Shown here: positions 1 through 64,000 of the stretch, in pieces
How positions within the stretch are numbered: position 1 is the stretch's first letter
How the letters are laid out: the number at the start of each line of letters is the position of its first letter
NCBI GenBank assembly: GCA_964422025.1
Contig: CAYQYZ010000006.1
Location: 4,157 to 68,156 of the forward strand
Length of the DNA: 64,000 nucleotides
Source of the DNA: an uncultured Gammaproteobacteria bacterium
GTDB lineage: Bacteria > Patescibacteriota > Microgenomatia > UBA1406 > HO2-37-13b
Reading direction: 5' to 3'
Translations under genes and position numbers: made by a program
Notes under the pieces: generated by a model
What the model was told of the DNA's origin: nothing
The model's database searches: none
Seen by the model: the letters and a program-made list of their open reading frames with translations, nothing else

Positions 1-3000
1 CCGAGAACATAAGTCCTGCAATAATTGCTCCTCCCAAACCTTGCCATAATGGATCGGCAATTGTAATTGGAATAAGTCCAAATATAGTGGCAAGCGATGT
101 TAACACAACTGGTTCTAAACGATTACCTGCAGCATCGACAATGGCGTTTTCCAATGTTAATCCTTCCTTACGATTGTCATTAATTTTTTCGATTACAACA
201 ATTGCATGAGTAACCACAATTCCAAAAAGAGCCAATATCCCAATAAGGGCAGGGAATGAAAGTGGAATTCCTGTTAATCCAAATATATAAAACACACCCG
301 CTATAGAAACAGGAATAATCAAAAGTGCCAAAAATGCTTGTCTAAATGACTGAAACTCAATAACCATTGTAATAAGAATCAGTAGACCAGAAAGTATCAT
401 TGCTTGCAAAATTGACTGTACCGACTTTTGATTTTCTTCATTTACCCCGCCAGTTTTCCATGAATATCCTTCTGGAAATGAATACTCTTTGGCGAAATTT
501 ACCAAGTCGCTATTCAGCTCATTAATATTAAACCCCTTGGCAGCGCTTGCAAAAACCGAAAGTGTGCGCTGTCCATTTTCTCGAGTAATTTGTGTTGGAT
601 TATTTTCCAATTGAATTTCACCTAACGCAGAAAGTGGCACATATCCATCGCGAGTTGGTATTTGCAGTGATGTGATGTCGGCTGGTTCTAAACGCTCATA
701 AAAGATCCATTCAATCGACACTTCATCGGAATCTTTTGTTAATGTATCAAGTTCAAGACCACTCGCATACGTGCGAAGCCAAGAACCGATTGTGGCAACA
801 GAAAGCTGATTCTGCTCAAGCGCATCCATATCAGGCTTAAAAACAAGCTTGCTTGTTCCTGATTGAATACTGCGATCAGGATTAATAACTCCATTCTGCT
901 TTTTTAGATATGCAGTAAAATCGTCGGCAATCGTATTAAGAGTATTTAAATTCTTTCCAAGAAAATTTATTTGCACATCGGCTCCTGCCGGAGGACCGCC
1001 CGAAAGTTCCTGCACCAACACGGTACCAACTGGATAATTTTTTAACGATGCACGAAGTCCATCTGCAATGTCTTGTGACGTTTCAGATCGATTCGTATGA
1101 TGAGTAAGTGTCAGCGTTGCCAGTAATGAGTTGTTCTTTTTTGAACGCTCACCCTGGGCATCATAGGTAGTTTCTGCTTCAACATTAACAAACTGGGAAT
1201 TTGGAATAGTACGCAACCGATTAGCAAATGTATATGATTCCCGATTAATTGTAGTAAGCGATGTTCCAGCGGGGAATTCTAATGTAACGTACACGATGTC
1301 CTCATTTGTCTTTGGAAAAAACTCTGATCGAACCAGCCCAACGCCAACAAGAATATATGCGACTACAACAAATCCTAAAATTGCAAATAACGTTTGATTC
1401 CGTTTTTTCGATGACCGAAGAATTGATCGAATCAATACCATATATTTTTGGGCTACATCTTCAAGTTGAATTATTCCAGAATCGAAAGATTTTCTAAAAA
1501 ATTCCGCAATAGGCTTTGTTCGGCGATGGTATTTCTTAAACTTTTTATTAATTTGATTTAGCAAAACTTGTCTACTAAGATAGCCAAAATACCCAGCACT
1601 CAAAACAGCTGCATACGTAATAATGAATAGGGGAGACATGGGAATAAATAATGAAGGTAAAATGAGAACGAAAGTAATCACAAACCATTTGACCAATATA
1701 GCTACTCGTTTCGGCATAGAAAAGTCAAGAAACACCATCATAAGTGGAATAGTTACAAACGTTGCAATCGACGTAGAAGAAATAAGCGTTGCAGTAACGA
1801 CTATTGGAATTGGACGTATAAATTCTCCAATAATTCCTGTTGAAAGCAATAATGGAACAAATGCCCAAATAGTAGTTATTGTCGTAGACCACAAAGGAAC
1901 TATAAAATCGCGCCATACTAATATTGCCGATTGATATGCTGTAAATTTCCCCGTTTTATAATATCGGGTCATTGCTGCAACAACAACAATGGTGTCATCA
2001 ATAAGAAGTCCTAAAGATAATAGCAATGCAAAAAGCGTTAAGAAATTTAGCGAAAGCCCCATGGCATCAATAATCGTAAACGCGGACAGGAATGTTAATG
2101 GAATAGTCAGCGAAGCAATAACTGCTTGACGGAATCCCAAAAATACAAATAACAAAGCAAAGACTAGAATTAGGGTAGATCTAAATTCCCCAAACAAATC
2201 ACTAAACTGTTCAGAAATATCGTCCGCTGTATTCAGTGTTGTTTTTAAAAAGAACTGGTTATTTTCTTGTTTAAAAAGCGAATCAACAACTGTTTTTGCA
2301 TCTTTTGCTGCGGCATCTATATTTGAATTGGATGTTTTGTATACAAAAAAGGTAACAGCCTTAGATGCAGAATGATTACTATCAGCAAAAAGACTAACGG
2401 GAAGGTCTGTTTTAGATCGCACCGATATATTTGCTACATCACCCAAATGTAACGAATGTCCTGAAGCACTAATTCTCATGGAACGAATATCTTCAACAGT
2501 CTGAATTTGGGAATCAATAGCAAGGGAATAGGTGGAAGTATCTGTTTTTACCAATCCTGCAGGATACGCATGAGTCTGCGATTTAATCATTTGCGAAACA
2601 GCAAAAGGATTCAGATCATATTCTGCGAGCTTCTGAGGATCAAATAATACCTGAATATATTCTTTTTCATACCCGGCAGTATCTACTCGATCAACCTTAG
2701 GAAGGTCTTCTAAAGCATCTTTTATTTTTTTACTGAAATTCATGAGCGAAGCAACGTCGCCCTTTGTATACACCGTAAAATTCCATACTGGTTTATCGTC
2801 AAAATCAACAATCTTTACCGTAGGAACACCAGCATCATCAGGGAGGTTTTTTACCAGTGAAACCGCCTTATCGACATCATCTCGAGCCTTATCTGCATTT
2901 GTTTTAGAAGTAAAAAGAATTGAAATAACCGAAACGTTCTCGGAAGAAACGGAAGTAGTTGTGTCTTTATCCTTAACTTTCTTTAACGTATCTTCCAAAG

Positions 3001-3268
3001 GAACTGTAACGAGCGATTCAATATCTTGTGGGCTACCACCCGGCAACGTGGTAACAATGGTTACGATAGGTATTTTTATTTCTGGATTAAGTCTTCTCGG
3101 CAAATTAATGAAACTTACACTTCCTAATAATACTATTGAGAGAATTATAAGAATGACAAAACGAATCTGGGAAATATAACGAGCTTGAAAACTAGATAAT
3201 AATGATGAGTCAAATTTCAAAGAATTCAAATATGACACTGATTCTGATGGCTTCTTCTTTGTTGGCAT
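1..3268 (-). CDS. RND-family efflux transporter permease (AcrB/AcrD/AcrF-like); 3' end runs off the window
   Basis: Absent from the ORF track because there is no in-window stop. Hand translation from ATG (3268..3266) gives MPTKKKPSESVSYLNSLKFDSSLLSSFQARYISQIRFVILIILSIVLLGSVSFINLPRRLNPEIKIPIVTIVTTLPGGSPQDIESLVTVPLE, a typical RND N-terminus. The same frame was spot-checked open at ~1470-1560 and at 2-60 (ADPLWQGLGGAIIAGLMFS). It lies directly downstream of the adaptor gene. The full frame was not checked codon by codon. Confidence 0.85.
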   Translation of the reverse strand, partial: MPTKKKPSESVSYLNSLKFDSSLLSSFQARYISQIRFVILIILSIVLLGSVSFINLPRRLNPEIKIPIVTIVTTLPGGSPQDIESLVTVPLEDTLKKVKDKDTTTSVSSENVSVISILFTSKTNADKARDDVDKAVSLVKNLPDDAGVPTVKIVDFDDKPVWNFTVYTKGDVASLMNFSKKIKDALEDLPKVDRVDTAGYEKEYIQVLFDPQKLAEYDLNPFAVSQMIKSQTHAYPAGLVKTDTSTYSLAIDSQIQTVEDIRSMRISASGHSLHLGDVANISVRSKTDLPVSLFADSNHSASKAVTFFVYKTSNSNIDAAAKDAKTVVDSLFKQENNQFFLKTTLNTADDISEQFSDLFGEFRSTLILVFALLFVFLGFRQAVIASLTIPLTFLSAFTIIDAMGLSLNFLTLFALLLSLGLLIDDTIVVVAAMTRYYKTGKFTAYQSAILVWRDFIVPLWSTTITTIWAFVPLLLSTGIIGEFIRPIPIVVTATLISSTSIATFVTIPLMMVFLDFSMPKRVAILVKWFVITFVLILPSLFIPMSPLFIITYAAVLSAGYFGYLSRQVLLNQINKKFKKYHRRTKPIAEFFRKSFDSGIIQLEDVAQKYMVLIRSILRSSKKRNQTLFAILGFVVVAYILVGVGLVRSEFFPKTNEDIVYVTLEFPAGTSLTTINRESYTFANRLRTIPNSQFVNVEAETTYDAQGERSKKNNSLLATLTLTHHTNRSETSQDIADGLRASLKNYPVGTVLVQELSGGPPAGADVQINFLGKNLNTLNTIADDFTAYLKKQNGVINPDRSIQSGTSKLVFKPDMDALEQNQLSVATIGSWLRTYASGLELDTLTKDSDEVSIEWIFYERLEPADITSLQIPTRDGYVPLSALGEIQLENNPTQITRENGQRTLSVFASAAKGFNINELNSDLVNFAKEYSFPEGYSWKTGGVNEENQKSVQSILQAMILSGLLILITMVIEFQSFRQAFLALLIIPVSIAGVFYIFGLTGIPLSFPALIGILALFGIVVTHAIVVIEKINDNRKEGLTLENAIVDAAGNRLEPVVLTSLATIFGLIPITIADPLWQGLGGAIIAGLMFS

Positions 3269-3277
3269 GAAAATATA

Positions 3278-4690
3278 TTATTGAACGATTTCTATAGCGC
3301 TTGCTTGGGTAATATTTCTATCTAATATAACCTTGTCATTTTGAGCAAGTCCTACTACATGAACCATAGAACCAAACACAGTACCAACGGTAACTTTTTT
3401 TGCAACTGCTTTTCCATCTTTTACTACGTACACAAAACTCTCACTCGATGTTTGATGCACGGCATCGATGGGAATATACGTTTGAGCATTTTTTAGTGTG
3501 TCTCCGTCGAGTACAAGATTAACCATTACGTGATCACGATCAGTAACTTTCGAAATAAAGGAATCGGGAAGATTGAAATAAACACCATACAATCCGGCTT
3601 CTAGCGAATCGTTAGAAACAAAATGTGGTTTAACAGTAATTTTTTCACCATGCACTACTAATTCAGCAGGAGTTTCAATAGTAATTTTTGCAGCAATATC
3701 ACGACTTACATATGCAATTACAGTTATTGGATCGTCTTTTGTCTGAGAAACAATAGCAAGAGGCGTGCCAGGACTAACTGCTTGACCAACTTTCACAAAT
3801 ATTCGCTGCACTACTCCATTAAATGGGGAAGCAGGCGCTGTTGCTCCTTCAGCAATACGAGCAAGACTTAACTGCAATCGACTCACTTCTTTTTGGACAT
3901 CGAGCATTTTTTCTTGTAAGTTTAATTGAGCAATTGCTGTATCACGTTGTAATTGCGCAATATGTGCAGGCTCTTTGTCGCTTGATGACTGATATTCATT
4001 TACTCGTAATCCTGTTTTTGCTTGATTCTGAGCTGCAAGAAACTGGCTTTTTGCCTGTTTAGAAGCTAAAATTAGCGATGCATTTGCAACAGGATCGGCT
4101 TGCAATAATGTCATATTTGAATCGAGTGAAGAAATAATTGAATCATTTAATGCAATTAAATCTTTTGTCGCATCGGTAGATTGATTCGTAATATCGCGTA
4201 CCTGAGCCGATTGTGATTCAGCTTTTTGCGCAATCTCTTTCTGTTTGGCGATTATATCTTTCTGACTGTCATAGGTATCAAGAGCAGATTGATATTGCAC
4301 TGCAGCAAGTTGTCGCTGAGTACTTTGTGCATTGCCTCCAGTATAGTTAGAAGAAATATTCATGAGCACTGCCCACTTATTCACTGGCATTCCTTCATGA
4401 GTGTAAATATTTTGTACCACACCACCGGTTAATGAAACTATTTTCACAACACCCGACTTTTCAACTTCACCTATTACCGAAATTCTTGGAGAATCGCCAA
4501 TACTATATACTGATACTTTCTGTGGTGCTTTTGTATCACTATTCTTAACCACAGCTGGTTTTCGTATGATATTGCCAAAAATAATCAATAAAACAACTGC
4601 TGCTAAGGATAAGTAAAATGCTGGCACAGGGCGCTTTGCAATATTTTTCTTCAATTTTTGCAAATATTTCTTACTATTTTTTTGTTTCAT
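3278..4690 (-). CDS. Efflux RND transporter periplasmic adaptor subunit (HlyD/MFP family)
   Basis: ORF 3278..4741. The likely start is M18 (MKQKNSKK..), followed by a TM helix, a long Q/A-rich coiled-coil and a barrel-sandwich motif (SPFNGVVQRIFVKVGQAVSPGTPLAIV). It sits 9 nt upstream of the RND gene. Confidence 0.8.
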   Translation of the reverse strand: MKQKNSKKYLQKLKKNIAKRPVPAFYLSLAAVVLLIIFGNIIRKPAVVKNSDTKAPQKVSVYSIGDSPRISVIGEVEKSGVVKIVSLTGGVVQNIYTHEGMPVNKWAVLMNISSNYTGGNAQSTQRQLAAVQYQSALDTYDSQKDIIAKQKEIAQKAESQSAQVRDITNQSTDATKDLIALNDSIISSLDSNMTLLQADPVANASLILASKQAKSQFLAAQNQAKTGLRVNEYQSSSDKEPAHIAQLQRDTAIAQLNLQEKMLDVQKEVSRLQLSLARIAEGATAPASPFNGVVQRIFVKVGQAVSPGTPLAIVSQTKDDPITVIAYVSRDIAAKITIETPAELVVHGEKITVKPHFVSNDSLEAGLYGVYFNLPDSFISKVTDRDHVMVNLVLDGDTLKNAQTYIPIDAVHQTSSESFVYVVKDGKAVAKKVTVGTVFGSMVHVVGLAQNDKVILDRNITQASAIEIVQ

Positions 4691-4898
4691 ATGTATTTTT
4701 TGCTCAGCGGCAAGTATATATAATTTTTGTACTAAATACAAGTCTATAGGGCAGACTATGTAGTTGGATTATGCGGTAAAAGTCAAAAGACAACTTACCT
4801 AATTACTCATTCCTAGATTGAATGCGTCAAATATAGTATCATGCATATATGGATAAAACCCCACTATTTGGCCTAAGCGCTGCATTTTTATTTATTGA

Positions 4899-5189
4899 AT
4901 GGCTAGCGCACAAAACATCATGATTCTGATTTCAATTCTTATTTTATTTACCTGTGCAGCCATATTATTGTTTTTTTCGTTTATTTTTCTAAGTACGAAT
5001 CGATATACTACATTTCTAAAAAAATACACGATGTTTTTTGGAATCGATATCTCGAAAATACCCAAAAGCCCCATGATGCCCGATCCATTACTTCCCATGA
5101 TTCGACAAGGTCAAATAGGAGGAGTGCTCTTTATCTTGATGAGTATCGTACTATGCGGTGCTGGATTATTTCTTCTTCGGTATGTGTAA
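4899..5189 (+). CDS. Hypothetical small membrane protein (2 predicted TM helices)
   Basis: 96-aa ORF with two hydrophobic stretches. No recognisable family. Confidence 0.35.
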   Translation: MASAQNIMILISILILFTCAAILLFFSFIFLSTNRYTTFLKKYTMFFGIDISKIPKSPMMPDPLLPMIRQGQIGGVLFILMSIVLCGAGLFLLRYV

Positions 5190-5464
5190 TTGTACTAAGC
5201 TGTACTTTATCATATGTTAATAGTCTGTAATATGCATTATATGTCTTGACTGAAACTCATATCAGCGTTTTGGCGGAACTGCAATAATGGTTATTTATCG
5301 AAATAACTTGTGCGCAGTTCAAACCAATATCGCAAACAACTCCACCATCTCTGGCTTTAGCCGAGTTGTTCGAAATGTAGCAACAATCTTCAACACCGGA
5401 GCAAATGCGCTCATTAATGCTTCTGCGGATTAATATTTCTTCAAATTGCTTATAATAGAAAAGT

Positions 5465-6193
5465 ATGAACTCACATGTCGGCTTCGAAACAATCAACGGA
5501 AAGAAAGTTTTTAATATACTCACACAGTCCGATTCTACTGCAAAAAATTTAGTAATTATGAGTCACGGATTTAGAGGAAGCTCCATTGGCCCCGCCCGCA
5601 CATTTGTTGATTTTGAGTCTATTCTGACAAAGAATGGATTTTGTACGCTGCGCTTTGATCAACCCAATAGCGGTAATTCTGAAGGAAATTATGTTAATTC
5701 CTCGTTTAATGAATGGGTGCAGACAATCTCATATTTTGCTCAAAAATATTTAAATCTTGGATACAGAGTAGCACTTCTGGGTCAAAGTATGGGAGCGAGT
5801 GCAACCATGATTGCCGCTTCAAGCAATGAGCTGCATGAAAAGATTCCTTGCATTATGCTGTGGGTCCCAGATCCTGAATCGGATTATGTGAATCAAGAGA
5901 ACGAGATCGGAGAAGAAGCTGGGCAAAAATACCCAGAAACATTTTGGCAAGAAGCCCGAGATGCTAATTTTTTTGCTTCTTTAGAGAAATATCATGCAGG
6001 AATTCATTTGGTGTATGGGGAGCATGATCGGTACATTCAAGAGGAATTGCGGAATAAGGTAATTGAACGCATGCAAGTAAAACATCAACCGTTTATGGTT
6101 TTACCCGGACAAGATCATAGCCCCTGGGATTTTGATCAGGCTCAAAGAGTGTACGTCGAGGAATTGAATTTTCTCAAGGAATACTTCAAGTAG
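5465..6193 (+). CDS. Alpha/beta-fold hydrolase
   Basis: HGFRGSS oxyanion-type motif, GQSMGA nucleophile elbow (G-x-S-x-G), and late D/H residues (GEHD.., GQDHSPW). Confidence 0.8.
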   Translation: MNSHVGFETINGKKVFNILTQSDSTAKNLVIMSHGFRGSSIGPARTFVDFESILTKNGFCTLRFDQPNSGNSEGNYVNSSFNEWVQTISYFAQKYLNLGYRVALLGQSMGASATMIAASSNELHEKIPCIMLWVPDPESDYVNQENEIGEEAGQKYPETFWQEARDANFFASLEKYHAGIHLVYGEHDRYIQEELRNKVIERMQVKHQPFMVLPGQDHSPWDFDQAQRVYVEELNFLKEYFK

Positions 6194-6221
6194 AAAAAGT
6201 TGCTGATTAGAGCACTAATCG

Positions 6222-6327
6222 TTGGTTTTGGCGTTGGCGCATTTTTGCGAGTTCCAATAACAATTACAATATCAACATCTTCGCCATCATCGAGCGTTGA
6301 TGTATCTACTGTATATTCACCTTCCAA
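6222..6327 (-). pseudogene. Remnant of the 3' end of a LytR_C-domain gene (paralog of 11526..12110)
   Basis: About 100 nt with roughly 75-80% identity by eye to 11630-11730. The translated fragment EGEYTVDTSTLDDGEDVDIVIVIGTRKNAPTPKPT matches ETDYTVDPAELDSSEDVDVVVIIGVRKNAPTAKPT. No N-terminal part is present, and it overlaps the stop of the FG-GAP gene. Confidence 0.55.
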
Positions 6328-8785
6328 CGATCATGTAGTACCCACAGGGCTTATCTAGGGCCGCTACGGTGCGATTCACCGTGTCTACAACCGAACTAGG
6401 TAATATCTTCCACATTTTCCCGTCCGATGACACGGCAAGTGCAAATCGAGAAGGATTGTATTTCTTTTTCGGCTGACCAACAGGGATAAGGTTTTCCTTC
6501 GTATATGAAAGTGCAACAATCGATGATTTTTTATGGAGACTTGGAATAATCTTAGCCGCCTCTTTGTCTGATCCAATCGGTGGATACGCTTTGTAACAAA
6601 TATATTGCACATTCCCAACCTGCCACCGTGTTCCTCCCGATGACCTGACGCCTAACAAAGATCCACCGGCAAGAATGGCATTCGTACCTTTTTTACCGAG
6701 TACGGTCGTTGGATAAAATGAAACAGGGGAAACAATTTTTGCCGATAAAAATGCATCAAAGGTAAGTGTATCAGCTTGCGCAACGGTGAAAACACGTTGA
6801 TCTCCGGTATTAGAATCTCCGGTACTACCAAATACGCCTCCGCCACTGGGAACAATCTGAGCTCGTGTTCCACTCGATGTTGAACTTGAACCGGTGCCGT
6901 TGGAAAAGGTTTTAGCATAAAAGCGCGATTGTGCGGTATAGACTGAATTCGAATCTAAAGCTCGTACGTACATAGTATGTGTTCCTTGAGTTACGACTCC
7001 ACTATTACAAGTAAACGCTTCGGTAGTGCTATTAAAAGATCCATCGGTGGCCGTACAGTTGCTCCAGCCACTCGTGGGACTATTTGAATCAAGACGATAT
7101 TGTACGCCTGAAATATTTGTTATTGAATTTGTTGAAGTAACCGTACCTCTTATTTGTAAAGAATCCGTTCCTTGTGAGGTTGTTACATCAGTAAGTGAAT
7201 GGGGGAAATTATAAAAAAGCCATACAGAACCAGAATTATTACGTGAGTTGTAATCAGAATCTTGTGAAGACACGACCATATCATATACTCCATCACCATT
7301 AAAGTCTCCTGAAGTATATTTGTATGGCATAAAATCACCCGCAATCGCACCGTCAAGTCGATATATATAATTTGAGCTTGACGACATTGATAGGGAATTA
7401 CCTGTACTAGACAAATATCCATCAAGAACAGCGCCTGAAACTACATATTGCGATCCTGAATCAGTGCGCGAGTTATTTGCTGCTGAAGAAGCCCATACAA
7501 TTAAATCATTGTATCCATCATTTGTAAAATCTTTCAAACCCAAAACTCCAGGAAAGTCACCTGTTGCGCCTAAAACCTTAACGGCATAATTCGTGCTTGT
7601 TGCCAAATCAAGATTATTTCCTGTCGTTCCAGCGTACGATGCGAGTTTTGCATTTGCTATAACATACGATGGGCCTGTGGTTGCATATTCATGAAGAAAT
7701 AAATTATCTCTTCCCGATTGATCAAACTTTCCAGCAGCATCGAATGTTAAATATGCTTCGGCAACAGATCCGTCTATTCGAACATTGTAATTTGTTGACG
7801 TTGAGATATTGACCACATTTCCTGTGCCTACATTATCATCAATAAGAGTATTGTAAACAATCCACACTGAGCCTGATGATGATCTCGAATTAGGACTTGT
7901 ATACTCCGCTCCCAAAACAAAGTCCTGCTTATTATCATTATCAAAGTCGCCGAAAACCAAACCATTTGACACTAAGCCTAAGTAAATACCCGTAGTGCCC
8001 CCATCCCAACGAACATTAAAGCTAGTTGTAGTAGCCAATTCAATGGTATTACCTGTCGAAGTATAATCATCTAAAATTGAATCTTTAATCAAATAAATTG
8101 ACCCTTCTGCACTATTCCTGTTATATGCAGTTACAAATAAATCGTGTTTTGAATTTTGATCGATATCTGCAAAACCCATAAACGTTCCTAAATAATCGCT
8201 TGCTGCTGCCCCGTCAATACGCAAATTGTATTTTGAAGACGAATTCAAATCGATCGTATTACCCGTTCCTGAAAGGCCAGAAAAAATTGAACTATACAAT
8301 ATATATATCGAACCTGAGTCCGATCGAGAATTGAAATCGGTCTGATCTCCTGAAATTGCCAAATCCATCGATCCATCGTTATTAATATCGCGAACTTTCA
8401 CTCCAGAAATACCACCGTTAGCTGCAGGACCATCGATTCGAATATTGTACGACGAGCTCGAATTTAAATCGATCATGTTTCCCGACGTAAGATAATTATT
8501 AAGGAGCGAATCGTACAAAATATATACTGATCCAGATGCATTTCGAGAATTATTATCTGTTCCTGCCGCAGTAATTAAAAGATCGTCTTTCCCATTTCCA
8601 TTTACATCTGCCGCTTCCATTGAATAACGACTTAATCGATCTGTTGTTGCCGCGCCATCAATTCTCAAATTCCAATTTGTGGTAGAGTTAAGATCGTATG
8701 AAACAGCCAAAACAGATTTTGGGACAAGTAAAATTGCAAAAAACGTTATGAAATATATCAACCGTGTATACATGAGTAATAACAC
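6317..8785 (-). CDS. Secreted FG-GAP (integrin-alpha-like beta-propeller) repeat protein with a conserved C-terminal module
   Basis: Signal peptide. About 8 repeats of the pattern NxRIDG..D.LG...D(V/I)NGDG..DL.I.A....NSR..SGS.YI.YDS....TGN..DL. The C-terminal SGWSNCTATDGSFNS..GTHTMYVRA and GKMWKILPSSV modules are shared with the neighbour. Confidence 0.8.
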   Translation of the reverse strand: MLLLMYTRLIYFITFFAILLVPKSVLAVSYDLNSTTNWNLRIDGAATTDRLSRYSMEAADVNGNGKDDLLITAAGTDNNSRNASGSVYILYDSLLNNYLTSGNMIDLNSSSSYNIRIDGPAANGGISGVKVRDINNDGSMDLAISGDQTDFNSRSDSGSIYILYSSIFSGLSGTGNTIDLNSSSKYNLRIDGAAASDYLGTFMGFADIDQNSKHDLFVTAYNRNSAEGSIYLIKDSILDDYTSTGNTIELATTTSFNVRWDGGTTGIYLGLVSNGLVFGDFDNDNKQDFVLGAEYTSPNSRSSSGSVWIVYNTLIDDNVGTGNVVNISTSTNYNVRIDGSVAEAYLTFDAAGKFDQSGRDNLFLHEYATTGPSYVIANAKLASYAGTTGNNLDLATSTNYAVKVLGATGDFPGVLGLKDFTNDGYNDLIVWASSAANNSRTDSGSQYVVSGAVLDGYLSSTGNSLSMSSSSNYIYRLDGAIAGDFMPYKYTSGDFNGDGVYDMVVSSQDSDYNSRNNSGSVWLFYNFPHSLTDVTTSQGTDSLQIRGTVTSTNSITNISGVQYRLDSNSPTSGWSNCTATDGSFNSTTEAFTCNSGVVTQGTHTMYVRALDSNSVYTAQSRFYAKTFSNGTGSSSTSSGTRAQIVPSGGGVFGSTGDSNTGDQRVFTVAQADTLTFDAFLSAKIVSPVSFYPTTVLGKKGTNAILAGGSLLGVRSSGGTRWQVGNVQYICYKAYPPIGSDKEAAKIIPSLHKKSSIVALSYTKENLIPVGQPKKKYNPSRFALAVSSDGKMWKILPSSVVDTVNRTVAALDKPCGYYMIVGR

Positions 8786-8819
8786 TATAAATGAACGAGC
8801 AGGTTGTTGTCAAGTAATT

Positions 8820-11456
8820 TTACCGAAACCATTTACCGACAGCTTCAAATAGCATATTAAACGAATTATTTTTCTGATTTCCATTAACCTTATTTTTGAT
8901 TGCAGGTGATATTTTTGGAATCGTTCTCACTACTTGTTTTATTTTTTTTATCTCAGCTTTCTTGAACGTAGCCCCTTGTGTTGATCCTGACTTTGCCGTA
9001 TTCACGATTGCAACAATTGCATAATAGCCACCAATCGTATCTACTGCCGACGCAGTATTATTTTTCTGATCAATCACCGAAGACGGTATTATTTTCCATA
9101 CTTTTCCGTCAGGTGAAAAGGCGAGTCGTAATTGAGATTTTAAGAAAAATGATCCTGGTTTACCCGTAATTGCAAGCATAGATTGGTCGAATGCCAATGA
9201 AATGACAGAAGGCTTATTCTGAAGGGAAGGGAGTATGTTTGCATCATTGTAATAATCCTTAAGCCATATCGCATGCGTTGTACCAACAAACCACGCCACA
9301 CCTAATGATGAATCAAATGATCGCTGCGCTATTCCTTGAGTCGTTACTTCTAATCGATTATCAAAATTAACCGCATTTGACGCCACCACTACAAGCGGTG
9401 ATTGGTTACTACTAGACCCATCAGCTGTCCCTGCAACCACACCCCCTTCATTTTTATGCAAACGGGGTTTTTTTGGGCCACTGGCACTTCCCGACCCACC
9501 TCCAATTGTATAAGAATACGTAGCATATCGCGATTGCGGAGTATAAACCGTTAGATCATTGAATGCACGCATATATACTGTATGGGTACCCGCATTCACC
9601 GGAGCATTTGAAATAGTGCAAGTAAAACCTTCTGACTTTGCGTTAAAATCACCGTCAGTCGCTGAGCAATTAGACCACCCTGAACCAGGTGTGTTTGAGT
9701 CGATCTGATATTGAAATCCATTTATGTTTGTCGTAGATCGACTTGCAGAAATAGTTCCTATGATCGAAATATTTGAACCACTTCGCGATGAAGTTGCTTG
9801 AGCAATTGTATGAGGAAAATTATATAAAATGTAATTACTTGATGCATTTTCTCTACCTAGTGGATCTGCCCAAGATGCAGCAATAATCTGATCGTACGTT
9901 CCATCTAAATCTATATCATCTTGAAATGTGAAGGAGCCAAAGTAATCGCCGGCAACAGCACCGTCAATTCGATGAGAATATAGTGATGAATTAGCCATAT
10001 CGAGAATATTACCAGTTCCTGAATAGTTATCTATGATTGAATCATACATAATATACACACTACCCGATTCGCTTCGCGAGTTATACGCTGCTCCCGATGC
10101 AGGAATAACAAAATCAATCTTTCCATTATTGTCATAATCATACATATTGTCTTCCATATAACCGCCCAAATATTCACTTGCAGTCGCGCCATCGATACGC
10201 ATATGCCACTTTGAGGTGTCGGACATATCAACAATATTCCCTGTGCCGGATTTATTCGTAATTAGAGAATCGTACACCACGTATAGCGAGCCCGAATCTG
10301 TTCTTGTATTAAAATCTGTATCAAAGGCACCCATAAGAAAATCATCAGATCCATTCCCATTTATATCAGCAGCAATAACACCTGTGCCAAAATAATCGAA
10401 CTCCGCCGCGCCGTCATAACGAATATTAAAATTTGCCGTATCGGTTAAATCTACGAAATTCCCAGTACCAGTATAATTATCCAAAATACTGTCATACACA
10501 ACTATAATTGAACCTGAATCAGTGCGTCCGTTTTTATCTCCATTAGAAAGTCCAACCATCAAATCAAGTTTTCCATTCTTATCTATATCTTTTGTTACGA
10601 GCGAATTCAAAATTGTAAAATAACTGCCCGTTGCTTCGTATAAAACGACATTAAATGTAGACGTATCAGCTAAGTCAATATTATTACCCGTACCAGTAAT
10701 TGTGCTATGTAGAGAATCATAAATAATATACAACGCACCCGAACGAGATCGACCCTGCAGGCCACAATGTCCACCACCCATAATAAGATCATCAACTCCA
10801 TTATCGTTTAAGTCAATTCCATCTACGGTCGATTGACCCAATTCACAGGGTGACGTTGCTCCATCATAACGGATTGTATAGTTTGTTGTTGTATTTAAAT
10901 CGAGTATATTTCCAGTTCCCGTTATACTTCGAAAGACTGAATCTCTAATTATATAAACCGATCCTGATCTGCTCCGAGTATATTCACCAAAACCTGCAGT
11001 CAAAATAAGATCCAAATTCCCATTTCCATCAAGATCTGATGCACTTGTTCCAAGATACCCAAGATTATCAAATGCACTAGCTCCGTCAAAACGAATATTC
11101 CAATTCGTTGAATCAGCCAGATCAAGTAGTTGGCCCGTTGAAGTAATCGAATCTAAGATGGAATCGTATATTATGTAGCAAGAACCTGAATTAGTTTTTC
11201 CATTATAATCATTCCTATATTCACATACCATCATATCTTTCCTTCCATTTCCATCGATATCCTTTGTCAAATCTTTATAAAAACTACCCAATTTTGACCC
11301 TGCTGATGATCCATCCATGCGTATATTGTAATTCGCGGTGTCTGAAAGGTCGATTGTTGTAGCATGCGCAGTAGAACTTAGAGGCGTAATAAAAAGATCA
11401 ATACATATACATATAGCAATGACTATAACTAAACGGAACATGTATTTAATATGCAT
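8820..11456 (-). CDS. Secreted FG-GAP repeat protein, tandem paralog of 6317..8785
   Basis: Same repeat architecture with ~9 repeats, a signal peptide, and C-terminal SGWSNCSATDGDFNA..GTHTVYMRA and GKVWKIIPSSV modules. Confidence 0.8.
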   Translation of the reverse strand: MHIKYMFRLVIVIAICICIDLFITPLSSTAHATTIDLSDTANYNIRMDGSSAGSKLGSFYKDLTKDIDGNGRKDMMVCEYRNDYNGKTNSGSCYIIYDSILDSITSTGQLLDLADSTNWNIRFDGASAFDNLGYLGTSASDLDGNGNLDLILTAGFGEYTRSRSGSVYIIRDSVFRSITGTGNILDLNTTTNYTIRYDGATSPCELGQSTVDGIDLNDNGVDDLIMGGGHCGLQGRSRSGALYIIYDSLHSTITGTGNNIDLADTSTFNVVLYEATGSYFTILNSLVTKDIDKNGKLDLMVGLSNGDKNGRTDSGSIIVVYDSILDNYTGTGNFVDLTDTANFNIRYDGAAEFDYFGTGVIAADINGNGSDDFLMGAFDTDFNTRTDSGSLYVVYDSLITNKSGTGNIVDMSDTSKWHMRIDGATASEYLGGYMEDNMYDYDNNGKIDFVIPASGAAYNSRSESGSVYIMYDSIIDNYSGTGNILDMANSSLYSHRIDGAVAGDYFGSFTFQDDIDLDGTYDQIIAASWADPLGRENASSNYILYNFPHTIAQATSSRSGSNISIIGTISASRSTTNINGFQYQIDSNTPGSGWSNCSATDGDFNAKSEGFTCTISNAPVNAGTHTVYMRAFNDLTVYTPQSRYATYSYTIGGGSGSASGPKKPRLHKNEGGVVAGTADGSSSNQSPLVVVASNAVNFDNRLEVTTQGIAQRSFDSSLGVAWFVGTTHAIWLKDYYNDANILPSLQNKPSVISLAFDQSMLAITGKPGSFFLKSQLRLAFSPDGKVWKIIPSSVIDQKNNTASAVDTIGGYYAIVAIVNTAKSGSTQGATFKKAEIKKIKQVVRTIPKISPAIKNKVNGNQKNNSFNMLFEAVGKWFR

Positions 11457-11525
11457 ACTTATTCCTTATATTACACTATCAGATATATAGAAAATAGTCG
11501 CAATATTTTTAAAATTGAGGTATTT

Positions 11526-12110
11526 TTACGGCACTTTTGTTGGGGTAGGTGATGGAGTAGTGGTTCCGGTCGTTGGCGTTACTGCACTTGTGGTCGGCTT
11601 GGTAGTCACGCTGGTTTCTGCTGAAGTGGTGGGTTTTGCCGTTGGCGCATTTTTGCGAACACCGATAATGACCACAACATCAACATCTTCGCTACTATCG
11701 AGTTCTGCAGGATCAACGGTATAGTCTGTCTCGAGGAGCTCTGAAAGCTCGTTTGTAACTGAAGAGGGGACTGATGACTTTACTTGAATTTCAGTGGTTT
11801 TATAATCGTAATTATCAGCATTTGCCGTTGAATCAATCACGAAGTCGGCTCCTTCCAAAAGCGTTTTAACTTTGGTTGCTTCCCCAACTACACCACTTCC
11901 ATTAAGAATTTTTACTTTTAAATCTTCTTTATTAACCGTTGGTTCTTCAGTCGGCATTGGTGCTTGCTCAATCGGAGCGGAAGTAGGGGAGATTGTGGCT
12001 GATTGAGTGTTTGAACTACGCATGTAGAAAAATCCTGCCGCACCCGCACCTAAAAGCAAAGCAACTACAATAATAATAATCCATTTCTTTCGTGAGCTTG
12101 ATTCTTCCAT
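11526..12110 (-). CDS. LytR_C domain-containing membrane-anchored protein
   Basis: N-terminal TM helix, then LKVKILNGSGVVGEATKVKTLLEGADFVIDSTANADNYDYKTTEIQV...DVDVVVIIG (LytR C-terminal domain pattern) and a T/P-rich tail. Confidence 0.7.
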   Translation of the reverse strand: MEESSSRKKWIIIIVVALLLGAGAAGFFYMRSSNTQSATISPTSAPIEQAPMPTEEPTVNKEDLKVKILNGSGVVGEATKVKTLLEGADFVIDSTANADNYDYKTTEIQVKSSVPSSVTNELSELLETDYTVDPAELDSSEDVDVVVIIGVRKNAPTAKPTTSAETSVTTKPTTSAVTPTTGTTTPSPTPTKVP

Positions 12111-12280
12111 AGCTACCTATAATAATACTTGTGAATTTAAATTGCAAGGGCTTTCGTAATATTGTAAGGCTTTTTCTACAATAGATATAAAGGCAGTATA
12201 TTCTCTCGGATCAATTCATTAATGTATTTAGGCTGTCCTATTTGACAGTTGCCTAAATTAATGATATACTACCGGCTATT

Positions 12281-12994
12281 ATGTCAAAACAAAAAAGTTT
12301 GGTAACCCTTTCGGTCTTCGTTATGAGTGCATTTTTAATGCTTGCAACTCGTAATTTTGTGCAAGCAGTTAGTAATAATGCTAAAGTCACTATTTGTCAT
12401 GCCACAAGCAGCGTAACTAACCCTTATACCCAAAATGTCGTTTCAGAGAATGCAATTGGAGGACATTTCAATAACCCTGGATCTCCTAAAGCTGGCCATG
12501 AACTTGATTTGTATTTCCAAGGAGAAGTAGATTGTCCAGGCGGAACAAATCCAACATCGACTCCTACTAATGTGCCCACAGCTACTCCAACCACGCCAGT
12601 TCAATGTGATGGAGAATGTTATCCAAATCCAACAGCAACGCCCACAGTAACACCAACTCCTACTCAAGGAAATGTAGACGAAGGTAATATTTATGATCCA
12701 TGCGTGTTAAATCGATGCCCAAGTGCTACGCCAACCGCTACACCTACGGCTACTTTAACTCCAACCAGTACTCCCGCACCAACTAGTTCCCAAGGTGGAA
12801 CCGGAGGAAGTTCAGATGGTGGGTCGAATAATAATTCTTCAAGCTCAAGTTCTTCAAACAACGGAAGTGTTGCTGGTGCCACCACCACGCTCGCTGCAAC
12901 TGGAGTATTTGAAGATATGTTCATGAACATGGTCGGACTTGCTGGAGTTGCCCTTAGTGGACTTTCAGCAGTAATGTATGCCAAAAAGAGCTAA
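12281..12994 (+). CDS. Secreted T/P/S-rich surface protein with a C-terminal LAATG cell-wall sorting signal (sortase substrate)
   Basis: Signal peptide. LAATG (nt 12890-12904) is followed by a 25-aa hydrophobic segment and a KKS tail. Its stop overlaps the sortase start. Confidence 0.75.
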   Translation: MSKQKSLVTLSVFVMSAFLMLATRNFVQAVSNNAKVTICHATSSVTNPYTQNVVSENAIGGHFNNPGSPKAGHELDLYFQGEVDCPGGTNPTSTPTNVPTATPTTPVQCDGECYPNPTATPTVTPTPTQGNVDEGNIYDPCVLNRCPSATPTATPTATLTPTSTPAPTSSQGGTGGSSDGGSNNNSSSSSSSNNGSVAGATTTLAATGVFEDMFMNMVGLAGVALSGLSAVMYAKKS

Positions 12995-13535
12995 AAAGAT
13001 TTCCAAAAGTGCTCGAATTCAATCTCTCCTTATTTTAACTGCAGGAGTCATCTGTTTGACTACCTTCGTAGGATATAAAATTCACCGAGCAAATCGCATG
13101 TCATTCGAACAGGTTCCACCAGTAAATACAAAAGCCAATCTTGCTCATTCTCCTGAAAGTATTGAAATAATTCCTCTGTCAATTAAACTGTCGGTCGAAC
13201 CAGCGCGAGTAGAGGGCAATAGATGGGAAATAAATGAAAAAGGCGCATCATACTTGGTATCATCCGCGCCACTGAAAGACAATGGAAATACTGTTATTTA
13301 TGCGCATAATAAAGCGACCATGTTTGGGTCACTTTCCCAGATAAAAATTGGATATCCAATAACCTTAAAAACTCGAGAAGGAAAAATTCACTCGTATTCA
13401 GTGTATAAAATTGAAACGGTAACGCCCGATAGGGTAGATGTGATTAAGTCAAACGGTGAGGAGGAACTTACACTCTATACCTGCACTGGGTTTGCAGATA
13501 CCAAGCGATTGGTCGTAAAAGCAAAGCCAATTTAA
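12978..13535 (+). CDS. Sortase family transpeptidase
   Basis: N-terminal TM anchor, His in VIYAHN, catalytic TLYTC motif, and a downstream Arg (KRLVVKA). Confidence 0.85.
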   Translation: MPKRAKKISKSARIQSLLILTAGVICLTTFVGYKIHRANRMSFEQVPPVNTKANLAHSPESIEIIPLSIKLSVEPARVEGNRWEINEKGASYLVSSAPLKDNGNTVIYAHNKATMFGSLSQIKIGYPITLKTREGKIHSYSVYKIETVTPDRVDVIKSNGEEELTLYTCTGFADTKRLVVKAKPI

Positions 13536-13545
13536 ATAACTCGGG

Positions 13546-13573
13546 TTGACATCCTCATTCAAAGGCGTATACT
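13546..13573 (+). promoter_or_regulatory. Sigma-70-type promoter (TTGACA-16 nt-TATACT) 8 nt upstream of the ATG at 13582
   Basis: Hexamers read directly at 13546-13551 and 13568-13573. The short distance to the start implies a near-leaderless transcript. Confidence 0.5.
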
Positions 13574-13581
13574 GATCGCAT

Positions 13582-13926
13582 ATGTTCGTCGCTTCGTTCC
13601 TCATTAACCTTATTAACTTAATCATTGGAATTATTGAAGCGTTCATTGGACTTCGTATTATTTTAAAATTAACAGCGGCAAACGCGCAAACTCCTTTCGT
13701 TTCATGGATCTATGAAACGAGCAGGGGACTCATTTGGCCATTTTCAGGCATGTTTCCATCGCCCGTGCTGGAAGGCGGATCAATTCTAGAATTTAATTCT
13801 CTTATAGCGCTCCTCGTATACGCATTCATCGGATATTTACTTATGGAGCTCGTTACGTACATCGATCACTACAGTGCAACAAGTTATCGTACCCGTATTA
13901 CTCGAAAAGAAGTTCGAGAATCCTGA
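13582..13926 (+). CDS. YggT-like small integral membrane protein (tentative)
   Basis: 114 aa with 2-3 TM helices. The GLRIILKL...WPFSGMFP...GGSILEFNSLIALLVY pattern resembles the YggT family. Assignment is from memory only. Confidence 0.45.
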   Translation: MFVASFLINLINLIIGIIEAFIGLRIILKLTAANAQTPFVSWIYETSRGLIWPFSGMFPSPVLEGGSILEFNSLIALLVYAFIGYLLMELVTYIDHYSATSYRTRITRKEVRES

Positions 13927-13928
13927 AG

Positions 13929-14717
13929 CTAGCCTTCATTTCTGGCGAATTGCCCCGATTCTTTGGATTTTTTGAACATGTACTGAAAGAAATACATTGC
14001 AAAAATACACAAGAATACGTCTCCAACGAATGCTGTTGATAAATAAAGCCAGTGAATTTTGTGATACGTTAAACTGAACCGCACTGCTTCAAAAATATAT
14101 GTCGGAGGCAACAGCAGGGATATCTCCTTAAATGGCGTTGGAAGGATATGAGCCGGGTAAAATACTGCAGCAAGTGGTTGAAAAATCGGAATTAGGCCCC
14201 ATGCAAATGCTTGAATTCTAGTGCCAAACCGATAAATGAAAGCAACAATTATTAAACCTAAAGAGAAACCAAAAACTATGAGATTCACAAATATTAATAG
14301 CAAATTAAGAAGTCCCAACGCAAAAATATTAAAATGAAAAAGATATATAGATATAAGCGATGTTGAAACAAAAATAAACAAAGCTTTTAAAATTCCTGAA
14401 ATTAAGTGGCCCGCAACAAGCTCGGTAGTTGTGAGCGGCGAAACATACAAATTGCTCAGATTTCGTGACCATAAATTCCATAATGGCCCCAAACATATGG
14501 TGTATTGAATAATTGAGAGTGTTTGCCATAATAACATACCGGCAAGCACATACTCTCCGGTCGCTTTATTTCCAACACCTGCTAAGTAAACCGATAGAAA
14601 ACCAAATACTGCAACATTCATTAACGGATACACAATCGTGTCAATGATAACCTCTACTGAATGCAGTGTTAAAAACCACTCTTGTAATAGTACGGCTTTA
14701 ACTCTATACCACTTCAT
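13929..14717 (-). CDS. ABC-2 type transporter permease
   Basis: Six hydrophobic segments. The likely start is MKWYRVKAVLLQEW (M20 of ORF 13929..14774). It overlaps the ATPase stop by 14 nt. Confidence 0.7.
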   Translation of the reverse strand: MKWYRVKAVLLQEWFLTLHSVEVIIDTIVYPLMNVAVFGFLSVYLAGVGNKATGEYVLAGMLLWQTLSIIQYTICLGPLWNLWSRNLSNLYVSPLTTTELVAGHLISGILKALFIFVSTSLISIYLFHFNIFALGLLNLLLIFVNLIVFGFSLGLIIVAFIYRFGTRIQAFAWGLIPIFQPLAAVFYPAHILPTPFKEISLLLPPTYIFEAVRFSLTYHKIHWLYLSTAFVGDVFLCIFAMYFFQYMFKKSKESGQFARNEG

Positions 14718-15633
14718 GTTTTTTTCGTGCAATGTGTAAAAATACGTCCTCAAGTGAAGGTTTAATAACGTCAATATTGGTAATCCAAATTTCTGCCTTG
14801 CTTAAACCAAAAATAACTTTCGGAATATGTTTTTCTTCCGTATTGATTAAGACCATATTCTTTTTTTCAAATTCAAAATAATATTCATGTTTCGATAAAT
14901 ATGTTTCAACATCTGCTTTTGGACTATCGAACATAATTCTCACTTGAGCTGTTGGAATCATTTTTGTCAATCCAATAGGGGAGTCATGAGCGACAATATT
15001 ACCTCTATCAAGTATGATAACTTCATCGCATATTCGAGTAATTTCATTCATATTATGACTGGTATATAAAATGGAAATTTCCCGGTCTCTTTTTAGCGAT
15101 TCAATGAGTGTCAGAGTTTTATCGGCAATATCCGGATCAAGCGAAGCCGTCGGCTCATCCATAAGTAATATTTCAGGATCATTCAATAAAGACTTGGCAA
15201 AATTAATACGAGTTTTTTGCCCCGTAGAAAGATCCTGATAGCGCGTATGTGCAATATCTGCTATTTCAAAATAATTCAGTAGTTCATTGATCTTATTTGT
15301 CGGGTCAGCAATGCCATATAACTTTGCATAAACAATCATGTTCTCGCGGGCGGTAATACGTCCGAGTAAGGTATTAAATGCAGAGGTAAAATTTATTCGC
15401 TGTAAAATTGCAGAACGATGTTTTGCAAAATCCTTGCCAAAGTATTCGATTTTACCGGCAGTCGATGATGTTATTCCAAGTAATATCTGGATTGTGGTTG
15501 TTTTCCCCGCTCCATTGGGTCCTAAAAAACCCACAATTTTACCTTTGGGAATTGAGAAGGAGATATCGTTCACTGCGCGAAATGATCCATAGTCTTTTAC
15601 TAAATGTGAAACTTTAAGAACCGGATTATCCAT
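14704..15633 (-). CDS. ABC transporter ATP-binding protein
   Basis: Walker A GPNGAGKTT, signature LSTGQKTR, Walker B LLMDEPT. The likely start is MDNPVLKV (ATG at 15633). The upstream part of the track ORF overlaps the end of the neighbouring gene. Confidence 0.9.
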   Translation of the reverse strand: MDNPVLKVSHLVKDYGSFRAVNDISFSIPKGKIVGFLGPNGAGKTTTIQILLGITSSTAGKIEYFGKDFAKHRSAILQRINFTSAFNTLLGRITARENMIVYAKLYGIADPTNKINELLNYFEIADIAHTRYQDLSTGQKTRINFAKSLLNDPEILLMDEPTASLDPDIADKTLTLIESLKRDREISILYTSHNMNEITRICDEVIILDRGNIVAHDSPIGLTKMIPTAQVRIMFDSPKADVETYLSKHEYYFEFEKKNMVLINTEEKHIPKVIFGLSKAEIWITNIDVIKPSLEDVFLHIARKKHEVV

Positions 15634-15649
15634 AAAGTCATTATAGCAT

Positions 15650-16942
15650 TTATCTATTTGGGGTAGGAATACGATTGGCCGGAGTAGGTGATGGAGTAAG
15701 TGTTGGCGTTGCTGCTTTTTCATCAGGGTCAGGGCTACAAAAGCACGTTGACTTTGTACAATCTGGTCTATCACCACACTTACCATCATTACACATCAAA
15801 CCACCAGAGCAATCCTTGTTAGTTACACATTCTTTTTTACAATCTGCTCCTCGTTTGCAACAAAACCATGTACCATCTCGTAGTTTCTGTGGGTTTGAAA
15901 CAGCAGATCGACACGATTGAATCATGCATGACTCTTTCGTTCGTGCACGAACATCGCCTGAAACACATGAGTTTGAATCTTTATATTGCCCACACAGTTC
16001 GGTACATTTACTAAAGTTGTTTTCTCCAGCTTCACCATACGTATTTAATACTTGGCACCCAGGTGGGGGCACATTAGTTATCATTACCAATGGTGGTGTT
16101 ACAACCGGCGGACATCCAGGCAAAGTGAGTTCATAAAATACTGGCGATGCGGTCGCTCCTGAATTACCACCCTGGCGATTACTTCGGTAGTTAAGATATA
16201 TAGTACACGTACTTTTTGGTACTTTTATATTGTAAATATCAAAAAAATGGGGCTGAATATTAGCACTGCTATTTTTTAGAACACCTTCATTTTCATACGG
16301 AGCTGGTGCCACCTTGCGAACACCTACGGCAGGATATCCTCCAGATTGGTCGGCACTAAATGTGCCAGGATTCTTGAATGGTGGTTCTGGTGGATATAGT
16401 TGTGCATTTCCTTTTGGAAATGTTGTTCCAACAATCTTTTTTCCTTTTGTGTCTGTTGAAGCCCATACAGTCCATAATTCACTTCCCGTACTCAGTGTTT
16501 TTGCAAAAATAATATTTCCGTGAATACTAATAGCCCCCGTATCTTCATCTTCTTCAACGCGTAGAGTGTTTTTTTCCATCATTACATTTGGTAATGATCC
16601 GTAGGGCCATTTAACGATTGCGCCCGGTGGGGTTTCGATTGATGCAGCAGCCGCTTGAGTTTCGGTCGTTTGCGCACTATTTTTCGCTTTATTTGCACCT
16701 AAAATTCCCAAAATGCTTCCCGCTAAAACTACAACAAGCGCGATTCCGAGTAATGCCCATTTTAATGGAAAAGCACTCGGTGCTGCAGGCGCAAATGAAG
16801 CAGGTCCAGTACTTAAAACTGGTTCACTTGGTGGCGTAGGTGGTTGGGGAGCTGGGGGAGGAGAGATAGGAGGAGTAACTGATGGCGGTGTTATAGGAGC
16901 AGTGCTTATTGGAGCAGTATTTTGCCCAGTAGTATCATCCAT
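15650..16942 (-). CDS. Hypothetical membrane-anchored extracytoplasmic protein (Pro-rich N-terminus, Cys-rich C-terminus)
   Basis: Pro-rich segment, one TM helix (WALLGIALVVVLAGSILGILG), and a C-terminal block with about 20 Cys that includes CVTNKDCSGGLMCNDGKCG. Confidence 0.6.
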   Translation of the reverse strand: MDDTTGQNTAPISTAPITPPSVTPPISPPPAPQPPTPPSEPVLSTGPASFAPAAPSAFPLKWALLGIALVVVLAGSILGILGANKAKNSAQTTETQAAAASIETPPGAIVKWPYGSLPNVMMEKNTLRVEEDEDTGAISIHGNIIFAKTLSTGSELWTVWASTDTKGKKIVGTTFPKGNAQLYPPEPPFKNPGTFSADQSGGYPAVGVRKVAPAPYENEGVLKNSSANIQPHFFDIYNIKVPKSTCTIYLNYRSNRQGGNSGATASPVFYELTLPGCPPVVTPPLVMITNVPPPGCQVLNTYGEAGENNFSKCTELCGQYKDSNSCVSGDVRARTKESCMIQSCRSAVSNPQKLRDGTWFCCKRGADCKKECVTNKDCSGGLMCNDGKCGDRPDCTKSTCFCSPDPDEKAATPTLTPSPTPANRIPTPNR

Positions 16943-17024
16943 GACTATTATATTGGACTATTCCAAAACAAATGTCAAGCACTTTATCGCTTGATTTTAC
17001 GTAAATCAGGTATACAATAGTGGT

Positions 17025-17474
17025 ATGCGGCATAGCATATCGATAAAAGAAACACCTCTGGATGAGGCTGTGCTTGCGCGACAAACTTCACAAGAATTCG
17101 GAGAAACCTACAAAAAAGAAGATTTTGAGAAACGGTACAAAGGAAAAGATCCACTTATTATTGCTGCATACATGGACGAAGGGAGTAAGCCGGTTGGGTA
17201 CTTAATTGGATTCGATCGATTCAAAGATGGCTCATTTTATTGCTGGTTATCGGGAGTATGGGGAGAACATCGCAAACGTCGAATTTTCCATGCGCTCATG
17301 ATGCATGCTCAACACTGGGCACGTAAAAAAGGATATAAATCAGTTAAAATTAAAACTCGAAATAAACGGACAAATATTTTGCAGTACCTTATAAAATCAG
17401 AATATCATTTCCTTGAAGTAACCCCCGATCCTAACCCTGCTGAAAGTCGAATCCTCCTTGAAAAGAAAATTTGA
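17025..17474 (+). CDS. GNAT family N-acetyltransferase
   Basis: 149 aa. The core is GYLIGF...WLSGVWGEHRKRRIFHALMMHAQHWARKKGYKSVKIKT, where the acetyl-CoA-binding motif-A position is occupied by R-K-R-R-I-F. Confidence 0.7.
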   Translation: MRHSISIKETPLDEAVLARQTSQEFGETYKKEDFEKRYKGKDPLIIAAYMDEGSKPVGYLIGFDRFKDGSFYCWLSGVWGEHRKRRIFHALMMHAQHWARKKGYKSVKIKTRNKRTNILQYLIKSEYHFLEVTPDPNPAESRILLEKKI

Positions 17475-17494
17475 TCCTATAAAAATTTGCTCAC

Positions 17495-17523
17495 TTGACA
17501 AGTGAACATTCGTTCACTATACT
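17495..17523 (+). promoter_or_regulatory. lexA promoter (TTGACA-17 nt-TATACT) with an embedded SOS/Cheo-type LexA operator GTGAACATTCGTTCAC
   Basis: -35 at 17495-17500, -10 at 17518-17523. A perfect inverted repeat GTGAAC-ATTC-GTTCAC at 17502-17517 matches the GAAC-N4-GTTC core of Gram-positive LexA boxes. Confidence 0.75.
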
Positions 17524-17574
17524 GACTTTGTTCGATAAAAGGGGCACGACGTTTGTCATGAGGGAGGATTCACT

Positions 17575-17603
17575 GTCATTCTGAACGAAGTGAAGAATCT
17601 CAG
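17575..17603 (+). repeat. Short hairpin repeat element, copy in the lexA 5' leader (gtcattctgaacgaagtgaagaatctcag)
   Basis: Near-identical core to 22328-22357. Part of a six-copy family in this window. Confidence 0.7.
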
Positions 17604-17610
17604 TATATAT

Positions 17611-18189
17611 ATGAATAGCGAAGAACTAGTACAAAAAATCAGAAAGTTTTTCCGATTAAACAAGCGATTGCCGTCGTATCAAGAAATGGCAACTCTGTTT
17701 GGTTTTGCATCTAAAAATGCTGCATTCAAGCTGGCGCAGAAGTTAATCGACGAAGGATTCTTGGAAAAAGATTCTGCCGGTAAACTAATTCCAAAGCGAT
17801 TATTTGCACCGCTTCCAAACACGGGAATTATTCAAGCGGGATTTCCATCGGCAGCAACCGAGGAATTGAATGATTTAGTATCAATCGACGAGTATCTGAT
17901 CGCAAAACCTGAAAATACATTTATGTTAACGGTTTCCGGAGACTCGATGATCGATGCTGGTATTCACCCCGGCGACATTGTACTCGTTGAGCGCGGAAAG
18001 AATGCAAAAAATGATCAAATCGTAGTTGCATGTGTCGATGGGGAATGGACATTGAAGTATTATCAAAAAAAAGGGGACAGTGTGTGGTTGAATCCAGCAA
18101 ACAAAAATTACCCACCCATCTATCCACAAAATAATTTAGAAATTGCAGGAATTGTTGTTTCAGTGATTAGAAAATATAAATACAATTAA
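17611..18189 (+). CDS. lexA: LexA repressor (S24 peptidase)
   Basis: N-terminal winged-helix region plus VSGDSMIDAGIHPGDIVLVERG...WTLKYY (Ser/Lys dyad domain). The track start at 17590 is a GTG inside the repeat element, so the ATG at 17611 is preferred. Confidence 0.85.
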   Translation: MNSEELVQKIRKFFRLNKRLPSYQEMATLFGFASKNAAFKLAQKLIDEGFLEKDSAGKLIPKRLFAPLPNTGIIQAGFPSAATEELNDLVSIDEYLIAKPENTFMLTVSGDSMIDAGIHPGDIVLVERGKNAKNDQIVVACVDGEWTLKYYQKKGDSVWLNPANKNYPPIYPQNNLEIAGIVVSVIRKYKYN

Positions 18190-18190
18190 T

Positions 18191-18385
18191 ATGAAAAAAT
18201 TCATTTTTACTATTCAAAATACATATAGAGCAGTCAAGTTACTTTCTAACCCACGTATTGCGACGCTTATTGAAAAAGAGCTGTATCCTCTCAAAAGAGT
18301 GTCGTCCGTAGTAGCGGTCACGCCTCACGTAGGGAAGGGGAGTATTTTACCCCACAAGCACTACATGGTTCAAATTTTGAACTAA
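18191..18385 (+). CDS. Hypothetical small protein
   Basis: 64-aa ORF starting 2 nt after the lexA stop. No recognisable motif. Confidence 0.3.
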   Translation: MKKFIFTIQNTYRAVKLLSNPRIATLIEKELYPLKRVSSVVAVTPHVGKGSILPHKHYMVQILN

Positions 18386-18408
18386 AATATGGTAAAATTG
18401 TTGACACC

Positions 18409-18479
18409 GCGGGATTAGTTGAGCGGTTCAACACCTCCCTTCCAAGGAGGAAAGACGGGTTCGACTCCCGTATCCCGCT
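18409..18479 (+). tRNA. tRNA-Gly (anticodon UCC)
   Basis: Hand fold: acceptor gcgggat/atcccgc, D stem gttg/caac, anticodon stem cctcc/ggagg with loop cTTCCaa, T arm acggg-ttcgact-cccgt. Confidence 0.85.
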
Positions 18480-18482
18480 CCC

Positions 18483-18956
18483 ATGCAACCTCTTCGACAG
18501 ACAACCCTATGTTTTTTAATTCGTAATGATGAAGTTTTGCTGGCAATGAAAAAGCGAGGATTTGGTGTTAATAAGTGGAATGGAGTTGGTGGAAAACCGA
18601 ATAAAGGCGAAGACATAAAACAAGCAGCTATCCGAGAGACACAGGAAGAAATCGAGGTAATCGTAAAGGATATTGAAGCCTGCGCAGTGCTTAATTTTTA
18701 TTTCATTGACCATCCTGAATGGAATCAGCAAACAATAGTGTATTTTGCACAAAGTTGGAAAGGAGCTCCCACAGAAACCGACGAAATGAGACCCGCGTGG
18801 TTTAAAAAAAATGAATTACCTTTAAACGATATGTGGCCAGTAGATAGACATTGGCTCCCGGTGGTTTTAGGAGGAGAGAAAATAAAAGCAGAATGTTTGT
18901 TGGATGAAAATGGTGAGGTTCTAGATTTTACAATAGAAATAGTTGATAAACTTTAA
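18483..18956 (+). CDS. NUDIX hydrolase (MutT-like)
   Basis: Nudix box GGKPNKGEDIKQAAIRETQEEIEV (G-x5-E-x7-REUxEExGU pattern). Confidence 0.85.
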   Translation: MQPLRQTTLCFLIRNDEVLLAMKKRGFGVNKWNGVGGKPNKGEDIKQAAIRETQEEIEVIVKDIEACAVLNFYFIDHPEWNQQTIVYFAQSWKGAPTETDEMRPAWFKKNELPLNDMWPVDRHWLPVVLGGEKIKAECLLDENGEVLDFTIEIVDKL

Positions 18957-18962
18957 GTGTGA

Positions 18963-19628
18963 TTATAGCTCAACAGGCACCGGAATCTGCTCTTGCGGTT
19001 TAGGAGGAAGGATTCCAAGTGTAACCATGCTTTCATACGCCTCCTGTGCGGTGGCTCCTAAAAAAAGCGGCTCCTTTCCTGGAAGAAGTAAATCGAATCG
19101 TCGATAATTTTCAGGCGGTATCTCTTGAGCAACCTCAAAATCAAGCCTAGTTTTTTCAAGACTCGGTCTTATATTATCAATTTTGAATCCGTTTGTAGTT
19201 ACTCGAGGATCTCCCAGATACATCGGATCGGGTATGCCAACCTCTACTCTAAGGAGCGGGCTACCTGCCTGAATCTTATACGTTTCTAATTTTTGTGCTC
19301 TAATCAGTCCCGCCATTGCACTAGGATTGTTGGTAAGATTTGGTCTTCCATTAGGTGAAGGGGTAAAAGGACCTCTAAATCCTTGTTGATTATCCTCAAA
19401 GCCAAAAATTCTCTCAGGAACCGTCACGTGCCACAATGCGCCCCCTGGTATACGGTTATATTTTCTAACATAGGCGTACCACATATTGAGCAGAAGGAAA
19501 TATTCTCTCTTTGGAAGACGGCGCGGGTTGCCAACTCTTGGATCGGAAATGTTAACAAAGGGAAAAGGAGAGAATTCTGTTATATCTTCTATCTGGGGTT
19601 GACTATAGGGTTTTCTTTCGCCTGACAT
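18963..19628 (-). CDS. Hypothetical protein
   Basis: 221-aa ORF that packs tightly with its neighbours. No family recognised. Confidence 0.5.
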   Translation of the reverse strand: MSGERKPYSQPQIEDITEFSPFPFVNISDPRVGNPRRLPKREYFLLLNMWYAYVRKYNRIPGGALWHVTVPERIFGFEDNQQGFRGPFTPSPNGRPNLTNNPSAMAGLIRAQKLETYKIQAGSPLLRVEVGIPDPMYLGDPRVTTNGFKIDNIRPSLEKTRLDFEVAQEIPPENYRRFDLLLPGKEPLFLGATAQEAYESMVTLGILPPKPQEQIPVPVEL

Positions 19629-19704
19629 ATATAAGGTCGTATTAGCTAATATGACGATACATTATATCATTTCCGACCGTAGTAATCTAGCTATAGGATA
19701 GAAA

Positions 19705-20616
19705 TCAGGATTTGCGAAGGAAGGATCTTTTCACCCTCATCATGGCCCCAAGACCGAGGAGTAACACCCCAACTCCAACAAAAAAGTTCAAAATAGGAAT
19801 AAGCATGGCTAATTCGATAATAAGTAGTCCTACGGCGAAATTCAAATAGGTCCTTTCACTGTTTAACGTAAATCGCTCGTTAACATAATCTCCGACCGCA
19901 ATTGCGACGAAAATCTTCGCCAAATAAAGCTCGATAGCAAATATCACTCCCAATATAAGTGCGAGCGGAATGCCGATGAGAGTAGCCATAATTGCAAAGA
20001 GTGCAAGTGGAATTAAGAATAATGCGACGAATCCGGCAAAGATACTGTTATTAGTTTGTGTGCTAATTTCATGAACAACACTTTTTACTACTGGCTTGAG
20101 ATATCGAAGCATTGTTATTCCAACCACACTTGCTGCTAAAAATGACCATATCGAAAAGCCTCCGCCAAATGACTCTTGATTTGCGCTGGAATCACTGGGC
20201 TCAGGTTTAAATACGTGTGACTTTCCTGCTACTTTTGTATCATCTGAAACAGTAATTTCGCCTCCTGCTACCGATAGATTCCTGCCTATTTTCGCCTGCG
20301 AAATAGTGACTTGCCCACCAGCTGCACGAACGCTATTTTCTACCGTACCTTTAATCGTTACTTCACCTCCAGCAACCAGAACATCTCCCTTAACCAGTCC
20401 ATTAATAAATACTTCGCCTCCGGCAGCATATACATCGCCATTAACCGTTCCTAAAATTTCAACCTCGCCACCTGAAATAAATAAGTCATCGCTAATCGTT
20501 TGATTTTTAGAAATAACAGCATGGTCCTCTGAAATAGTTGCCGCACTTGTGATAGTAGGGGAGAGTAAGAGTACCGTCGTGATAGCGAAACTAATGATAA
20601 GATTGCGGAAATTCAT
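19705..20616 (-). CDS. Membrane protein with N-terminal bactofilin-like (polymer-forming cytoskeletal, beta-helix) repeats and a polytopic C-terminus
   Basis: Signal peptide. Repeats GDVYAAGGEVFINGLVKGDVLVAGGEVTIKGTVENSVRAAGGQVTI.. are followed by about 4 TM helices. Confidence 0.55.
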   Translation of the reverse strand: MNFRNLIISFAITTVLLLSPTITSAATISEDHAVISKNQTISDDLFISGGEVEILGTVNGDVYAAGGEVFINGLVKGDVLVAGGEVTIKGTVENSVRAAGGQVTISQAKIGRNLSVAGGEITVSDDTKVAGKSHVFKPEPSDSSANQESFGGGFSIWSFLAASVVGITMLRYLKPVVKSVVHEISTQTNNSIFAGFVALFLIPLALFAIMATLIGIPLALILGVIFAIELYLAKIFVAIAVGDYVNERFTLNSERTYLNFAVGLLIIELAMLIPILNFFVGVGVLLLGLGAMMRVKRSFLRKS

Positions 20617-20623
20617 ACGTATA

Positions 20624-21511
20624 TTATATCAAAATTTGTGGGTTTTGACTTTTGCTTTGGGCTACGTCTAATAATAACGGAATATCATCCACATCGAGCA
20701 CTCTTAATGGATTTCCTAATTGAGGATCAATCTCAAAATCCTCATGAGAATGCCCGTAAACGTTTTGTTCAAAAACGTTAACTACCGCATTTCGTATTCG
20801 CGGATCGGGAAAATGTTGAACGAGCGTATTATTTGTAAATCCAATCATTTGTTCTAAAGTAAGACCAAGGCTTCCATTAGTTTCCTGAATCAACCCAGCA
20901 ATCAATTCCTCATTTTGTCGCGCAGAAAAATAGGCTGACCCTACTTGATCGATTGTCTGTACAAGGGTCCAAAAAGGTCTATTGACAAATTGATTTTGAC
21001 CGAACTTTGTCTGCTCGATAATATGTTCTGCTAAAGTTGCGATAAGGGCTTTTTGAGCGTGTTCACCTAGAGTTTCATCTACAAATTGCTTACAAATCAA
21101 TTTACCTCGTTCTTCGGCGCCCACACTTCGATACACATCAGCTAAAACTAGCTCGCCATTCGAACTGATCGGCTCATCAGCAGTTATATTTCCTAAATCA
21201 TGACACGCAAAAGCCGCTCTGAATGCCTGGCGAAGTACTGCAGGATCAGAAATATGTTGATCGGGATTCTGTTGATTCCACTGATCCATTTGAGCGCTAA
21301 TTTCAAAAAGGTCGTTCTTCTGCAAAGAATCAAACACCGCATCAACTGTTTCAAGCGCAGCCGCAATGTGAAATTGATTATGATAACTCGGCTTATTCCA
21401 ATCTTGATCAAACAAAGTATGCGCGTAAAGAGACCGGGCAACTATCTTATCAACACTTGATGTAAGCTCTTGATATGGATCTTTGAGCATTTCAGTTTCA
21501 TCATCTGCCAT
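20624..21511 (-). CDS. Hypothetical protein (possible HD-domain hydrolase)
   Basis: 295 aa. The H...HD pattern (NQFHIAAALE ... FACHDLGN) is suggestive only. Confidence 0.45.
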   Translation of the reverse strand: MADDETEMLKDPYQELTSSVDKIVARSLYAHTLFDQDWNKPSYHNQFHIAAALETVDAVFDSLQKNDLFEISAQMDQWNQQNPDQHISDPAVLRQAFRAAFACHDLGNITADEPISSNGELVLADVYRSVGAEERGKLICKQFVDETLGEHAQKALIATLAEHIIEQTKFGQNQFVNRPFWTLVQTIDQVGSAYFSARQNEELIAGLIQETNGSLGLTLEQMIGFTNNTLVQHFPDPRIRNAVVNVFEQNVYGHSHEDFEIDPQLGNPLRVLDVDDIPLLLDVAQSKSQNPQILI

Positions 21512-21514
21512 ATA

Positions 21515-23604
<2,090 letters not shown>

Positions 23605-23607
23605 ACG

Positions 23608-24507
23608 TTATGTAGAACTTTTCTGTTTATGAAAGTAAACGAGCAGCTCGGCAACAATACCTGTCATAATAATCTGAATCCCAACAATGACAAATACAAG
23701 TCCGTAAATAAACGCAGGGCGACGATACAGCAAATGTCCAAAGAAGATTCGGTCGATAAGCAGGTATCCGGAGATGATTGATCCGACCGAGAGCAAAACG
23801 CCGCCAATAAATCCAAAGAAGTGTAGCGGTTTTTCGGCAAATCGATAAATAAAGTAGGCAGTTATTATATCGGCAAACACTGTGAATCGTCGAAAAAATC
23901 CAAATTTAGAACTTCCGTGTAGTCGGGGATTGTGATCTACAACAACTTCTGTCGTTTTGAATCCTTTTTTTTCGGCTACGATTGGCAAAAAGCGGAAATT
24001 ATCGCCGTACAGAAAAATCTCTTCTAAAACAGAAGCTCGCATTGCCTTATACCCACAATTAATATCATGGTATTTGGAGCCTAGAATGTGTTTCAAAATA
24101 ATTGCATTTCCGATTTTGGAAGGAAGCGTTTTAATTAAGCCATCGCGGCGCTTTTTTCGCCAACCATTTACTAAGTCATACCCTTCATGTATTTTATTGA
24201 GAAATTTAGGAAGATCAGCAGGATCATCTTGCAAATCCGCGTCCATAAATACAACAATATCACCTTTAGCCTTTTTTATTCCCGTCTTTAAAGCCTGACC
24301 TTTCCCAAACTTTTTTCGGTGTTGTTCGAGTCGAATATTAGAAGCATTTTTTTGGAGTGTTTTAATTACATCGACTGATCCGTCAAACGATCCATCATCA
24401 ACATAAACAATCTCATACTCTTTACCTTTAAGCGTTGCGGCAATCCGCAGCGTAAGCTCTTCTAAATTTTCTTCTTCGTTATGAAAGGGGATTATGATTG
24501 AAATCAT
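23608..24507 (-). CDS. Family 2 glycosyltransferase (polyprenol-phosphate sugar transferase-like, with C-terminal TM helices)
   Basis: IIIPFHNEEENL, VDDGSFDGS, MDADLQDDP (DxD), and two C-terminal TM helices. Confidence 0.85.
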   Translation of the reverse strand: MISIIIPFHNEEENLEELTLRIAATLKGKEYEIVYVDDGSFDGSVDVIKTLQKNASNIRLEQHRKKFGKGQALKTGIKKAKGDIVVFMDADLQDDPADLPKFLNKIHEGYDLVNGWRKKRRDGLIKTLPSKIGNAIILKHILGSKYHDINCGYKAMRASVLEEIFLYGDNFRFLPIVAEKKGFKTTEVVVDHNPRLHGSSKFGFFRRFTVFADIITAYFIYRFAEKPLHFFGFIGGVLLSVGSIISGYLLIDRIFFGHLLYRRPAFIYGLVFVIVGIQIIMTGIVAELLVYFHKQKSST

Positions 24508-24509
24508 GA

Positions 24510-25934
24510 TTAATTTTTTTTGTAAACTTCAAATGAACCCTGCTGCTCGATACGAGTAAAACTCGGGTCATTCAGTAATTGTTCATACGCTTGTCGTGAC
24601 TCTTTCGGGTCAAACCAGTCATTAAGAACTTCTTGTTTCAATAGTACCACATAGTCCGCCTCGGTGTACTTTAATGAGAAAGGAATCATAACTTTTCGAT
24701 TAGTAAATTTAGTAGCAACTCCTAAACTCGCACTCACAATAATATCTTCATTTTCTAGTTTTTCTGCCCATGAATTTATTACAAAAAGTTCCGGTTTTAC
24801 TTGCGAAAAAATACGTTCGTCGTACTGCTTCGAATAGGGAAGTGGACTCCTATAGTAACTAAATAGAAGTGTTAAAACTATTTGAACAGTTAGTAAGTAT
24901 TTGTACGATGCATTAAACTTTGTATGCATGTATAAAATTCCATGAATCGCACTAATAAATATCACTGGCGTTAATACTGCTGTGTAATGAAAGATGATGC
25001 TTTGCATGTTGGAACTACTACTTAAAACGTTAATTGCAAGTTCGGGTGCAAGAATAAGAACGACCGGAGAAAGCAGTGAAAGAAATAGTAGTGGTCCGAA
25101 AAGAGAGATGAAATAAGAGAGCGAGGAGTCGTTAAAAATTGATTGAATTATTTTAACAGGGTCGCTTAAGTCGCCATAGCGATTAAGCGCAAAATGCTGT
25201 GCTTGACGGAAATAGGGGATAATGAGCCATATTGAAGCGGCAAACCATGCGCCGCTCGTTATAAAAAATGCAATTCCCAATCTTTTTAGTCCACTAATGT
25301 TTTTTACCTCGGGGAAGAGAATTTTTCCTTTAAAAAATATCAAAAGTCCTAGTAACTCCAACACCAGGGCGGTTTGCTCCTTTGCAAACAAAATTAAAAC
25401 AAAGCAGAGCGTTGCCCATGCAAACTTTCCTCTCATCAACGCATAATAGAGAGCTAATATGAGCGTTGTTGCAAACGTTACCATGTGAAAATCGTAGGTA
25501 TTCGCCCACTGCAAAGCCGGGTACATAAGATACATGAATGAATAGGCGAGAGCCACATATTTTCTCTTCGTCAGCTGCAACGCTATCAAATACACAAAAA
25601 TCGCTCCTAACCCCAAAACAATCGTTTGCGTGACTAAGAGAGTTTCGGGGCCTGAATGAAGTATGTAGAGTGGAGCGAGCCCTGCAAGCAAAATATCATT
25701 GTGAATTGCCATGCGCTTAATAGTTGCTGATCCTTCCGGATCAGTCAGTTCTAAAATACGGCCCCGTGACGTGTTGTACACTGTCTGATCCATAATTCCC
25801 AAGTCGTAGTAATTGGCATGCAATGAATTAAACCGATGGAGCGTAAAAAACGAAAACCAGGCGATATAAATAATTATGAATAATCCTAAAAGAAGTTCAA
25901 ATTTGTGCTGTTTTACAAGTCCACGCATGCTCAA
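24510..25934 (-). CDS. DUF2079-like polytopic membrane protein (putative glycosyltransferase-C type)
   Basis: YDLGIMDQTVYNTSRGRIL near the N-terminus, more than 10 TM helices, and adjacency to the GT2 gene. Family assignment is from memory. Confidence 0.55.
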   Translation of the reverse strand: MSMRGLVKQHKFELLLGLFIIIYIAWFSFFTLHRFNSLHANYYDLGIMDQTVYNTSRGRILELTDPEGSATIKRMAIHNDILLAGLAPLYILHSGPETLLVTQTIVLGLGAIFVYLIALQLTKRKYVALAYSFMYLMYPALQWANTYDFHMVTFATTLILALYYALMRGKFAWATLCFVLILFAKEQTALVLELLGLLIFFKGKILFPEVKNISGLKRLGIAFFITSGAWFAASIWLIIPYFRQAQHFALNRYGDLSDPVKIIQSIFNDSSLSYFISLFGPLLFLSLLSPVVLILAPELAINVLSSSSNMQSIIFHYTAVLTPVIFISAIHGILYMHTKFNASYKYLLTVQIVLTLLFSYYRSPLPYSKQYDERIFSQVKPELFVINSWAEKLENEDIIVSASLGVATKFTNRKVMIPFSLKYTEADYVVLLKQEVLNDWFDPKESRQAYEQLLNDPSFTRIEQQGSFEVYKKN

Positions 25935-25943
25935 TTATACCAT

Positions 25944-26885
25944 TCATTTGTTTCCTGAATGAAATTTCTTGTGAACTTCGCGCAACCCAAAGTTTGTTAC
26001 GTGAGTGTAAATCTGAGTAGTAGCGATATTTTTATGCCCTAACATTTCTTGTACCGAGCGGATATCAGCGCCGTGTTGAAGTAAATCAGTAGCAAACGAA
26101 TGTCGCAATACATGGGGCCCTATGCGAAAGAGAATTCCCGCTAATAGTCGATACTTATCTACCAGTCGCTCAATCGAACGTGGGGTCAGACGCGATTTTT
26201 CATCGGTTAGCTCGTCACTGGCTTTAGGGCCACTGTATCGAATAAACAAGGGCTTATACGGATCATCGCGAGCTTCCATATACTGTCGCAACCTGTCAGT
26301 AGCACTGTCTGAAAGAAAAACAACTCGTGCGTGACCTCCTTTTCCAACTACGCCAAATTCACCTTCTGTTAAATTCACCATATCTCGATCAAGTCCAGCA
26401 AGCTCCGACACGCGTAAACCTGTTGAAAACAATACTTCAAGAATTGCTCTGTCGCGCAGTCCCATGGTGGTACTTACATCGGGAGCACTCAGTAATTTTC
26501 CCACTTGTTCATCGGACAAGAATTTAACGGTGCGGTCACCCATTTTTCCCAGTTCAATTTGCTCAGGGGAAAGGACCTTATGATTTTTCTTAATTAAGAA
26601 TCGGAAAAAAGACCGCAAAGCAACTAAAAAATAATTTTGTGTTTGGCGCTTCAGTTCACCTTTAAATGGGTTAAAGTATTCACGCGACAGGTACAGGCGA
26701 AATTTCCGAATCGTCTCTTCATCAATATCAGTGACATTCCATTCTTGACCATCCTTATGCATCCAATCTTGAAAGAAGCGGAGGTAATAGGAATACATCC
26801 GAACCGTTTTTTGAGAAAGATTTTTATCCAGTTCGCAATATTCCAAGAATCGATCAATTCCTTCTTTGAGCTGCATATATTTCAT
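25944..26885 (-). CDS. Tyrosine recombinase (XerC/XerD-like integrase family)
   Basis: C-terminal RHSFATDLLQHGADIRSVQEMLGHKNIATTQIYTHV (R..H-x2-R..Y) and an N-terminal SAM-like domain. The likely start is MKYMQLKEG (ATG 26885 or 26876). Confidence 0.85.
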   Translation of the reverse strand: MKYMQLKEGIDRFLEYCELDKNLSQKTVRMYSYYLRFFQDWMHKDGQEWNVTDIDEETIRKFRLYLSREYFNPFKGELKRQTQNYFLVALRSFFRFLIKKNHKVLSPEQIELGKMGDRTVKFLSDEQVGKLLSAPDVSTTMGLRDRAILEVLFSTGLRVSELAGLDRDMVNLTEGEFGVVGKGGHARVVFLSDSATDRLRQYMEARDDPYKPLFIRYSGPKASDELTDEKSRLTPRSIERLVDKYRLLAGILFRIGPHVLRHSFATDLLQHGADIRSVQEMLGHKNIATTQIYTHVTNFGLREVHKKFHSGNK

Positions 26886-26942
26886 ATTAAACGACGTGAC
26901 AAAAATAGTCAACACTTTGACAATGAGTGGTATAATGGAGGC

Positions 26943-27323
26943 ATGAAGAGGGGCGACGTGAAAAGAAATCTTTTTACCGAATTTCGGGGAACTAGTTTGT
27001 TGCAAAATTTATTAACCGCAGAAGATATATATCGGTCATTCGATCGTGGACTTGTAACTACAGACGAAGCAAGTCGACTTATTGATGAACAAGTTTTAAA
27101 TGGCGTAAGTACTCAAGATAGAATTTTGCTTGATGGTGACCCAAACGATTTTGAAAGTAACGGAACAAATGACCCCACGTTGTTGCGAATTCTCCGAAAA
27201 GAATTGACTGAAGGAATTAGTTTACGAGAGCAGGTAAGAAATTCGGCTGATGAATTCCAATTTTCACGTCTGAGTTTTGACAAAAACAACGGCAGCAGTT
27301 CTAGAAACGGAAAAGAGAGATAG
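26943..27323 (+). CDS. Hypothetical protein (126 aa)
   Basis: This is the 3' part of track ORF 26637..27323. The ATG at 26943 is preceded by TGgTATAAT (26931-26936). The upstream part of the track ORF is antisense to the recombinase. Confidence 0.45.
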   Translation: MKRGDVKRNLFTEFRGTSLLQNLLTAEDIYRSFDRGLVTTDEASRLIDEQVLNGVSTQDRILLDGDPNDFESNGTNDPTLLRILRKELTEGISLREQVRNSADEFQFSRLSFDKNNGSSSRNGKER

Positions 27324-27330
27324 GTGAATA

Positions 27331-27415
27331 GGAGAGGTCGCATAGCGGCCGAGTGCGCACGCTTGGAAAGCGTGTAAGGGTCAAACCTTCGAGGGTTCGA
27401 ATCCCTCCCTCTCCG
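27331..27415 (+). tRNA. tRNA-Ser (anticodon GGA)
   Basis: Acceptor ggagagg/cctctcc, discriminator G, anticodon stem cacgc/gcgtg with loop ttGGAaa, long variable arm, T arm gaggg-ttcgaat-ccctc. Confidence 0.85.
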
Positions 27416-27446
27416 CCCGACAGACCCACGCAATAAATACGCACAA

Positions 27447-27534
27447 GGAGAGGTCGCATAGTGGTCTAGTGCAGCGGTTTACTAAACCGCCGTATCGCAA
27501 GATACCGCGAGTTCAAATCTCGCCCTCTCCGCCA
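27447..27534 (+). tRNA. tRNA-Ser-like type II tRNA with anticodon ACU (unusual), CCA encoded
   Basis: Acceptor ggagagg/cctctcc and discriminator G are identical to the neighbouring tRNA-Ser. Anticodon stem gcggt/accgc with loop ttACTaa, variable arm gtatc-gcaa-gatac, T arm gcgag-ttcaaat-ctcgc. Confidence 0.7.
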
Positions 27535-27580
27535 CCTGTTTTAGCTTCCAAACTAACCCATAGTATGGTATACTTGTACA

Positions 27581-29707
27581 ATGTCGTCTTTAGAAAAGCC
27601 AGGTCCACAAAAACATATTGAACCCGGATATTCAGCCATGTCGCCCGATGGGCGTACGCATACTGAGGTTTGGCATGCAGGTAAACCCGAAGCAAAAAGA
27701 ATCGTTGATACCCATGCATTTTTGGAAGATCCGAAACATCCTGATACCGTGAAGTGGCTTGCCCAGCAAAATGATTCAATGCAAGAATTTCTTGCGCAAG
27801 TAGATCCTGAAACATTGCTACGTATTCAGGAAAGCGTTGATAGGGCACATAACTACGAAGAAGCACCATGCCCAAACCCAAACGGTATGTATACCTACCA
27901 AACTCGGCAAAAACCAGGCCAAGTACAACCCGTACACTATTACTATTCAAAAGGCGATGATATAAATGGCGAAGGACACGTACTACTCGATCCAAATGAA
28001 GTGGATCCCGAAGGAAAGGTGTCGTTTAACTGGTATTACCCTGAAAAGGAAGGTAGATATGTTGCTTATGTACAAACCGATGCACGCACGAAAACACATA
28101 ATCTACGCGTACGCGATATCGCTACCGGCATAGATCTTGAAGAAAACATTCCTAACACCTCTCATACTTATGTTTCATGGCTACCCGATGCCTCTGGTTT
28201 TTATTATATGCGCTACCCCGATAGCGAAGGCATTGATACAAAAGATCCCCGTTACGTCCGTGGTACTTATTTCCATACATTAGGTACTTCAACCGAAGAA
28301 GATAAACTGGTTTATTCTACGGGTAATGTACAGGCAGGAAGCGCTTACGTATTTATACACCCAGACGGTGAGTACAAAGTCGCCGGAATACTGAGTCAAT
28401 ATGGAACAAAGCAAATGCTCATTTCACATTTTAATTACGAGACATCAACAGAAAATTTTACTGAAGTCTACAACCAACCAGACACAGATATTCAATATGT
28501 TGGTATAAACAACGGATATTTTTATGCAATTAAATCTGAACCTACCCGAAAAGCAGTATTAATACGTTTGAAACTTACCGATGGCCTTCATGAAGGAATG
28601 AACGATGAGTGGGAAGAACTCGCCGCAGCTGAGAATGACTTTATTGATAGCGCACAATTTATTGGTGATAAGCTCGTAATTAATTACTTATATAATGCTA
28701 CGTCTCGAATTTTCGTTGCTGATCCAAAAACTGGGCATACTTATGATCTTCAAATTCCTCCTATGACTACCGCAACTATAAAAGGCTCAGAAGACAGCAA
28801 TATTGCATATATGTCGGTTGAATCATTCATAACACCTCCGCAGTTATTTAAGGTGAACATTAGCACAGGCACAATTGAACCAATTCAAGAAAAACACGTT
28901 CCTTTTAATGAGGGCGATTTTACCACTGAGCAAGTAACCTATAAATCTGAAGATGATACCGATGTAGATATGTTTTTAGTCCAAAATAATACTGCTCGTG
29001 CAAACGGTGAAAAAAGATTAGTTATGAGCGTTTACGGTGGATTTAGACATAAAAGAACCCCCAAGTACGACCCGTTATTAGCCGCTGCTCTTGACCAGGG
29101 ATATATTCTTGCTGTACCTAACATTCGCGGTGGGGGAGAAAAAGGCACTCCATGGCACACGGCTGGCAGAGGACCAAATAAAGCGAATACCTTTAAAGAC
29201 GTATATGCAGCACGAGATTACTTAATTAATAATGGCATTACAACAAAATTGCAACTTGCACTAATTGGAAGAAGTGCCGGAGGACATGTAGCCAGCGTAG
29301 CCCTAACACAACGACCAGAACTTTGGGCTGCTGTTGTTGCCCATGCTCCTATAACCGATGCGGTGCATTTTAATTTAAGCGGGAAAGGTGGACCGTGGGT
29401 AGATGAATTTGGAGATCCAAACAAGCCTAAAGAATTTGCCTATTTACACAGTACATCTCCAATTCACAATGTGCACAACAATGTTTCTTACCCTCCTGCA
29501 TTATTTGTAACCGGAGATATAGATACAACAGTTGTACCACCTAATTCCTATAAATTAGTCGCTGAATTGCAAAAAGCCTCCGGAGCACAAAACAAAACCA
29601 TGCTTTATGTATATCCTGGTGGACACCGAGAGGGAATTCCAAAACCGGTAGAAAAAGCAACCGATACAACTAAATTAGTTTGGCTCAACGCACAATTAGA
29701 ATTGTAA
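27581..29707 (+). CDS. Prolyl oligopeptidase family serine peptidase (S9A)
   Basis: 708 aa with an N-terminal beta-propeller region. The C-terminal catalytic domain has GRSAGG (nucleophile elbow), GDIDTTV (Asp) and GGHREG (His). Confidence 0.85.
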   Translation: MSSLEKPGPQKHIEPGYSAMSPDGRTHTEVWHAGKPEAKRIVDTHAFLEDPKHPDTVKWLAQQNDSMQEFLAQVDPETLLRIQESVDRAHNYEEAPCPNPNGMYTYQTRQKPGQVQPVHYYYSKGDDINGEGHVLLDPNEVDPEGKVSFNWYYPEKEGRYVAYVQTDARTKTHNLRVRDIATGIDLEENIPNTSHTYVSWLPDASGFYYMRYPDSEGIDTKDPRYVRGTYFHTLGTSTEEDKLVYSTGNVQAGSAYVFIHPDGEYKVAGILSQYGTKQMLISHFNYETSTENFTEVYNQPDTDIQYVGINNGYFYAIKSEPTRKAVLIRLKLTDGLHEGMNDEWEELAAAENDFIDSAQFIGDKLVINYLYNATSRIFVADPKTGHTYDLQIPPMTTATIKGSEDSNIAYMSVESFITPPQLFKVNISTGTIEPIQEKHVPFNEGDFTTEQVTYKSEDDTDVDMFLVQNNTARANGEKRLVMSVYGGFRHKRTPKYDPLLAAALDQGYILAVPNIRGGGEKGTPWHTAGRGPNKANTFKDVYAARDYLINNGITTKLQLALIGRSAGGHVASVALTQRPELWAAVVAHAPITDAVHFNLSGKGGPWVDEFGDPNKPKEFAYLHSTSPIHNVHNNVSYPPALFVTGDIDTTVVPPNSYKLVAELQKASGAQNKTMLYVYPGGHREGIPKPVEKATDTTKLVWLNAQLEL

Positions 29708-29749
29708 TTGAAAGACAACCAGAGCATCCTATTCTGTTAAAATGTATTA

Positions 29750-30166
29750 ATGGACACAATGCCAATCACAATCCTTGCCACAATAAACGCTCCATTAACC
29801 AAAGTGTGGGATTATTGGAACAATCCCGAACACGTTATGAAATGGGCGTTTGCGAGTGACGATTGGGAAGCTCCGGCTGCTTCAAATGACTTACGAGTCG
29901 GTGGGAAATTTTCTACTACAATGGCTGCAAAGGATAAAAGCGCTAGTTTTGAATTTGAAGGAGTATATTCTGTTGTAGATCCTCAATCTCGCATTGAATA
30001 TGATATGTCCGACGGTCGCCATGTGACTATCATCTTTGAACAAGTAGGGGAGAGCGTGCACGTAACACAAACGTTTGATCCTGAAACCCAAAATTCCCGG
30101 GAATTGCAACAACAAGGCTGGCAATCAATTCTGGATAACTTCAAAAAATACGTGGAAAGTAATTAA
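29750..30166 (+). CDS. SRPBCC superfamily protein (AHSA1/Aha1-like)
   Basis: 138 aa. INAPLTKVWDYWNNPEHVMKW...FEFEGVYSVVDPQSRIEY...GWQSILDNFKKYVE is typical of activator-of-Hsp90-ATPase-homolog-like SRPBCC proteins. Confidence 0.7.
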   Translation: MDTMPITILATINAPLTKVWDYWNNPEHVMKWAFASDDWEAPAASNDLRVGGKFSTTMAAKDKSASFEFEGVYSVVDPQSRIEYDMSDGRHVTIIFEQVGESVHVTQTFDPETQNSRELQQQGWQSILDNFKKYVESN

Positions 30167-30169
30167 GCT

Positions 30170-30251
30170 TCGCAATGGCCTAGTGCAGCGATTTACTAAA
30201 CCGCCGTCCGCCTCAAGCGGACCGCAAGCTCAAATCTCGCCATCTCCACCA
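30170..30251 (+). pseudogene. 5'-truncated, diverged copy of the tRNA-Ser(ACU) gene (lacks the 5' acceptor strand)
   Basis: Aligns to positions 8-76 plus CCA of 27447..27534 at about 80% identity by eye. It keeps the tttACTaaaccgcc anticodon arm and has a compensated variable arm (gtccgc/gcggac). A-C mismatches occur in the anticodon and T stems. The expected 5' strand ggagatg is replaced by ttaagct. Confidence 0.65.
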
Positions 30252-30329
30252 ATAAATATCTCAAGCTTGCTTATTTAAAAATACTGAGTAGGAATTGTTT
30301 TTACACGAAATATCCTTTACCATATTTAC

Positions 30330-31062
30330 ATGCCTATTTTTGCCAATTTTAATCAGTATTTTTACTTTATTGGCGCCTCAATAATGTTGCCTGTTTGGAT
30401 AATCTTATTTTCAAATAAAGCGTACCGCAGACGCATGATAATTGTTGGCATCATTATTGGAATAGGGGCAACCATTATTGAACACACATATGCATTAGCA
30501 GATTATTGGAGACCTATTTACCTTTTTCCTCATTTTCCTTTCGAAGATTTTTATTATGGATTTGTTTTTGGAGGGATTTCTACTGCGTTTAGTGAATTTT
30601 TATTTAATAAAAGAGATTCTAAAAAAAGAACATACCCTGCTTATCAAAAATTGATTATTTTATTTACTCTACTTACAACATTATGCTTCTTGTATTTTGT
30701 TCATTTTTTACAGTTAAATTCAATTGTTGCTCATATTACCCCCCCCCATTTTACTTGGCCTAACAGTATTAATAATAAGAAAGGACCTTTTCTTTTACGC
30801 CTGCAGCAATGGTATTCTAACTGCAGGACTAACTTTAATCATGTTCTTGATCTTGAAATCATTATATCCGCAAATTTTTCAAAATCACTGGTACCTAGAA
30901 AATCTTTCTCAACATTTTATTTTGACAATACCAATTGAAGAAATTCTCTTTGGATTTGCCATGGGATTTGGTCTTGGATGCGCATATGAATTGATTAACG
31001 GATACTCGGAAATTACCAACATACAATTAAAGAAAAAAAGAATGAGAAGATTTAAGAAATAA
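30330..31062 (+). pseudogene. Lycopene cyclase domain-containing membrane protein, split by a frameshift at a C9 homopolymer (30740-30748)
   Basis: ORFs 30330..30938 and 30724..31062 overlap in different frames. The sensible sequence switches frame at the C run (..LNSIVAHI / PPPILLGLTVLIIRKDLFFYACSNG..). The two halves carry FPFEDFYYGF and IPIEEILFGF (PxE(E/D)xxF repeats). Confidence 0.6.
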
Positions 31063-31085
31063 TCAGAAAGCGCCCAATCTTCGCT

Positions 31086-31907
31086 TCATTCATCCGCAAC
31101 TGCAAGTCCTTTGTTTCGGAAGTATACATACCATACCATAACGCTTGTGTAGAGTACGTAGAGCGAAATTTGGAGCATGTCCATGTTCTTGGTTATTCCA
31201 AAGATTGCTTTAACCATATCGGCCATGAACGCATTGGCTGGCACAAATGGGATTCCTACATATGAGAATTCAGGAATTAACCCAACTTCTGCAAATTCAT
31301 GTACACCTCGGGCTAATAAACCGGCTGCAAATAAAATCAAGAGTCCGCTCGTTACTCGGAACGCGTAATACACAGGCAAACGGAGTGTTGCACCAAAGAG
31401 CGCAAGTGAGACCAAGAGTCCTCCAACGAGTCCGGCACTGAATCCGGTGAATACCTGTTGTGGGCTTGATGAAAAATAAATGGTTGTTAAGAACAAAACG
31501 ATCTCAATTCCTTCTCGAAAAACAGCAGTAAAAGCCAAAATAAAAAGTCCTTTTTGCTCTTCTTTTTCAACAATTGCTTGCACTTTTTGCAAAAGTCTTA
31601 CTTTGTAACGCGAAAAGTATTTATGTAAAAAGAACACTGCCCACGTAATAAATACTGCTGATGTGATCATGAGAATTCCTTCAATTATCTCTTCTACTTT
31701 CCCGGTGTAAATTTTTTGAATTTGAAATCCAAATACACTTCCCGCAACTAAAAGAAGTATGGAAGTTAGTGCGGCGCATGTTGTTGCAAACCACACCGTT
31801 TTAATTCCTTTGGTCTGATTTAGTTTAGTAAGAATTCCTAAAATAGTGGCGACAATGAGCGAGGCTTCAATAACTTCGCGGAAGGTGATAAGAAATGCTG
31901 GTAGCAT
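31086..31907 (-). CDS. FTR1/EfeU family high-affinity iron permease
   Basis: Two RExxE motifs (FREVIEASL, FREGIEIVLF) in a 7-TM protein. Confidence 0.8.
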   Translation of the reverse strand: MLPAFLITFREVIEASLIVATILGILTKLNQTKGIKTVWFATTCAALTSILLLVAGSVFGFQIQKIYTGKVEEIIEGILMITSAVFITWAVFFLHKYFSRYKVRLLQKVQAIVEKEEQKGLFILAFTAVFREGIEIVLFLTTIYFSSSPQQVFTGFSAGLVGGLLVSLALFGATLRLPVYYAFRVTSGLLILFAAGLLARGVHEFAEVGLIPEFSYVGIPFVPANAFMADMVKAIFGITKNMDMLQISLYVLYTSVMVWYVYFRNKGLAVADE

Positions 31908-31956
31908 AGAGCGTCAGTATAAAGAATTTCGCCAATAATTTCAATGGGCCAATGTC

Positions 31957-33405
31957 ATGCTATACTTGAAACTTATGAAACTGGACGATGCAAAAAAAAT
32001 TGTTTTTGAAAAAAAGCCGGCATTTGCAACTCTGTATAACGAGTGGGGGAATACAACGTGGACGGAATATGCGGATAAAAATTATCCAAAAAAGGCTGTT
32101 ACCGAGCTCCCAGAAGAGTTTTTAGAGGCTTTCAGGAACGTACTAAACTCGTCGCTGGACGAATCTACGGTTACTACAGCTCTCGCCACTCTCCAAAAAA
32201 CCAACTTTGTAAGCACCGCCGATCATCATGGAATTTTGTGCCATCCTTTTTTTTCAAATAATACGATTCTGCGATCGAGTAGGGAAGACGCGGTTATTTC
32301 ACTTACCTGTGGAGGAATTTCATTAACCAATTCTTCATATCCTCGAGGAATTTTTTTCCATGATAAAAATTTGAATGAAATTCGTATGCCATTTGTTTCT
32401 CGAAAAACGGGAAATTTGCCCGTGTACGGACACGAACCGATTACAAAAAAGCAGTTGCAGAGCCACAAAAAAATGGCTCGATTTATGGACATATCAAAAC
32501 AAGCTCGCAAAAATTTGATGATTTTTTTTGATGCTCTTGTAACGGATGAAAAAATGTGGGAACTTGCTTCTCTCAGCGATCAATTCACTCGAATAAATAG
32601 TATTCTATGGCACCAGCTTTTTGGAGAAGGTAAAAATCTTATTTATGTTAGTTGTGAGGATGTGGTGAGGGAGCTACTATTGAAAATCCATTTAGTAAAA
32701 AAGACGCCGATGCACGATTTACTCTTCGACCCAAGCGTACGAGAGCGGTACATTGAGAATTTTAATGGAATAACCGGTGCCCATTCCGGGCAGGAGTACG
32801 GAACGCATTTTTTTTGGCATATTAAACATGAACATCACACGAGGGTCCCGTTATGGATACACGGAGATGAGCTCGTTTCGCCGGATAATCATGTTAAAAT
32901 CAGCTTTGATACAGGCTCTATTACCCAAGGCTTAAACCATAGAACACTCCTTCCAAGTACCGCGCTTTGTTATAGCATTCTTTCGTTTTACTATGGTCTC
33001 ACGCTCGGTGGGGGATTCTCGCAAATTCAGTACTTGGGAGAGATGAAAGAAGCATATGAAAAAACAGTACATCATCCTGAAAAGGAGTCGGATCATTCTG
33101 AGCCCTTCGATTACTCTCAGGGTAAACTCCGCGAAGGATCTCAGTCAGAGATACAAACAAACATCTTCACCGGCGAATGCGTTCAATTAGGGCTCACTGA
33201 TGGCAAAAAAACAGTACCCGCCACACTCTTTGATATACTGTTATGGAACAGGGGGGACATCACGCAACTCTATGAGAGCTTTAAGACTGCTCCTCTGCAA
33301 GCATCCCTCGACCTTATGATGCCCGAATACGTGCAAATAGTAACCGGAAAAAGACCAGTTATTTCCGATTTACCCGAAATTCCAAAAACGCTGTATGTCG
33401 ACTAA
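31957..33405 (+). CDS. Hypothetical protein (482 aa), translationally coupled to the downstream ATP-grasp gene
   Basis: Long ORF with no recognisable family. It contains an in-frame repeat-element insertion and overlaps the next gene by 11 nt. Confidence 0.6.
   Translation: MLYLKLMKLDDAKKIVFEKKPAFATLYNEWGNTTWTEYADKNYPKKAVTELPEEFLEAFRNVLNSSLDESTVTTALATLQKTNFVSTADHHGILCHPFFSNNTILRSSREDAVISLTCGGISLTNSSYPRGIFFHDKNLNEIRMPFVSRKTGNLPVYGHEPITKKQLQSHKKMARFMDISKQARKNLMIFFDALVTDEKMWELASLSDQFTRINSILWHQLFGEGKNLIYVSCEDVVRELLLKIHLVKKTPMHDLLFDPSVRERYIENFNGITGAHSGQEYGTHFFWHIKHEHHTRVPLWIHGDELVSPDNHVKISFDTGSITQGLNHRTLLPSTALCYSILSFYYGLTLGGGFSQIQYLGEMKEAYEKTVHHPEKESDHSEPFDYSQGKLREGSQSEIQTNIFTGECVQLGLTDGKKTVPATLFDILLWNRGDITQLYESFKTAPLQASLDLMMPEYVQIVTGKRPVISDLPEIPKTLYVD
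33091..33146 (+). repeat. Long variant of the hairpin repeat element, in frame in CDS 31957..33405
   Basis: gatcattctgagcccttcgattactctcagggtaaactccgcgaaggatctcagtc, translated as SDHSEPFDYSQGKLREGSQS. The ends match the short element, and the centre carries a 27-nt insert. Confidence 0.65.
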
Positions 33406-34591
33406 CAGTTGTCCTTATTGTGGAAACAATCCGGTAAACCACCGAGCTATGAAGTTGGCGGAAAGTATAGATCTGCTATTGACTCCCATGCTTTTGGGTA
33501 TGAACAGATTCCATCACCCGATTATAGATAAAGTTATTTTTACGACCATTAAACTCTCGGTTTTCCCTCTAAAATACTTGGGAGTGTGGAGTTTTCACGA
33601 GGATATTTCCAAGGCTCGTTCGGATCGTTCAAAAGTTATTTGGAACGAGGCACAAAAAAGGGGAATCCGCATGCAGGGAATTTCAGTATGGGGCAAACCA
33701 ATCGAGCAATATCGAGCCCACGTAGAAGGAAAGTGGCGCTATTTTGAAAGTCTCCCGATACCTCCTCATTACAATCAGCATACTTTTACATGGATCGACG
33801 ACAAAGCAAAACTTCGTGCATATTTACAAAAAAACAACATCTCCGTGGCGCACGGAGGATATGCAAAAACATTTAAAGAGGCAGTGCAAATCTTTAAGAC
33901 CGGGACTCCACCATTTATTGTAAAACCCCGCACCGGATCCCGCGGCCGGCATACTACAACCTATATATATACTGAAAAGGAGCTTAAGGAGGCTTTCACG
34001 ATTGCCAAACAACTTTGTTATTCCGTAATTGTCGAAGAACACTTGCAGGGAAGTGTGTATCGGGGAACATACGTAAATGGGGAAGTCGTAGGAGTGTTGC
34101 GGGGGGATGTGGCCCATATTGTAGGAGACGGAAAGAGCTCAGTAAAGGAGCTTATTTCCAAAAAAAACTCCTCTAAACACGCCCAGGTCTCAAATGTTAC
34201 CATCACTCCAAAACTCAAAGATTTTCTTGCCCGTCAAAAACTCTCACTCTCAACTGTACTAAAGAGAGGACAGAAAGTGGCGCTTTCCGAAAAAATCGGC
34301 GTTGAATACGGCGGATTTCGAGCAGAAATGCTACCTCAAACGCATCCTAAAATTCTTAAATACCTAAAAAAAGCAGGGGACAGTATCGGTTGCATAGTAG
34401 TTGGCTTTGACTTTATAATCAATGATGTAACAGCTGATCCGGATACCCAAAAATGGGGGATTATCGAAGCAAATTCGCTCCCATTTATCGATTTGCACCA
34501 TACGCCCCTTGCAGGTGCATCTATTAATGTAGCAGCAAAAATTTGGAATTTATGGACACTTCCACAACACGTCCGCCCGAAGGCGGATTAA
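33395..34591 (+). CDS. ATP-grasp domain protein (cyanophycin-synthetase-N/RimK-like ligase) with an N-terminal CxxC
   Basis: FIVKPRTGSRGRHTTTYIYTEKELKEAF...VIVEEHLQGSVYRGTYVNGEVVGVL...GIIEANSLP is typical ATP-grasp core. CPYCGN lies at the N-terminus. Confidence 0.65.
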   Translation: MSTNSCPYCGNNPVNHRAMKLAESIDLLLTPMLLGMNRFHHPIIDKVIFTTIKLSVFPLKYLGVWSFHEDISKARSDRSKVIWNEAQKRGIRMQGISVWGKPIEQYRAHVEGKWRYFESLPIPPHYNQHTFTWIDDKAKLRAYLQKNNISVAHGGYAKTFKEAVQIFKTGTPPFIVKPRTGSRGRHTTTYIYTEKELKEAFTIAKQLCYSVIVEEHLQGSVYRGTYVNGEVVGVLRGDVAHIVGDGKSSVKELISKKNSSKHAQVSNVTITPKLKDFLARQKLSLSTVLKRGQKVALSEKIGVEYGGFRAEMLPQTHPKILKYLKKAGDSIGCIVVGFDFIINDVTADPDTQKWGIIEANSLPFIDLHHTPLAGASINVAAKIWNLWTLPQHVRPKAD

Positions 34592-37089
34592 CCCAAGAAC
34601 ACGCAGAAAAGCTATTACTCCAATATGGAAAGAATGAATTAAAAGACAACTCAGGACCAACTCCGTTGATCATTTTTGTTTCCCAATTTAAAAGCATTTT
34701 AATTTTATTACTCATAATAGCGGCGGTCGCATCTATTACATTAAACGACGTCGTTGATGGGTTACTTATTCTCGGAATTGTACTTTTAAATGCAACATTT
34801 GGGTTCGTTCAAGAGTATAAAGCACAAAAATCAATTCAGGCACTCAAAAAACTAACTGTTGCGCAGGTGCGAGTAAAACGGGGTGGGGAAGAGCGCGAAA
34901 TTCCAAGCTCAATGCTCGTTCCGGGCGATATTATTGTGCTTGAGGAGGGGAATAGAATTCCCGCCGATTGTGTACTCGTCGAAAGTGCACATTTTGAAGT
35001 AAATGAAGCCGCGCTTACCGGTGAATCATTATCAGTCGAAAAAAATCTCTCAAATCCGCAGGAATCTCGAATTTATTTGGGAACGACCGTTACGAAAGGC
35101 CGAGCGCTTGCCCAAGTAGTTACTACCGGCATGCGAACGAAGTTTGGGGAAATTGCTGCATCACTTGCCCGCATGCCCGAAGAACAAACTACTACGCAAA
35201 AACGGCTCGCAACACTAGGAACCCAGCTAGGGTTTTTGGCTTTAGCAGCAAGCGGTATCGTATTCACCTTGGGCTACTTGCGCGGGCAACCGATTGTAGA
35301 GCTATTACTGACCAGTATCAGTTTAGCTGTAGCCGCAGTTCCCGAAGGATTGCCAGCGGTCATTATCGTTACACTTGCCGTAGGAATGCAACGCATGGCT
35401 AAAAAGAAAGCAATTCTACGTAAATTAGCCGCTATTGAATCGCTTGGCAGCACAACTCTCATCGCGACCGATAAAACCGGAACGCTTACAAAAAATGAAA
35501 TGTGCGTTTCAAAGGCCTGGTATGAAGGGGAAAAAACGTTGCAACACCTCTTGCAGGTCGGAGTTTTGTGTAATAACGCACAGCTTATTTTTAAGCATAA
35601 TCATGGGTCATATGATGTACTCGGAGATACAACTGAGGGCGCCTTATTGCTTTTCGCTCATAAACATGGACTTATTGAAAACGAAGCAAAGTCCCACGGG
35701 GAGATTGTTGAAGAATTTCCATTTGACCCGACAGTCAAAATAATGTCAGTCGTATGGAAACAGGGGAGTAAGCTGCAATTACTTACTAAGGGAGCTCCCG
35801 AGTCGTTGTTGGAGCGTTCATCCAAAATTCTCATTAATGGGAAAGTACACACTCTTACGAGCGAGAAAAGAGCGCAAATTGAGAAAGAATTTACTGCATT
35901 TGCTAAACAGGGCCTACGTATTATCGCACTAACATCCAAAGAGCTTCACAGCAAGCCGACTAATAGAGCGTTAGCCGAGAAAGATCTAACATTTTTGGGG
36001 TTTGTGGGTATAAGCGATCCTCCGCGTGAAGAAGTAGCTTCTGCTATTGCCATGGCTCGCAAAGCAGGAATCAAAACAGTCATGATTACGGGCGATAATG
36101 AGCTTACCGCAAATGCAATTGCGACCCATATTGGATTGATTCAGGAGAATGAGGAAATTATTACCGGCAAACAGCTTCAGGAACTTTCAGAGTCCGAAAT
36201 TTTGGCAAAACTCGACAAAATTCGAGTGTTCGCGCGCACTACCCCTGACCAAAAGGTGTATATTGTGCAGTTATTTCAAAAATTAGGCCATATTGTGGCA
36301 GTTACGGGCGATGGGGTAAATGACGCGCTTGCGCTTAAACAAGCGCATGTAGGAGTCGCTATGGGCATTACGGGAACCGATGTAGCCAAAGAAGCCGCCG
36401 ATATGGTTATTACGGACGATAATTACGCAACAATTGTGGCTGCAGTGTACGAAGGAAGAATTATTTTTAACAACATAAAATCGACCATTAAGTATTTAAT
36501 AGGGAGCAATTTAGGAGAAGTTGCTATTACGGTTATTGCAGTTGCATTGGGTTGGCCGCTTATTTTCACTCCGATTCACTTGTTGTATATCAATTTGGTT
36601 TCCGACGGCCTGCCTGCGCTTGCTTTGGCGCTCAATTCTGCGCCCACCGGCAACATTCAAACGTCTAAGCCTTCACGACTCCAAACATTTGATCGGTTCG
36701 ATGCGTGGTGGTTTCTGGAAGTTAACGTAGCTACGGTGCTGGTTACTCTTGGAGCGTTTATAATTGGAAATGCAACCAACATTGAAACGGGGCGCACGCT
36801 TGCATTTACTACATTTATTTTTGCGCAAACACTTGTGCTGCTCGATGTATGGCTTGCTCAACGCTCGGTGCTTCGCACCTCGCTCGTTCAGAGCAACATC
36901 TTTTTACTAGCATTCTTCCTACCTATCGCCATGCAATTTGCGTTGCTTTACTTTTCACCCCTTACCCGGCTCTTTAGCCTTGCGCCACTGGCTAGCAATC
37001 ATTTACTACTCGCTTTTTTACTAGCAAGCGTTTTATTGCTTGTTTCAGAATCACGCAAGGCGTTTGGTCAAAAATTATTCTACAATTAA
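34543..37089 (+). CDS. Cation-transporting P-type ATPase (type II, Ca2+/Mg2+-like)
   Basis: TGES, DKTGTLT phosphorylation site, TGDN, VTGDGVNDALALK, and 8-10 TM helices. The start may be ATG 34552. Confidence 0.9.
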   Translation: MEFMDTSTTRPPEGGLTQEHAEKLLLQYGKNELKDNSGPTPLIIFVSQFKSILILLLIIAAVASITLNDVVDGLLILGIVLLNATFGFVQEYKAQKSIQALKKLTVAQVRVKRGGEEREIPSSMLVPGDIIVLEEGNRIPADCVLVESAHFEVNEAALTGESLSVEKNLSNPQESRIYLGTTVTKGRALAQVVTTGMRTKFGEIAASLARMPEEQTTTQKRLATLGTQLGFLALAASGIVFTLGYLRGQPIVELLLTSISLAVAAVPEGLPAVIIVTLAVGMQRMAKKKAILRKLAAIESLGSTTLIATDKTGTLTKNEMCVSKAWYEGEKTLQHLLQVGVLCNNAQLIFKHNHGSYDVLGDTTEGALLLFAHKHGLIENEAKSHGEIVEEFPFDPTVKIMSVVWKQGSKLQLLTKGAPESLLERSSKILINGKVHTLTSEKRAQIEKEFTAFAKQGLRIIALTSKELHSKPTNRALAEKDLTFLGFVGISDPPREEVASAIAMARKAGIKTVMITGDNELTANAIATHIGLIQENEEIITGKQLQELSESEILAKLDKIRVFARTTPDQKVYIVQLFQKLGHIVAVTGDGVNDALALKQAHVGVAMGITGTDVAKEAADMVITDDNYATIVAAVYEGRIIFNNIKSTIKYLIGSNLGEVAITVIAVALGWPLIFTPIHLLYINLVSDGLPALALALNSAPTGNIQTSKPSRLQTFDRFDAWWFLEVNVATVLVTLGAFIIGNATNIETGRTLAFTTFIFAQTLVLLDVWLAQRSVLRTSLVQSNIFLLAFFLPIAMQFALLYFSPLTRLFSLAPLASNHLLLAFLLASVLLLVSESRKAFGQKLFYN

Positions 37090-37611
37090 TGTGCCAACTT
37101 GGCCATTTTTACGATGCTGTCCGACTGAACAGTAGAACTCAAATGTTCCCGCCTTTGTAGCAGTAAATTCAACCTCATTCGTTTCTCCTGATTTGGTAAT
37201 AGGTAATTTTACACCTAACTCGTCGATCATAAAGTCATGCATCATGTCCTTACTGGTCATAACAACTTTAATTTTATCTCCGACTTTTGCATTAATTACA
37301 TTAGGTTTGTAATAAAAGGCTCCAGCTTCAATAGTTACCGTTTGCATCGTTACATCTTCATTAGCTGAATCAGATGTTTCTTTCATTGATGTATCAGCGT
37401 CTGCGGGAGCGTCAGAATCGGCTTGTGTCATACCTTCTTGTTGTGTCATTTCGGTTGAGTTTTCTCCGCCAGCTGGCGGATTTGTAGCCGTATCGCGTGA
37501 TCGCATGAGCAAAAAGCCTCCTACGAGCACAAGGATAAGTACCAGAATCGTTCCCATGACCATCGAGTTACTTTTTTGAGGAATTATTACTTCTTCTTCC
37601 ATATATTTCAC
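37075..37611 (-). CDS. Membrane-anchored cupredoxin-domain protein
   Basis: N-terminal TM helix and an acidic linker. The C-terminal fold carries MMHDF ... FYCSVGQHRKNGQVGTLIV (Cys/His type-1 copper ligand spacing, with Gln where Met is usual). Confidence 0.7.
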   Translation of the reverse strand: MKYMEEEVIIPQKSNSMVMGTILVLILVLVGGFLLMRSRDTATNPPAGGENSTEMTQQEGMTQADSDAPADADTSMKETSDSANEDVTMQTVTIEAGAFYYKPNVINAKVGDKIKVVMTSKDMMHDFMIDELGVKLPITKSGETNEVEFTATKAGTFEFYCSVGQHRKNGQVGTLIVE

Positions 37612-37689
37612 CTCCTTTCATTTTCTAGAGCCCAGTCTAGAATAAAATTCTTAGAAATGCAAGAGAACTGAGTAAATATGAGCGGAGTA

Positions 37690-38637
37690 TTAGATTTGAC
37701 CTTTTAGAAACTCTATTGTCTCTTGTGCATCATTAAGCGTCATCAACTTCATTCGCAATTCAGAAGCCTCATCAAATCCAGAAACATATATTTTGTAGAA
37801 CTTTTTCATGATCGCAAAATGCTTTGTGGCACCCCACGTTTCGTGGAATAGAGTAAGATGTTTCAATAAATGTTCAAGTTTCTCTTTTCGTGGAAATGTT
37901 ACGAAATCTTTTTCTGCATCAAATACATATAAGTTTTTAAATACTCCACGTCCGATCATAATGCCATCCACGCCATATTCAGAATATTTTTGCATACCGT
38001 CAGCCTTACTCAATACATCTCCATTACCTATGATTAGGGTAGGGGAGCCGAGTTTATTTCTCAGCTGAACTGCTTTTCCAATTTCATCCCAGTGCGCGGG
38101 TACTTCCGACATTTCAGCAACGGTACGACCATGGATTATCAGTGCATCCAGCTGTTGCTCAAGCAAGAAACCTATCCATTCTTCTGTTTGGATCGTTTTA
38201 ATCCCCAGGCGAGTTTTTACACTGACTGGCAGCGTACCTGCGCCTTTTTTTGTAGCCGCGATAATTGCCGCAACGCGCTCATATTTTCCAATTAATCCAG
38301 AACATGCATCATTTTTGATTATCTTTTTAACCGGACATCCCATATTTATGTCGATCCCTTCAAATCCCATACCAACTGCAATTTTTGTCGCTTCATAAAA
38401 TTTATCTGGATCCGTTCCCCATAATTGTGCAACTAGGGGTTTTTGACGGAGTGGGGAAGTGCGGAGTCGATGCATTACAGCTTTGGCGCCTACCGAGAGC
38501 ATGCCGTCGATATTCGTAAATTCCGTAACATATACATCAGGAGCCGCACATTCAGCAACAACCTGGCGAAAAACCATATCGGTTACATCATCCATGGGAG
38601 CCAAAACATAAAAAGGGCGGGGGAGTGTTTTCCACAT
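37690..38637 (-). CDS. dus: tRNA-dihydrouridine synthase
   Basis: LAPMDDVTDMVFRQV, GIDINMGCPVKK, and a TIM-barrel FMN-binding pattern. Confidence 0.85.
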   Translation of the reverse strand: MWKTLPRPFYVLAPMDDVTDMVFRQVVAECAAPDVYVTEFTNIDGMLSVGAKAVMHRLRTSPLRQKPLVAQLWGTDPDKFYEATKIAVGMGFEGIDINMGCPVKKIIKNDACSGLIGKYERVAAIIAATKKGAGTLPVSVKTRLGIKTIQTEEWIGFLLEQQLDALIIHGRTVAEMSEVPAHWDEIGKAVQLRNKLGSPTLIIGNGDVLSKADGMQKYSEYGVDGIMIGRGVFKNLYVFDAEKDFVTFPRKEKLEHLLKHLTLFHETWGATKHFAIMKKFYKIYVSGFDEASELRMKLMTLNDAQETIEFLKGQI

Positions 38638-38640
38638 ACA

Positions 38641-41040
38641 TTACTGAGTAGTATTCGTCAATCGTTCGTAAACAACGGACCGATCGAGCGCATTTACCTC
38701 ATTATCTTCGTCAGCAATGATATCACATAATTTGTTGCCGACCAGACAAAGTGCATAGTCGTTTGCTCGAATTTGACCATCTTTATTAATGTCAGCGGCT
38801 TTTTCGAACGATTTGGAGTCACCTAAAACTTCTTCATCCACTACTGATAAATCAAATCTGATTCCATCGTCATTAGTGGCTTTCTGCGGGCATGATAAGG
38901 ATGTTCCATCGTCATTGTTAATATCACATGTGACCATTGCCCGGTTTTGGGCTGGAACTTCTGAAGGAATTGTTTGTGAGAAACGGCCCGTTGCTCCGGG
39001 TTCAATTCTCAATGGATTATCGTACGTTTGGCAATTATCTCCATTCACATCACAGGCTTTAACCGAAACCGATTCGACTGTTTTTTCAGTCGATTGATTA
39101 GTAATGACGAATGTTGATGTAAGGGATAGGGGACCAGTACTTGCCGGTCGTCGACCTCCACGTGAGCCCGATGAACCCCGAGATCTATTACCGCTCCCAA
39201 GTGTGCCGGTTCCGCCTCGTCCACAAGCCCGATCAAAAATTTCTCCAATCGTCGCAGACACTTCTGAGATATCAATAACGTCGGTTGATACTGACTCCAT
39301 AAATTCCACATCTGAGAATAATCCCGTTTTTACAAACACACCATACGTATTGTTTTTATTTTTAGCTACTCGAGAATCAGCATTAGCATTCGCGTATGTA
39401 TTTTCAGAACAAACCGATGCACATGCATTTGTATTCAATCGCGTGTATCCATCTTTCTCATTCTGACGCGGTGCGCATCCAGCCGCTTTTTCATCGGCTT
39501 TATTTAACATATTAGGACCATCTGGGTACACACAGAACCCATTATTGTTGGCGCCTGCATAGCGAACTACCGAAGGAGTGCCATCGGAAATAAATATCGT
39601 TTTTCCCGATGTGCTTTCGAGCGCTTCTTTGATATTCGTCCAATGCAAATTGCGTACGATAGGAAATTGGAAATCTGCGGCGGTAAAGGGTCCTTTCTTA
39701 GCTTGAACATCGCGAGCAAAGAAATTTGTATAGAAATCAATATTATCTTGCGGGTTTGCGCGACCATAAATATGTACTGCATCGGTAATAGCAGTTTGGT
39801 ACTGGTTTAAAATTGCTTGCGTCGATTCAGATGCATCGATCATAAAGGTAATATCAGTACTACACGATGGGGGAGTAGGAGTTTGCGTACGACTAGGAAC
39901 ACGTGTAGGAGGCGTGGTAGGTGCACGTGTTGGCGGAACCGATGGTGCTCGTGTTGGTGGAATCGACGGTACTCGAGTTAGCACAGCAGTAGGCGCTACT
40001 GTATTTCGTGGGGTTACAATGCGCGCAATGGTTGGATCAAGTGGAATAGTAGGTTCAGGCGTCGTTAACACTCCAGGGCACGCAAGCGAAGAAGCGCCAA
40101 TCGTTGAATCGGTACGAACCGGCCTACTTTGTGCTCCTGATAAGGTGTAATATGAAAACGACACTCGGACAGGACTTCCATCTTTCAACCATGAAGGAAC
40201 ATTTCTAAAATAATAAAAATCAACTTGCGGATTCACTTTCGAATTTGGATTTGATGGATTTCCACTACGAACTTTTACATGTAATGCTCCTTTGGGAACT
40301 CCAGAAATTCCATATGTTGTCGCCGGATTCCATTCGATAAGTAAATTATCAGCCGGGTCACTTGTAGCGGGTTTCCACATACGATATTCCTGAGGAGTCG
40401 TAGGACCAGTAAATCCACTTGAAGCCGGATCTACTACATCAGCAATGCCAATATCATACGTCCCGCCAGTTCCCGATAATGTAATCTTACTTATTAACGG
40501 ATCTACCACTACCCGAAATCCAACTCCACATGCATATTGCGACGATTTAAATACTCCTTCAGCCCCACCTGTACCCGTAGAACCCGTGCGTGGAGTAGGG
40601 CGCACATACCCAGGACATTGGCGTGTATCATTTACATATTTCTGCTGGCATGAGCCCGAACTTAGGTCGCACGCAAGTGTAATTCCGGTTGCCTTATCAA
40701 TACTATTACATTGCTCATTACTCTTACAGAATTCATTACATTGCCCCAAACTATTCGGCCCCGTCGCATTACACGGCGGATTTTTAGGATCTCGAACAGC
40801 AGTACATTTACCAATCGCACGATCACAGGTAGTTTGCGTTCCGGTTGTTGTATCAGTTCCACAGTCACCATTCCCCGTACACGTTTTTCCACATAACGCA
40901 CCCGCTGCGTTGGTTCGTACATCTTGGGTTTTATTCACACCTAATCCAAAAATAGATCCAACGACCATTAGAAATAGGGAAGCGACAGTGAATGTTAAAG
41001 CAATTTCTCCACGAGTAGAATATCGGTGACGCATAACCAT
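38641..41040 (-). CDS. Membrane-anchored surface protein: Cys-rich modules, P/T linker, vWA-like domain (DASES MIDAS) and C-terminal dockerin-like repeats
   Basis: The likely start is MVMRHRYSTRGEIALT (ATG 41040), with TGTGTATAAT 6 nt upstream. Features: DITFMIDASES..ISDGTPS, then DINKDGQIRANDYALCL and DEDNEVNALDRSVVYERL. Confidence 0.65.
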   Translation of the reverse strand: MVMRHRYSTRGEIALTFTVASLFLMVVGSIFGLGVNKTQDVRTNAAGALCGKTCTGNGDCGTDTTTGTQTTCDRAIGKCTAVRDPKNPPCNATGPNSLGQCNEFCKSNEQCNSIDKATGITLACDLSSGSCQQKYVNDTRQCPGYVRPTPRTGSTGTGGAEGVFKSSQYACGVGFRVVVDPLISKITLSGTGGTYDIGIADVVDPASSGFTGPTTPQEYRMWKPATSDPADNLLIEWNPATTYGISGVPKGALHVKVRSGNPSNPNSKVNPQVDFYYFRNVPSWLKDGSPVRVSFSYYTLSGAQSRPVRTDSTIGASSLACPGVLTTPEPTIPLDPTIARIVTPRNTVAPTAVLTRVPSIPPTRAPSVPPTRAPTTPPTRVPSRTQTPTPPSCSTDITFMIDASESTQAILNQYQTAITDAVHIYGRANPQDNIDFYTNFFARDVQAKKGPFTAADFQFPIVRNLHWTNIKEALESTSGKTIFISDGTPSVVRYAGANNNGFCVYPDGPNMLNKADEKAAGCAPRQNEKDGYTRLNTNACASVCSENTYANANADSRVAKNKNNTYGVFVKTGLFSDVEFMESVSTDVIDISEVSATIGEIFDRACGRGGTGTLGSGNRSRGSSGSRGGRRPASTGPLSLTSTFVITNQSTEKTVESVSVKACDVNGDNCQTYDNPLRIEPGATGRFSQTIPSEVPAQNRAMVTCDINNDDGTSLSCPQKATNDDGIRFDLSVVDEEVLGDSKSFEKAADINKDGQIRANDYALCLVGNKLCDIIADEDNEVNALDRSVVYERLTNTTQ

Positions 41041-41056
41041 ACTATCATTATACACA

Positions 41057-43498
41057 TTATTGCGTAATTTGACCAAATCGTTCGGTGACTACCGCAAAAT
41101 CTTGAGCGTTGATTACGCCATCCAATATAATGTCATATTTTTTTGCTCCGGAAACATTTCGCTGGTTCTGCAATAGTACAAAATCAATTACATTCACACG
41201 TCCATCACCATTAAGATCAGAAGCTTGCAAAAATGTTTGCGCATTTCCGGTAACCGCTCGATTTGTCGCGGATAAATTAAATTGTACGCTCTCATTTTGT
41301 GTCTCTTTTCGAGGGCAGGGAAGGGTAGAGCCATCTGCGTAATTTACGCTACAAGTAATAAGCTCTCTACTCGAATTAGGCACATTTTCGGGAATAGATT
41401 GCGAGAATTGCGCAATCTGCTGTGGCTCCGCTTGCACCGGATTGGTAAATGTTTGACATGCCAGTCCTGATGAATTACATGTTTTAACATCAACGGATGA
41501 AATTGTTTTATTGGTTGATTTATTTTGAATCGAGAATGATGACATTGATGGTCGAGAACCTGCTTGTTGTTGAGGTGGTACTGGATGACAGGGAGCACTT
41601 GCAATGATACCATCTAGCTTGCTAAGGAATATAGCCATATTGTCGTAGATTTTATCAGGAGGTACTCCGGCCTTACCTAAGTTTAATTTTGAAATTCCTT
41701 CATTTCCTGGAAGTCGCACGGCATGGGTAGCATCCGACGAGCCGACCGGATATGGCTCCTCACATTTATCATTAAATCTGGCCCCGAACATGCGGTCCTT
41801 TTTACAATCATTCTCCTTCATGTAGTTATCATCTCGACCGGGAGTATCCCATACAGGAGTACATCCTTTCGCATTTGTGCCATCCGTATCATACACACAC
41901 TGTAATGGAGTATTGGCGGGATTATTCGCTCTGATGTTGTTAAACGGACTAAGCGCCGATGGAATTCCATCGGAGATTAAAATTTTAACGTCGTCTTTTC
42001 GCTTCATTATTACTTCGAAAGCAGCATTTAAGTTTGTCCAATTTTGATCATCAGCAAGGCTAAATTGAATGGTTTCGTTTGCTGGGCCACCTGACTGACG
42101 AGGTGCAATAATGTTGAACGTATCGTAAGAGAAAGTAACATCTTTGAATACTTTACCTGAAAAAAATCCGTTTAATGGACGCTCAATTTCCGGCTTAATA
42201 TTCTTTTGTTGTGTAGAAGATGTATCAATCATAAAATAAACCGATTTATAACAACGAGGTGGCTGCGTTACGGTCGGAGTAGCCGTTGGAGTAGCGGTTG
42301 GAGTAGGAGTTTTAGTTGCCGTTGGAGTAGCAGTTGTCGAAGGCGTAGGAGTTCCACTAGTAGTGGTGGAAGGCTTACACTCAAGTGAATCATTACCCGG
42401 CAACAAACAGTACATCTTTGGATTTGTAATTTCGCCGTACTGACGATACCTACAATTAGGCTGACCAAGCGCATGCTTTTTGCACTGTACTTCCCCAGGA
42501 ATTGTACACACTTTACCACATTCTATAGCTGGCGTAGGTGTTTGAGTTGTTGTAGGAGTTACTGTCGGAGTCACATTCGTACAAATCTTTGCACGAGCCT
42601 GTTGTGACCATTGACGTTTCTCTCCGGCAACTTTACCCTCATACGTAATGTCTACTCTATATCGTGCTGATCCAATCATCCAGTCAGGCATTTTGAAATA
42701 ATAGCTTCCCACCGTGTCCTTACCTCCACCACCACCATTTATTGTGATACGAATTTCTTTATCATTTACCGGATCAAACGAAACAAAAATTCCCGCGCTC
42801 CCACCACTTGGATAGGTAATCTGTTTCCCAATAGGACCTTCTATATTTGGCACGGCACGAAGTCTCTGGCTATTAACTGCAGTGAACACATTTGCAGGAT
42901 TGTCAGGATCAGTGATTGTTAATGAATTCAACTGTGGGTCCCAGCGAAAAGTAAATTCAACTTTACATGGTAATTCAAGAACACTAAACGCAGTACCCAC
43001 ACCTGACCCAATCGCTCCAGTTGGAGGAAGCCCGGTAACTCCGCCTTCAGCACCTCCACCTCCAGCTCCTCCAGTTCCTCCAGAACTTCCTCCGGTAGGA
43101 ACAATGCAAAATCGTTGAGGACATGCTAGGCCAGACTTACAATCAGATGCTGTAATACATGCGCCCCCTACATCTTTTTTGTCGGTTCCTCCTCCTACAC
43201 GTGCTGTAACACCCGGACAGGAGTCTTTGGCCAGTGCTGGGCGGCATTGACCCGACGCTAAATGGCACAGCACTAAAAAGCCTGCGGCCTGCGAACAATC
43301 GCTATTCTTACTACAACCCGTAGCTCCACATTGAACCCCTCCGGCGGCGCTTGTACGCACGTCCTGCGGTGTCTGGCGATTTAAGCCAATAACGGTACCA
43401 ACAAGCATGGTTATTAAGGATAAAACGGTAAGCGTAAGGGCAATCTCCCCTTGTTTTGGAGCGGATAAGATACGTTTAAAGCTTCTGGCAAAGACCAT
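41057..43498 (-). CDS. Paralogous membrane-anchored surface protein with Cys-rich modules, vWA-like domain (DTSST) and dockerin-like C-terminus
   Basis: The likely start is MVFARSFKRILSAPKQGEIALT (ATG 43498), 9 nt after TATAAT (43513-43508 on minus). Features: VYFMIDTSSTQQ..ISDGIPS, then DLNGDGRVNVIDFVLLQ and ILDGVINAQDFAVVTERF. Confidence 0.65.
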   Translation of the reverse strand: MVFARSFKRILSAPKQGEIALTLTVLSLITMLVGTVIGLNRQTPQDVRTSAAGGVQCGATGCSKNSDCSQAAGFLVLCHLASGQCRPALAKDSCPGVTARVGGGTDKKDVGGACITASDCKSGLACPQRFCIVPTGGSSGGTGGAGGGGAEGGVTGLPPTGAIGSGVGTAFSVLELPCKVEFTFRWDPQLNSLTITDPDNPANVFTAVNSQRLRAVPNIEGPIGKQITYPSGGSAGIFVSFDPVNDKEIRITINGGGGGKDTVGSYYFKMPDWMIGSARYRVDITYEGKVAGEKRQWSQQARAKICTNVTPTVTPTTTQTPTPAIECGKVCTIPGEVQCKKHALGQPNCRYRQYGEITNPKMYCLLPGNDSLECKPSTTTSGTPTPSTTATPTATKTPTPTATPTATPTVTQPPRCYKSVYFMIDTSSTQQKNIKPEIERPLNGFFSGKVFKDVTFSYDTFNIIAPRQSGGPANETIQFSLADDQNWTNLNAAFEVIMKRKDDVKILISDGIPSALSPFNNIRANNPANTPLQCVYDTDGTNAKGCTPVWDTPGRDDNYMKENDCKKDRMFGARFNDKCEEPYPVGSSDATHAVRLPGNEGISKLNLGKAGVPPDKIYDNMAIFLSKLDGIIASAPCHPVPPQQQAGSRPSMSSFSIQNKSTNKTISSVDVKTCNSSGLACQTFTNPVQAEPQQIAQFSQSIPENVPNSSRELITCSVNYADGSTLPCPRKETQNESVQFNLSATNRAVTGNAQTFLQASDLNGDGRVNVIDFVLLQNQRNVSGAKKYDIILDGVINAQDFAVVTERFGQITQ

Positions 43499-43546
43499 AT
43501 ACCTACGATTATATACATAATAGCCTATTTGTTTCAACCCGCAAAT

Positions 43547-43568
43547 TTGTGCCTATTTTGTGCCTAAA
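43547..43568 (+). repeat. Two contiguous 11-bp iterons (ttgtgcctatt ttgtgcctaaa) at the left edge of the ORF-free locus
   Basis: Read directly. They are the inverted counterpart of 44725-44757. Confidence 0.75.
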
Positions 43569-44045
43569 AATGCAAGTCCCCGACCCCAAAAAGTGCCAGG
43601 GAGCAGGGGAGTTTGGAGCATAATAAGGCTATATTAACACTTCCCCAAATGGCCTATAAAACGGATATTGACGAAATTACGCATTAATTACATAAAGGGG
43701 AAATAGGACCAAAGTAGTCAGTCGGCAGGAAGAGAAATTAATGCATTAATAACAAGAAATTAAAAAATGCCAAAAATAGCAGTTCCCCGGAAGTGATGAG
43801 TCAGAACGTCGTAAAAGATACAATTTACGACGTTGTAGATCCTTGTTTCCCTGACCATATTTTCGTCTCTAATACAAGTGGTCGGTTATGTGAATATTCC
43901 GTGATAAACGAAAAGGAGGAGGAGAATGTTGGATGTGCAAATTAGTGTTCTCTTTTAATAATTGCACTGTTCTATTATTTCGTAATAATTACGTTTTGGT
44001 GGTATTCCCTGGAACGCTATTTTGGAAGGTTTTTACACGTGTTTA

Positions 44046-44450
44046 TTTGGAGCGTTATAACGCTCCATTCTGTACTTTTTGTGCCTAATTTCGCGTATTT
44101 AGCATGTATATGGATTGATCCGATTTAGAGCGTAGTACCAGTCCGCACAGATCAATTTGTGGCTAGATTCTAGACCTCTTCACGCCTTCCGTGCATGGAT
44201 ATAGCCATCGTAAGAGCACGCACGCTCTATGTCGATTCTGGAGGGCCTTAGTTTAGAGCGCCGTATAGGTCTAATTCACTTATTTCGTGGCTAATTCTTT
44301 GCATATTCAACATCAGCATCTACATCAATTTAGAGCCTTACAATAATCTAATTCGAAGTTTTCATGCCTAATTCCGTTAGTTATGCACATTATGCATATG
44401 CACAGTTTGGAGTGTAGGACGTCGCTATTTGTGTATTGTAAGAACCACAC
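44046..44450 (+). repeat. Tandem array (~77-nt period) of bipartite units: TTTRGAGC, 27 nt variable, RTGSCTAAT-like 11-mer, ~32-nt linker
   Basis: Units start at 44046, 44124, 44252 and 44329, and the 27-nt spacing was counted in all four. Degenerate units occur at ~44211 and 44406. Confidence 0.7.
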
Positions 44451-44724
44451 TCTCAGAAACAACTTTTAAGTAATTCGCATATTTTGCACGAATTACGCAT
44501 TAATTATCAAATACTACAGGACAGTATATTGTCTTATAGTAAATTATACGGAAAACTCACGTCCGTCACTTTTACTACTCCCCTCCTCCCTACTTCATAC
44601 CTAATATCATGCATTCTAGGCACGATTTTTTTATAATTACGCACGAATTTTCTCGCTTAGAGAGTTTTTTTGGACAAATAATACATAAATTTGACCCTTA
44701 TCGTCGAATGCATTTCAGAGGTGT

Positions 44725-44757
44725 TTCAGGCACAATCTAGGCACAGATTAGGCATAA
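44725..44757 (-). repeat. Three contiguous 11-bp iterons (ttatgcctaat ctgtgcctaga ttgtgcctgaa on minus) at the right edge of the ORF-free locus
   Basis: Read directly. They abut the stop codon of 44760..45605. Confidence 0.75.
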
Positions 44758-44759
44758 AA

Positions 44760-45605
44760 TCACCACTTAACCGTAAGAAGCGTTATCACAAACACAGCAC
44801 CCAACACGAATAAATACTCTCGAATCCTCTCTCTAAACAACCGCGATGTTAAATGCGCGCTCAGTAATCCACACAAACTATAAAACAACGCTGTTACCAC
44901 CAATGAGAATACACTGGGCGTAATCGGAATAAACGAAAACACCATGACCGCCTGTGCCAAAATAACCGAAACAACCAACGCATGTTTAAATACTGATCGT
45001 TCAACATGTTCTTGCGGGTTAATCGACCACACGAAATGAAGCGCCAACGGCAACGACATAACAAAAATCAGTAACCCATTCGCCACAAACAACAAGCGCA
45101 GTGAGAATAGTAGGCTCGTCGCCAAAAACATCGTCAAAGTCAAAAACAGATAGTTAATCGAGAACGCCGCCCGAAACAATTGCAGGCTCTTCTCTACTCC
45201 CACGTTAAATATATTTTGCGACAATAATAATGCATATACTGATATCGAATACAGCACAGCAAAGGGTGCGCGGGCCAACCACCGTTGAGGTAGAAAGAAA
45301 TAGAACAAATAAAAGACAACGGAAAAATACAGCGGAGGAATAAAAAGCATCAGCCATTCTTTATCCGAAATCCCCTCAAGAATCGAAAAGTATGTTAAAA
45401 AATATACCAATACAATTATAGGAATCACAAAAAAACTAGCTGCTTCGAAACTGAAATACGTAGAAACGATCATTAACAATGTTAGAAAAAAGGTAGAAAT
45501 AATAAACCGGCGGCGTTTTTCTATGCGTATAAACAATTTGAACAAGTTCTTTGAAATATCTTTTCTTTTAAGCATAATTCGTATAGACTTTTGCAACATC
45601 ATCAA
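44760..45605 (-). CDS. Hypothetical polytopic membrane protein
   Basis: 281 aa with about 7 hydrophobic helices. The start is uncertain (45605 or 45575), and it overlaps the yebC stop. Confidence 0.5.
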   Translation of the reverse strand: MMMLQKSIRIMLKRKDISKNLFKLFIRIEKRRRFIISTFFLTLLMIVSTYFSFEAASFFVIPIIVLVYFLTYFSILEGISDKEWLMLFIPPLYFSVVFYLFYFFLPQRWLARAPFAVLYSISVYALLLSQNIFNVGVEKSLQLFRAAFSINYLFLTLTMFLATSLLFSLRLLFVANGLLIFVMSLPLALHFVWSINPQEHVERSVFKHALVVSVILAQAVMVFSFIPITPSVFSLVVTALFYSLCGLLSAHLTSRLFRERIREYLFVLGAVFVITLLTVKW

Positions 45606-46260
45606 GGTCTTCTAGCACATCTAACAACCGACTTACTTTTTCATGAGACTCTTGCGCCAATTCCACCATCGTGAGTGGTCGATAGAAAATTTCTACTGGT
45701 GCATCCCTGACTTCTCCAATCTTTTCAAAGGGAATATATAAAATGTAGGATTCCTCATCTTCTTCCATGTCGAGTATAGAGAATTTTTCGCCCATCTCAA
45801 ATGCTTCAACCTCGGTCGCAGAACTCTTCGAGAGTATGATTCGTCCACATTTTTGAAAATTGTACGCAACAGAATTTATATTTCCCATCTTTCCCCCGTT
45901 TTTTTCGAGTGCTAATTTAACATCCGCATGTGTTCTATTGGAATTATCCGTAGTTGCTACAATTAAAAATGAACCGCTCTGGGGCCCAAAACCTTCGTAT
46001 ACAACCTCTTTAAGAGAGTCGGCTCCCCCACCCTTTCCTTTTTCAATTGCCCGTTCAATATTTTCACGAGGCATATTTTCTTCTTTAGCCTGTTGTACAG
46101 CCAAGCGAAGCCGAACATTTTTGTCCGGGTCTCCCATTCCCCCACCATCTTTTACAGCAACCGTAATAAGACGAGACAGCTTTGAGAAGACGAGTCCCCG
46201 TTTCTGATCGGTAATTCCCTTTTTACGCTTAATTTGCGACCATTTAGAATGTCCTGACAT
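45568..46260 (-). CDS. yebC: YebC/PmpR family DNA-binding transcriptional regulator
   Basis: MSGHSKWSQIKRKKGITDQKRG is the hallmark N-terminus. 230 aa. Confidence 0.9.
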   Translation of the reverse strand: MSGHSKWSQIKRKKGITDQKRGLVFSKLSRLITVAVKDGGGMGDPDKNVRLRLAVQQAKEENMPRENIERAIEKGKGGGADSLKEVVYEGFGPQSGSFLIVATTDNSNRTHADVKLALEKNGGKMGNINSVAYNFQKCGRIILSKSSATEVEAFEMGEKFSILDMEEDEESYILYIPFEKIGEVRDAPVEIFYRPLTMVELAQESHEKVSRLLDVLEDLDDVAKVYTNYA

Positions 46261-46362
46261 ATAGGCTATTATACAATATGGGAAATATGAGGCTCGTAGC
46301 TTATAAGGTCATATTACAATCGCCAACTTACGCATAAACGCTATCTATAACGGGGCGGGATA

Positions 46363-46467
46363 TGCGCGAGCGGGTGCGCCGACCGGAGGGAGTCCCAGCG
46401 GCTTTTGCCCTGCAAAAACGTTGGGACGAGGAAGGGGCAGGCCCCGCGAGCGGAGTATGTGCGTGGG
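46363..46467 (+). repeat. GC-rich ~105-nt intergenic repeat, copy A
   Basis: Shares the blocks tgcgagcgggtg, ccggagggagtcc, cggcttttgc..tgcaaaaacg, gacgagg, ggccYcgcgagc and gagcggagta with 50196-50332. Confidence 0.7.
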
Positions 46468-46513
46468 ATCCTGAAACAAGTTCGGGATGACAGGTGGGCT
46501 CAGAATGACGAAG
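46466..46513 (-). repeat. Two partial or variant copies of the short hairpin repeat element in opposite orientation
   Basis: ggatcctgaaacaagttcgggatgac and gggctcagaatgacgaagg are reverse complements of the gtcatYcYga.. / gtcattctgag.. cores. Confidence 0.55.
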
Positions 46514-46604
46514 GCAATATTCCCACATTGACATTTCCTACATTTCCCCTATACTGATATGCTATGTTGCAAATCGTCCATTGCATGGTATAATTCCCAG
46601 GTCT

Positions 46605-47435
46605 ATGAACAAACAATTATCACAACTGCACGAATCCGCCAACAACGCCGCTATTGCCGGAAATTTTGTGGAAGCTATTCGCCTGAATGAAGAAATTATT
46701 GCGTTAGCTCCCGATGATGTAGACGCATATTTGCGCTTAGGTTTTGCACATTTGCAAAAAAATGAGCTCGAGAATTCAAAAAAAGCCTACAAGCAAGCCC
46801 TAAAACTTGAACCGATTAATCAGATTGCTCGTAATAACCTCGATAAAATCAAAATTCTTGAAAAAGGCCCAAATGCACATTTGCTCGACCATTCCGATCA
46901 GGATATGTCCTTGAACCCAAATTTGTTCTTAAATGTATTAGGTAAAACAAAAGAAATCACTTTAGTAAATACTGGCCAAGCTGACATTTTGGCCACGCTC
47001 AAAATCGGCCAATACGTTGAGCTGAAGGTTAAAAAACGACGGGTCGAGGTCCGTGATGGTAAAAATGAATATGTAGGCGCTCTTCCCGACGATATTTCTA
47101 AACGACTTATTTTTTTCTTGGACGCAGGAAGCACTTTTATTGTATACATTAAATCTGCATCCAAAAATATTGTAGATATATTCATTAAAGAAGAAAAGAA
47201 AGGCCTTAAAGTAAAAGGCTACACGTCATTTCCAAAAAATATCCAGGATGACTTGAAAGATATGGGTTCCGACAATGAAGAAAGTCATGAATCCGACGAA
47301 TCGTCTGAGCAATCTACTGAAGAAGACGAAACGGGTATGCACGAATCAGAAGTCGATTTGGAAGCGCTAGCCGACAAAGATGATGACGAATTTATGCAGG
47401 TAGGTCAATCCGATTTCGACGAAGAAGATGAATGA
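46605..47435 (+). CDS. TPR-repeat protein with an acidic C-terminal tail
   Basis: TPR-like helices (AIAGNFVEAIRLNEEIIALAPDDVDAYLRLGFAHLQKNELENSKKAYKQALKLEP). ATG 46605 is preceded by TATAAT (46589-46594). The track start at 46581 is a TTG. Confidence 0.6.
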   Translation: MNKQLSQLHESANNAAIAGNFVEAIRLNEEIIALAPDDVDAYLRLGFAHLQKNELENSKKAYKQALKLEPINQIARNNLDKIKILEKGPNAHLLDHSDQDMSLNPNLFLNVLGKTKEITLVNTGQADILATLKIGQYVELKVKKRRVEVRDGKNEYVGALPDDISKRLIFFLDAGSTFIVYIKSASKNIVDIFIKEEKKGLKVKGYTSFPKNIQDDLKDMGSDNEESHESDESSEQSTEEDETGMHESEVDLEALADKDDDEFMQVGQSDFDEEDE

Positions 47436-47605
47436 TGGTGGTAATGCTTGATTCCTTCATCAAAAAATACAATTGCCCCCCGAGTTTTGCGACGATGCAC
47501 AATATTACGAATTTCTGCAGCAAAATCCAAATCACGCATAGAATAGAGCGCCATAAGTAACGATACTAAAAAAATGATTACTAGTGGAAAAATGATTTCT
47601 ATCAT
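47405..47605 (-). CDS. Hypothetical small membrane protein
   Basis: 66 aa with one N-terminal TM helix. It starts 4 nt after the stop of the upstream gene. Confidence 0.3.
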   Translation of the reverse strand: MIEIIFPLVIIFLVSLLMALYSMRDLDFAAEIRNIVHRRKTRGAIVFFDEGIKHYHHHSSSSSKSD

Positions 47606-47608
47606 ATA

Positions 47609-48415
47609 TTATTCCCATTCCCGCTCAACGCGACTTCCCAAAACAAGCTGAATGTCGGCGCCTTTGACCGATCCTTCCCTCACATCGCACCTGAACATGT
47701 TGGCTAAATACTTAGCCGTTAACGAGCGAGTCCCGTGTTCAATTATATAACATTGTTGCTTTGAATCGGGAATATAGCTTATATCAACAACCCGAATCCC
47801 TTCGCCTTCAAGTATGCGCGAGAGTGTTTTGGCGCTTGAATACGTTGCATATACAATCGAAATATTTTTCCCTTCCATGCGCAACTGTTTATCATAAAAA
47901 AACCCTTTATATTTCTTTTGAAAACTATTTTCGGAATAGTCGGCGTTGTTTGCCGGATCTACATAACGTGTGTTAAGAGTGATGGAATCGCTCTTGTTTT
48001 TCTGAAACAGAAGGAAATATAAATACACTCTATCTAAAAGAGGTATGTGCGCATTATTCGTCATTGTGTAGTCAACTTGCGCCGAGAGTGCGCTCGAGAA
48101 CGCTCGAGTTAACAATTCAGGTTTTTTTTCAATATCCGCAAGTCGTTGTAAAGCCCCAATGCGATACCGTCCGTATCCGCCTGGCACGAGTATTCGTTTA
48201 TCAGATGCAAATAACAACTCATAACTCACTCCGTCCGACCGGCCGATAGAGACTATTTTAGGCACATCAGAGTAGTAAAGGAGTGTAATTCTGCCCGGCC
48301 GCGCAAAAAATAATGAATCTGAAAACGATCGAATAATAGTCATGAGTACATACAGCCCAATAGCCACCAGCACTAAAAAAATAATCCGCTTTTTATTTGT
48401 CATTTTCTTTTTCAT
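47609..48415 (-). CDS. Membrane-anchored protein with a LytR_C-like C-terminal domain (possibly a degenerate LCP family member)
   Basis: N-terminal TM helix. The C-terminus is NISIVYATYSSAKTLSRILEGEGIRVVDIS...ADIQLVLGSRVEREW. The central region only loosely resembles LCP. Confidence 0.4.
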   Translation of the reverse strand: MKKKMTNKKRIIFLVLVAIGLYVLMTIIRSFSDSLFFARPGRITLLYYSDVPKIVSIGRSDGVSYELLFASDKRILVPGGYGRYRIGALQRLADIEKKPELLTRAFSSALSAQVDYTMTNNAHIPLLDRVYLYFLLFQKNKSDSITLNTRYVDPANNADYSENSFQKKYKGFFYDKQLRMEGKNISIVYATYSSAKTLSRILEGEGIRVVDISYIPDSKQQCYIIEHGTRSLTAKYLANMFRCDVREGSVKGADIQLVLGSRVEREWE

Positions 48416-48421
48416 ACGAAG

Positions 48422-50146
48422 TTATTCCATGCCGTGCTCAATCTTCAAGCGTTTAATTTTACCCGCAATCTCTTCTTTGGGAATATTCAACGACATAAAA
48501 GTTTTACGAATAATTGCTAAACTTGCTTCAAATTCTGGCTGAATAACCACTTCGGCGCCTAAATCCTTCATTCTTTGCTGCTGATCTTCGCCATTCACAC
48601 GGGTGAGTAAAAGTAGTTTTCGGTTTAACGTTTTGGAATTTAGCAGAATAGTCTCTTGTGCGTGCTTACTAGGAACAGCACAAATAAGTACTGCGGCAGT
48701 ATCGACCTGCGCATAATCAAGAATGTCAATATCAGTACAGTCTCCATAGAATATGTCGATTCCCGCTCGGCGGGCATGTTCAACGGTATAATAATTGTAG
48801 TCGATGGCTATGTAGGGTATCTTGGAAAGCATTAACGCCCGACCAATATACTTCCCTACACTTCCGTAGCCACACAAAACTACGTGGTCTTTAAGCTCCA
48901 ATACATCGATCGGCGATATGTCGCGATCAATATTAGCTGTTAAATACGCGTCTACATCGGGAAGACGGCGTTTAATAAATCCTTTTGTGCTTGTATACAG
49001 CTGACTTCGTTTTTGAATGAGCATAGGTGATATAGCGATTGTAAACAGCGTAGTGGCGATGGCAAAGTGATAGGTGTCATTTGTAAGTAAACGAGCATCA
49101 AACGCCTGGGTAAGCAGTACAAAGGCAAATTCTCCTACCTGAGTGAGCATGACTCCAATCGAGAAACTACTACGCGTATGAAATTTCAGTTTGGTGAAAA
49201 TGACGAAGATCACGAGAAATTTTATAATTGTCAGCAAAACTACAAAGGCTAAAATTGCCGGCAAATTCCCCATAATGCTTCCCATATTTGCAGTTATGCC
49301 TAAATACACGAAAAAGAGAACGGTGAATAGATCCCGAAGTGGTCGAATCTGGGAGAAAATATGATAATGTTGCAGTGTTTGGCCTACTAATACACCTGCA
49401 ATAAAAGCAGCAATTCCTGCCGAAAGGCCGAGTATGGAGAATACATAGACTGCTACGAATATGAAAAATATCGTGAATAAATTTAGCAGTTCTCGGGAAA
49501 TCTTGGTTACCTTAGAGAAAACATAAGGCACCACTTTTTTTCCAATAACATAAATAGTTATTAATACGACTGCCGCACGAAGCGATCCGACAGCCAGCGC
49601 CTGAAAAAATGCCCCTACCCCATCGTTATTTCCCATCGCGGTCACAAGAATAATGAGTGGAATGGCGGCTAAATCTTGCAATACCAAAATTCCCAAAGCT
49701 AAATTACCTGTTAATGAGCTCTCTTCGCCCTTTTCTTGGATAATTTTGGAAACAACCGCTGTTGACGATAAGCTAAACGCCAAGCCTAATATAATTGATG
49801 TTTTAATGTCGAATTGAAAGATGAATGAAAGTAGGAACACGGCCACCGAAGTAAGCGCGATTTGCATAAGGCCTCCATAAATTGTGAATTTTCCAAAGCG
49901 CTTCAATGCATCTAAATTTACCTCCAAGCCTACGGTAAAAAGCAGAAAAATGATTCCTATGCTGGCAAATTGACTTAGAAATTCCCCTGAAAGCGCACTC
50001 GTTCCCAAAAATCCCAATGCCATCCCACCGGCAATATAACCAACAATGGAAGGCAATTTGAGCTTATGTGCAACATATCCACCTAATAGTGGAAAAAGTA
50101 AAAAAAGAAGAATTTGCAATAAAACATGCGTTTCAATCTCGCCCAT
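48422..50146 (-). CDS. Cation:proton antiporter (CPA2/Kef-type) with a C-terminal RCK/TrkA-N domain
   Basis: About 12 TM helices, then VVLCGYGSVGKYIGRAL (Rossmann GxGxxG). The likely start is MGEIETHVLL (ATG 50146). Confidence 0.85.
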   Translation of the reverse strand: MGEIETHVLLQILLFLLFPLLGGYVAHKLKLPSIVGYIAGGMALGFLGTSALSGEFLSQFASIGIIFLLFTVGLEVNLDALKRFGKFTIYGGLMQIALTSVAVFLLSFIFQFDIKTSIILGLAFSLSSTAVVSKIIQEKGEESSLTGNLALGILVLQDLAAIPLIILVTAMGNNDGVGAFFQALAVGSLRAAVVLITIYVIGKKVVPYVFSKVTKISRELLNLFTIFFIFVAVYVFSILGLSAGIAAFIAGVLVGQTLQHYHIFSQIRPLRDLFTVLFFVYLGITANMGSIMGNLPAILAFVVLLTIIKFLVIFVIFTKLKFHTRSSFSIGVMLTQVGEFAFVLLTQAFDARLLTNDTYHFAIATTLFTIAISPMLIQKRSQLYTSTKGFIKRRLPDVDAYLTANIDRDISPIDVLELKDHVVLCGYGSVGKYIGRALMLSKIPYIAIDYNYYTVEHARRAGIDIFYGDCTDIDILDYAQVDTAAVLICAVPSKHAQETILLNSKTLNRKLLLLTRVNGEDQQQRMKDLGAEVVIQPEFEASLAIIRKTFMSLNIPKEEIAGKIKRLKIEHGME

Positions 50147-50195
50147 ACAATCATGATAGCACAAAGAGCGTGGAGTCGTCCAATAGTGCATTGTG

Positions 50196-50332
50196 TGTGC
50201 GAGCGGGTGGCATGCCCGGAGGGAGTCCTAACGGCTTTTTGCTGTGCAAAAAACGGCTTCGACGAGGGCATGACGGGCCTCCGCGAGCAAAGTCCATGGT
50301 TGAGAATCACGATATCGAGCGGAGTAGTATGG
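50196..50332 (+). repeat. GC-rich intergenic repeat, copy B (with a ~30-nt internal insertion relative to copy A)
   Basis: See copy A. Same orientation, located between the dksA-like gene and the antiporter start. Confidence 0.7.
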
Positions 50333-50336
50333 AGGC

Positions 50337-50699
50337 TTATTGAACGAATTGTGACTCGCACTCTACGCAGTATTTAGCTTCCGGCACGAGCTCAAGACGA
50401 GCAACTGGAATTTCTTTTTTACAATTCTCACAAATTCCATAGCCTGAAGTGGTTATTTTCTTAACCGCTACATGAATATTTACTAATCTTTTTTCTAAGG
50501 AAAGAATTTGAGCCTCAATCGTATCGTGCCCTACTTGCTCTCGAATATCCGTATCTACTGCAGCATTATCGTTAACATGATCGGGGTTAGTAAATGGATC
50601 ATCGATCTTGAGTTCTTCAACGCGTGATAGAATAGCCTTTTCTTCGTCAATCAGTCTTTTGTGCAGGCTTGCCGTTACTTGTTGTGTTAAGTTTGTCAT
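50337..50699 (-). CDS. TraR/DksA family C4-type zinc-finger protein
   Basis: Coiled-coil N-terminus and CENCKKEIPVARLELVPEAKYCVEC. Confidence 0.75.
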   Translation of the reverse strand: MTNLTQQVTASLHKRLIDEEKAILSRVEELKIDDPFTNPDHVNDNAAVDTDIREQVGHDTIEAQILSLEKRLVNIHVAVKKITTSGYGICENCKKEIPVARLELVPEAKYCVECESQFVQ

Positions 50700-51426
50700 G
50701 GCGTTTAATCTTTTCTTTTAATGTACCCAGCCCGTGCATAATTTCCTTTCGGAAATAATGTACAAGATATGCAGTGCTTCCTAAAAATACTAATAAACTT
50801 ACCGCAAAGTTCATGCTGAACCGAAAGAAGTATAAATGATTTAATTTTAGATTGTCAAGTAACAGATTTATTCCGGAAAAAGTTAAAAGGAATATAAACA
50901 GTGAAAATCCTGCATGAAACTTACCACGTCGGATCGCACGAACAAAACGATAAGCAGTAAACGCGAATATAAAGAAGAATATGCTTTCAATAATAGCCAC
51001 CAACGACTCCTCGCCCGATAAAAAGCTCCCTATTTTTCCAATTCCCAACGCTAAAAAGAGCGGTGGAACAAAATAATCGATAATTTCCATAAACGCAATC
51101 TTCTTTCGGAAAAGATACACATAAAATGTCAGCATACCCCCATATAAAGCCCCAAACAGCGATAATCCGGGGTAACCGTTAATGAGAATAAATTTCAAAA
51201 AATCAAAGCCAAATTTTTCGAAATTGGCCAAAACGTATACGACTCGTGAGAAAAACAGGCCTCCAAACAGCGAAACGAAATATATATCAAATACGTCTTC
51301 CTCGCGATACGAGGTAAGCTTTATCATTTTCCAGAGTAGGAATAGGCTGAAAAAAAGCGCCAGCACTAAGAAAAATCCGAGTGTATAAATTTTTAGAACA
51401 CCTGACACAAACAGTATCGGTAGCAT
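50647..51426 (-). CDS. lgt: Prolipoprotein diacylglyceryl transferase-like membrane protein
   Basis: Polytopic. IGKIGSFLSGEE resembles the Lgt GRIGNFINGE motif. The start is trimmed to MLPILFVSG (ATG 51426) because the track ORF extension runs antisense through tRNA-Leu. Confidence 0.5.
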   Translation of the reverse strand: MLPILFVSGVLKIYTLGFFLVLALFFSLFLLWKMIKLTSYREEDVFDIYFVSLFGGLFFSRVVYVLANFEKFGFDFLKFILINGYPGLSLFGALYGGMLTFYVYLFRKKIAFMEIIDYFVPPLFLALGIGKIGSFLSGEESLVAIIESIFFFIFAFTAYRFVRAIRRGKFHAGFSLFIFLLTFSGINLLLDNLKLNHLYFFRFSMNFAVSLLVFLGSTAYLVHYFRKEIMHGLGTLKEKIKRHDKLNTTSNGKPAQKTD

Positions 51427-51482
51427 TGTGTAAGTATAATCCAGCCAGGCCAATTTGGCAAATCGTGATATAATTAGCTTTA

Positions 51483-51568
51483 GCCGGGGTGCTGAAATGG
51501 TAGACAGACCAGTCTCAAAAACTGGTGTTCGCAAGGACATGAGGGTTCGAGTCCCTCCCCCGGCACCA
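51483..51568 (+). tRNA. tRNA-Leu (anticodon CAA), CCA encoded
   Basis: Acceptor gccgggg/ccccggc, anticodon stem ccagt/actgg with loop ctCAAaa, long variable arm, T arm gaggg-ttcgagt-ccctc, discriminator A plus CCA. Confidence 0.85.
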
Positions 51569-51579
51569 AAAAAGACAAT

Positions 51580-51849
51580 ATGGAAATATTAGAATCACTC
51601 CCCAAAGACATACAAATCTTAATCATAGCATCGCCGGTTTTTATCGGGATCATTGTTATTGGATTGGTACTTCATTCTGGCTATAAGCGGATAAGTAGGA
51701 CCGCGAGATTTTGGCTTATCGCAACATGTGGACTTACGTTACTGTATATAAATGGGCTAGTTGATGGTACTTTATCAGAATATCGCCAAGTTAAGGGAAT
51801 TTTTACAATCGCGGCAGCTTTTCAAACATATCGAACACTGAGAAAATAG
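51580..51849 (+). CDS. Hypothetical small membrane protein
   Basis: 89 aa with 3 hydrophobic segments. Confidence 0.4.
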   Translation: MEILESLPKDIQILIIASPVFIGIIVIGLVLHSGYKRISRTARFWLIATCGLTLLYINGLVDGTLSEYRQVKGIFTIAAAFQTYRTLRK

Positions 51850-51852
51850 ATG

Positions 51853-52506
51853 TTACTTCCAGCAATTCCAGTAGCAGAATCCGACTTTTGATTTGATTGA
51901 ATTAGCAGGAACCGCTCCCCAAACCCGAGAATCAGAGCTTCGTGATCGGTTATCTCCAAGTACAAAATAATTATTGTTAGGAACTGTGTAAGCTTCACCT
52001 TCAATAATCATTGCGTCATCATACGTTGTGGTAGAAATACCTGTTAAATAAGCTGACTCATCAAGCGGCTCATCGTTCACCCATACTGCTCCTTTCTCGA
52101 TTAGCACCTTTTCATTTGGTAAGGCGATAACTCTTTTAACGAGTTCTGTGGCTGAGTCAGGAGAAGTAAAGATAACTACATCGCCACGATTAATAGGTTC
52201 TTCCTCAGATGTCACATTTGTCATATAATATTGACCGTCCATGAAGTTAGGAGTCATTGTCTCGCCTTTTATCTGAACAGGTTGAGCAACACCCACATAT
52301 GTAAGTACGCTCAGGTACGACAGAATAACAATGACAAAGGGAAGAGTGATCAGCGCCTTAATCCATGTCGGCCACTTCATCCAAAGCCACATTAAAATTA
52401 CACCAATAATGCCAGCGGCCGGCATGATAAGTGTTGCAAGAAGGAGTGCAATGATGAGAATTTGTTTATTTCTACTGGTATTAAGCGAATTCGTATTCTT
52501 TGACAT
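51853..52506 (-). CDS. lepB: Signal peptidase I (S26 family) homolog with Thr at the canonical nucleophile position
   Basis: N-terminal TM helices. Box B reads KGETMTPNF (canonical G-x-S-M-x-P-T), box D reads LVKRVIALPNEKV, and box E reads GDNRSRSSDSRVWG. Confidence 0.75.
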   Translation of the reverse strand: MSKNTNSLNTSRNKQILIIALLLATLIMPAAGIIGVILMWLWMKWPTWIKALITLPFVIVILSYLSVLTYVGVAQPVQIKGETMTPNFMDGQYYMTNVTSEEEPINRGDVVIFTSPDSATELVKRVIALPNEKVLIEKGAVWVNDEPLDESAYLTGISTTTYDDAMIIEGEAYTVPNNNYFVLGDNRSRSSDSRVWGAVPANSIKSKVGFCYWNCWK

Positions 52507-52643
52507 GATTCATTTGTATATAAAGTAACACTGTTTGTCAATACATAATTGGAGTCCCTACCTATCGGCAAGCAGGCCTCCCCCGGCACAGTCGACCATA
52601 CTCCATTTGATCCTAATCGCACTGTGTATTGCTATTAGCGTAA

Positions 52644-53984
52644 CTACATAGAACTCGTACTATCCACAGAGTAGAACTTGACTCTATCCCCCCGGAACAT
52701 GAGGTCGATTTCACCGGTAGATCCATTTCGGTGTTTGGCGATATACAGTTTAATCATTTTTTTCGTTTCATCCATAAGGTCTTCGGTTTCTTTTTCGTAG
52801 TATAAGAACATGACGACGTCTGCATCTTGCTCGATCGATCCAGATTCACGTAAATCCGCCAGCTGAGGTTTCTTCTCTCCTCTATGCTCAATGGCTCGCG
52901 AAAGCTGAGAAAGGGCCAATACCGGAACTTTCAATTCACGGGCAAGGTTTTTAAGGTTTTGAGAAATAAACGATACCTCTTGCACTCTATTTTCTACTTT
53001 CTTTCCGGGGTTAACAAGTTGTAAGTAATCGATAATAATGAGTTTCAGGCCTTTTTCGATTTTCAATTTTCGGGCTTTTGTACGCATTTCCAAAATAGTT
53101 GCACCAGGAGTATCGTCAATATAAATAGGCGCGTCGGATAAATCGCCCATTGCCTGTGTTAACTTTCCCATATCGTCATCGGTTAACTTTCCAGTTTTAA
53201 GCCTCCAGGCATCAATATCGGCTTGTCCTACCAGCAAACGATCAACAAGTTCTTCCTTGCTCATTTCTAGTGAAAATATACCGACCGGTTGCTTTTCAAC
53301 AAGCGCTGCGTGAAGCGCAATATTCAGCGCCATACTTGTTTTACCAATACCCGGACGTGCAGCTAAAATAAGCAAGTTTGAATCTTGCATACCGGCTAAC
53401 TTATTATCTAAATGCTTAAAGCCGGTTCCAATTCCTCGCAAACCATCGCCTTTACTAGCTGACTCAAGCCGTTCAAAACTTTCGGCCAAAATGCTTTTTA
53501 AGGTTACGAAATCTTGGTGTAAGTACGCCTGCGAGAGAGCGAAGATGCCTGTCTCAGCTTCGTTTAGCAAAATTTTCACGTCTCCAGTCTCCTCGAATGA
53601 CCGTTCAACTAAATGACTAGCCATAGAGATTAATGAGCGTTTTACGTACGCGGCTTTTACAATGCGCGCATAATGTTCTACATACGCGCTCGTAGGCACA
53701 GTATCGATTAAATCAGCCAAATACGATCCCCCACCGATTTTGGTAAGTTCCCCATGCTTTTTAAGCTCCGCGGAGAGCGTAACAACATCGACCGGTTGGT
53801 TTTTTTCAAACAATGTAAGCATGCTCGAAAAAATGAGCCCATGAGCCGGAACATAAAAATGCTGGGCTCCAATAATTTCAGCAACCAGCGAGACTGCGGC
53901 CGGATCAATAAGAATACCGCCTAATACGGCTTTTTCTGCTTCAGTATCATGCGGAGGAGTTTTGGTTAGCGAGCCACTTGGCAT
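52644..53984 (-). CDS. dnaB: Replicative DNA helicase DnaB
   Basis: PPHDTEAEKAVLGGIL N-terminus, Walker A ARPGIGKTS, IIDYLQL, and the SQLSR motif. Confidence 0.92.
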   Translation of the reverse strand: MPSGSLTKTPPHDTEAEKAVLGGILIDPAAVSLVAEIIGAQHFYVPAHGLIFSSMLTLFEKNQPVDVVTLSAELKKHGELTKIGGGSYLADLIDTVPTSAYVEHYARIVKAAYVKRSLISMASHLVERSFEETGDVKILLNEAETGIFALSQAYLHQDFVTLKSILAESFERLESASKGDGLRGIGTGFKHLDNKLAGMQDSNLLILAARPGIGKTSMALNIALHAALVEKQPVGIFSLEMSKEELVDRLLVGQADIDAWRLKTGKLTDDDMGKLTQAMGDLSDAPIYIDDTPGATILEMRTKARKLKIEKGLKLIIIDYLQLVNPGKKVENRVQEVSFISQNLKNLARELKVPVLALSQLSRAIEHRGEKKPQLADLRESGSIEQDADVVMFLYYEKETEDLMDETKKMIKLYIAKHRNGSTGEIDLMFRGDRVKFYSVDSTSSM

Positions 53985-53988
53985 AAAA

Positions 53989-54636
53989 TTATACTTCCAT
54001 TACGACGATTTGCATTTGGTCGGTCAAATCAGCTTTTTTGATGGTAAGTTTCTTTACGGGTTCTATTGTGCCTGCTCCCATTTTTTCTAAAAAGTTGGCT
54101 AGTGGAGCAACGTCTTTGAATGTTTCTGCATTATGTGCATCGGTTTTATAATGCATGGGAATAACAATTGATGGTTCGATTTTTGAAATGATTTTTGCGG
54201 CTTCGTCGGCCGAGATAGTATAAAAGCCTCCAACCGGAATCATGAGCACATCAACGACATCAATTTCTTCAAGCGCTTCTTCTGTAAGCATGTGGCCCAA
54301 GTCACCACAGTGCAAAACAGAGATGTCTTCAGCAACTATTTTAAACAGCGTGTTTTTGCCTCGATCTGCACCTTTATTGGCGTCATGATACGATTCATAG
54401 CCATAAATACGAATGCCATTTTTTTCGTATTCCCCAGGAATGTTAACAATAAGTGGACTGCCCGTAACTCCAGAAAGGAAATTATGATCGTCGTGTTCAT
54501 GAGAAACGGTAACCACATCGGCTTCTTGTGTAGGAAATTTGAGTCCGACTGCTTTTGAATCAAACGGATCTAGAACTACCGAACCGAGTTTTGACTTGAT
54601 TGAAAATGAGGCGTGTCCGAGGTATTTAATATCCAT
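53989..54636 (-). CDS. MBL-fold metallo-hydrolase (UPF0173-like)
   Basis: MDIKYLGHASF start (ATG 54636), SHEHDDH metal motif. Confidence 0.75.
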   Translation of the reverse strand: MDIKYLGHASFSIKSKLGSVVLDPFDSKAVGLKFPTQEADVVTVSHEHDDHNFLSGVTGSPLIVNIPGEYEKNGIRIYGYESYHDANKGADRGKNTLFKIVAEDISVLHCGDLGHMLTEEALEEIDVVDVLMIPVGGFYTISADEAAKIISKIEPSIVIPMHYKTDAHNAETFKDVAPLANFLEKMGAGTIEPVKKLTIKKADLTDQMQIVVMEV

Positions 54637-54661
54637 GGTGGGAACATGATAGCAGTATAAT

Positions 54662-55717
54662 ATGTGCATGTCAACCCAATTCGTACTTATTTCCAACCCA
54701 ACGACTATTTTTTACAAAACCGGATTCGGCGACCCCTTAAGCCGGGAACGCGACGCGTGGATGTTACTGCGTGGCGACAAGACGTATTTTTTTACTGATG
54801 GGCGGTTCGAAAATAAAGCTCTTATTGAGGAGCTCGCTCATAAGGACATCGAGTTTAGGCTCCTGTCGGCGGAGAAGAGATTGGCACAACATCTTAAAAA
54901 GCTAGTTGGTGAGAGTGAGGTCACGTTTGAGAAAAATGACTTAACAGTTGCGGAAATGGAGCAATTTAGAGAGAAAGGAGTGAAATTGGAAGGAGAATAT
55001 GAAAGCGATAGTCTGCGAGTGGTTAAGAGTGATGAGGAGATTTTGCATATAAAAAAGGCCTGCGAGCTTGTCGATTCCCTACTTGCAAGCGTAATTCCAC
55101 AAATAAAAATAGGAATGAACGAGAAAGAAATTTTCCGACTCCTCTACTCTCAACTACCAACGAGTGAGGAGATGATTGAACACGCATTTACTCCAATTAT
55201 CGCTATTGATGAGAATAGTGCAGTCGCCCATTACGACACCAAGGCTCATGGGGATAAGAGAGTCAAGCAAGGATCACTCATTCTTATTGACTGCGGCATT
55301 CGATATAAAAATTATTGCTCCGACATTACTCGAATGATTAGCGCTGGAGAGCCAAGTGCGGAGGTAAAAGGAGCGTACGCCGCGCTCTTTACGGCTCAGC
55401 AACAAGCCATTACCGCGCTCTCTACACTCTCAACGTACAAGGAGGTCGACGAACTATGCCGCGCTTCACTCCTAAATGCCGATTTTCCCGTATATTCCCA
55501 CGCAACTGGGCATGGAATTGGTATTCAAGTACACGAAAATCCGCGCTTTTCGCCCATAAGTACTGATACAATAAAACCAGGGAATGTTATTACGGTTGAA
55601 CCCGGAATTTATATGCCTGAAAAATGGGGAATGAGGCTTGAAGACACGGTATTAATTAATACTGATAGATCGGTAACGAGCCTAACAGCGAGGAATCGCG
55701 AACTTATAATTATCTAA
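54662..55717 (+). CDS. M24 family metallopeptidase (Xaa-Pro aminopeptidase-like)
   Basis: Pita-bread fold ligands: DCG..Y.SDITR, HATGHGIGIQVHE, EPGIY, RLED. Confidence 0.85.
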   Translation: MCMSTQFVLISNPTTIFYKTGFGDPLSRERDAWMLLRGDKTYFFTDGRFENKALIEELAHKDIEFRLLSAEKRLAQHLKKLVGESEVTFEKNDLTVAEMEQFREKGVKLEGEYESDSLRVVKSDEEILHIKKACELVDSLLASVIPQIKIGMNEKEIFRLLYSQLPTSEEMIEHAFTPIIAIDENSAVAHYDTKAHGDKRVKQGSLILIDCGIRYKNYCSDITRMISAGEPSAEVKGAYAALFTAQQQAITALSTLSTYKEVDELCRASLLNADFPVYSHATGHGIGIQVHENPRFSPISTDTIKPGNVITVEPGIYMPEKWGMRLEDTVLINTDRSVTSLTARNRELIII

Positions 55718-55719
55718 CT

Positions 55720-56265
55720 ATGGAATCTATCACCAATCTCGACATTTTCCTCACCAACGCCATCTATGCTCTCCCGCATACACACGTATTAAATACCATA
55801 TTTCATTTCTTTTCAGGCACAGGTTCTTTTGCTCTTTTATGGGTAATAATCATTGCCTGCGCCATCGCGTACGAAAGAAAACGATTTCCAATATTACTTA
55901 AAACACTTGCAATAAGCATGTTTGCAACCTGGTTTCTAACTAATTTTGTAATCAAAAACATCTTCCACCGCCCACGTCCTTTAGCAGATCTTTTAGACAT
56001 AATACAGCTCGCCTCGTATCCAACCAGTTTTTCGTTTCCCTCCGGACACGCAGCATTTGCGTTTTGCGCCGCCTATATTCTGGCTAAATACGATAAATCG
56101 TACGCTCCCCTGTTTTACGTAACAGCAACTCTGGTGGCTTTTTCGCGTGTGTATTTAGGTTTCCACTATGTAAGTGATGTATTTTTTGGCGCCATGTTTG
56201 GAATATTTATCAGCTGGCTCACGCTTAATTATTTTGACAAAAAGAAGCTAAAACAGTCATCATGA
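55720..56265 (+). CDS. PAP2 family phosphatase (undecaprenyl-diphosphatase-like)
   Basis: K-x6-RP (KNIFHRPRP), PSGH (SFPSGHA), SR-x5-H-x3-D (SRVYLGFHYVSD). Confidence 0.85.
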   Translation: MESITNLDIFLTNAIYALPHTHVLNTIFHFFSGTGSFALLWVIIIACAIAYERKRFPILLKTLAISMFATWFLTNFVIKNIFHRPRPLADLLDIIQLASYPTSFSFPSGHAAFAFCAAYILAKYDKSYAPLFYVTATLVAFSRVYLGFHYVSDVFFGAMFGIFISWLTLNYFDKKKLKQSS

Positions 56266-56810
56266 CCCAATTAAACGCGGATCAACTCCGAAAACTCGAC
56301 GCGGATCAAGTAGTGGCGCCAGCTAAACGCTTCCCTCTTTATTTCATTCTCGACGATGTGTGGGACACCTACAACATTGGTGGCATTTTCCGCCTTGCCG
56401 ATGCCTTGGCTGTCGAAAAAATTTTCATTTGTGGCCAAAGCGAAATTCCCCCAAATCATAAAATTGCAAAAGCTTCCGTAGGCACGTACAAAATCGTTCC
56501 GTGGGAATATCGAAGCACGACTGTGGAAGCAATCGAGCAACTCCGCACTCTCTATGCAGCAAATGAGGGAGAGAGCAGCTTGAAGATCGTTTCAATCGAA
56601 CAAGCCAAAGGCTCAATTCCTTACACGGAATACGACTATTCCTTTCCACTAGCTCTCATAGTCGGCAATGAAACTCACGGAGTCTGTGCGGAAGCGCTGG
56701 CTGCATCGGACGCTATTGTAGAACTTCCCATGCACGGAGTAAACAAATCGCTCAACGTTATCGTTTCAGCTGCAATTGTGGGGTTTCACGTATATAATAA
56801 ACTTGTATGA
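56262..56810 (+). CDS. SpoU/TrmH family RNA 2'-O-methyltransferase
   Basis: LIVGNETHGV and PMHGVNKSLNVIVSAAI (SPOUT knot motifs). Confidence 0.8.
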   Translation: MTQLNADQLRKLDADQVVAPAKRFPLYFILDDVWDTYNIGGIFRLADALAVEKIFICGQSEIPPNHKIAKASVGTYKIVPWEYRSTTVEAIEQLRTLYAANEGESSLKIVSIEQAKGSIPYTEYDYSFPLALIVGNETHGVCAEALAASDAIVELPMHGVNKSLNVIVSAAIVGFHVYNKLV

Positions 56811-57442
56811 ATAACCTTTTAGGAAATGCTCGATTCTATATAATCTCCTCGGCGCTGGTACTTGCGCTCATCATATATACAGTCGTAAAGAGTGTAGTTC
56901 CAGTTGATTTTCAGATGTCACGACTCGTGCAAGTGTATGCTTTTGCCGCCACTATTTATTTATACCTCACGCTCCTTATTAGCCCACTTATTCATTCATT
57001 TCGATCTATTCCCTACGCAGGAACACTCGTAAAATCTCGCCGGGGTTTGGGAATTAGTGCGTACATTTTTGCGTGTTTACATGCTTACATCGTCATCTTC
57101 GTTAACATCGGAGGAATCACGCGCTTTTTGTCACTTCCTGAACAATTTATGTTCCCGATGCGTTTTGGACTTATTGCTTTTTTTATTCTCACGCTTCTTG
57201 CCATAACGTCATTTGATTCAATTATGCGCAAAATAACATTTCCTAAATGGAAATGGCTGCACCGAAGCGTGTACGTGGCAAGTGTGCTCATTATGATTCA
57301 TGCATTACTACTCGGAGAACACTTTGCCGATCTTTCTGCACTCATTCCCCGAATCTATACAATCGCGCTTGGAATACTCATTCTTCTTGAAATTCCCCGG
57401 TTAATCGCCTATTTTCGCCAGAAATTTGTGAAAATTGACTAA
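56807..57442 (+). CDS. Ferric-reductase-like transmembrane domain protein (MsrQ/YedZ-like)
   Basis: 6 TM helices with conserved His (FACLHAYIV, WLHRSVY, MIHALLLG). Confidence 0.5.
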   Translation: MNNLLGNARFYIISSALVLALIIYTVVKSVVPVDFQMSRLVQVYAFAATIYLYLTLLISPLIHSFRSIPYAGTLVKSRRGLGISAYIFACLHAYIVIFVNIGGITRFLSLPEQFMFPMRFGLIAFFILTLLAITSFDSIMRKITFPKWKWLHRSVYVASVLIMIHALLLGEHFADLSALIPRIYTIALGILILLEIPRLIAYFRQKFVKID

Positions 57443-57451
57443 ACTTAAACA

Positions 57452-58150
57452 GTGGTATACAATTGGCCTATGAGTCCTACTGCTGTTTCGAGCCTGCGTT
57501 CGGTTGCAAAAACAAAACTGTTTGCTCTTTTTGCAATAGCCTTTTTCTTGCTACTAAGCGCAATTATCGTGATTTTATTCTCTTCCCAGTCATTTACCCC
57601 GTCAATTGAGCAGTTGCAATCAATGGTGTTACAGCGCTCGCAGCCACGTGTGGAGAGTGAATCGGAGCAGGTTGCACAAACAGCTGTTTTAGGAGTAACC
57701 ACGAATGCACAAGCGTTCTTATTCACCTCAAGCACGCAGACTACTCCCCTTTCGTATGAATATGATGTAAGTAAAACGCTCGCCGTTATTCAAAAGACTC
57801 AAGCCAACGCGCCTGCGTTTGTTTTGCGTACTAATGAAGTAGAAGGATTTATGGTATTTATTACCGGAAAATTGGGCTTAAGCCAAGTACAGTCAGCCAC
57901 TATTATCAAAGCTATGAATGGTCAGTTAGAGAGTACCGAGAGTGATTACGTACGGATCTCATTCATCGATCGCAAAACAGCGGACTCAACTCTCGTAAAG
58001 AGTGCGCAGACCCAAAAACTCCCTTCCAATACAGAAAGAGTATTCTTTTATATAGAAAATACCCAAGAAACCGAATCCACAAACGTTCCCGAATTAAAAC
58101 CCATTTCTTCTAAAAATCCCCTAGAACTCGGCATCGTCGCTGCGGAGTAA
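57452..58150 (+). CDS. Hypothetical membrane-anchored protein
   Basis: 232 aa with one N-terminal TM helix. No family recognised. Confidence 0.45.
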   Translation: MVYNWPMSPTAVSSLRSVAKTKLFALFAIAFFLLLSAIIVILFSSQSFTPSIEQLQSMVLQRSQPRVESESEQVAQTAVLGVTTNAQAFLFTSSTQTTPLSYEYDVSKTLAVIQKTQANAPAFVLRTNEVEGFMVFITGKLGLSQVQSATIIKAMNGQLESTESDYVRISFIDRKTADSTLVKSAQTQKLPSNTERVFFYIENTQETESTNVPELKPISSKNPLELGIVAAE

Positions 58151-58262
58151 TTTAGAGAATACGAAGCATAATACTGTTTTGAGACTCGTTTGCGCAGTGC
58201 GACAAAAGCGCAACCCGAGTTGAAAAACACGTATTATGCGGAGTTTGTACGGATTACTTCGG

Positions 58263-58334
58263 AGCCGACGATGGGAATCGAACCCATGCTCTTCTTCTTA
58301 CCAAGAAGATGCTTTACCACTAAGCCACGTCGGC
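58263..58334 (-). tRNA. tRNA-Thr (anticodon GGU)
   Basis: Reverse complement: gccgacg tg gctt-agtggta-aagc a tcttc-ttGGTaa-gaaga agagc atggg-ttcgatt-cccat cgtcggc t. Confidence 0.85.
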
Positions 58335-58370
58335 AGTATTAATTCCAGAAATGTATTATACAATAAAGTT

Positions 58371-58751
58371 ATGCTAAAACCCGTGGAAGACAAACGAAGC
58401 GTACCTGGTTCAGCTATAGCTAAAATTGGCTTCGTTGTGCTACTCATTATAGCTGGAATTTTCATGAGTAACAATAATCCTCCTGCCGCCAGGAGCAAGC
58501 CTTCAAAGAGTAAACCCGCGGTGCTCGGAGAAACTATCGTTAATGAAGTAAAAGGAGTTGGCAGCGCATTCAATTCATTTAGAGTCGGGACTACTAAGAA
58601 AGTTTCCGGATTCGTACAGACCAAAAAAGAACAAGCCACTTCAAAAGCCACCGATTTCGTATACACCACCGGCATTGACCCGGTATTAGATAATTTCAGC
58701 AAACTCCCTAAATCCGATCAAGCAAGAATCAAGAAAGAGCTTTGTAAGTAG
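58371..58751 (+). CDS. Hypothetical membrane-anchored protein
   Basis: The start is trimmed to MLKPVEDKR (ATG 58371) because the track ORF 5' extension is antisense to tRNA-Thr. One TM helix. Confidence 0.45.
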   Translation: MLKPVEDKRSVPGSAIAKIGFVVLLIIAGIFMSNNNPPAARSKPSKSKPAVLGETIVNEVKGVGSAFNSFRVGTTKKVSGFVQTKKEQATSKATDFVYTTGIDPVLDNFSKLPKSDQARIKKELCK

Positions 58752-58813
58752 CTAAATACATATTTCATCCTATAGTTGACAACGCTTTCATCTTATAGTA
58801 TAATACTCGCTGT

Positions 58814-59410
58814 ATGAAAAACATCGCACTTTCTTTTGCAATCACTACCGCCCTTTTAATCAACGGGGCCGGCGTCGTTTTGGCTGATTCGTATAGTGTT
58901 CCACAACAGTCATATTCTATTGCTATCGACAAACAAGTATCGTATCCAGAACTTAATGACGGTAAAACTGTGTATACCTACGTTGATAACTTAGGTTCAA
59001 ACGATTATGCATATGTTCCAGGTGGATACATTTTCTTTAAGGTAAAAGTAAAAAATACGTCAAGCGCTAATTTGGATAACGTTGTCTTAAAAGACTTCGC
59101 TCCTCAGTACGTTGATGTTTTTACCACACAAATTAATGTGGGAACATTACAACCCCAAGAAGAAAAAGAATATATAATTCAAGCTCGTGTGCAACAAAAC
59201 ACTCCTAACCAAGCCATGACGTGTGTAACAAACACCGCGCATGTGTCGAATGATAAGGTAAGTGCTCAAGACACTGCTAGTATATGTATTCGAAAAGTTA
59301 TTGCTCCACCAGAAACAATTCCTAATGCTGGTCCTGAATTTGGATTGGGTATGACTGCCCTTTCTGCATTAGCCGGATACTTCGGATTGAAACTTCGAAA
59401 AACTTCTTAA
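58814..59410 (+). CDS. Secreted DUF11/CARDB-like surface protein with a C-terminal sorting-signal-like tail (IPNAG + TM + KLRKTS)
   Basis: Signal peptide. YIFFKVKVKNTSSANLDNVVLKDFAP beta-sandwich motif. IPNAG (59318-59332) is followed by a hydrophobic stretch and a basic tail. Confidence 0.55.
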   Translation: MKNIALSFAITTALLINGAGVVLADSYSVPQQSYSIAIDKQVSYPELNDGKTVYTYVDNLGSNDYAYVPGGYIFFKVKVKNTSSANLDNVVLKDFAPQYVDVFTTQINVGTLQPQEEKEYIIQARVQQNTPNQAMTCVTNTAHVSNDKVSAQDTASICIRKVIAPPETIPNAGPEFGLGMTALSALAGYFGLKLRKTS

Positions 59411-59532
59411 GACATTCTTATTTACGTTTGTCCTTCCAAAAAGCTAAATACATTAGCAAGAATATTATTATGAACAGTGCAGACATAACTAAAGCACTAC
59501 TCGTCAGCTGTGTGTAAGTATATGATGTCATA

Positions 59533-59721
59533 TTACCTCCCCGCCTCCTTTCTCATAACATATCCCAGATACATAAAGACTATACCCACTATTAATTGGA
59601 ATAGCAATAGACTTATTGCTACTTGCCCAAAGGTCGGTCCAATGAATGTGACTCCAAACCATGCAGCGGCAAGATTGACTAATAATTCTGAAATTACCAA
59701 TTTCCAGTAATAATTATCCAT
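59533..59721 (-). CDS. Hypothetical small membrane protein
   Basis: 62 aa with two TM helices. Confidence 0.35.
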   Translation of the reverse strand: MDNYYWKLVISELLVNLAAAWFGVTFIGPTFGQVAISLLLFQLIVGIVFMYLGYVMRKEAGR

Positions 59722-59862
59722 TATGTGTGGAGTTTAACAAATTGTTTTTCTGTGTCAACGGCTTATAAGTCTCATAAATGATGATTTAGATTGTCCCAAA
59801 AGCAATTTTTTACTCTTATACTACCTAAACATCTACCCCCTACTCTGATATATAATCAATAC

Positions 59863-62019
59863 ATGTCCCTTGTTCATTTGCAAGTACGCAATCCAAAAGA
59901 CGACGAAACACCCATAGAAGCGGCGAGTCAAATTTTTGCTTCACTACTTCCTTCGTACCTTCCCCCGTTTAAACGGCTCTATATTCAGCCAAAATATTAC
60001 TCTTTCGAGATTTATTTGCTTGCGCAAACTATTTATATGTACGCAACGACGAGTGAAAAGAGCGAAACGTTCGTAAAAAGCCTTATTACATCCTCATTTA
60101 CCAACTCAAAAATCATTAAAACCAAGGATCCGCTTTCGTATCTAACCAGCTCGCCGCACACGGCGCTTGGAGAAGTCGCACTCTCTTCATCCTTTTACCT
60201 GCCTATCAAAACATATTACGACTTTAAAGACGTCGATCCCCTTTCCTCAATTCTCGGATTCCTGGCACGAAGCAGCCCAAGTCAAAAAGCCGCCATTCAG
60301 ATTCTTATTACGCCTGCATCATTTGCCTGGGGAAAATCGGCTGCTGCATTTGCGCAAAAGATGAGTTACGACAAAGGAGCCGATAAGTATGGCATGAACC
60401 CGCAAAAAATGATTATTTCTCGAAAAACCGCTTTTTCAGGTGGAAAAGCTCTAATCCGCTTGCTTACTGCTGACACAACAGACGAAGGCGCAATGAGTTA
60501 CTTACACAATTTGGCCGGTACATTCGGAACGTTTTCACTGGGCGATGGTAACCAATTTAGCTTCAAAAAACGCAAAATTCTTAAAAAACAGCTGTTAAAT
60601 CGAATGGTCAACCGCACTACCTATATGCTCGAGCGTGGAGATCAGATTTTAAATGCGCAAGAATTGGCTAGCTTATGGCATCCGCCAGGAATTTTGTTGG
60701 GTGGGGTAAAAAACATTGCCTGGGGCAAAGCCCTATCCGGTGAACCGCCTGACGATTTGCCTATTTCTGATGAAATGGATGACGAGCAGAAAAAAGACAT
60801 TAATTTCTTCGGAAAAACTGAATTTAAGAATAAAGATCAAATTTTTGGCATAAAAACCGCGGACCGTCGCAAACATATGTATATTATCGGGAAAACAGGC
60901 GCAGGAAAGTCGACATTAATCGCTAATATGGCTATTGATGACATCCGTCGCGATCGTGGAATTGGCATTATTGACCCACACGGAGATTTATCGGAGATTA
61001 TTCTTGACTACATTCCTAAGCGTCGCATAAACGATGTGGTGTATTTAGAGCCATTTGATAGCGAACGTCCATTTAAATTAAATGTTCTAGAAGTTCATAA
61101 CCCTGAACAAAAACACTTAGTCGCTTCCGGAATTGTTTCTATTTTTTCCAAATTATACGGAAAAAGCTGGGGTCCACGGCTAGAATACATATTACGTAAC
61201 GTTATCTTAACTCTTTTGGAGATTCCTAACGCAACGCTCGTTGACGCCCTACGAATACTCTCAGACGACGAATATCGAGCAAAAGTAGTGCCTCAAATTA
61301 ACGACCCGGTGCTTAAAAACTTCTGGAACGCCGAATTTGCCAAAATGGGCGATAAACTGCGTGCCGAAGCCGTTTCCCCTATTCAAAACAAGGTCGGTCA
61401 GTTTGTTACATCAACAATGGTTCGAAATATCATTGGCTCTCCAAAATCATCAATTAACCTAGCAGAAATTATGGACGAAGGCAAAATCCTAATATTGAAT
61501 CTCTCTCAGGGCAAGTTAGGAGAGGATAACGCGTCTCTTCTGGGAGCGATGATTATTACTCAAATTCAGCTTGCAGCAATGGGTCGGTCGTTTAGTAAAG
61601 AAGAAGACCGTCGCGACTTTTTCTTATATGTTGATGAGTTCCAGAATTTTGCCACGAGTTCTTTCATAAAAATCCTTTCCGAGGCACGAAAATACCGATT
61701 ATCACTCACATTGGCCAATCAATATACCGAGCAACTGGAGCTTGAAATTCAACGGGCAATTTTTGGAAATGTAGGTACGCTTATGTCATTTGTTCTAGGC
61801 GCGCGCGATGCCTATTTTATGTCGAAGGAATTCGGGGAGCTTTACACGGAAGCAGATCTGGTTTCCCTGGGTAAATTCGAAACGGTCCTTAAACTATCGG
61901 TCGATAACATGACTTCCCAGCCATTTCCCGCCTACACGCTTCCCCTACCTAGCTTGAAGAACGACAATCGAGAAAAGATTATTACCACGAGTAAAGAAAA
62001 ATACGGAAGGAAGTCTTAA
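59863..62019 (+). CDS. TraD/VirD4-like (type IV secretion coupling protein / HerA-DUF87-type) P-loop NTPase with an uncharacterised ~330-aa N-terminal region
   Basis: Walker A IIGKTGAGKST, GIIDPHGDL, Walker B FLYVDEFQNF, TLANQ. ATG 59863 lies 6 nt after TATAAT (59851-59856). The track start at 59791 is a TTG. Confidence 0.6.
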   Translation: MSLVHLQVRNPKDDETPIEAASQIFASLLPSYLPPFKRLYIQPKYYSFEIYLLAQTIYMYATTSEKSETFVKSLITSSFTNSKIIKTKDPLSYLTSSPHTALGEVALSSSFYLPIKTYYDFKDVDPLSSILGFLARSSPSQKAAIQILITPASFAWGKSAAAFAQKMSYDKGADKYGMNPQKMIISRKTAFSGGKALIRLLTADTTDEGAMSYLHNLAGTFGTFSLGDGNQFSFKKRKILKKQLLNRMVNRTTYMLERGDQILNAQELASLWHPPGILLGGVKNIAWGKALSGEPPDDLPISDEMDDEQKKDINFFGKTEFKNKDQIFGIKTADRRKHMYIIGKTGAGKSTLIANMAIDDIRRDRGIGIIDPHGDLSEIILDYIPKRRINDVVYLEPFDSERPFKLNVLEVHNPEQKHLVASGIVSIFSKLYGKSWGPRLEYILRNVILTLLEIPNATLVDALRILSDDEYRAKVVPQINDPVLKNFWNAEFAKMGDKLRAEAVSPIQNKVGQFVTSTMVRNIIGSPKSSINLAEIMDEGKILILNLSQGKLGEDNASLLGAMIITQIQLAAMGRSFSKEEDRRDFFLYVDEFQNFATSSFIKILSEARKYRLSLTLANQYTEQLELEIQRAIFGNVGTLMSFVLGARDAYFMSKEFGELYTEADLVSLGKFETVLKLSVDNMTSQPFPAYTLPLPSLKNDNREKIITTSKEKYGRKS

Positions 62020-63215
62020 ACCTTAAATTCCCCACCCTTATAAATCACCTTTTCACTTCCATCACGCATAACGGCAGTTACCATTCGATCTTGTTTTGCA
62101 ATAATATCGGTGTGTTCTGCGCTTGAATTATATCCAAGTTTTGCCCAACCAGCCTCAGTTACCTTTTTGGCGTCGCCGGTGTATGTGTCGTGGTACGAAG
62201 ATCCCAAGGCCAAATGCGTATTTCCATACTCTCCTCCATAATTTTCGTCAAATAGCGTATTAGCCATAAATTTGGTGATTTTGCTGAATCGACGGTCAGT
62301 AAGCGAATATTCCCCCATTTTATCGGCATTTTTCTGCTTAATGAGCTCTTTTATGAGATTTTCGTTCTTTCGAGCCGATGCGTTTACTACGTGCCCATTT
62401 TTAAATTCAAGACTAATATCTTCAATAATATTCCCATACCGATAGAGCGGAAAGTCAAAATATACATGCCCATTTGTGCCTCGCCAGTCAGGAGACGTAA
62501 ATATTTCAAAACTTGGAATGTTTCTACCTGAACCGCCTATAAATTTGCGTTTTTCGCCCATACTAATCCATAAATCAGTCTTATTAGCTACCACATGGAG
62601 TTTGTCGATTGGCAGTGCATTGAGCTTTGCCATAGTTTGTTCAACTTTTTTGAACACCTCTTGCCATTTAGCTATAGGACTTTTTTCTTCCAGGAAGCAC
62701 GCTGCAACAATCTGTTCCCAATATTCTTCAAGCGTTAATCGAGCTTGCTTTGCCATTCCCGGCGTACCGTATAAACAGAGCGTCCAGGTCAATTTTCCAG
62801 CATCTTCTTTTTGGTCAAGCCATTTTTTAAGCGTTTTTCGACTCTTATTCGCCTTCATCATTTTCACCGGATCTACCCCTTTTAAGTACAACGGGTCACG
62901 ATCAGCCATTAAGTACATGCGGTGATCCATCGTTTCAATAAGCGATTTCTGGTATTTTTTCGGAAAAAACTCCAATTGAGCGTCAGAAGCCACGTCGTAG
63001 AATATCTTGCTAAAGCTATCTTCGTTCATTTTTATGATCGGATGTGCCCCTTTTTCAAGAATCGCCCGGTATACCTCTTGTGCGAGCGGCAAGGCTGGAG
63101 AGTCGAATTGCACAAAAATAACCTCATTTTTCTTAATTCCCTCTCCTGAACCCAATGCAAAATCGGTTAACACATGCGCGTAGTTTGAAAGCATTTTTTG
63201 TGACGGAGTAAACAT
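62016..63215 (-). CDS. M29 family aminopeptidase (AmpS/PepS-like)
   Basis: YAHVLTDFALG.., NTHLALGSSYH, SAEHTDII. The likely start is MFTPSQKML (ATG 63215). Confidence 0.75.
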   Translation of the reverse strand: MFTPSQKMLSNYAHVLTDFALGSGEGIKKNEVIFVQFDSPALPLAQEVYRAILEKGAHPIIKMNEDSFSKIFYDVASDAQLEFFPKKYQKSLIETMDHRMYLMADRDPLYLKGVDPVKMMKANKSRKTLKKWLDQKEDAGKLTWTLCLYGTPGMAKQARLTLEEYWEQIVAACFLEEKSPIAKWQEVFKKVEQTMAKLNALPIDKLHVVANKTDLWISMGEKRKFIGGSGRNIPSFEIFTSPDWRGTNGHVYFDFPLYRYGNIIEDISLEFKNGHVVNASARKNENLIKELIKQKNADKMGEYSLTDRRFSKITKFMANTLFDENYGGEYGNTHLALGSSYHDTYTGDAKKVTEAGWAKLGYNSSAEHTDIIAKQDRMVTAVMRDGSEKVIYKGGEFKV

Positions 63216-63451
63216 AAAAAGTATTTTAGCATACAAAATAAAAAGGTGCACAAGTAAATGCGTCCCAACTTGACAAATACCCCTCTTTTTGATAAACTAT
63301 AGGTTACATTTTCTACCCGAAAAGCCGGGTTTTGCATCCGGCCCAAGAAAGGTAAAATGTTGGATTTTTTGGGAAAGAAGGTAGAGATTTATTTTCTACA
63401 TTTCGTTTCCAGATAAGCACTTTTACAATTGGGTTTACTTCCACAAAATTA

Positions 63452-63481
63452 CCATCCTAACGCACAAGCCGAAGGATCTCC
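63452..63481 (+). repeat. Diverged copy of the short hairpin repeat element (ccatcctaacgcacaagccgaaggatctcc)
   Basis: The ends match gtcatcctga...cgaaggatctc. It is flanked by the 10-bp inverted repeat ttccacaaaa / ttttgtggaa. Confidence 0.5.
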
Positions 63482-63831
63482 TTTTGTGGAAAAGGTTACT
63501 AAATTAACTATATTAAGAGCGAAGATGGGGAATCTGAGGATTTATGAAACATACATCCTAAGTTCTGAGGTTCCCCATTTTCAAATCAGAAAGGAGTGTT
63601 AGTCGGAAAATGTCGGAAGACGGACAGTGCTTTTGCACTGCTGAAAAAACTACCTGAGCAAAGCTCAGTTAAACGTTTGCACCGGTACTCGTCGACCTGA
63701 CGATGACCATACTGCAGACAGTATCCCTACTTCGCATCCAAACAGTTCTCGCATTAGAACTGTACAAGACCCCCCTCCCGAAGCAGTCGCTCTAAATTAG
63801 GACTGTCCAAAAATAAGAAGGAGTTGGAGCC

Positions 63832-64000
63832 ATGAGTCGGAACAATTGGATTCTCACAATCGTGGGAATTCTGCTGTGCGTAGGCGTAGCTTTTCTCATC
63901 CTCCGCGATGACGCGGACGAGGCTAACGCCGCCGCCGACCCAACCCCGATCGCCACGGCGATCCCCGACCCGCTCGTCCATCTCGCTGACAACGAGGTCA
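63832..64000 (+). CDS. Partial CDS (5' end) for a membrane-anchored protein; high-GC
   Basis: AAGGAG lies 8 nt upstream. ATG 63832 gives MSRNNWILTIVGILLCVGVAFLILRDDADEANAAADPTPIATAIPDPLVHLADNEV, open to the window end. It is not in the track because it has no stop and is under 60 aa. Confidence 0.55.
   Translation, partial: MSRNNWILTIVGILLCVGVAFLILRDDADEANAAADPTPIATAIPDPLVHLADNEV

Follow-up and report, generated by a model that had tools for sequence, protein, structure and literature searches.

The window, by which we mean the whole 64-kb stretch of DNA analyzed here, encodes five tRNAs according to ARAGORN, including tRNA-Ser(gga) and tRNA-Ser(act), which follow one another on the forward strand and are probably cotranscribed (Table 1). 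This GGA-then-ACU order was also found in one related locus, L099. The second gene of the pair, called as a class II tRNA, carries A at the wobble position (A34) of an anticodon that lies outside the usual serine set (NGA or GCU), though the serine codon AGU is its complement. A tyrosine recombinase is encoded just upstream of the tRNA pair, and the tRNA genes are followed by an islet of two protein-coding genes that ends in a decayed copy of tRNA-Ser(ACU). A scan for promoters and terminators yielded no excess of sites over shuffled sequence.

Table 1. Features at the tRNA-Ser(ACU) locus, in window coordinates.
Feature	Position	Strand	Basis
XerC/D-type tyrosine recombinase	25944..27005	-	Pfam Phage_integrase, E = 1.7e-40
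tRNA-Ser(GGA)	27331..27417	+	ARAGORN, Rfam; 29 nt upstream of tRNA-Ser(ACU)
tRNA-Ser(ACU)	27447..27534	+	ARAGORN, Rfam RF00005, cloverleaf fold, member of 110-sequence family
Anticodon ACT (A34 C35 U36), loop UUACUAA	27481..27483	+	ARAGORN and covariance alignment
Islet cargo	27581..30166	+	Between tRNA and relic; Pfam families
S9 prolyl oligopeptidase	27581-29707	+	Pfam
AHSA1/SRPBCC protein	29750-30166	+	Pfam
Decayed 5'-truncated tRNA-Ser(ACU) copy	~30170..30251 (ACT at 30195-30197)	+	Alignment

The gene at 27447-27534 is an intact serine tRNA gene with a genuine ACU anticodon. The Rfam model RF00005 aligned to it full length (27447-27531) with 54.9 bits (gathering score, 29), and its neighbor tRNA-Ser(GGA) reached 54.6 bits. 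The cloverleaf is the minimum-energy fold (-37.2 kcal/mol; z = -5.1 versus shuffled sequences), with a 7-bp acceptor stem, a 5-bp anticodon stem, a 7-nt loop, and a 5-bp T stem, as in class II serine tRNAs, and the conserved set U8, A14, G18 G19, and T54-Psi55-C56 is in place. The long variable arm consists of a 5-bp stem (GUAUC/GAUAC) closed by a GCAA loop, and all five of its pairs covary across the family described below. The serine identity pairs G1:C72, G2:C71, A3:U70, and C11:G24 are present together with G73, the acceptor stem (GGAGAGG/CCUCUCC) and discriminator are the same as in the adjacent tRNA-Ser(GGA), and the 3' CCA is encoded in the DNA. Covariance alignment placed the anticodon in the loop UUACUAA on the stem GCGGU/ACCGC. 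A previous sequence-only reading of this DNA had proposed a serine-type class II tRNA with an ACU anticodon from a hand-folded anticodon arm, a long variable arm, and an acceptor stem and G73 shared with tRNA-Ser(GGA). ARAGORN and Rfam agree on the tRNA, the covariance alignment reproduced the folded arm exactly, and alignment and fold bear out the shared acceptor end and the variable arm. The same reading had suggested running a tRNA finder and a covariance model on the window; under both, the anticodon stayed ACU and the gene did not score as a pseudogene, having no broken stems, no lost conserved bases, and no subthreshold score. We also looked for the hallmarks of tRNA-Sec and allo-tRNAs, i.e., an 8/5, 9/4, or 9/3 acceptor/T-stem geometry and a long D stem; these identities were ruled out by the standard 7/5 geometry and a D stem of 3 to 4 bp. 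On these sequence features, the tRNA would be expected to be charged with serine by SerRS.

The truncated second copy that the earlier reading had placed near position 30170, with the same ACT loop, does exist. It lacks the 5' acceptor strand, carries mismatches in the anticodon and T stems, C54, and A instead of G73, and neither ARAGORN nor Rfam called a tRNA at 30170-30251, where no cloverleaf fold was found either. All these are marks of a pseudogene, and this copy is a pseudogene or att-like relic. The islet genes between the tRNA and the relic had no homologue in 119 related loci, and one 2.7-kb Logan unitig runs exactly from repeat to repeat around the islet. Like a tRNA-targeted island, this segment, missing from the related loci, is closed at its distal end by a direct repeat of the 3' part of the tRNA; unlike such islands, it encodes no integrase, the sole recombinase gene being located upstream of the tRNA pair and beyond the repeats. 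The islet has the look of an old insertion or duplication targeted to the tRNA; ACT is present in both copies, indicating that A34 is older than that event. Farther downstream, two conserved genes (31957-34591), one of which encodes a cyanophycin-synthetase-like ATP-grasp enzyme, recur beside Ser(ACU)/Ser(GCU) in loci L069, L084, and L111. A functional link between them and tRNA-Ser(ACU) was considered and rejected, this synteny being limited to 3 of 119 loci.

The sequence-only reading had also suggested surveying relatives for A34. We scanned GTDB, one genome per species, with a pattern that combined general tRNA-Ser features with the loop YUACUAA, A34 being fixed. The scan yielded at least 119 loci, and ARAGORN called at least 117 tRNA-Ser(act) genes in 116 of the 119 genome loci listed. 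Metagenomes added at least 37 loci with tRNA-Ser(ACU), bringing the distinct genes from Patescibacteria genomes and metagenomes to more than 150, so that the sequencing error against which the earlier reading had argued can be dismissed. Sixty-three of the listed GTDB loci are labeled Patescibacteria (CPR), with names including Levy-, Gottesman-, Woese-, Roizman-, Collier-, Ames-, Pace-, Magasanik-, Taylor-, and Nomurabacteria and Saccharibacteria. Another 43 are TPA assemblies labeled uncultured Gammaproteobacteria or Pseudomonadales. Their GC content is CPR-like (0.41 versus 0.40), their ACU tRNAs share a mean identity of 90% with those of the CPR-labeled loci, and in several of them tRNA-Arg(GCG) is found along with an Arg(GCG)-Ser(CGA)-Arg(CCG) cluster of the CPR type; their taxonomic labels are probably wrong. 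Two loci, L064 and L089, have other anticodon stems and resemble sporadic cases in the literature. The closest listed relatives of the window tRNA are those in L009 (Levybacteria) and L105, each 96.5% identical, and the window gene has the features that define the CPR family, namely G30:C40, U31:A39, and the loop UUACUAA on a tRNA-Ser body.

An alignment of 110 distinct ACU genes provided the structure statistics. Pairing in the cloverleaf amounted to 99.8% of 2742 cells, and changes on both sides of a pair (compensatory changes) were found in 18 of 25 pairs; none of 500 shuffles reached the observed pairing and covariation, and sliding the partner columns out of register lowered pairing to 37 to 57%. 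G30:C40 was invariant and U31:A39 occurred in 107 of the 110 genes, both at positions that the search pattern had left free. The identity pairs were kept in 109 to 110 of the 110 genes, their 5' bases being fixed by the search pattern, and in T arm, tertiary nucleotides, and acceptor stem the genes match an ordinary elongator tRNA-Ser. With the anticodon masked, 115 of 117 ACU genes had another ACU gene as their nearest neighbor from a different locus; when the set was enlarged to 271 AGY tRNAs, this held for 147 of 148. Mean identities were 0.73 between ACU genes, 0.61 between ACU and GCU genes, and 0.60 between GCU genes. This clustering indicates that the ACU genes are not recent G34A mutants of the co-resident GCU genes. 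The sequence comparisons instead point to an orthologous, slowly evolving family that has probably been under purifying selection across Patescibacteria.

The window contains no tRNA-Ser(GCU) in its 64 kb. Among the related loci listed, about 45% (53 of the 116 from genomes and 17 of the 37 from metagenomes) have a separate tRNA-Ser(GCU) in the same block of up to 8 kb. UGA-ACU-GCU clusters are frequent, and the co-resident GCU gene has a different backbone. In L105 it lies 67 nt from ACU, and both genes are present in the Levybacteria-labeled loci L008, L022, L057, and L104. We infer that a GCU gene lies elsewhere in the source genome of the window; a replacement of GCU by ACU has apparently not taken place.

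To trace the backbone, we scanned JGI metagenomes for the Microgenomates-type tRNA body with position 34 left free. Among the at least 120 matches listed, this position was G in 82 and A in 38. The listed A34 matches came solely from low-GC, CPR-like loci (0.32 to 0.47), and the G34 matches mostly from high-GC loci (mean GC, 0.57). No second GCU gene was found in the nearby sequence of any of 75 high-GC G34 loci, in which the G34 gene evidently serves as the usual tRNA-Ser(GCU). Over its 5' 45 nt, the window gene has just two differences from the high-GC GCU gene of L127, one at position 34 and the other at a single base of the D loop. From sequence comparison, tRNA-Ser(ACU) thus appears to be the tRNA-Ser(GCU) body standard in other phyla, with A in place of G34. 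The earlier description of this gene as the expected AGY-decoding tRNA-Ser, normally GCU, therefore holds in the sense of an evolutionary counterpart with a homologous backbone and is not supported in the sense of a stand-in, given that GCU coexists with ACU in many related loci.

The most direct information on decoding comes from engineered tRNAs, which are also the only direct data on reading by an ACU anticodon. In Escherichia coli, an orthogonal tRNA with ACU read AGU at 9.4% and AGG at 0.36%, reading of AGC and AGA fell below the detection limit, and its A34 did not become inosine (PMC11066159). The tRNA-Ser(ACU) loop has U36 and departs from the TadA-substrate loop U33-A34-C35-G36. CPR bacteria have been reported to lack tRNA-Arg(ACG), to use GCG instead, and to have no wobble inosine (PMC8629427), and among the ACU-bearing loci listed we counted 19 tRNA-Arg(GCG) and no tRNA-Arg(ACG). 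On the basis of the tRNA-Arg genes and that report, CPR appear to be devoid of the TadA/inosine system. No deaminase motif (H/C)AE...PCxxC was found in the window and the 119 loci, a search of ∼0.9 Mb spread over many genomes that has little power. The warning, raised with the first description of the gene, that I34 would risk misreading AGA is thus probably moot. By analogy with the engineered tRNAs, A34 would remain unmodified and decoding would be confined to AGU.

Codon usage is compatible with a tRNA of this kind working with a partner. Window open reading frames contain 236 AGU, 154 AGC, 105 AGA, and 36 AGG codons, so that AGC makes up 39% of AGY codons. A reader restricted to AGU would leave the 154 AGC codons to another tRNA, i.e., a partner is needed. 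AGA is well used (11.6 per 1000 codons in ACU-bearing loci), and an ICU reader would consequently collide with AGA (Arg). Within the window, the AGU share (0.61) reveals no extra preference over other U-ending codons (∼0.66 to 0.72). Across loci, AGU/(AGU+AGC) was 0.64 in the ACU-bearing set versus 0.47 in 16 equally AT-rich G34 loci of unknown taxonomy (Fisher p = 5e-9), and UGY and GGY moved in the same direction, less strongly. This contrast gives a hint of coadaptation.

The same anticodon occurs in viral-collection contigs. A scan of IMG/VR for the ACU anticodon arm returned at least 120 loci, and bona fide tRNA-Ser(act) genes were found on at least 109 contigs; three that were checked scored 53 to 54 Rfam bits. 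These genes share with the CPR gene the anticodon, the lower anticodon arm (GUUUACUAAAC), and the class II serine features. Unlike in CPR, their setting is a multi-tRNA array in which GCU is rare, being found in 1 of the viral ACU loci listed. In these arrays, tRNAs for A/U-ending codons predominate (Asn-GUU, Thr-UGU, Gln-UUG, Arg-UCU, Lys-UUU, Glu-UUC, and Ile-UAU). Proteins encoded on contigs L242 and L253 match phage families (phrog_1221, E = 4e-64), and one from L253 is closest to a protein of a 595-kb uncultured phage. One other checked contig was ambiguous. Viral and CPR ACU genes have different acceptor stems and a mean best identity of 0.80. A viral origin of the window gene was rejected because viral ACU genes are at most 0.86 identical to it and differ in the acceptor stem, with the exception of one contig that looks CPR derived. 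The sequences thus suggest parallel, probably independent, use of ACU in viruses and CPR rather than a viral source of the window gene. ACU is a minority among viral tRNA-Ser: a viral scan with position 34 free and 29:41 set to G:C (GGUUUNCUAAACC) gave 57 GCU and 1 ACU among the tRNA-Ser matches listed. An anticodon-arm BLAST of 50,697 cultured-phage records, for which the short query is insensitive, returned no confirmed ACU example; matches in FelixO1-like and Bastille-like phages turned out to be a UCU-loop tRNA-like sequence and tRNA-Ser(UGA).

The near-absence of A at the wobble position is a standing puzzle. Genomically fixed, unmodified A34 occurs in Mycoplasma tRNA-Thr(AGU) and yeast mitochondrial tRNA-Arg(ACG), both from reduced genomes. 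These tRNAs, cited as unmodified in PMC11066159, serve four-fold boxes, where misreading is harmless, and replace a G34 or U34 tRNA, whereas the window tRNA belongs to the split Ser/Arg box and its family coexists with G34. The TadA substrates tRNA-Arg(ACG) and Firmicutes tRNA-Leu(AAG)/Thr(AGU) share an encoded A34 with tRNA-Ser(ACU); tRNA-Arg(ACG) also has the same U33-A34-C35, but G36 instead of U36. The common tRNA-Ser(GCU) of the E. coli serV type resembles our gene in being class II, in G73, G1:C72/G2:C71/A3:U70, C11:G24, and U36-A37-A38, and in serving the AGY box. It differs in having G34, and A34 is expected to read AGU alone rather than AGU and AGC; in CPR, ACU is moreover a second gene beside a GCU gene of different backbone. 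ANN tRNAs are translationally active in E. coli (PMC11066159; 10.64898/2026.05.15.725136), but those tRNAs are artificial, whereas the CPR ACU anticodon is natural and conserved.

A 2021 review described A34 as "universally missing" in the Ser/Arg box and phage tRNAs as being without the same anticodons (PMC8007984). A 2026 preprint that covered 4047 bacteria in GtRNAdb found split-box ANN genes to be sporadic and always accompanied by a GNN gene, referred to the scarcity of ANN anticodons as a deep mystery, and did not report the ACU family (10.64898/2026.05.15.725136). A tRNA-Ser(ACU) of chlorovirus ATCV-1 is listed in a table of PMC4810235. Our full-text search found no description of tRNA-Ser(ACU) in CPR or phages. 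The genes are presumably annotated in public records, and their conservation and meaning seem to have gone undescribed.

We consider it probable that tRNA-Ser(ACU) is an extra serine tRNA dedicated to AGU, with an unmodified A34, which acts alongside tRNA-Ser(GCU) rather than replacing it. SerRS would recognize it for charging by its long variable arm, acceptor stem, and G73, and the unmodified A34 would form a Watson-Crick pair with U3 of the codon, so that AGU and essentially nothing else is read; AGC would be left to the separate tRNA-Ser(GCU), and AGA/AGG to tRNA-Arg. Such a tRNA may have arisen when G34 of the standard tRNA-Ser(GCU) backbone changed to A, with purifying selection across Patescibacteria thereafter. 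In a split box, A34 could be dangerous in the presence of the TadA/inosine system, which the lineage apparently lacks. Among the NNY split-box amino acids, serine alone has a synthetase that is blind to the anticodon, and this may be why ACU is tolerated but no other split-box ANN.

Other readings of the gene fare less well. It is unlikely that ACU has taken the place of GCU and, as the sole AGY decoder, reads both AGU and AGC by A:C wobble. The lack of a GCU gene in the window and in about half of the related blocks of up to 8 kb listed would fit, as would the homology of the backbone to the ordinary GCU gene of other phyla, and the unmodified A34 of Mycoplasma tRNA-Thr(AGU) reads C-ending codons in vitro, as cited in PMC11066159. 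Yet blocks without GCU span 8 kb or less, GCU adjoins ACU in L105 and is also present in the four Levybacteria-labeled loci, and reading of AGC, a frequent codon in the window, was below detection in E. coli (PMC11066159). Quite unlikely, too, is an inosine tRNA in which a TadA-like enzyme converts A34 to I34, so that ICU reads AGU and AGC at the risk of AGA. The well-studied, lineage-fixed bacterial A34 tRNAs that co-occur with TadA (Arg-ACG and Leu-AAG) all carry I34, U33-A34-C35 is common to the loops of tRNA-Ser(ACU) and tRNA-Arg(ACG), and A-to-I conversion on a split-box tRNA(ANN), Phe-tRNA(AAA), has been reported in E. coli (10.64898/2026.05.15.725136). Against this stand U rather than G at position 36 and the unedited ACU in E. 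coli (PMC11066159), the use of tRNA-Arg(GCG) instead of ACG in CPR (PMC8629427), the insertion of Ser for Arg that ICU would cause at the frequent AGA codons, and the redundancy of ICU with the co-resident GCU.

We regard as decidedly unlikely that ACU is a nuclease-resistant spare that escapes an anticodon nuclease aimed at tRNA-Ser(GCU) and is for this reason found in both cells and phages. Phage tRNAs have indeed been proposed to dodge anticodon nucleases by changes in the anticodon loop (PMC10264068). ACU is frequent in viral tRNA arrays and coexists with GCU in cells, as a spare might. However, we know of no tRNase specific for tRNA-Ser(GCU) and saw none near the tRNA-Ser(ACU) genes, AGC codons would not be rescued by an AGU-only reader, and the viral arrays, with U at 324 of 612 wobble positions, resemble codon-supply sets. 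It is very improbable that the tRNA works mainly outside translation, supplying serine to a tRNA-dependent enzyme or giving mobile DNA a site of attachment. The relic-flanked islet directly 3' of the gene, the recombinase upstream, and the recurrence of genes 31957-34591 next to Ser(ACU)/Ser(GCU) in three loci could be taken in favor of such a role. The elongator-type body and the location in Ser-tRNA clusters and viral decoder arrays argue for translation instead, the adjacent ATP-grasp gene resembles cyanophycin synthetase, an enzyme that does not use tRNA, the synteny is limited as stated above, and use as an att site would not keep the anticodon arm conserved. Hardly credible, finally, is a neutral or decaying duplicate, i.e., a G34A mutant copy tolerated without function. 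G-to-A is the expected mutation in AT-rich genomes, and a decayed copy does lie 2.7 kb away, but that copy displays the decay of a truly neutral one, and the nearly perfect pairing and abundant compensatory changes in 110 sequences from several CPR classes, together with the greater similarity among ACU genes than among GCU genes, are at odds with neutrality.

Returning to an additional, AGU-dedicated tRNA, we lean slightly toward the broader proposition that Patescibacteria and many uncultivated viruses systematically break the supposedly universal ban on A34 in split boxes by keeping, beside GCU, a tRNA-Ser(ACU) that has an unmodified A34 and is dedicated to AGU alone. The ban could be broken because SerRS is anticodon blind and because ACU is not a TadA substrate, CPR apparently being without an I34 system in any case. 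The more than 150 genes of the ultra-small CPR bacteria and the genes on at least 109 viral contigs offer a natural counterexample to the missing A34, and they fit the view that the hazard resides in aminoacyl-tRNA synthetase identity and inosine formation or superwobble rather than in A34 per se. AGU-specific decoding is the prediction that follows. For annotation, tRNA-Ser(ACU) genes should not be marked as errors or pseudogenes, and for genetic-code engineers they put a naturally optimized ACU anticodon arm on offer. If the proposition is true, this would be the first conserved natural split-box ANN tRNA and a ready natural system for asking why ANN anticodons are avoided elsewhere, and the Patescibacteria exception would cover a large share of bacterial diversity.

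Many of the related genomes that carry tRNA-Ser(ACU) bear names that look wrong on sequence grounds. Co-assembled TPA MAGs titled "uncultured Gammaproteobacteria" or "Pseudomonadales" account for 43 of the 119 GTDB loci listed (e.g., L002, L003, L007, L010, L013, L015, and L017). Their GC content is like that of CPR (Patescibacteria), several of them have tRNA-Arg(GCG) together with CPR-type Arg(GCG)-Ser(CGA)-Arg(CCG) clusters, and their ACU tRNAs are ∼90% identical to those filed under CPR labels; some of these tRNAs lie on single contigs of ∼1 Mb. The few ACU genes in MAGs labeled Acidiferrales, Sulfotelmatobacter, and Weeksellaceae are probably binning contaminants.

Among the viral loci, L262, an IMG/VR contig with a GC content of 0.30, has its tRNA-Ser(ACU) alongside a complete tmRNA (Rfam, 116 bits), genes for the two ribonucleotide reductase subunits, and a gene for a BspA-type LRR protein. 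The contig may come from a large phage, or it may be cellular and misfiled, and the "viral" ACU set may therefore be partly cellular. The tRNA region of the cultured Salmonella phage FelixO1 (L361) contains a tRNA-like sequence that carries no annotation; it has a long variable arm, the loop CUUCUAA, and the anticodon UCU, and ARAGORN made no call on it. Several CPR loci and ∼20 viral tRNA arrays among the IMG/VR matches listed (e.g., L244, L248, and L253) encode tRNA-Ile(UAU), whose anticodon is usually regarded as rare among bacteria. In the viral arrays, tRNA-Thr(AGU) and tRNA-Gly(ACC) also appear now and then.

In the window, the intact tRNA-Ser(ACU) and its decayed, 5′-truncated copy flank a 2.7-kb islet that was not found in any of the 119 related loci listed. 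A public Logan unitig from SRR12762304 has its termini in both islet-flanking repeats. On the upstream side, a XerC/D-type tyrosine recombinase adjoins the tRNA-Ser(GGA)/Ser(ACU) pair, outside the repeat-bounded islet, and may be either a housekeeping Xer protein or the remnant of an integrative element. Beyond the islet, the Lycopene_cyc match is confined to the second of two overlapping ORFs, which may together constitute one frameshifted or split lycopene-cyclase-domain gene. Farther downstream lies a gene pair of which neither member matches Pfam. Relatives of the first gene were not detectable in Pfam or PDB; the second resembles the cyanophycin synthetase G domain (PDB 7wac, E = 3e-26). 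Three distant loci (L069, L084, and L111) also have this pair beside Ser(ACU)/Ser(GCU) tRNAs.

Coordinates of features in the window and in related, viral, and phage loci
Feature	Sequence	Position	Strand	Remark
Tyrosine recombinase, XerC/D type	window	25944-27005	-	Phage_integrase, E = 1.7e-40
Islet	window	27535-30251		
S9 prolyl oligopeptidase	window	27581-29707		islet gene
AHSA1/SRPBCC protein	window	29750-30166		islet gene
First ORF	window	30330-30938	+	overlaps second ORF in a different frame
Second ORF	window	30724-31062	+	Lycopene_cyc, E = 3e-12
Gene pair, first gene	window	31957-33405	+	
Gene pair, second gene	window	33395-34591	+	ATP-grasp enzyme
Gene pair	L069	2986-5365		
Gene pair	L084	2831-5270		
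Gene pair	L111	3528-5904		
tRNA-Ile(UAU)	L104	1465-1539		
tRNA-Ile(UAU)	L105	4347-4423		
tmRNA	L262	7144-7532		
tRNA-like sequence	L361	2487-2570		25949-26032 of the FelixO1 record

Follow-up and report, generated by a model that had tools for sequence, protein, structure and literature searches.

A conserved tandem pair of vWA- and dockerin-containing proteins as candidate surface adhesins of Candidatus Roizmanbacteria

In Candidatus Roizmanbacteria, here an uncultivated bacterium of the Microgenomates (CPR) with a tiny genome, two neighboring genes, A and B, encode proteins that we read, with a probability of roughly 55%, as a conserved and non-redundant pair of extracytoplasmic surface adhesins, disulfide-stabilized, stalked, and metal-dependent. 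Both are on the minus strand of the window (the whole stretch of 64,000 nucleotides that was analyzed).

41057..43498, minus strand: gene A, 813 aa, with ATG at 43498 and stop at 41057-41059 (based on the ORF list, the promoter geometry, and orthologs starting with MVFA)
38641..41040, minus strand: gene B, 799 aa, with ATG at 41040; paralog of A

The product of gene B is 100% identical to the NCBI protein P0008 (799 aa), which uses the same ATG. Longer, TTG-started ORFs for B (to 41076) and A (to 43537) overlap promoter hexamers, and the plus-strand ORFs inside the two genes (39104-39466 and 40445-41029) were rejected as shadows of the coding strand. Between A and B, the C-terminal 434 columns are 28% identical (BLASTP, E = 3e-37) and the N-terminal 100 residues 41% identical (E = 1e-13), so that, at the level of sequence, the paralogy is well above chance. 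The domain order is the same in both: basic leader, G-E, 21-residue hydrophobic helix, Cys knots, Ig-like sandwich, P/T linker, vWA, sandwich, and dockerin. The first-pass annotation had described tandem paralogs of common architecture with P/T linkers, and both points hold. The GC content of the two genes is 0.43-0.445 (vs. about 0.40); an origin by horizontal transfer was rejected, with the raised GC attributed to the Pro/Thr codons and the synteny stable.

The family comprises 46 representatives among 1.84 billion sequences. Its size is taken from an exhaustive representative search, in place of a homolog search with the linker-free vWA-plus-sandwich alignment, which returned only a partial self-match (P0001). 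The tandem pair occurs at six independent loci (the window and five relatives). In L001, L003, and L005/L006, the order YebC, DUF5656, 1.2-kb gap, pair, Dus, cupredoxin, and P-type ATPase is kept; in L004 and L009, the tandem pair and the upstream gap are kept, in L004 together with the upstream flank. Within each orthologous group the identity is 41-71%, vs. 28% from A to B, which makes the duplication an old one, after which both copies were retained. The current annotation of the two proteins calls "dockerin" only and misses the vWA. They probably represent a small adhesin-type family lacking database annotation.

The two best minus-strand sigma-70-like promoter matches end only a few nucleotides before the ATGs of A and B.

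43508..43537, minus strand: promoter-like TTGAAA-18-TATAAT, ending 9 nt upstream of the A ATG (11/12 matches, the regional best)
41047..41075, minus strand: promoter-like TGGTCA-17-TATAAT, ending 6 nt upstream of the B ATG
43549..43566, minus strand: two tandem TAGGCACAAA boxes directly ahead of the A -35 hexamer, kept in L001 and L005

No Shine-Dalgarno sequence is present ahead of the B ATG. The -10 box and the spacing of the A promoter are kept in relatives (L001, L005, and L003) and, with predicted promoters abutting the ATGs, the leaderless starts suggested earlier for A and B are plausible. The repeat block reported ahead of gene A is present, and five of the ten TAGGCAC sites of the window sit in the 1.2-kb gap. 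With Rfam, the conserved upstream gap gave nothing at the gathering or E ≤ 1 thresholds.

At the N-terminus, a short leader precedes the hydrophobic helix.

43382..43498, minus strand: A basic leader (aa 1-17, ending KQG), E18, and 21-residue hydrophobic helix with S..M..GxxxG; the G and E are invariant (25 of the 27 family members)
43340..43381, minus strand: A juxtamembrane segment NRQTPQDVRTSAAG, with a conserved A-A-G as a possible signal peptidase I site
40942..41040, minus strand: B leader (aa 1-11, ending TRG) and helix EIALTFTVASLFLMVVGSIFGL

A (K/R)GEIALT motif with a transmembrane anchor had been proposed for both proteins. The motif does occur, as (K/R/Q)GEIALT, and is followed by a hydrophobic helix of 21-22 residues, but the permanence of the anchoring does not follow: processing would be compatible both with the invariant G-E and with the conserved A-A-G, which lies about 13 residues past the helix. 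The QDVR..AAG segment is kept in the A and B groups, and more distant members have AAG or AAS. From the positive-inside leader, the single helix, and the even numbers of cysteines (28 in A and 26 in B), we infer that both proteins are extracytoplasmic. A C-terminal LPXTG-type signal with hydrophobic tail is absent from A and B, whose C-termini are dockerins. Sortase anchoring was thus set aside, the sole LPxTG (LPPTG, aa 157-161 of A) being internal and unconserved.

After the helix, Cys-rich modules alternate with a first beta-sandwich and P/T linkers.

43106..43330, minus strand: A Cys module 1 (6 Cys, aa 57-94) and module 2 (4 Cys, aa 114-131), with Cys columns invariant or nearly so and AF2 pLDDT of about 65-84
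42581..42988, minus strand: A N-terminal Ig-like beta-sandwich (aa 171-306), all-beta, AF2 pLDDT of about 90
42377..42520, minus strand: third 6-Cys module of A (aa 327-374), with P/T linkers on either side (42521-42580 and 42254-42376)
40615..40893, minus strand: two 6-Cys modules of B (aa 50-90 and aa 101-142)
40078..40548, minus strand: B N-terminal beta-sandwich (aa 165-321), aligned to the A sandwich and followed by a P/T linker (39865-40077)

The third 6-Cys module of A is missing in the B of the window and present in the B ortholog P0013. Both Cys modules named beforehand, CTGNGDCGTD…C and CSKNSDCSQAAG…C, were found. A similar module, CVTNKDCSGGLMCNDGKC, said to close the unrelated protein at 15650-16942, is present there but not at the very end (about 50 residues before the C-terminus); it has the spacing C-x5-C-x5-C-x4-C in common with CITASDCKSGLACPQRFC of A. 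For the N-terminal ectodomain, a sequence profile search of the PDB yielded nothing above noise (XPB at E = 0.4), and Foldseek nothing significant (generic Ig-like domains at best, with E = 0.015). This leaves the Cys knots and the first sandwich unclassified.

The next domain carries the putative metal site.

41579..42253, minus strand: A vWA-like domain (aa 416-640), with MIDAS residues D425, S427, T429, T488, and D510 and a Cys-rich insertion after beta4
39211..39864, minus strand: B vWA-like domain (aa 393-610), with MIDAS residues D402, S404, S406, T468, and D486

The motifs are FMIDTSST…WTN…ISDGIPS in A and FMIDASES…WTN…ISDGTPS in B. Throughout the family, the MIDAS pattern D-x-S/T-x-S/T…T…D is kept; D, T, and D-G do not vary, and conservation at the S/T positions is 90% or higher. 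Neither protein matches a vWA family in Pfam or NCBIfam at E ≤ 1 (PF00092, PF13519, and PF13768, gathering score); the family member P0033 reaches 22.9 bits on PF00092, for a cut-off of 23.8. In NCBIfam, full-length A and B had no match to any family. The family profile does find, with hmmsearch in the 1.84 billion sequences, four VIT-VWA proteins (E = 1.6e-4 to 5.5e-4), which themselves score 72-79 bits as VWA in Pfam. Against an alignment of these four, hhalign gives a probability of 96.8% (E = 2.3e-10) over 107 columns, pairing D-x-S-x-S, the T of GGTN, and the D of TDG; the alignment with known vWA domains is confined to the N-terminal half. The AF2 model of the vWA and second sandwich is of medium confidence (pLDDT 72.6) and, in it, the vWA-like domain has an alpha/beta Rossmann-like fold. 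Its best PDB matches in Foldseek are VWA2 5a8j (E = 3.3e-5), SpaC 6m3y (1.2e-4), integrin beta3, ITIH1, and ANTXR2; the TM-scores are low (0.26-0.29) because the two domains were searched together. The MIDAS residues of A and B align with those of the VWA profile and of 5a8j. The assignment of a vWA domain with MIDAS, made at first from the letters alone, thus finds backing in profile, fold, and residue conservation.

A second sandwich and a dockerin end both chains.

41258..41551, minus strand: A second beta-sandwich (aa 650-747), with 4 conserved Cys, AF2 pLDDT 78-91
41066..41230, minus strand: A dockerin (aa 757-811), with loop 1 (D761-D772) canonical and Ile at position 3 of loop 2 (D789-D800)
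38836..39120, minus strand: B second beta-sandwich (aa 641-735), preceded by a G/S/R-rich linker
38650..38808, minus strand: B atypical dockerin (aa 745-797), with loop 1 DINKDGQIRAND, a 2-residue insertion in loop 2, and a Cys765/Cys772 pair

The beta-rich domain announced by the first-pass annotation is recovered in the model (pLDDT of about 80-90). The dockerins score above the Pfam cut-off for Dockerin_1 (PF00404, 22.9 bits), with 32.7 bits for A (profile positions 2-55 of 57) and 26.6 bits for B (positions 14-51, covering the first repeat only), and the family profile matches solved PDB dockerins at E = 1e-4 to 1e-3; the dockerin assignment made beforehand is borne out in both proteins. 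A calcium loop was defined as 12 residues with ligands at positions 1, 3, 5, 9, and 12, followed by a helix, in two tandem segments. Of the paired loops proposed earlier, loop 1 (in A, DLNGDGRVNVID) is canonical, but loop 2 (A DIILDGVINAQD, B DIIADEDNEVNALD) has a hydrophobic residue at the calcium-ligand position 3. Position 9 of loop 1 is occupied by Arg in B. Position 3 of loop 2 is Ile or Val in almost the whole family, the 2-residue insertion is a feature of the B group, and most family members have an intradomain Cys pair. No cohesin match (PF00963) was found among the 42 window ORFs, as had been stated, and none occurs in the precomputed Pfam annotation of five syntenic loci (L001, L003, L004, and L005/L006). 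A cohesin-like identity of either sandwich was rejected, as there is no cohesin among the top 50 PDB fold matches for either model.

The sandwich-dockerin dyad recurs in unrelated proteins, with the sandwich directly preceding the dockerin. The N-terminal G-E motif and the C-terminal dyad also bracket unrelated, non-vWA passenger regions, which suggests a common display frame. It is conceivable, though rather doubtful, that the G-E helix, (K/R/Q/S)-G-E-(I/V/L), and the Cys-bearing dyad form an undescribed, Microgenomates-specific surface-display system, in which the former would be a targeting or processing signal and the latter a Ca-dependent plug for a non-cohesin or highly divergent receptor (on the own envelope or the host cell), with interchangeable passengers and the vWA pair of A and B as conserved core cargo.

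In the preferred reading, as adhesins, the helix would export the chain N-in/C-out and, most likely, then tether the protein in the membrane. Cys knots, P/T linkers, and the Ig-like sandwich between them would constitute a stalk keeping the head (the vWA-like domain, beta-sandwich, and dockerin at the C-terminus) off the cell. The predicted MIDAS would hold Mg2+ or Mn2+, with the coordination completed by an acidic residue of a protein ligand. Such binding through the MIDAS metal and an acidic residue of the ligand is the mode of integrin I-domains and of the pilus adhesins SpaC, RrgA, and PilB. Specificity would be shaped by the Cys-rich insertion adjoining the MIDAS, and the sandwich-dockerin dyad may act as a Ca2+-dependent protein-protein plug, with its receptor on the own envelope or on another cell. 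On pili, MIDAS-bearing vWA modules have been proven to act as adhesins (PMC8179133), and the epibiotic growth of a Saccharibacterium requires a dockerin-domain envelope protein (PMC10633639). Finally, A and B (or copies of each) may associate via their membrane helices; this is suggested by the helix face S10-M14-G17xxxG21, which is conserved, and by the tandem order, which never varies.

The conserved A-A-G (or A-x-A, A-A-S) fits the -3/-1 rule and sits immediately ahead of the first Cys knot, both in the A and B groups and in more distant members, non-vWA proteins among them. It could instead end a long cleavable Sec signal peptide; G-E would be a targeting motif, and the mature protein would be held only by its dyad in a surface receptor. 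A targeting motif of this sort, YSIRK-G/S, is found in signal peptides of Gram-positive bacteria. Cellulosomal proteins are usually anchored via a C-terminal dockerin, the bracketing of unrelated passengers by N-terminal motif and C-terminal dyad is reminiscent of sorting signals, and the window encodes a type I signal peptidase (51853-52506). Nevertheless, cleavage at A-A-G with anchoring by the dockerin appears unlikely: the putative site lies 13-14 residues past a hydrophobic stretch of 21-22 residues, which implies a "signal peptide" of 47-53 aa, whereas the ordinary secreted proteins of the window have signal peptides of 25-32 aa with c-regions of 5-8 residues, and a cohesin to receive the dockerin was not found in the window. 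The N-terminus also has the layout of a class III signal peptide (as defined in PMC8179133), since 25 of the 27 members have a hydrophilic or basic leader of 5-27 aa, with Gly as its last residue, and then a stretch of 21-22 hydrophobic residues. A prepilin-type peptidase might then cut after the invariant Gly and the helix join a type IV filament displaying the vWA head, as for PilB of Streptococcus sanguinis; vWA modules on pilins have a precedent, modular pilins occur in CPR (PMC8179133), and type IV pilus genes are near-universal there (bioRxiv 10.64898/2026.03.03.709456). Against such modular pilins, the acidic residue is at +1 after the Gly and not at +5 (which is T, F, or L), and the models for prepilin N-terminal cleavage and methylation (N_methyl/TIGR02532) match neither the whole proteins at E ≤ 1 nor ten isolated N-termini at E ≤ 10. 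On these two observations, prepilin membership was rejected. Moreover, Cys knots and not a globular pilin module follow the helix, and pilus machinery and prepilin peptidase are absent from the window and the syntenic loci, so that we consider a pilin-like role quite improbable.

The two proteins could also be something other than adhesins, either structural parts of the envelope or a scaffold (e.g., S-layer-associated spacers) or a metal-sensing receptor pair, with the vWA binding a small ligand or a partner in cis. Domains of the vWA type do also serve to assemble complexes or to regulate (5a8j, the best match by fold, is the regulator paralog VWA2), cupredoxin, P-type ATPase, and FTR1 are metal-related neighbors, and the conserved GxxxG face of the helix suggests a signaling-type packing. 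The cytoplasmic part, however, is limited to the leader of 11-17 residues, so that a signaling domain is lacking; the metal genes are syntenic in position only, and across opposite strands. Since a stalk with a distal MIDAS head and a flanking insertion is the architecture of an adhesin, a non-adhesive role seems to us to have little chance of being correct.

Among known systems, SpaC of Lactobacillus rhamnosus (the second-best fold match of the A model), RrgA of S. pneumoniae, and PilB of S. sanguinis present, like A and B, a vWA fold with full MIDAS on the surface, with insertions ("arms") beside the metal site and beta-sandwiches in the same chain. In PilB, protein binding is MIDAS-dependent (PMC8179133). 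In contrast to these pilus adhesins, A and B have no LPXTG sorting signal, no detected isopeptide-type pilin domains, and no class III signal peptide profile match; they have a dockerin C-terminus and a disulfide-rich vWA insertion, and their sequence similarity to known vWA domains is limited to about 107 columns. With the cellulosomal type I dockerins and X-module-dockerin dyads (C. thermocellum CelS, CipA XDoc), A and B share a C-terminal duplicated F-hand module of about 55 residues and an Ig-like sandwich right before it, and the dyad of A and B recurs on different passengers. The combination of vWA and dockerin is likewise found in the scaffoldins ScaO and ScaP (PMC6780208). The cellulosomal cases differ by their cohesins and glycoside hydrolase context, neither of which was found with A and B, and from them A and B are set apart by the hydrophobic position 3 of loop 2 family-wide, the insertion in B, and the intradomain Cys pair in most members. 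Among the top 50 fold matches of the second sandwich of A, there is no solved X-module and no cohesin.

Integrins, with the beta I-like domain of integrin beta3 as third fold match of the A model, also have a MIDAS vWA in which a specificity insertion is held by a disulfide bond, together with Cys-rich knots (cf. PSI and I-EGF), a single-pass GxxxG helix, and paired products. Unlike in integrins, the helix of A and B is N-terminal (a reversed topology), there is no cytoplasmic tail, the homology does not extend past the vWA core, and A and B, as mutual paralogs, do not form an alpha/beta pair. The resemblance is an analogy only. Two FG-GAP (integrin-alpha-like) proteins are encoded 30 kb from the pair. 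Another CPR surface protein with a dockerin domain is SEML1_0315 of the Saccharibacterium Southlakia epibionticum, which Tn-seq showed to be essential and for which a role in adhesion to the host or in targeting glycans has been proposed (PMC10633639). It is likened to A and B by description and not by sequence, belongs to another CPR class, and has no reported vWA.

By themselves, A and B are a kind of protein expected for such an organism and not a new principle. It is believed that CPR/Patescibacteria live attached to other cells and, to our knowledge, their contact molecules are known for only a few Saccharibacteria. The A/B locus is a concrete and conserved candidate for such a contact molecule in another class, the Microgenomatia. 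Its dockerins, with no visible cohesin, offer an opening onto dockerin roles outside cellulosomes. The metal sites of the MIDAS-vWA pair are open to point mutation, and the pair would thus give a testable handle on the receptor, and perhaps the host, of Roizmanbacteria.

Two tandem paralogous genes occupy 38641–43498, as two long minus-strand ORFs in the ORF list:

41057–43498, minus strand, gene A, 813 aa
38641–41040, minus strand, gene B, 799 aa

In the mechanical ORF list, both run on to upstream TTG codons. Sequence comparison places the true starts at ATG 43498 (A) and ATG 41040 (B), because orthologs of A start with MVFA…, the NCBI protein for B (P0008, 799 aa, 100% identical) starts with MVMRH…, and the TTG extensions overlap promoter hexamers. 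The limits 38641–43498 of the first-pass annotation are therefore exact. A and B share 41% identity over the N-terminal 100 residues (BLASTP, E = 1e-13) and 28% across 434 columns at the C-terminal end (E = 3e-37). Aligned with their homologs, they display one common architecture of ten parts, in this order:

part 1, basic leader with Gly at its end
part 2, Glu and a 21-residue hydrophobic helix
part 3, juxtamembrane QDVR..AAG
part 4, small Cys modules, of 6-Cys (C-x3-4-C-x5-C-x9-12-C-x6-C-x8-10-C) and 4-Cys (C-x5-C-x5-C-x4-C) types
part 5, Gly-rich linker
part 6, first beta domain
part 7, P/T linker, with an extra 6-Cys module in A
part 8, vWA-like domain starting C…(I/V)xFMID
part 9, second beta domain
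part 10, dockerin

There are 28 cysteines in A and 26 in B. The N-terminal beta domain is modeled confidently (AF2, pLDDT ~90) with no specific fold match (best Foldseek E 0.015, to generic Ig-like folds), and a PDB profile search gave noise only. The second sandwich (AF2, pLDDT 78–91) matches only generic Ig/CBM-like sandwiches. Neither beta domain resembles cohesin at the level of the fold and profile searches used. The LPPTG of A (aa 157–161; region of aa 153–157, 43028–43042) is internal, in the Gly-rich linker, and is taken as chance because orthologs do not share it and no hydrophobic tail follows it.

A vWA domain with a MIDAS had been proposed, and the proposal holds, but with no match for A or B in Pfam or NCBIfam. 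When the family profile was run against PDB sequences, VWA2 (5a8j) was the sole match and was not significant (E = 1.7). In an exhaustive hmmsearch against 1.84 billion representatives, A2, a linker-free alignment of the vWA and second-sandwich region, reached four proteins outside the family (E = 1.6e-4 to 5.5e-4, profile positions 2–116), all VIT+VWA by Pfam (72–79 bits on PF00092). By hhalign, 107 columns of A2 match the alignment of those four (96.8% probability, E = 2.3e-10), with D-x-S-x-S, the GGTN Thr, and the TDG Asp superposed. With the AF2 model of A aa 416–747 (mean pLDDT 72.6), vWA proteins take ranks 1, 2, 3, 6, and 15 of the Foldseek matches: VWA2 (5a8j, E = 3.3e-5, probability 0.99), the pilus adhesin SpaC (6m3y, E = 1.2e-4), integrin beta3, inter-alpha-inhibitor heavy chain 1, and ANTXR2. 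In A the MIDAS comprises D425/S427/T429/T488/D510, and in B, D402/S404/S406/T468/D486; the D, T, and D-G columns are invariant in the family. Alignment to known vWA domains is limited to the first half of the domain; past strand beta4, an insertion with conserved Cys residues recalls both the specificity loop of integrin beta and the “arms” round the MIDAS of SpaC, RrgA, and PilB (PMC8179133).

The dockerin assignment stands as well. Dockerin_1 is the sole Pfam match, above the gathering score (22.9 bits) in both A (32.7 bits) and B (26.6 bits), and the family profile matches solved dockerins in the PDB (E = 1e-4 to 1e-3). A pair of canonical Ca loops, however, is not upheld: loop 1 of A (DLNGDGRVNVID) is canonical, but in loop 2 (DIILDGVINAQD) Ca-ligand position 3 is Ile, a deviation common to nearly all relatives, and the B group has Arg at position 9 of loop 1 and a two-residue insertion in loop 2. 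Most family dockerins have one Cys in helix 1 and a second directly before loop 2, a pair absent from the dockerin of A. In line with the earlier remark on the window, no cohesin domain was detected among its 42 ORFs (Pfam), nor in the precomputed annotations returned for the syntenic loci.

The most original aspect of A and B, absent from the first reading, is that their N- and C-terminal frame is common to other cargoes. In the exhaustive hmmsearch, the sandwich part of A2 also matches vWA-less proteins, five of which (P0036, P0037, P0039, P0043, and P0050) have the sandwich followed directly by a C-terminal Dockerin_1. The G-E start motif is found in 5/6 full-length non-vWA sandwich carriers (…SGE(I/V)… in P0037, P0050, and P0054; …KGEIATLL… in P0038; …SGEIATTL… in P0046). 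In the vWA family, 25/27 members have the N-terminal motif (a 5–27-aa leader, G, E/D, and a 21-residue hydrophobic stretch whose S10-M14-G17xxxG21 face is conserved). By this analysis, such co-occurrence on different cargoes has the look of export or anchoring signals.

The reading we favor for the N-terminus is a putative signal anchor, with the helix keeping the protein in the membrane: that helix is long, and the ordinary secreted proteins of the window have much shorter signal peptides, with c-regions of 5–8 residues. Less probable is a long cleavable signal peptide with a putative cut at A-A-G, a site that fits the −3/−1 rule and is conserved 13–14 residues past the helix, non-vWA members included. 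The leader/Gly/helix layout also agrees with the definition of class III signal peptides (PMC8179133); a prepilin-like signal, with a putative cut past the invariant Gly, is nevertheless the least probable of the three, with the acidic residue at +1 instead of +5, no N-methyl/TIGR02532 match even at E ≤ 10, and neither a pilin globular module nor pilus genes nearby.

The A/B family is very small. Word-indexed searches of 5.8 billion clusters gave 7 and 8 matches, and the exhaustive search (1.84 billion) 46 representatives at E ≤ 1e-3, 29 of them at E ≤ 1e-10; where a source is named, it is “Microgenomates group bacterium” or Candidatus Roizmanbacteria. Among loci of relatives, L001, L003, L004, L005/L006, and L009 also have the tandem pair (the last counted without neighbor annotation). 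L001, L003, and L005/L006 have the order YebC, DUF5656, ∼1.2-kb ORF-free gap, pair, Dus, cupredoxin, P-type ATPase, with an ADI-type gene filling part of the gap in L003; in L004, where the sequence ends with the pair, the B-like gene stands first. Orthologs within each group are 41%–71% identical, versus 28% between A and B, and thus the duplication is old, with both copies kept. The L008/L001 MAG (CAYPSA010000003.1, GCA_964413645.1) is labeled “uncultured Gammaproteobacteria bacterium,” probably a mislabel since its gene order and proteins match Roizmanbacteria loci.

Upstream of the pair lie the following:

43538–44760, minus-strand orientation, ORF-free 1.2-kb gap between the DUF5656 gene and A
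before A, minus strand, promoter-like TTGAAA-18-TATAAT (11/12 positions matched), ending 9 nt before the ATG
before B, minus strand, promoter-like TGGTCA-17-TATAAT, ending 6 nt before the ATG

The two promoter-like sites are the best on the minus strand, and a Shine–Dalgarno sequence was found before neither gene. The −10 box and spacing of the A site are kept in L001, L005, and L003; a GGAGG leader replaces that arrangement in L004/L009. Because the sites abut the ATGs without a Shine–Dalgarno sequence and the −10 box is conserved in those three loci, leaderless expression, as first suggested, is plausible for both. Directly before the −35 of A stand two tandem TAGGCACAAA boxes. The gap shows enrichment in TAGGCAC and AATTACGCATTAATTA repeats and has five of the ten TAGGCAC sites of the window (0/100 shuffles reached ten window-wide). 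The position and sequence of the gap are kept in relatives (76.7% identity over 1210 nt with L005/L006; 75% over 1123 nt with L001; at nt 167–264, 92% with L003 and 84% with L004), so that conservation is about as high as in the flanking proteins (56%–71% amino-acid identity). No Rfam match was found in the gap, which probably holds a non-coding RNA, a dense regulatory region, or both.

Other genes of the window include:

6317–8785 and 8820–11456, minus strand, adjacent FG-GAP-repeat proteins, 822 and 878 aa, ordinary signal peptides
12281–12994 and 12978–13535, plus strand, 237-aa secreted protein and sortase gene, the sortase gene overlapping the end of the other
15650–16942, minus strand, 430-aa protein, Pro-rich N-terminal tail, one membrane helix then TQAAAAS
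31957–33405 and 33395–34591, plus strand, 482- and 398-aa proteins
25944–27005, 27331–27534, and 59791–62019, tyrosine recombinase, two tRNA-Ser genes, TrwB/VirD4-type coupling ATPase

The FG-GAP (integrin-alpha-type) proteins are a second set of candidate surface/adhesion proteins. The 237-aa protein ends in …LAATG, a hydrophobic stretch, and KKS, an LAxTG-type sorting signal; the two genes therefore look like a sortase-substrate pair. The 430-aa protein, without Pfam match, has an 18-Cys C-terminal region in which, as previously remarked, a Cys module of A (C-x5-C-x5-C-x4-C) recurs. The 482- and 398-aa proteins have no Pfam match whatever; L001, L003, and L005 conserve them beside the P-type ATPase. 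The recombinase adjoins the tRNA-Ser genes, with the coupling ATPase farther along; these may belong to mobile or type IV secretion functions or be what remains of them.

Computation from sequence and predicted structure establishes which domains are present, that the MIDAS and the pair are conserved, and that the predicted topology is extracytoplasmic. The original observation is confirmed, and its interpretation is supported in part. In the best-supported reading, A and B would be a pair of stalked surface proteins stabilized by disulfides, the distal head binding a protein ligand via Mg2+ or Mn2+ held by the MIDAS, and the sandwich-dockerin dyad making a Ca-dependent protein–protein contact. 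A and B are new, unannotated, and lineage-restricted, of kinds already known, the vWA adhesin (PilB, SpaC, RrgA; PMC8179133) and the dockerin-bearing surface protein; further precedents are a dockerin-domain envelope protein that is essential in a Saccharibacterium (PMC10633639) and the clostridial scaffoldins ScaO/ScaP, which combine vWA and dockerin (PMC6780208). The two proteins may associate via the GxxxG helix face, and they may function in adhesion, with a ligand and a dockerin partner, and possibly in episymbiosis.

Follow-up and report, generated by a model that had tools for sequence, protein, structure and literature searches.

In parC of plasmid R1, 11-bp iterons are bound by ParR, and sopC of F is made up of tandem 43-bp units with an inverted repeat. 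On chromosomes, datA and DARS1/2 of E. coli and the DnaA-box clusters of B. subtilis are control loci that bind DnaA outside the origin. Tyrosine recombinases act on short core sites, e.g. dif (11-6-11) and loxP (13-8-13), and OLE is a large bacterial noncoding RNA that lies beside the gene of its membrane partner, OapA. Bacteria of the candidate phyla radiation are uncultured, and to our knowledge almost nothing is known about how they organize, segregate, and control their small chromosomes.

Here, we analyze a 1.2-kb gene-free stretch in the genome of a member of the Roizmanbacteria (candidate phyla radiation), and find that it is one member of a family. The element has no earlier description and trails the same membrane-protein gene (DUF5656) across ~200 related genomes; a search of the literature on Roizmanbacteria or Patescibacteria noncoding RNA, and on DUF5656, found nothing on it. 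Alignment with three homologous loci (L001, L007, and L011) places the whole conserved element at positions 43544..44757 of the window—i.e. the entire 64-kb stretch of DNA that was analyzed. Its motifs run 5′ to 3′ on the minus strand of the window, which is also the direction of yebC and the DUF5656 gene. Overall, the locus resembles a protein-binding DNA site more closely than it does a guide-RNA array or a folded RNA.

A conserved element beside the yebC-DUF5656 operon

The locus was initially annotated as free of open reading frames, and this holds, as no ORF of at least 60 aa is present in 43538-44759 and the longest has 51 aa. The same annotation had allowed that the locus might prove unconserved in close relatives; instead, it is conserved and syntenic in ~200 genomes, and the element is kept beside the yebC-DUF5656 operon throughout Roizmanbacteria and related Microgenomates. 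A 28-nt palindrome (43806-43833) is found in 77 of 80 species-level relatives (identical in 45), and at least 120 metagenome contigs carry it, each in a single copy, as does the 64-kb window. The element is downstream of the DUF5656 gene and on the same strand in all 104 informative metagenome contigs, and the flanking DUF5656 protein of relatives that carry the 28-mer shows only 41–56% identity. At one locus (L023), an opposite-strand gene stands between the element and DUF5656. A plasmid similarity search returned no match.

The upstream partner of the element is the DUF5656 gene (44760..45605, minus strand), which encodes a multi-pass membrane protein. It overlaps by 38 nt with yebC (TACO1/YebC family; 45568..46260, minus strand), so the two genes make up one operon. 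The AlphaFold model of DUF5656 has ten helices (pLDDT 86) and shows no significant match to solved structures. YebC proteins bind inverted-repeat DNA in Borrelia (PMC7584230). Downstream of the element, the window has a hypervariable dockerin surface-protein gene with its own strong promoter-like site, TTGAAA-18-TATAAT (43508..43537, minus strand), just outside the element. In relatives such as L015 and L021, the downstream gene is a different one on the other strand, and the element stays beside the upstream DUF5656 gene.

Motifs in a fixed order

The window, L001, L007, and L011 share one motif order, which recurs in 19 more species. Specifically, a polypurine block is followed by ACGNACGTG, copies of CCTATAGTA, one DnaA-box 9-mer, 2–6 modules of ~77 bp, the 28-bp palindrome, an A+T-rich stretch, a final half-module, and pyrimidine/purine tracts. 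The element includes at least 6 different motif classes and is chromosomal, single-copy, and ~1 kb long.

In the window, where features are on the minus strand unless stated, the element opens with three tandem 11-bp iterons (44725..44757; ATGCCTA / GTGCCTA / GTGCCTG) in the reverse of the module iteron orientation, and a lone iteron copy, again in reverse orientation, lies at 44615..44625. The polypurine block, AGGGAGGAGGGGAGT (44577..44591), is the first block conserved across the family, and in many species it begins 10–40 nt or less past the DUF5656 stop codon. It is followed by the ACGGACGTG motif (44558..44566; family consensus ACGNACGTG, often TTCACGNACGTGAA) and, according to the alignment, by the window form (ACTATAAGACA..TGTCCTGTAGT; 44513..44548) of the CCTATAGTA / TACTATAGG motif pair, a region that includes a -10-like TATAAT (44543-44548). 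Across the family, 77 of 109 elements have a TATAGT/TATAAT hexamer 17–19 nt beyond the ACG of the motif before it, compared with a background of 4.8%, and this promoter-like ACG..TATAGT geometry faces into the array. The DnaA-box-like 9-mer of the window, TGTGCATAA (44381..44389), has 1 mismatch from TGTGGATAA, the established DnaA-box consensus. TGTGGATAA itself is perfect in 68 of 78 relatives' loci, once each and in a fixed orientation.

Four bipartite modules come next, read on the minus strand as AATTAGGCAT-N27-GCTCTAAA (44329..44373), AATTAGCCAC-N27-GCTCTAAA (44252..44296), ATCTAGCCAC-N27-GCTCTAAA (44124..44168), and AATTAGGCAC-N27-GCTCCAAA (44046..44090), the last of which holds the 18-bp palindrome GGAGCGTTATAACGCTCC. 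Beyond a polypyrimidine tract, TTCTCCTCCTCC (43915..43926), is the near-invariant palindrome AACGTCGTAAA-TTGTATCT-TTTACGACGTT (43805..43834), with 11-bp arms and an asymmetric center, and then, past a purine tract, an A+T-rich stretch (43737..43790), which includes the palindrome ATTAATGCATTAAT; neither of these two features is assigned a strand. The A+T-rich stretch is 300–500 bp away from the single DnaA box. The array finishes with a terminal half-module, GTTAATATAGCCTTATTATGCTCCAAA (43612..43640), a polypyrimidine tract with a downstream purine partner and a T-run (CTCCCCTGCTCCC..GGGGTCGGGGAC..TTGCATTTTT; 43569..43612), and two tandem 11-bp iterons in module orientation (TAGGCACAAAA TAGGCACAAAT; 43547..43568). 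The segment at 43569..43612 reads as a terminator-like hairpin on the minus strand, on which a consensus scan made no call.

The 28-bp palindrome has a dif-type layout, ACGTCGTAAAT-TGTATC-TTTTACGACGT, with two 11-bp arms and a 6-bp center. Only one of its pairs varies, and 155 of 157 distinct sequences have G-C or G-T there, a count that is biased because the metagenome part of the sample was chosen with the 5′ arm fixed. The variant at this pair is G-T, not A-C, and an RNA with the sequence of that strand would have G-U here.

Several features of the initial annotation are confirmed in the window, some of them limited to close relatives. The 18-bp palindrome, the 11-bp-stem hairpin, and the 16-nt direct repeat are all present, the last being limited to close relatives. 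The edge iterons are also recovered by TRF, with two tandem 11-mers on the left (43546-43566) and 2.5 copies on the other strand on the right (44728-44754). The reported terminal inverted repeat is real in the window, where 43544-43569 and 44724-44749 are 85% complementary over 26 nt, but is seen in close relatives only, as is the GCATRKATAT linker motif.

Modules, iterons, and helical phasing

Units of the form TTTRGAGC-N27-RTGSCTA start at 44046, 44124, 44252, and 44329, and a search of the 64 kb on both strands with gaps of 15–44 nt found none elsewhere, and none with another gap. The exact 27-nt spacing proposed from the window extends to the family, with 90 cases compared with at most 6 for any other gap or strand. 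By contrast, the 27 nt are not the free, variable core they were taken for, as an A-run, a TTTAGA half-site, and a TAT..A center occur in them family-wide. In each module, a 24-bp palindromic consensus, TTTAGAnnGwTATnACnnTCTAAA, lies a constant distance beyond an 11-bp iteron. What had been read as a degenerate unit near 44211 is instead a lineage-specific insertion of ~51 nt that is missing in L011.

The 9-mer core of the 11-mer (at most 1 mismatch) is not enriched in the 64-kb window overall (17 found, 13.6 expected), but 7 of these 17 copies are inside the 1.2 kb compared with ~0.26 expected. The iteron has the form TTTAGGCACAAA in the window and TTTAGCCTCAAAA in the family. Its core can lie either way round in the same slot, with one spectrum of variants for both orientations and with G-to-A changes in reverse iterons being as frequent as C-to-T changes in forward ones, and in some species it forms palindromes, TAGCCTCAAnnTTGAGGCTA. 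Close iterons are 11 bp apart (12 cases in 9 species), with more maxima near 21, 31, and 42 bp. AAA/TTT autocorrelation peaks at 10–11, 21, 31–32, and 41–43 bp, in the array only, and A/T tracts are phased at ~10.5 bp—i.e. once per helical turn within a module. At 77 bp, the favored module period falls between whole helical turns. Short, helically phased iterons in direct and/or inverted orientation are shared with partition centromeres and plasmid origins; no Rep, ParB, ParR, or partition NTPase gene was found beside the element, whose neighbors are yebC and DUF5656.

Other identities for the iterons were considered and rejected. As variant DnaA boxes, they resemble the box (TTAGGCACA and TTATNCACA, respectively) in the lineage of the window only, the family consensus being TTAGCCTCA; as anti-Shine-Dalgarno seeds, they have lost the CCUC core in that lineage; and pairing between forward and reverse iterons, in kissing loops or helices, is at odds with variants that are unmatched between orientations within a species. 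The 77-nt units were also examined as tRNA-like sequences, and ARAGORN found no tRNA or tmRNA on 34 homologous loci except an unrelated flanking tRNA.

Tests for a structured RNA

Searches of the whole window against Rfam 15 at the gathering score, with families that include OLE, GOLLD, ROOL, HEARO, raiA, RNase P, tmRNA, and 6S, returned no match. Relaxing the threshold to E ≤ 10 within the locus gave nothing meaningful, and no match was obtained at E ≤ 0.1 in eight diverse homologous loci. A large structured noncoding RNA was among the alternatives initially listed, and the covariation tests, based on ~200 deeply diverged copies, all speak against it. Specifically, the inner stem of the module is fully paired in 43 cases compared with 52 expected, pairing of the 28-nt palindrome is not seen to extend into its flanks, the flanks of the CCTATAG pair do not pair above chance (P = 0.94), and pairing of the purine and pyrimidine tracts is no better within species than between species. 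Mutual information across the family reveals no Watson–Crick pairs, and RNAalifold on a 9-sequence clade at 75–87% identity yields a covariation term of only −0.81 kcal/mol. Compensatory pairs are found solely in an inserted MITE-like hairpin.

Pairing of the 5′ polypurine tract with the 3′ polypyrimidine tract in a long-range closing helix looked convincing by eye in several species. The helix was rejected on scores of 24.7 for own-species and 24.0 for other-species pairings, with a median rank of 47 of 108. Self-complementarity is alike on the two strands (z −3.2 vs −2.9). The lower folding energy of the minus strand, found in 34 of 40 elements, was also discarded as a sign of RNA, since shuffled sequences reproduce it and composition explains it fully. 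Hairpins predicted in the variable parts are lost even in a relative with an 88%-identical DUF5656.

Alternative readings of the locus

Tandem units with a fixed 27-nt anchor spacing had suggested a CRISPR-like or other guide-RNA array, with short anchors and variable guides of fixed length, and this is now hardly credible. CRISPR repeats are near-identical over 23–50 nt, whereas these units are alike only in short motifs, the 8-nt and ~11-nt anchors, and neither TRF nor a repeat finder reported a long repeat family. Orthologous units are present from strain to strain and species to species, and they differ by point substitutions, with no gain of spacers; they are the same in 95%-identical strains and in the relative with an 88%-identical DUF5656. 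The presumed spacers carry conserved sub-motifs, and searching 2.9 million viral contigs with four variable segments gave no exact match. The conserved neighborhood has no gene for Cas, TnpB, IscB, or any other nuclease, with no cas genes in the Pfam annotation of the whole window or in the gene tables of relatives. Two further proposals of the initial annotation, a non-autonomous transposon in decay and a regulatory region serving the dockerin gene downstream, are also very unlikely. The inverted repeat at the edges of the locus agrees with a transposon, and the position upstream of a hypervariable surface-protein gene with an operator array, yet the element is found in one copy in the window and one per contig, always at the same locus and syntenic in ~200 genomes, its inverted repeat is confined to close relatives, the downstream gene differs by species while the element persists with DUF5656, and the dockerin gene has a promoter-like site outside it. 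An oriC or iteron-type origin, with a DnaA box, iterons, and an A+T-rich unwinding region, is improbable, despite the conserved perfect DnaA box, the 11-bp phasing of the iterons, the A+T-rich stretch beside the palindrome, and the presence of dnaB 8 kb away in the window and close relatives. Cumulative GC skew falls monotonically through the locus over the whole 64 kb, and in 61 relatives the two flanks agree in the sign of GC skew (+0.060 and +0.054) and of AT skew. In addition, the DnaA box is single, dnaA and dnaN are missing from the window, and the locus is at ~82% of the record in two complete chromosomes (CP066689.1, ~905 kb; OZ246401.1, ~776 kb), which is weak evidence given that the start points of these records are unknown. 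As neither skew changes sign at the locus, both oriC and dif were rejected, and the locus is not at the terminus. This also bears on a site-specific recombination site (dif-like or attB-like), in which the palindrome would be the core, with 11-bp arms round a 6–8-bp center, and the arrays on either side would provide accessory or arm-type sites. The anatomy and near-invariance of the palindrome are those of Xer or tyrosine-recombinase cores, it is present once per contig, and the window encodes an XerC/D-like recombinase (25944-27005); however, this gene is 17 kb off and unlinked in relatives, the 28-mer is missing from 2.9 million viral contigs and so is not a phage attachment core, and among ~200 loci the insertions seen are elsewhere in the element, with no integrated elements abutting the palindrome. 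As such, we consider a recombination site improbable.

A large noncoding RNA of ~0.8–1.1 kb on the minus strand of the window, serving as a protein scaffold or sponge, is the main rival reading, although a less likely one. Transcription of such an RNA would begin at the ACG..TATAGT promoter-like site or be shared with yebC-DUF5656, its modules would bind proteins via primary sequence and short hairpins, and it may reside in a membrane-associated particle with DUF5656, like OLE RNA with OapA. The fixed orientation and strict linkage to DUF5656 (104/104 metagenome contigs and 77/80 genomes) are consistent with this, and so are the polypurine block that abuts the DUF5656 stop codon in many species, the promoter-like geometry (77/109 elements vs the 4.8% background), the G-T and not A-C at the variable palindrome pair, and, at the 3′ end in the window, the pyrimidine/purine hairpin followed by a T-run. 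OLE, sited beside the gene of its membrane-protein partner, provides a precedent. Against it stand the negative outcome of every covariation test across ~200 copies, a strand folding energy no better than that of the opposite strand once composition is controlled, the loss of variable-part hairpins in the relative with an 88%-identical DUF5656, the absence of an Rfam match in the window and eight relatives, and the opposite-strand gene that parts the element from DUF5656 in L023. An RNA would also leave unexplained the bidirectional iterons with their mirrored variant spectrum, the 11-bp and 10.5-bp phasing, and the perfect DnaA box.

A putative nucleoprotein assembly site

Among the alternatives raised initially, an iteron-type protein-binding DNA site is the best fitting, although one that is neither a chromosomal origin nor a terminus. 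We see about an even chance that the locus is a new cis-acting nucleoprotein assembly site—i.e. an ordered platform of putative protein-binding DNA sites. Sites on duplex DNA are favored because the iterons are found in both orientations with the same variant spectrum, because close iterons are 11 bp apart and A/T tracts are phased at ~10.5 bp, and because palindrome halves drift independently. The deep conservation of motifs, spacing, and order, the negative covariation tests, the like self-complementarity of the two strands, the match to the DnaA box, and the binding of inverted repeats by YebC proteins in Borrelia also count in favor of a DNA site. In this type of assembly, each module would be intrinsically bent DNA with sequence-specific proteins along one face, a dimer would sit on the 28-bp palindrome, and DnaA would occupy its box. 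The adjacent operon supplies two candidate partners, namely YebC, from a family of DNA-binding proteins, and DUF5656, whose place in the membrane could allow it to anchor the complex there. The favored role is in chromosome organization, tethering, or replication control, and not in initiation or termination of replication.

Some observations fit a DNA site less well. The DnaA and YebC assignments are ones that we infer, and a constant orientation relative to the upstream gene, with a start right after its stop codon in many species, would also suit a co-transcribed RNA. The same applies to the promoter-like geometry into the array (77/109 elements) and to the G-C/G-T palindrome pair (155/157 sequences, a biased count). 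Furthermore, the 77-bp module period does not correspond to whole helical turns, and few chromosomal cis-sites as large as this are known apart from oriC.

More broadly, we lean slightly toward a new, Microgenomates-specific chromosomal element, in which the ~1-kb motif assembly, YebC, and DUF5656 would form a membrane-linked nucleoprotein complex. It might serve, e.g., as a novel kind of bacterial centromere or tether or as a replication-timing locus. An equally novel alternative is a large scaffold RNA with low covariation in a particle with DUF5656.

The element occurs throughout the sampled Roizmanbacteria-like genomes, its motifs are conserved at the level of ribosomal RNA, and it is tied to one operon of obscure function; it follows that the element must do something important. 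It would offer a first way into the function of DUF5656 and into what YebC does as a DNA-binding protein in this lineage, and the 28-mer is a ready-made metagenome marker for Roizmanbacteria-like organisms. The motifs are short enough for direct binding tests, and the two neighboring proteins are obvious candidate partners.

Comparison with known systems

The element shares with CRISPR arrays its tandem units, conserved anchors, and intervening segments of fixed length. Unlike in CRISPR arrays, however, the anchors are degenerate and 8–11 nt long, no single repeat is copied from unit to unit, the segments in between are conserved in part and change by point mutation, and there are no cas genes or protospacer matches. 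Similarly, a palindrome of 28–30 bp with 11-bp arms and an asymmetric center of 6–8 bp, almost invariant across a lineage, recalls dif and loxP, but this one lies off the skew-defined terminus, has no linked recombinase gene, shows no sign of recombination products, and is always embedded in a larger array.

Like datA, DARS1/2, and the B. subtilis DnaA-box clusters, the element is an intergenic chromosomal site away from oriC with a consensus DnaA box; those loci also have sites for DNA-bending proteins, and their arrangement and orientation matter. They have at least 3 DnaA boxes, compared with only one in the element, and have no 77-bp modules, 28-bp palindrome, or sequence similarity to it. 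OLE RNA, in turn, is abundantly supported by covariation and has an Rfam family, unlike the element, and DUF5656 is unrelated to any solved structure. What the two have in common is a long (0.6–1 kb), highly conserved noncoding region that is limited to one bacterial lineage and that in every case adjoins, in the same orientation, the gene of a small multi-pass membrane protein of obscure function.

The centromeres parC and sopC differ from the element in having a linked ParB or ParR gene and a ParA/ParM-type NTPase. The element is also chromosomal, single-copy, and ~1 kb long, has at least 6 motif classes in a fixed order, and its units are alike in short motifs and not in their whole sequence. 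What it has in common with these centromeres is iterons one helical turn apart, both direct and inverted, longer tandem units that each include an inverted repeat, and a position adjoining an operon that possibly encodes its binding proteins.

Conservation of a gene-free locus downstream of DUF5656

The interval 43538-44759 contains no ORF longer than 51 aa, in agreement with the initial annotation, which had noted none of 60 aa or more. A 281-aa gene (44760-45605, minus strand) borders it with its 3′ end, and on the other side it meets the 5′ end of an 826-aa dockerin-containing protein gene (41057-43537, minus strand), whose own promoter-like site (TTGAAA-18-TATAAT, 43537-43508) lies just outside the locus. 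The reported edge iterons (short 11-bp repeats) are present, i.e. two in tandem on the left and three on the opposite strand on the right, and the edges pair as a 26-nt inverted repeat with 85% complementarity. Likewise, we find the additional iteron copy at 44615-44625, the 16-nt direct repeat, the palindromes, the 11-bp-stem hairpin, and four bipartite units, TTTRGAGC-N27-RTGSCTA, at 44046, 44124, 44252, and 44329. This motif pair was not found at other gaps (15–44 nt, both strands, rest of the 64 kb). Over the full window, the iteron 9-mer core shows no enrichment; however, of 17 near-matches, 7 lie inside the locus, i.e. in 2% of the sequence.

The 281-aa protein belongs to DUF5656, with named relatives in Candidatus Roizmanbacteria and other Microgenomates (candidate phyla radiation). 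A gene-free gap of 1.0–1.3 kb follows the DUF5656 gene on all contigs encoding graded relatives of the protein, and an alignment with relatives at 98%, 88%, and 72% DUF5656 identity reveals near-invariant blocks between freely diverging sequence. In one relative (L015, protein identity 56%), a different gene, encoded on the opposite strand, lies past the gap, indicating that the gap goes with the upstream yebC-DUF5656 operon and not with the dockerin gene. Because of this linkage, and with the dockerin promoter-like site outside, the locus is not the operator array for the flanking surface-protein gene that had been suggested.

A DUF5656 profile scan with one genome per species yielded 80 loci, of which 77 carry a palindromic 28-mer, ACGTCGTAAATTGTATCTTTTACGACGT (window 43806-43833, minus strand), identical in 45 and with 1–4 mismatches in the remainder; two of the three loci lacking it are contigs that end too early. 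The 28-mer is always on the same strand, mostly 0.5–1 kb beyond the stop codon of DUF5656 (up to 2.7 kb in a few loci with insertions), and DUF5656 identity to the window protein is only 41–56% in most of these genomes. Scanning metagenomes with the 28-mer returned at least 120 contigs with one copy each, and DUF5656 lies upstream on the same strand in 104 of the 104 listed contigs with enough upstream sequence. Overall, the element family has about 200 members. Contiguity with DUF5656 is usual, not obligatory, given that an opposite-strand ABC-transporter gene is inserted between the two in one locus (L023). In another species, two uncharacterized paralogous 200-aa ORFs occupy this position (L069, 5130-6406).

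The yebC and DUF5656 genes overlap by 38 nt (window 45568-45605), and the same overlap in relatives indicates that both are translated from one operon. The wider neighborhood (lgt, a DksA/TraR zinc-finger gene, a Na+/H+ exchanger, and two unknown genes) is also syntenic in relatives. Many species-representative MAGs with a Roizmanbacteria-type locus (e.g. L018, L023, and L024) are titled "uncultured Gammaproteobacteria bacterium," evidently a mislabel.

Anatomy of the element and its modules

Motif order, read on the minus strand of the window, is conserved across the family. A polypurine block (GTAGAGGAGAGGGGAG-like), often beginning 10–40 nt past the DUF5656 stop, is followed by a ACGNACGTG motif, one to three CCTATAGTA copies (direct and inverted), one module, and a single TGTGGATAA. 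One to five more modules come next, and then pyrimidine and purine tracts, the 28-nt palindrome, a GRAGAGRAGTG motif, an A+T-rich stretch of 60–90 nt, a TACTATAAGAT motif, a terminal half-module, and a pyrimidine tract with its purine partner. TGTGGATAA is the consensus DnaA box; 68 of 78 loci have it as a single copy, always oriented the same way, and its window counterpart is TGTGCATAA at 44381-44389.

The module is the bipartite unit reversed, i.e. an iteron (AATTTAGCCTCAAAA in most species, AATTAGGCACAAA in the window's lineage), exactly 27 nt, and nnTCYAA. In the 80 genome loci and the window, the element's strand shows this spacing 90 times, compared with at most 6 occurrences for any other gap or the opposite strand. 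The "27-nt variable core" is not free sequence: it contains an A-run, TTTAGA, and a TAT..A center, giving the second half of the module the palindromic consensus TTTAGAnnGwTATnACnnTCTAAA. The commonest distance between modules is 77 bp, with 27 of 60 cases at 75–78 bp. Only close relatives share the window's terminal inverted repeat, 16-nt direct repeat, and previously noted linker motif.

Some elements carry insertions. A perfect, G+C-rich palindrome of 20 nt (CCTGCCTGCCGGCAGGCAGG or a close variant) lies exactly inside the iteron core in L007 (~12110-12130), L018, L031, L053, and L073, with insertion points TAGG^CAC (window's lineage) and TAGC^CTC (L031); being present at other sites too, it probably represents a small, mobile palindromic repeat that favors certain targets. 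MITE-like repeats with ends GTCATTCC...GGAATGAC are inserted between element motifs in some species (L151, L176, L195, and L212, alignment A3 columns 222-365 and 840-1000; L011, 10845-10880).

Other features of the window and its relatives

The N-terminal two thirds of the dockerin gene (41395-43342) have no nucleotide match in a close strain that is otherwise ~95% identical (L001), and represent a hypervariable surface-protein region. An 811-aa paralogue lies directly downstream (38641-41076), and a second giant tandem paralogue pair (822 and 878 aa, FG-GAP repeats, 6317-11456) is found near a sortase gene (12978-13535). The gene at 25944-27005 (minus strand) encodes a XerC/D-like tyrosine recombinase and adjoins two tRNA-Ser genes (window 25944-27534), one of which (27447-27534) has the unusual anticodon ACT according to ARAGORN. 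In L007, whose DUF5656 is 88% identical, the DnaB helicase gene (1166-3802, 878 aa) contains an intein with a LAGLIDADG endonuclease; that of the window (52644-53984, 446 aa) has no intein. Lastly, a 742-aa protein encoded at 59791-62019 has TrwB/VirD4-type coupling-protein and HerA-like ATPase domains.

Duplex DNA or RNA

Every candidate helix was tested for RNA folding, and the lack of covariation support in each argues against the structured RNA that the initial annotation had listed as an alternative. Specifically, the inner three pairs of the module "hairpin" are fully complementary in 43 of 275 modules, compared with 52 expected with shuffled partners, and the flanks of the CCTATAG inverted pair are paired 246 times against an expected 257. 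Complementarity of the 28-nt palindrome stops at its ends, with no extension into the flanks, and the 5′ polypurine and 3′ pyrimidine blocks pair no better within than across species. In the 3′ half (109 sequences), the top mutual-information pairs are mostly non-canonical (typically 5–60% canonical) and none stack as an antiparallel helix. RNAalifold gives a covariation term of -0.81 kcal/mol for nine elements of 75–87% identity, and essentially all compensatory pairs fall within an inserted MITE-like hairpin. In 34 of 40 elements, folding is more stable on the minus strand than on the complementary one; this strand difference is the same as in dinucleotide shuffles (-26.2 against -26.7 kcal/mol), and folding z-scores are alike on both strands (-3.2 and -2.9). 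As such, the excess self-complementarity is strand-symmetric, as expected of DNA inverted repeats. Neither the window nor eight diverse relatives match any Rfam family, and none of the units is tRNA-like.

Other features point to recognition of duplex DNA. The 7-nt iteron core occupies the same A/T-flanked slot in both orientations, with an equal variant spectrum (TAGCCTC, then TAGCCTT and TAGCTTC about equally, then TAGCTTT), and forward and reverse variants show no within-species matching. Close same-orientation iterons lie 11 bp apart in 12 cases from 9 species and at least five lineages, with smaller maxima near 21, 31, and 42 bp, and some species have iteron palindromes, TAGCCTCAAnnTTGAGGCTA. 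The A/T tracts of the array recur at lags of 10–11, 21, 31–32, and 41–43 bp, a periodicity absent from the element's other parts and from flanking genes. In each palindrome, the halves depart from one consensus independently of each other, and such drift is the behavior of dimeric-protein sites, not of RNA stems.

Replication origin and terminus were rejected, as cumulative GC skew drops monotonically through the locus and GC and AT skews have the same sign on both flanks in 61 relatives; for an origin, the window also has no dnaA gene. A phage attachment site and a plasmid fragment were likewise rejected, the 28-mer not being found in viral contigs and the element having no similarity to plasmids. 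The guide-RNA or CRISPR-like array raised earlier fails for want of long repeats, unit turnover, viral matches to the variable segments, and nuclease genes, and the proposed transposon is rejected because the element is single-copy and syntenic.

Discussion

Motif order, phasing, and DnaA box are directly observed, and we favor, with about even confidence, a cis-acting stretch of DNA that serves as an assembly platform for several sequence-specific proteins. As for the identity of these proteins and the role of the complex, we infer that the adjacent operon could supply candidate partners, i.e. YebC and DUF5656. YebC proteins bind DNA, and DUF5656, modeled as a ten-helix membrane protein with no solved-structure relatives found, could tether the complex to the membrane. 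In Borrelia, YebC binds a promoter bearing an inverted repeat (PMC7584230).

No description of the element was found in Rfam 15 or the searchable literature. It is conserved to a degree comparable with essential RNAs or origin sequences, and under either a DNA or an RNA reading it is an unannotated element present across its lineage.

The RNA reading, i.e. a scaffold RNA that folds little and may have DUF5656 as its partner, is a tentative one. It is still a serious rival, given that the orientation of the element is fixed, with the first block often abutting the DUF5656 stop codon; that 77 of 109 elements have a promoter-like geometry, NNNACG-17/18-TATAGT, directed into the array, where the background rate is 4.8%; that the palindrome varies at a single pair, which is G-C or G-T in 155 of 157 distinct sequences, the metagenome share of which was picked with the 5′ arm fixed; and that a terminator-like hairpin is found at the 3′ end of the element in the window. 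By analogy, the pairing of OLE RNA with OapA would be the model for such a partnership between a scaffold RNA and DUF5656.
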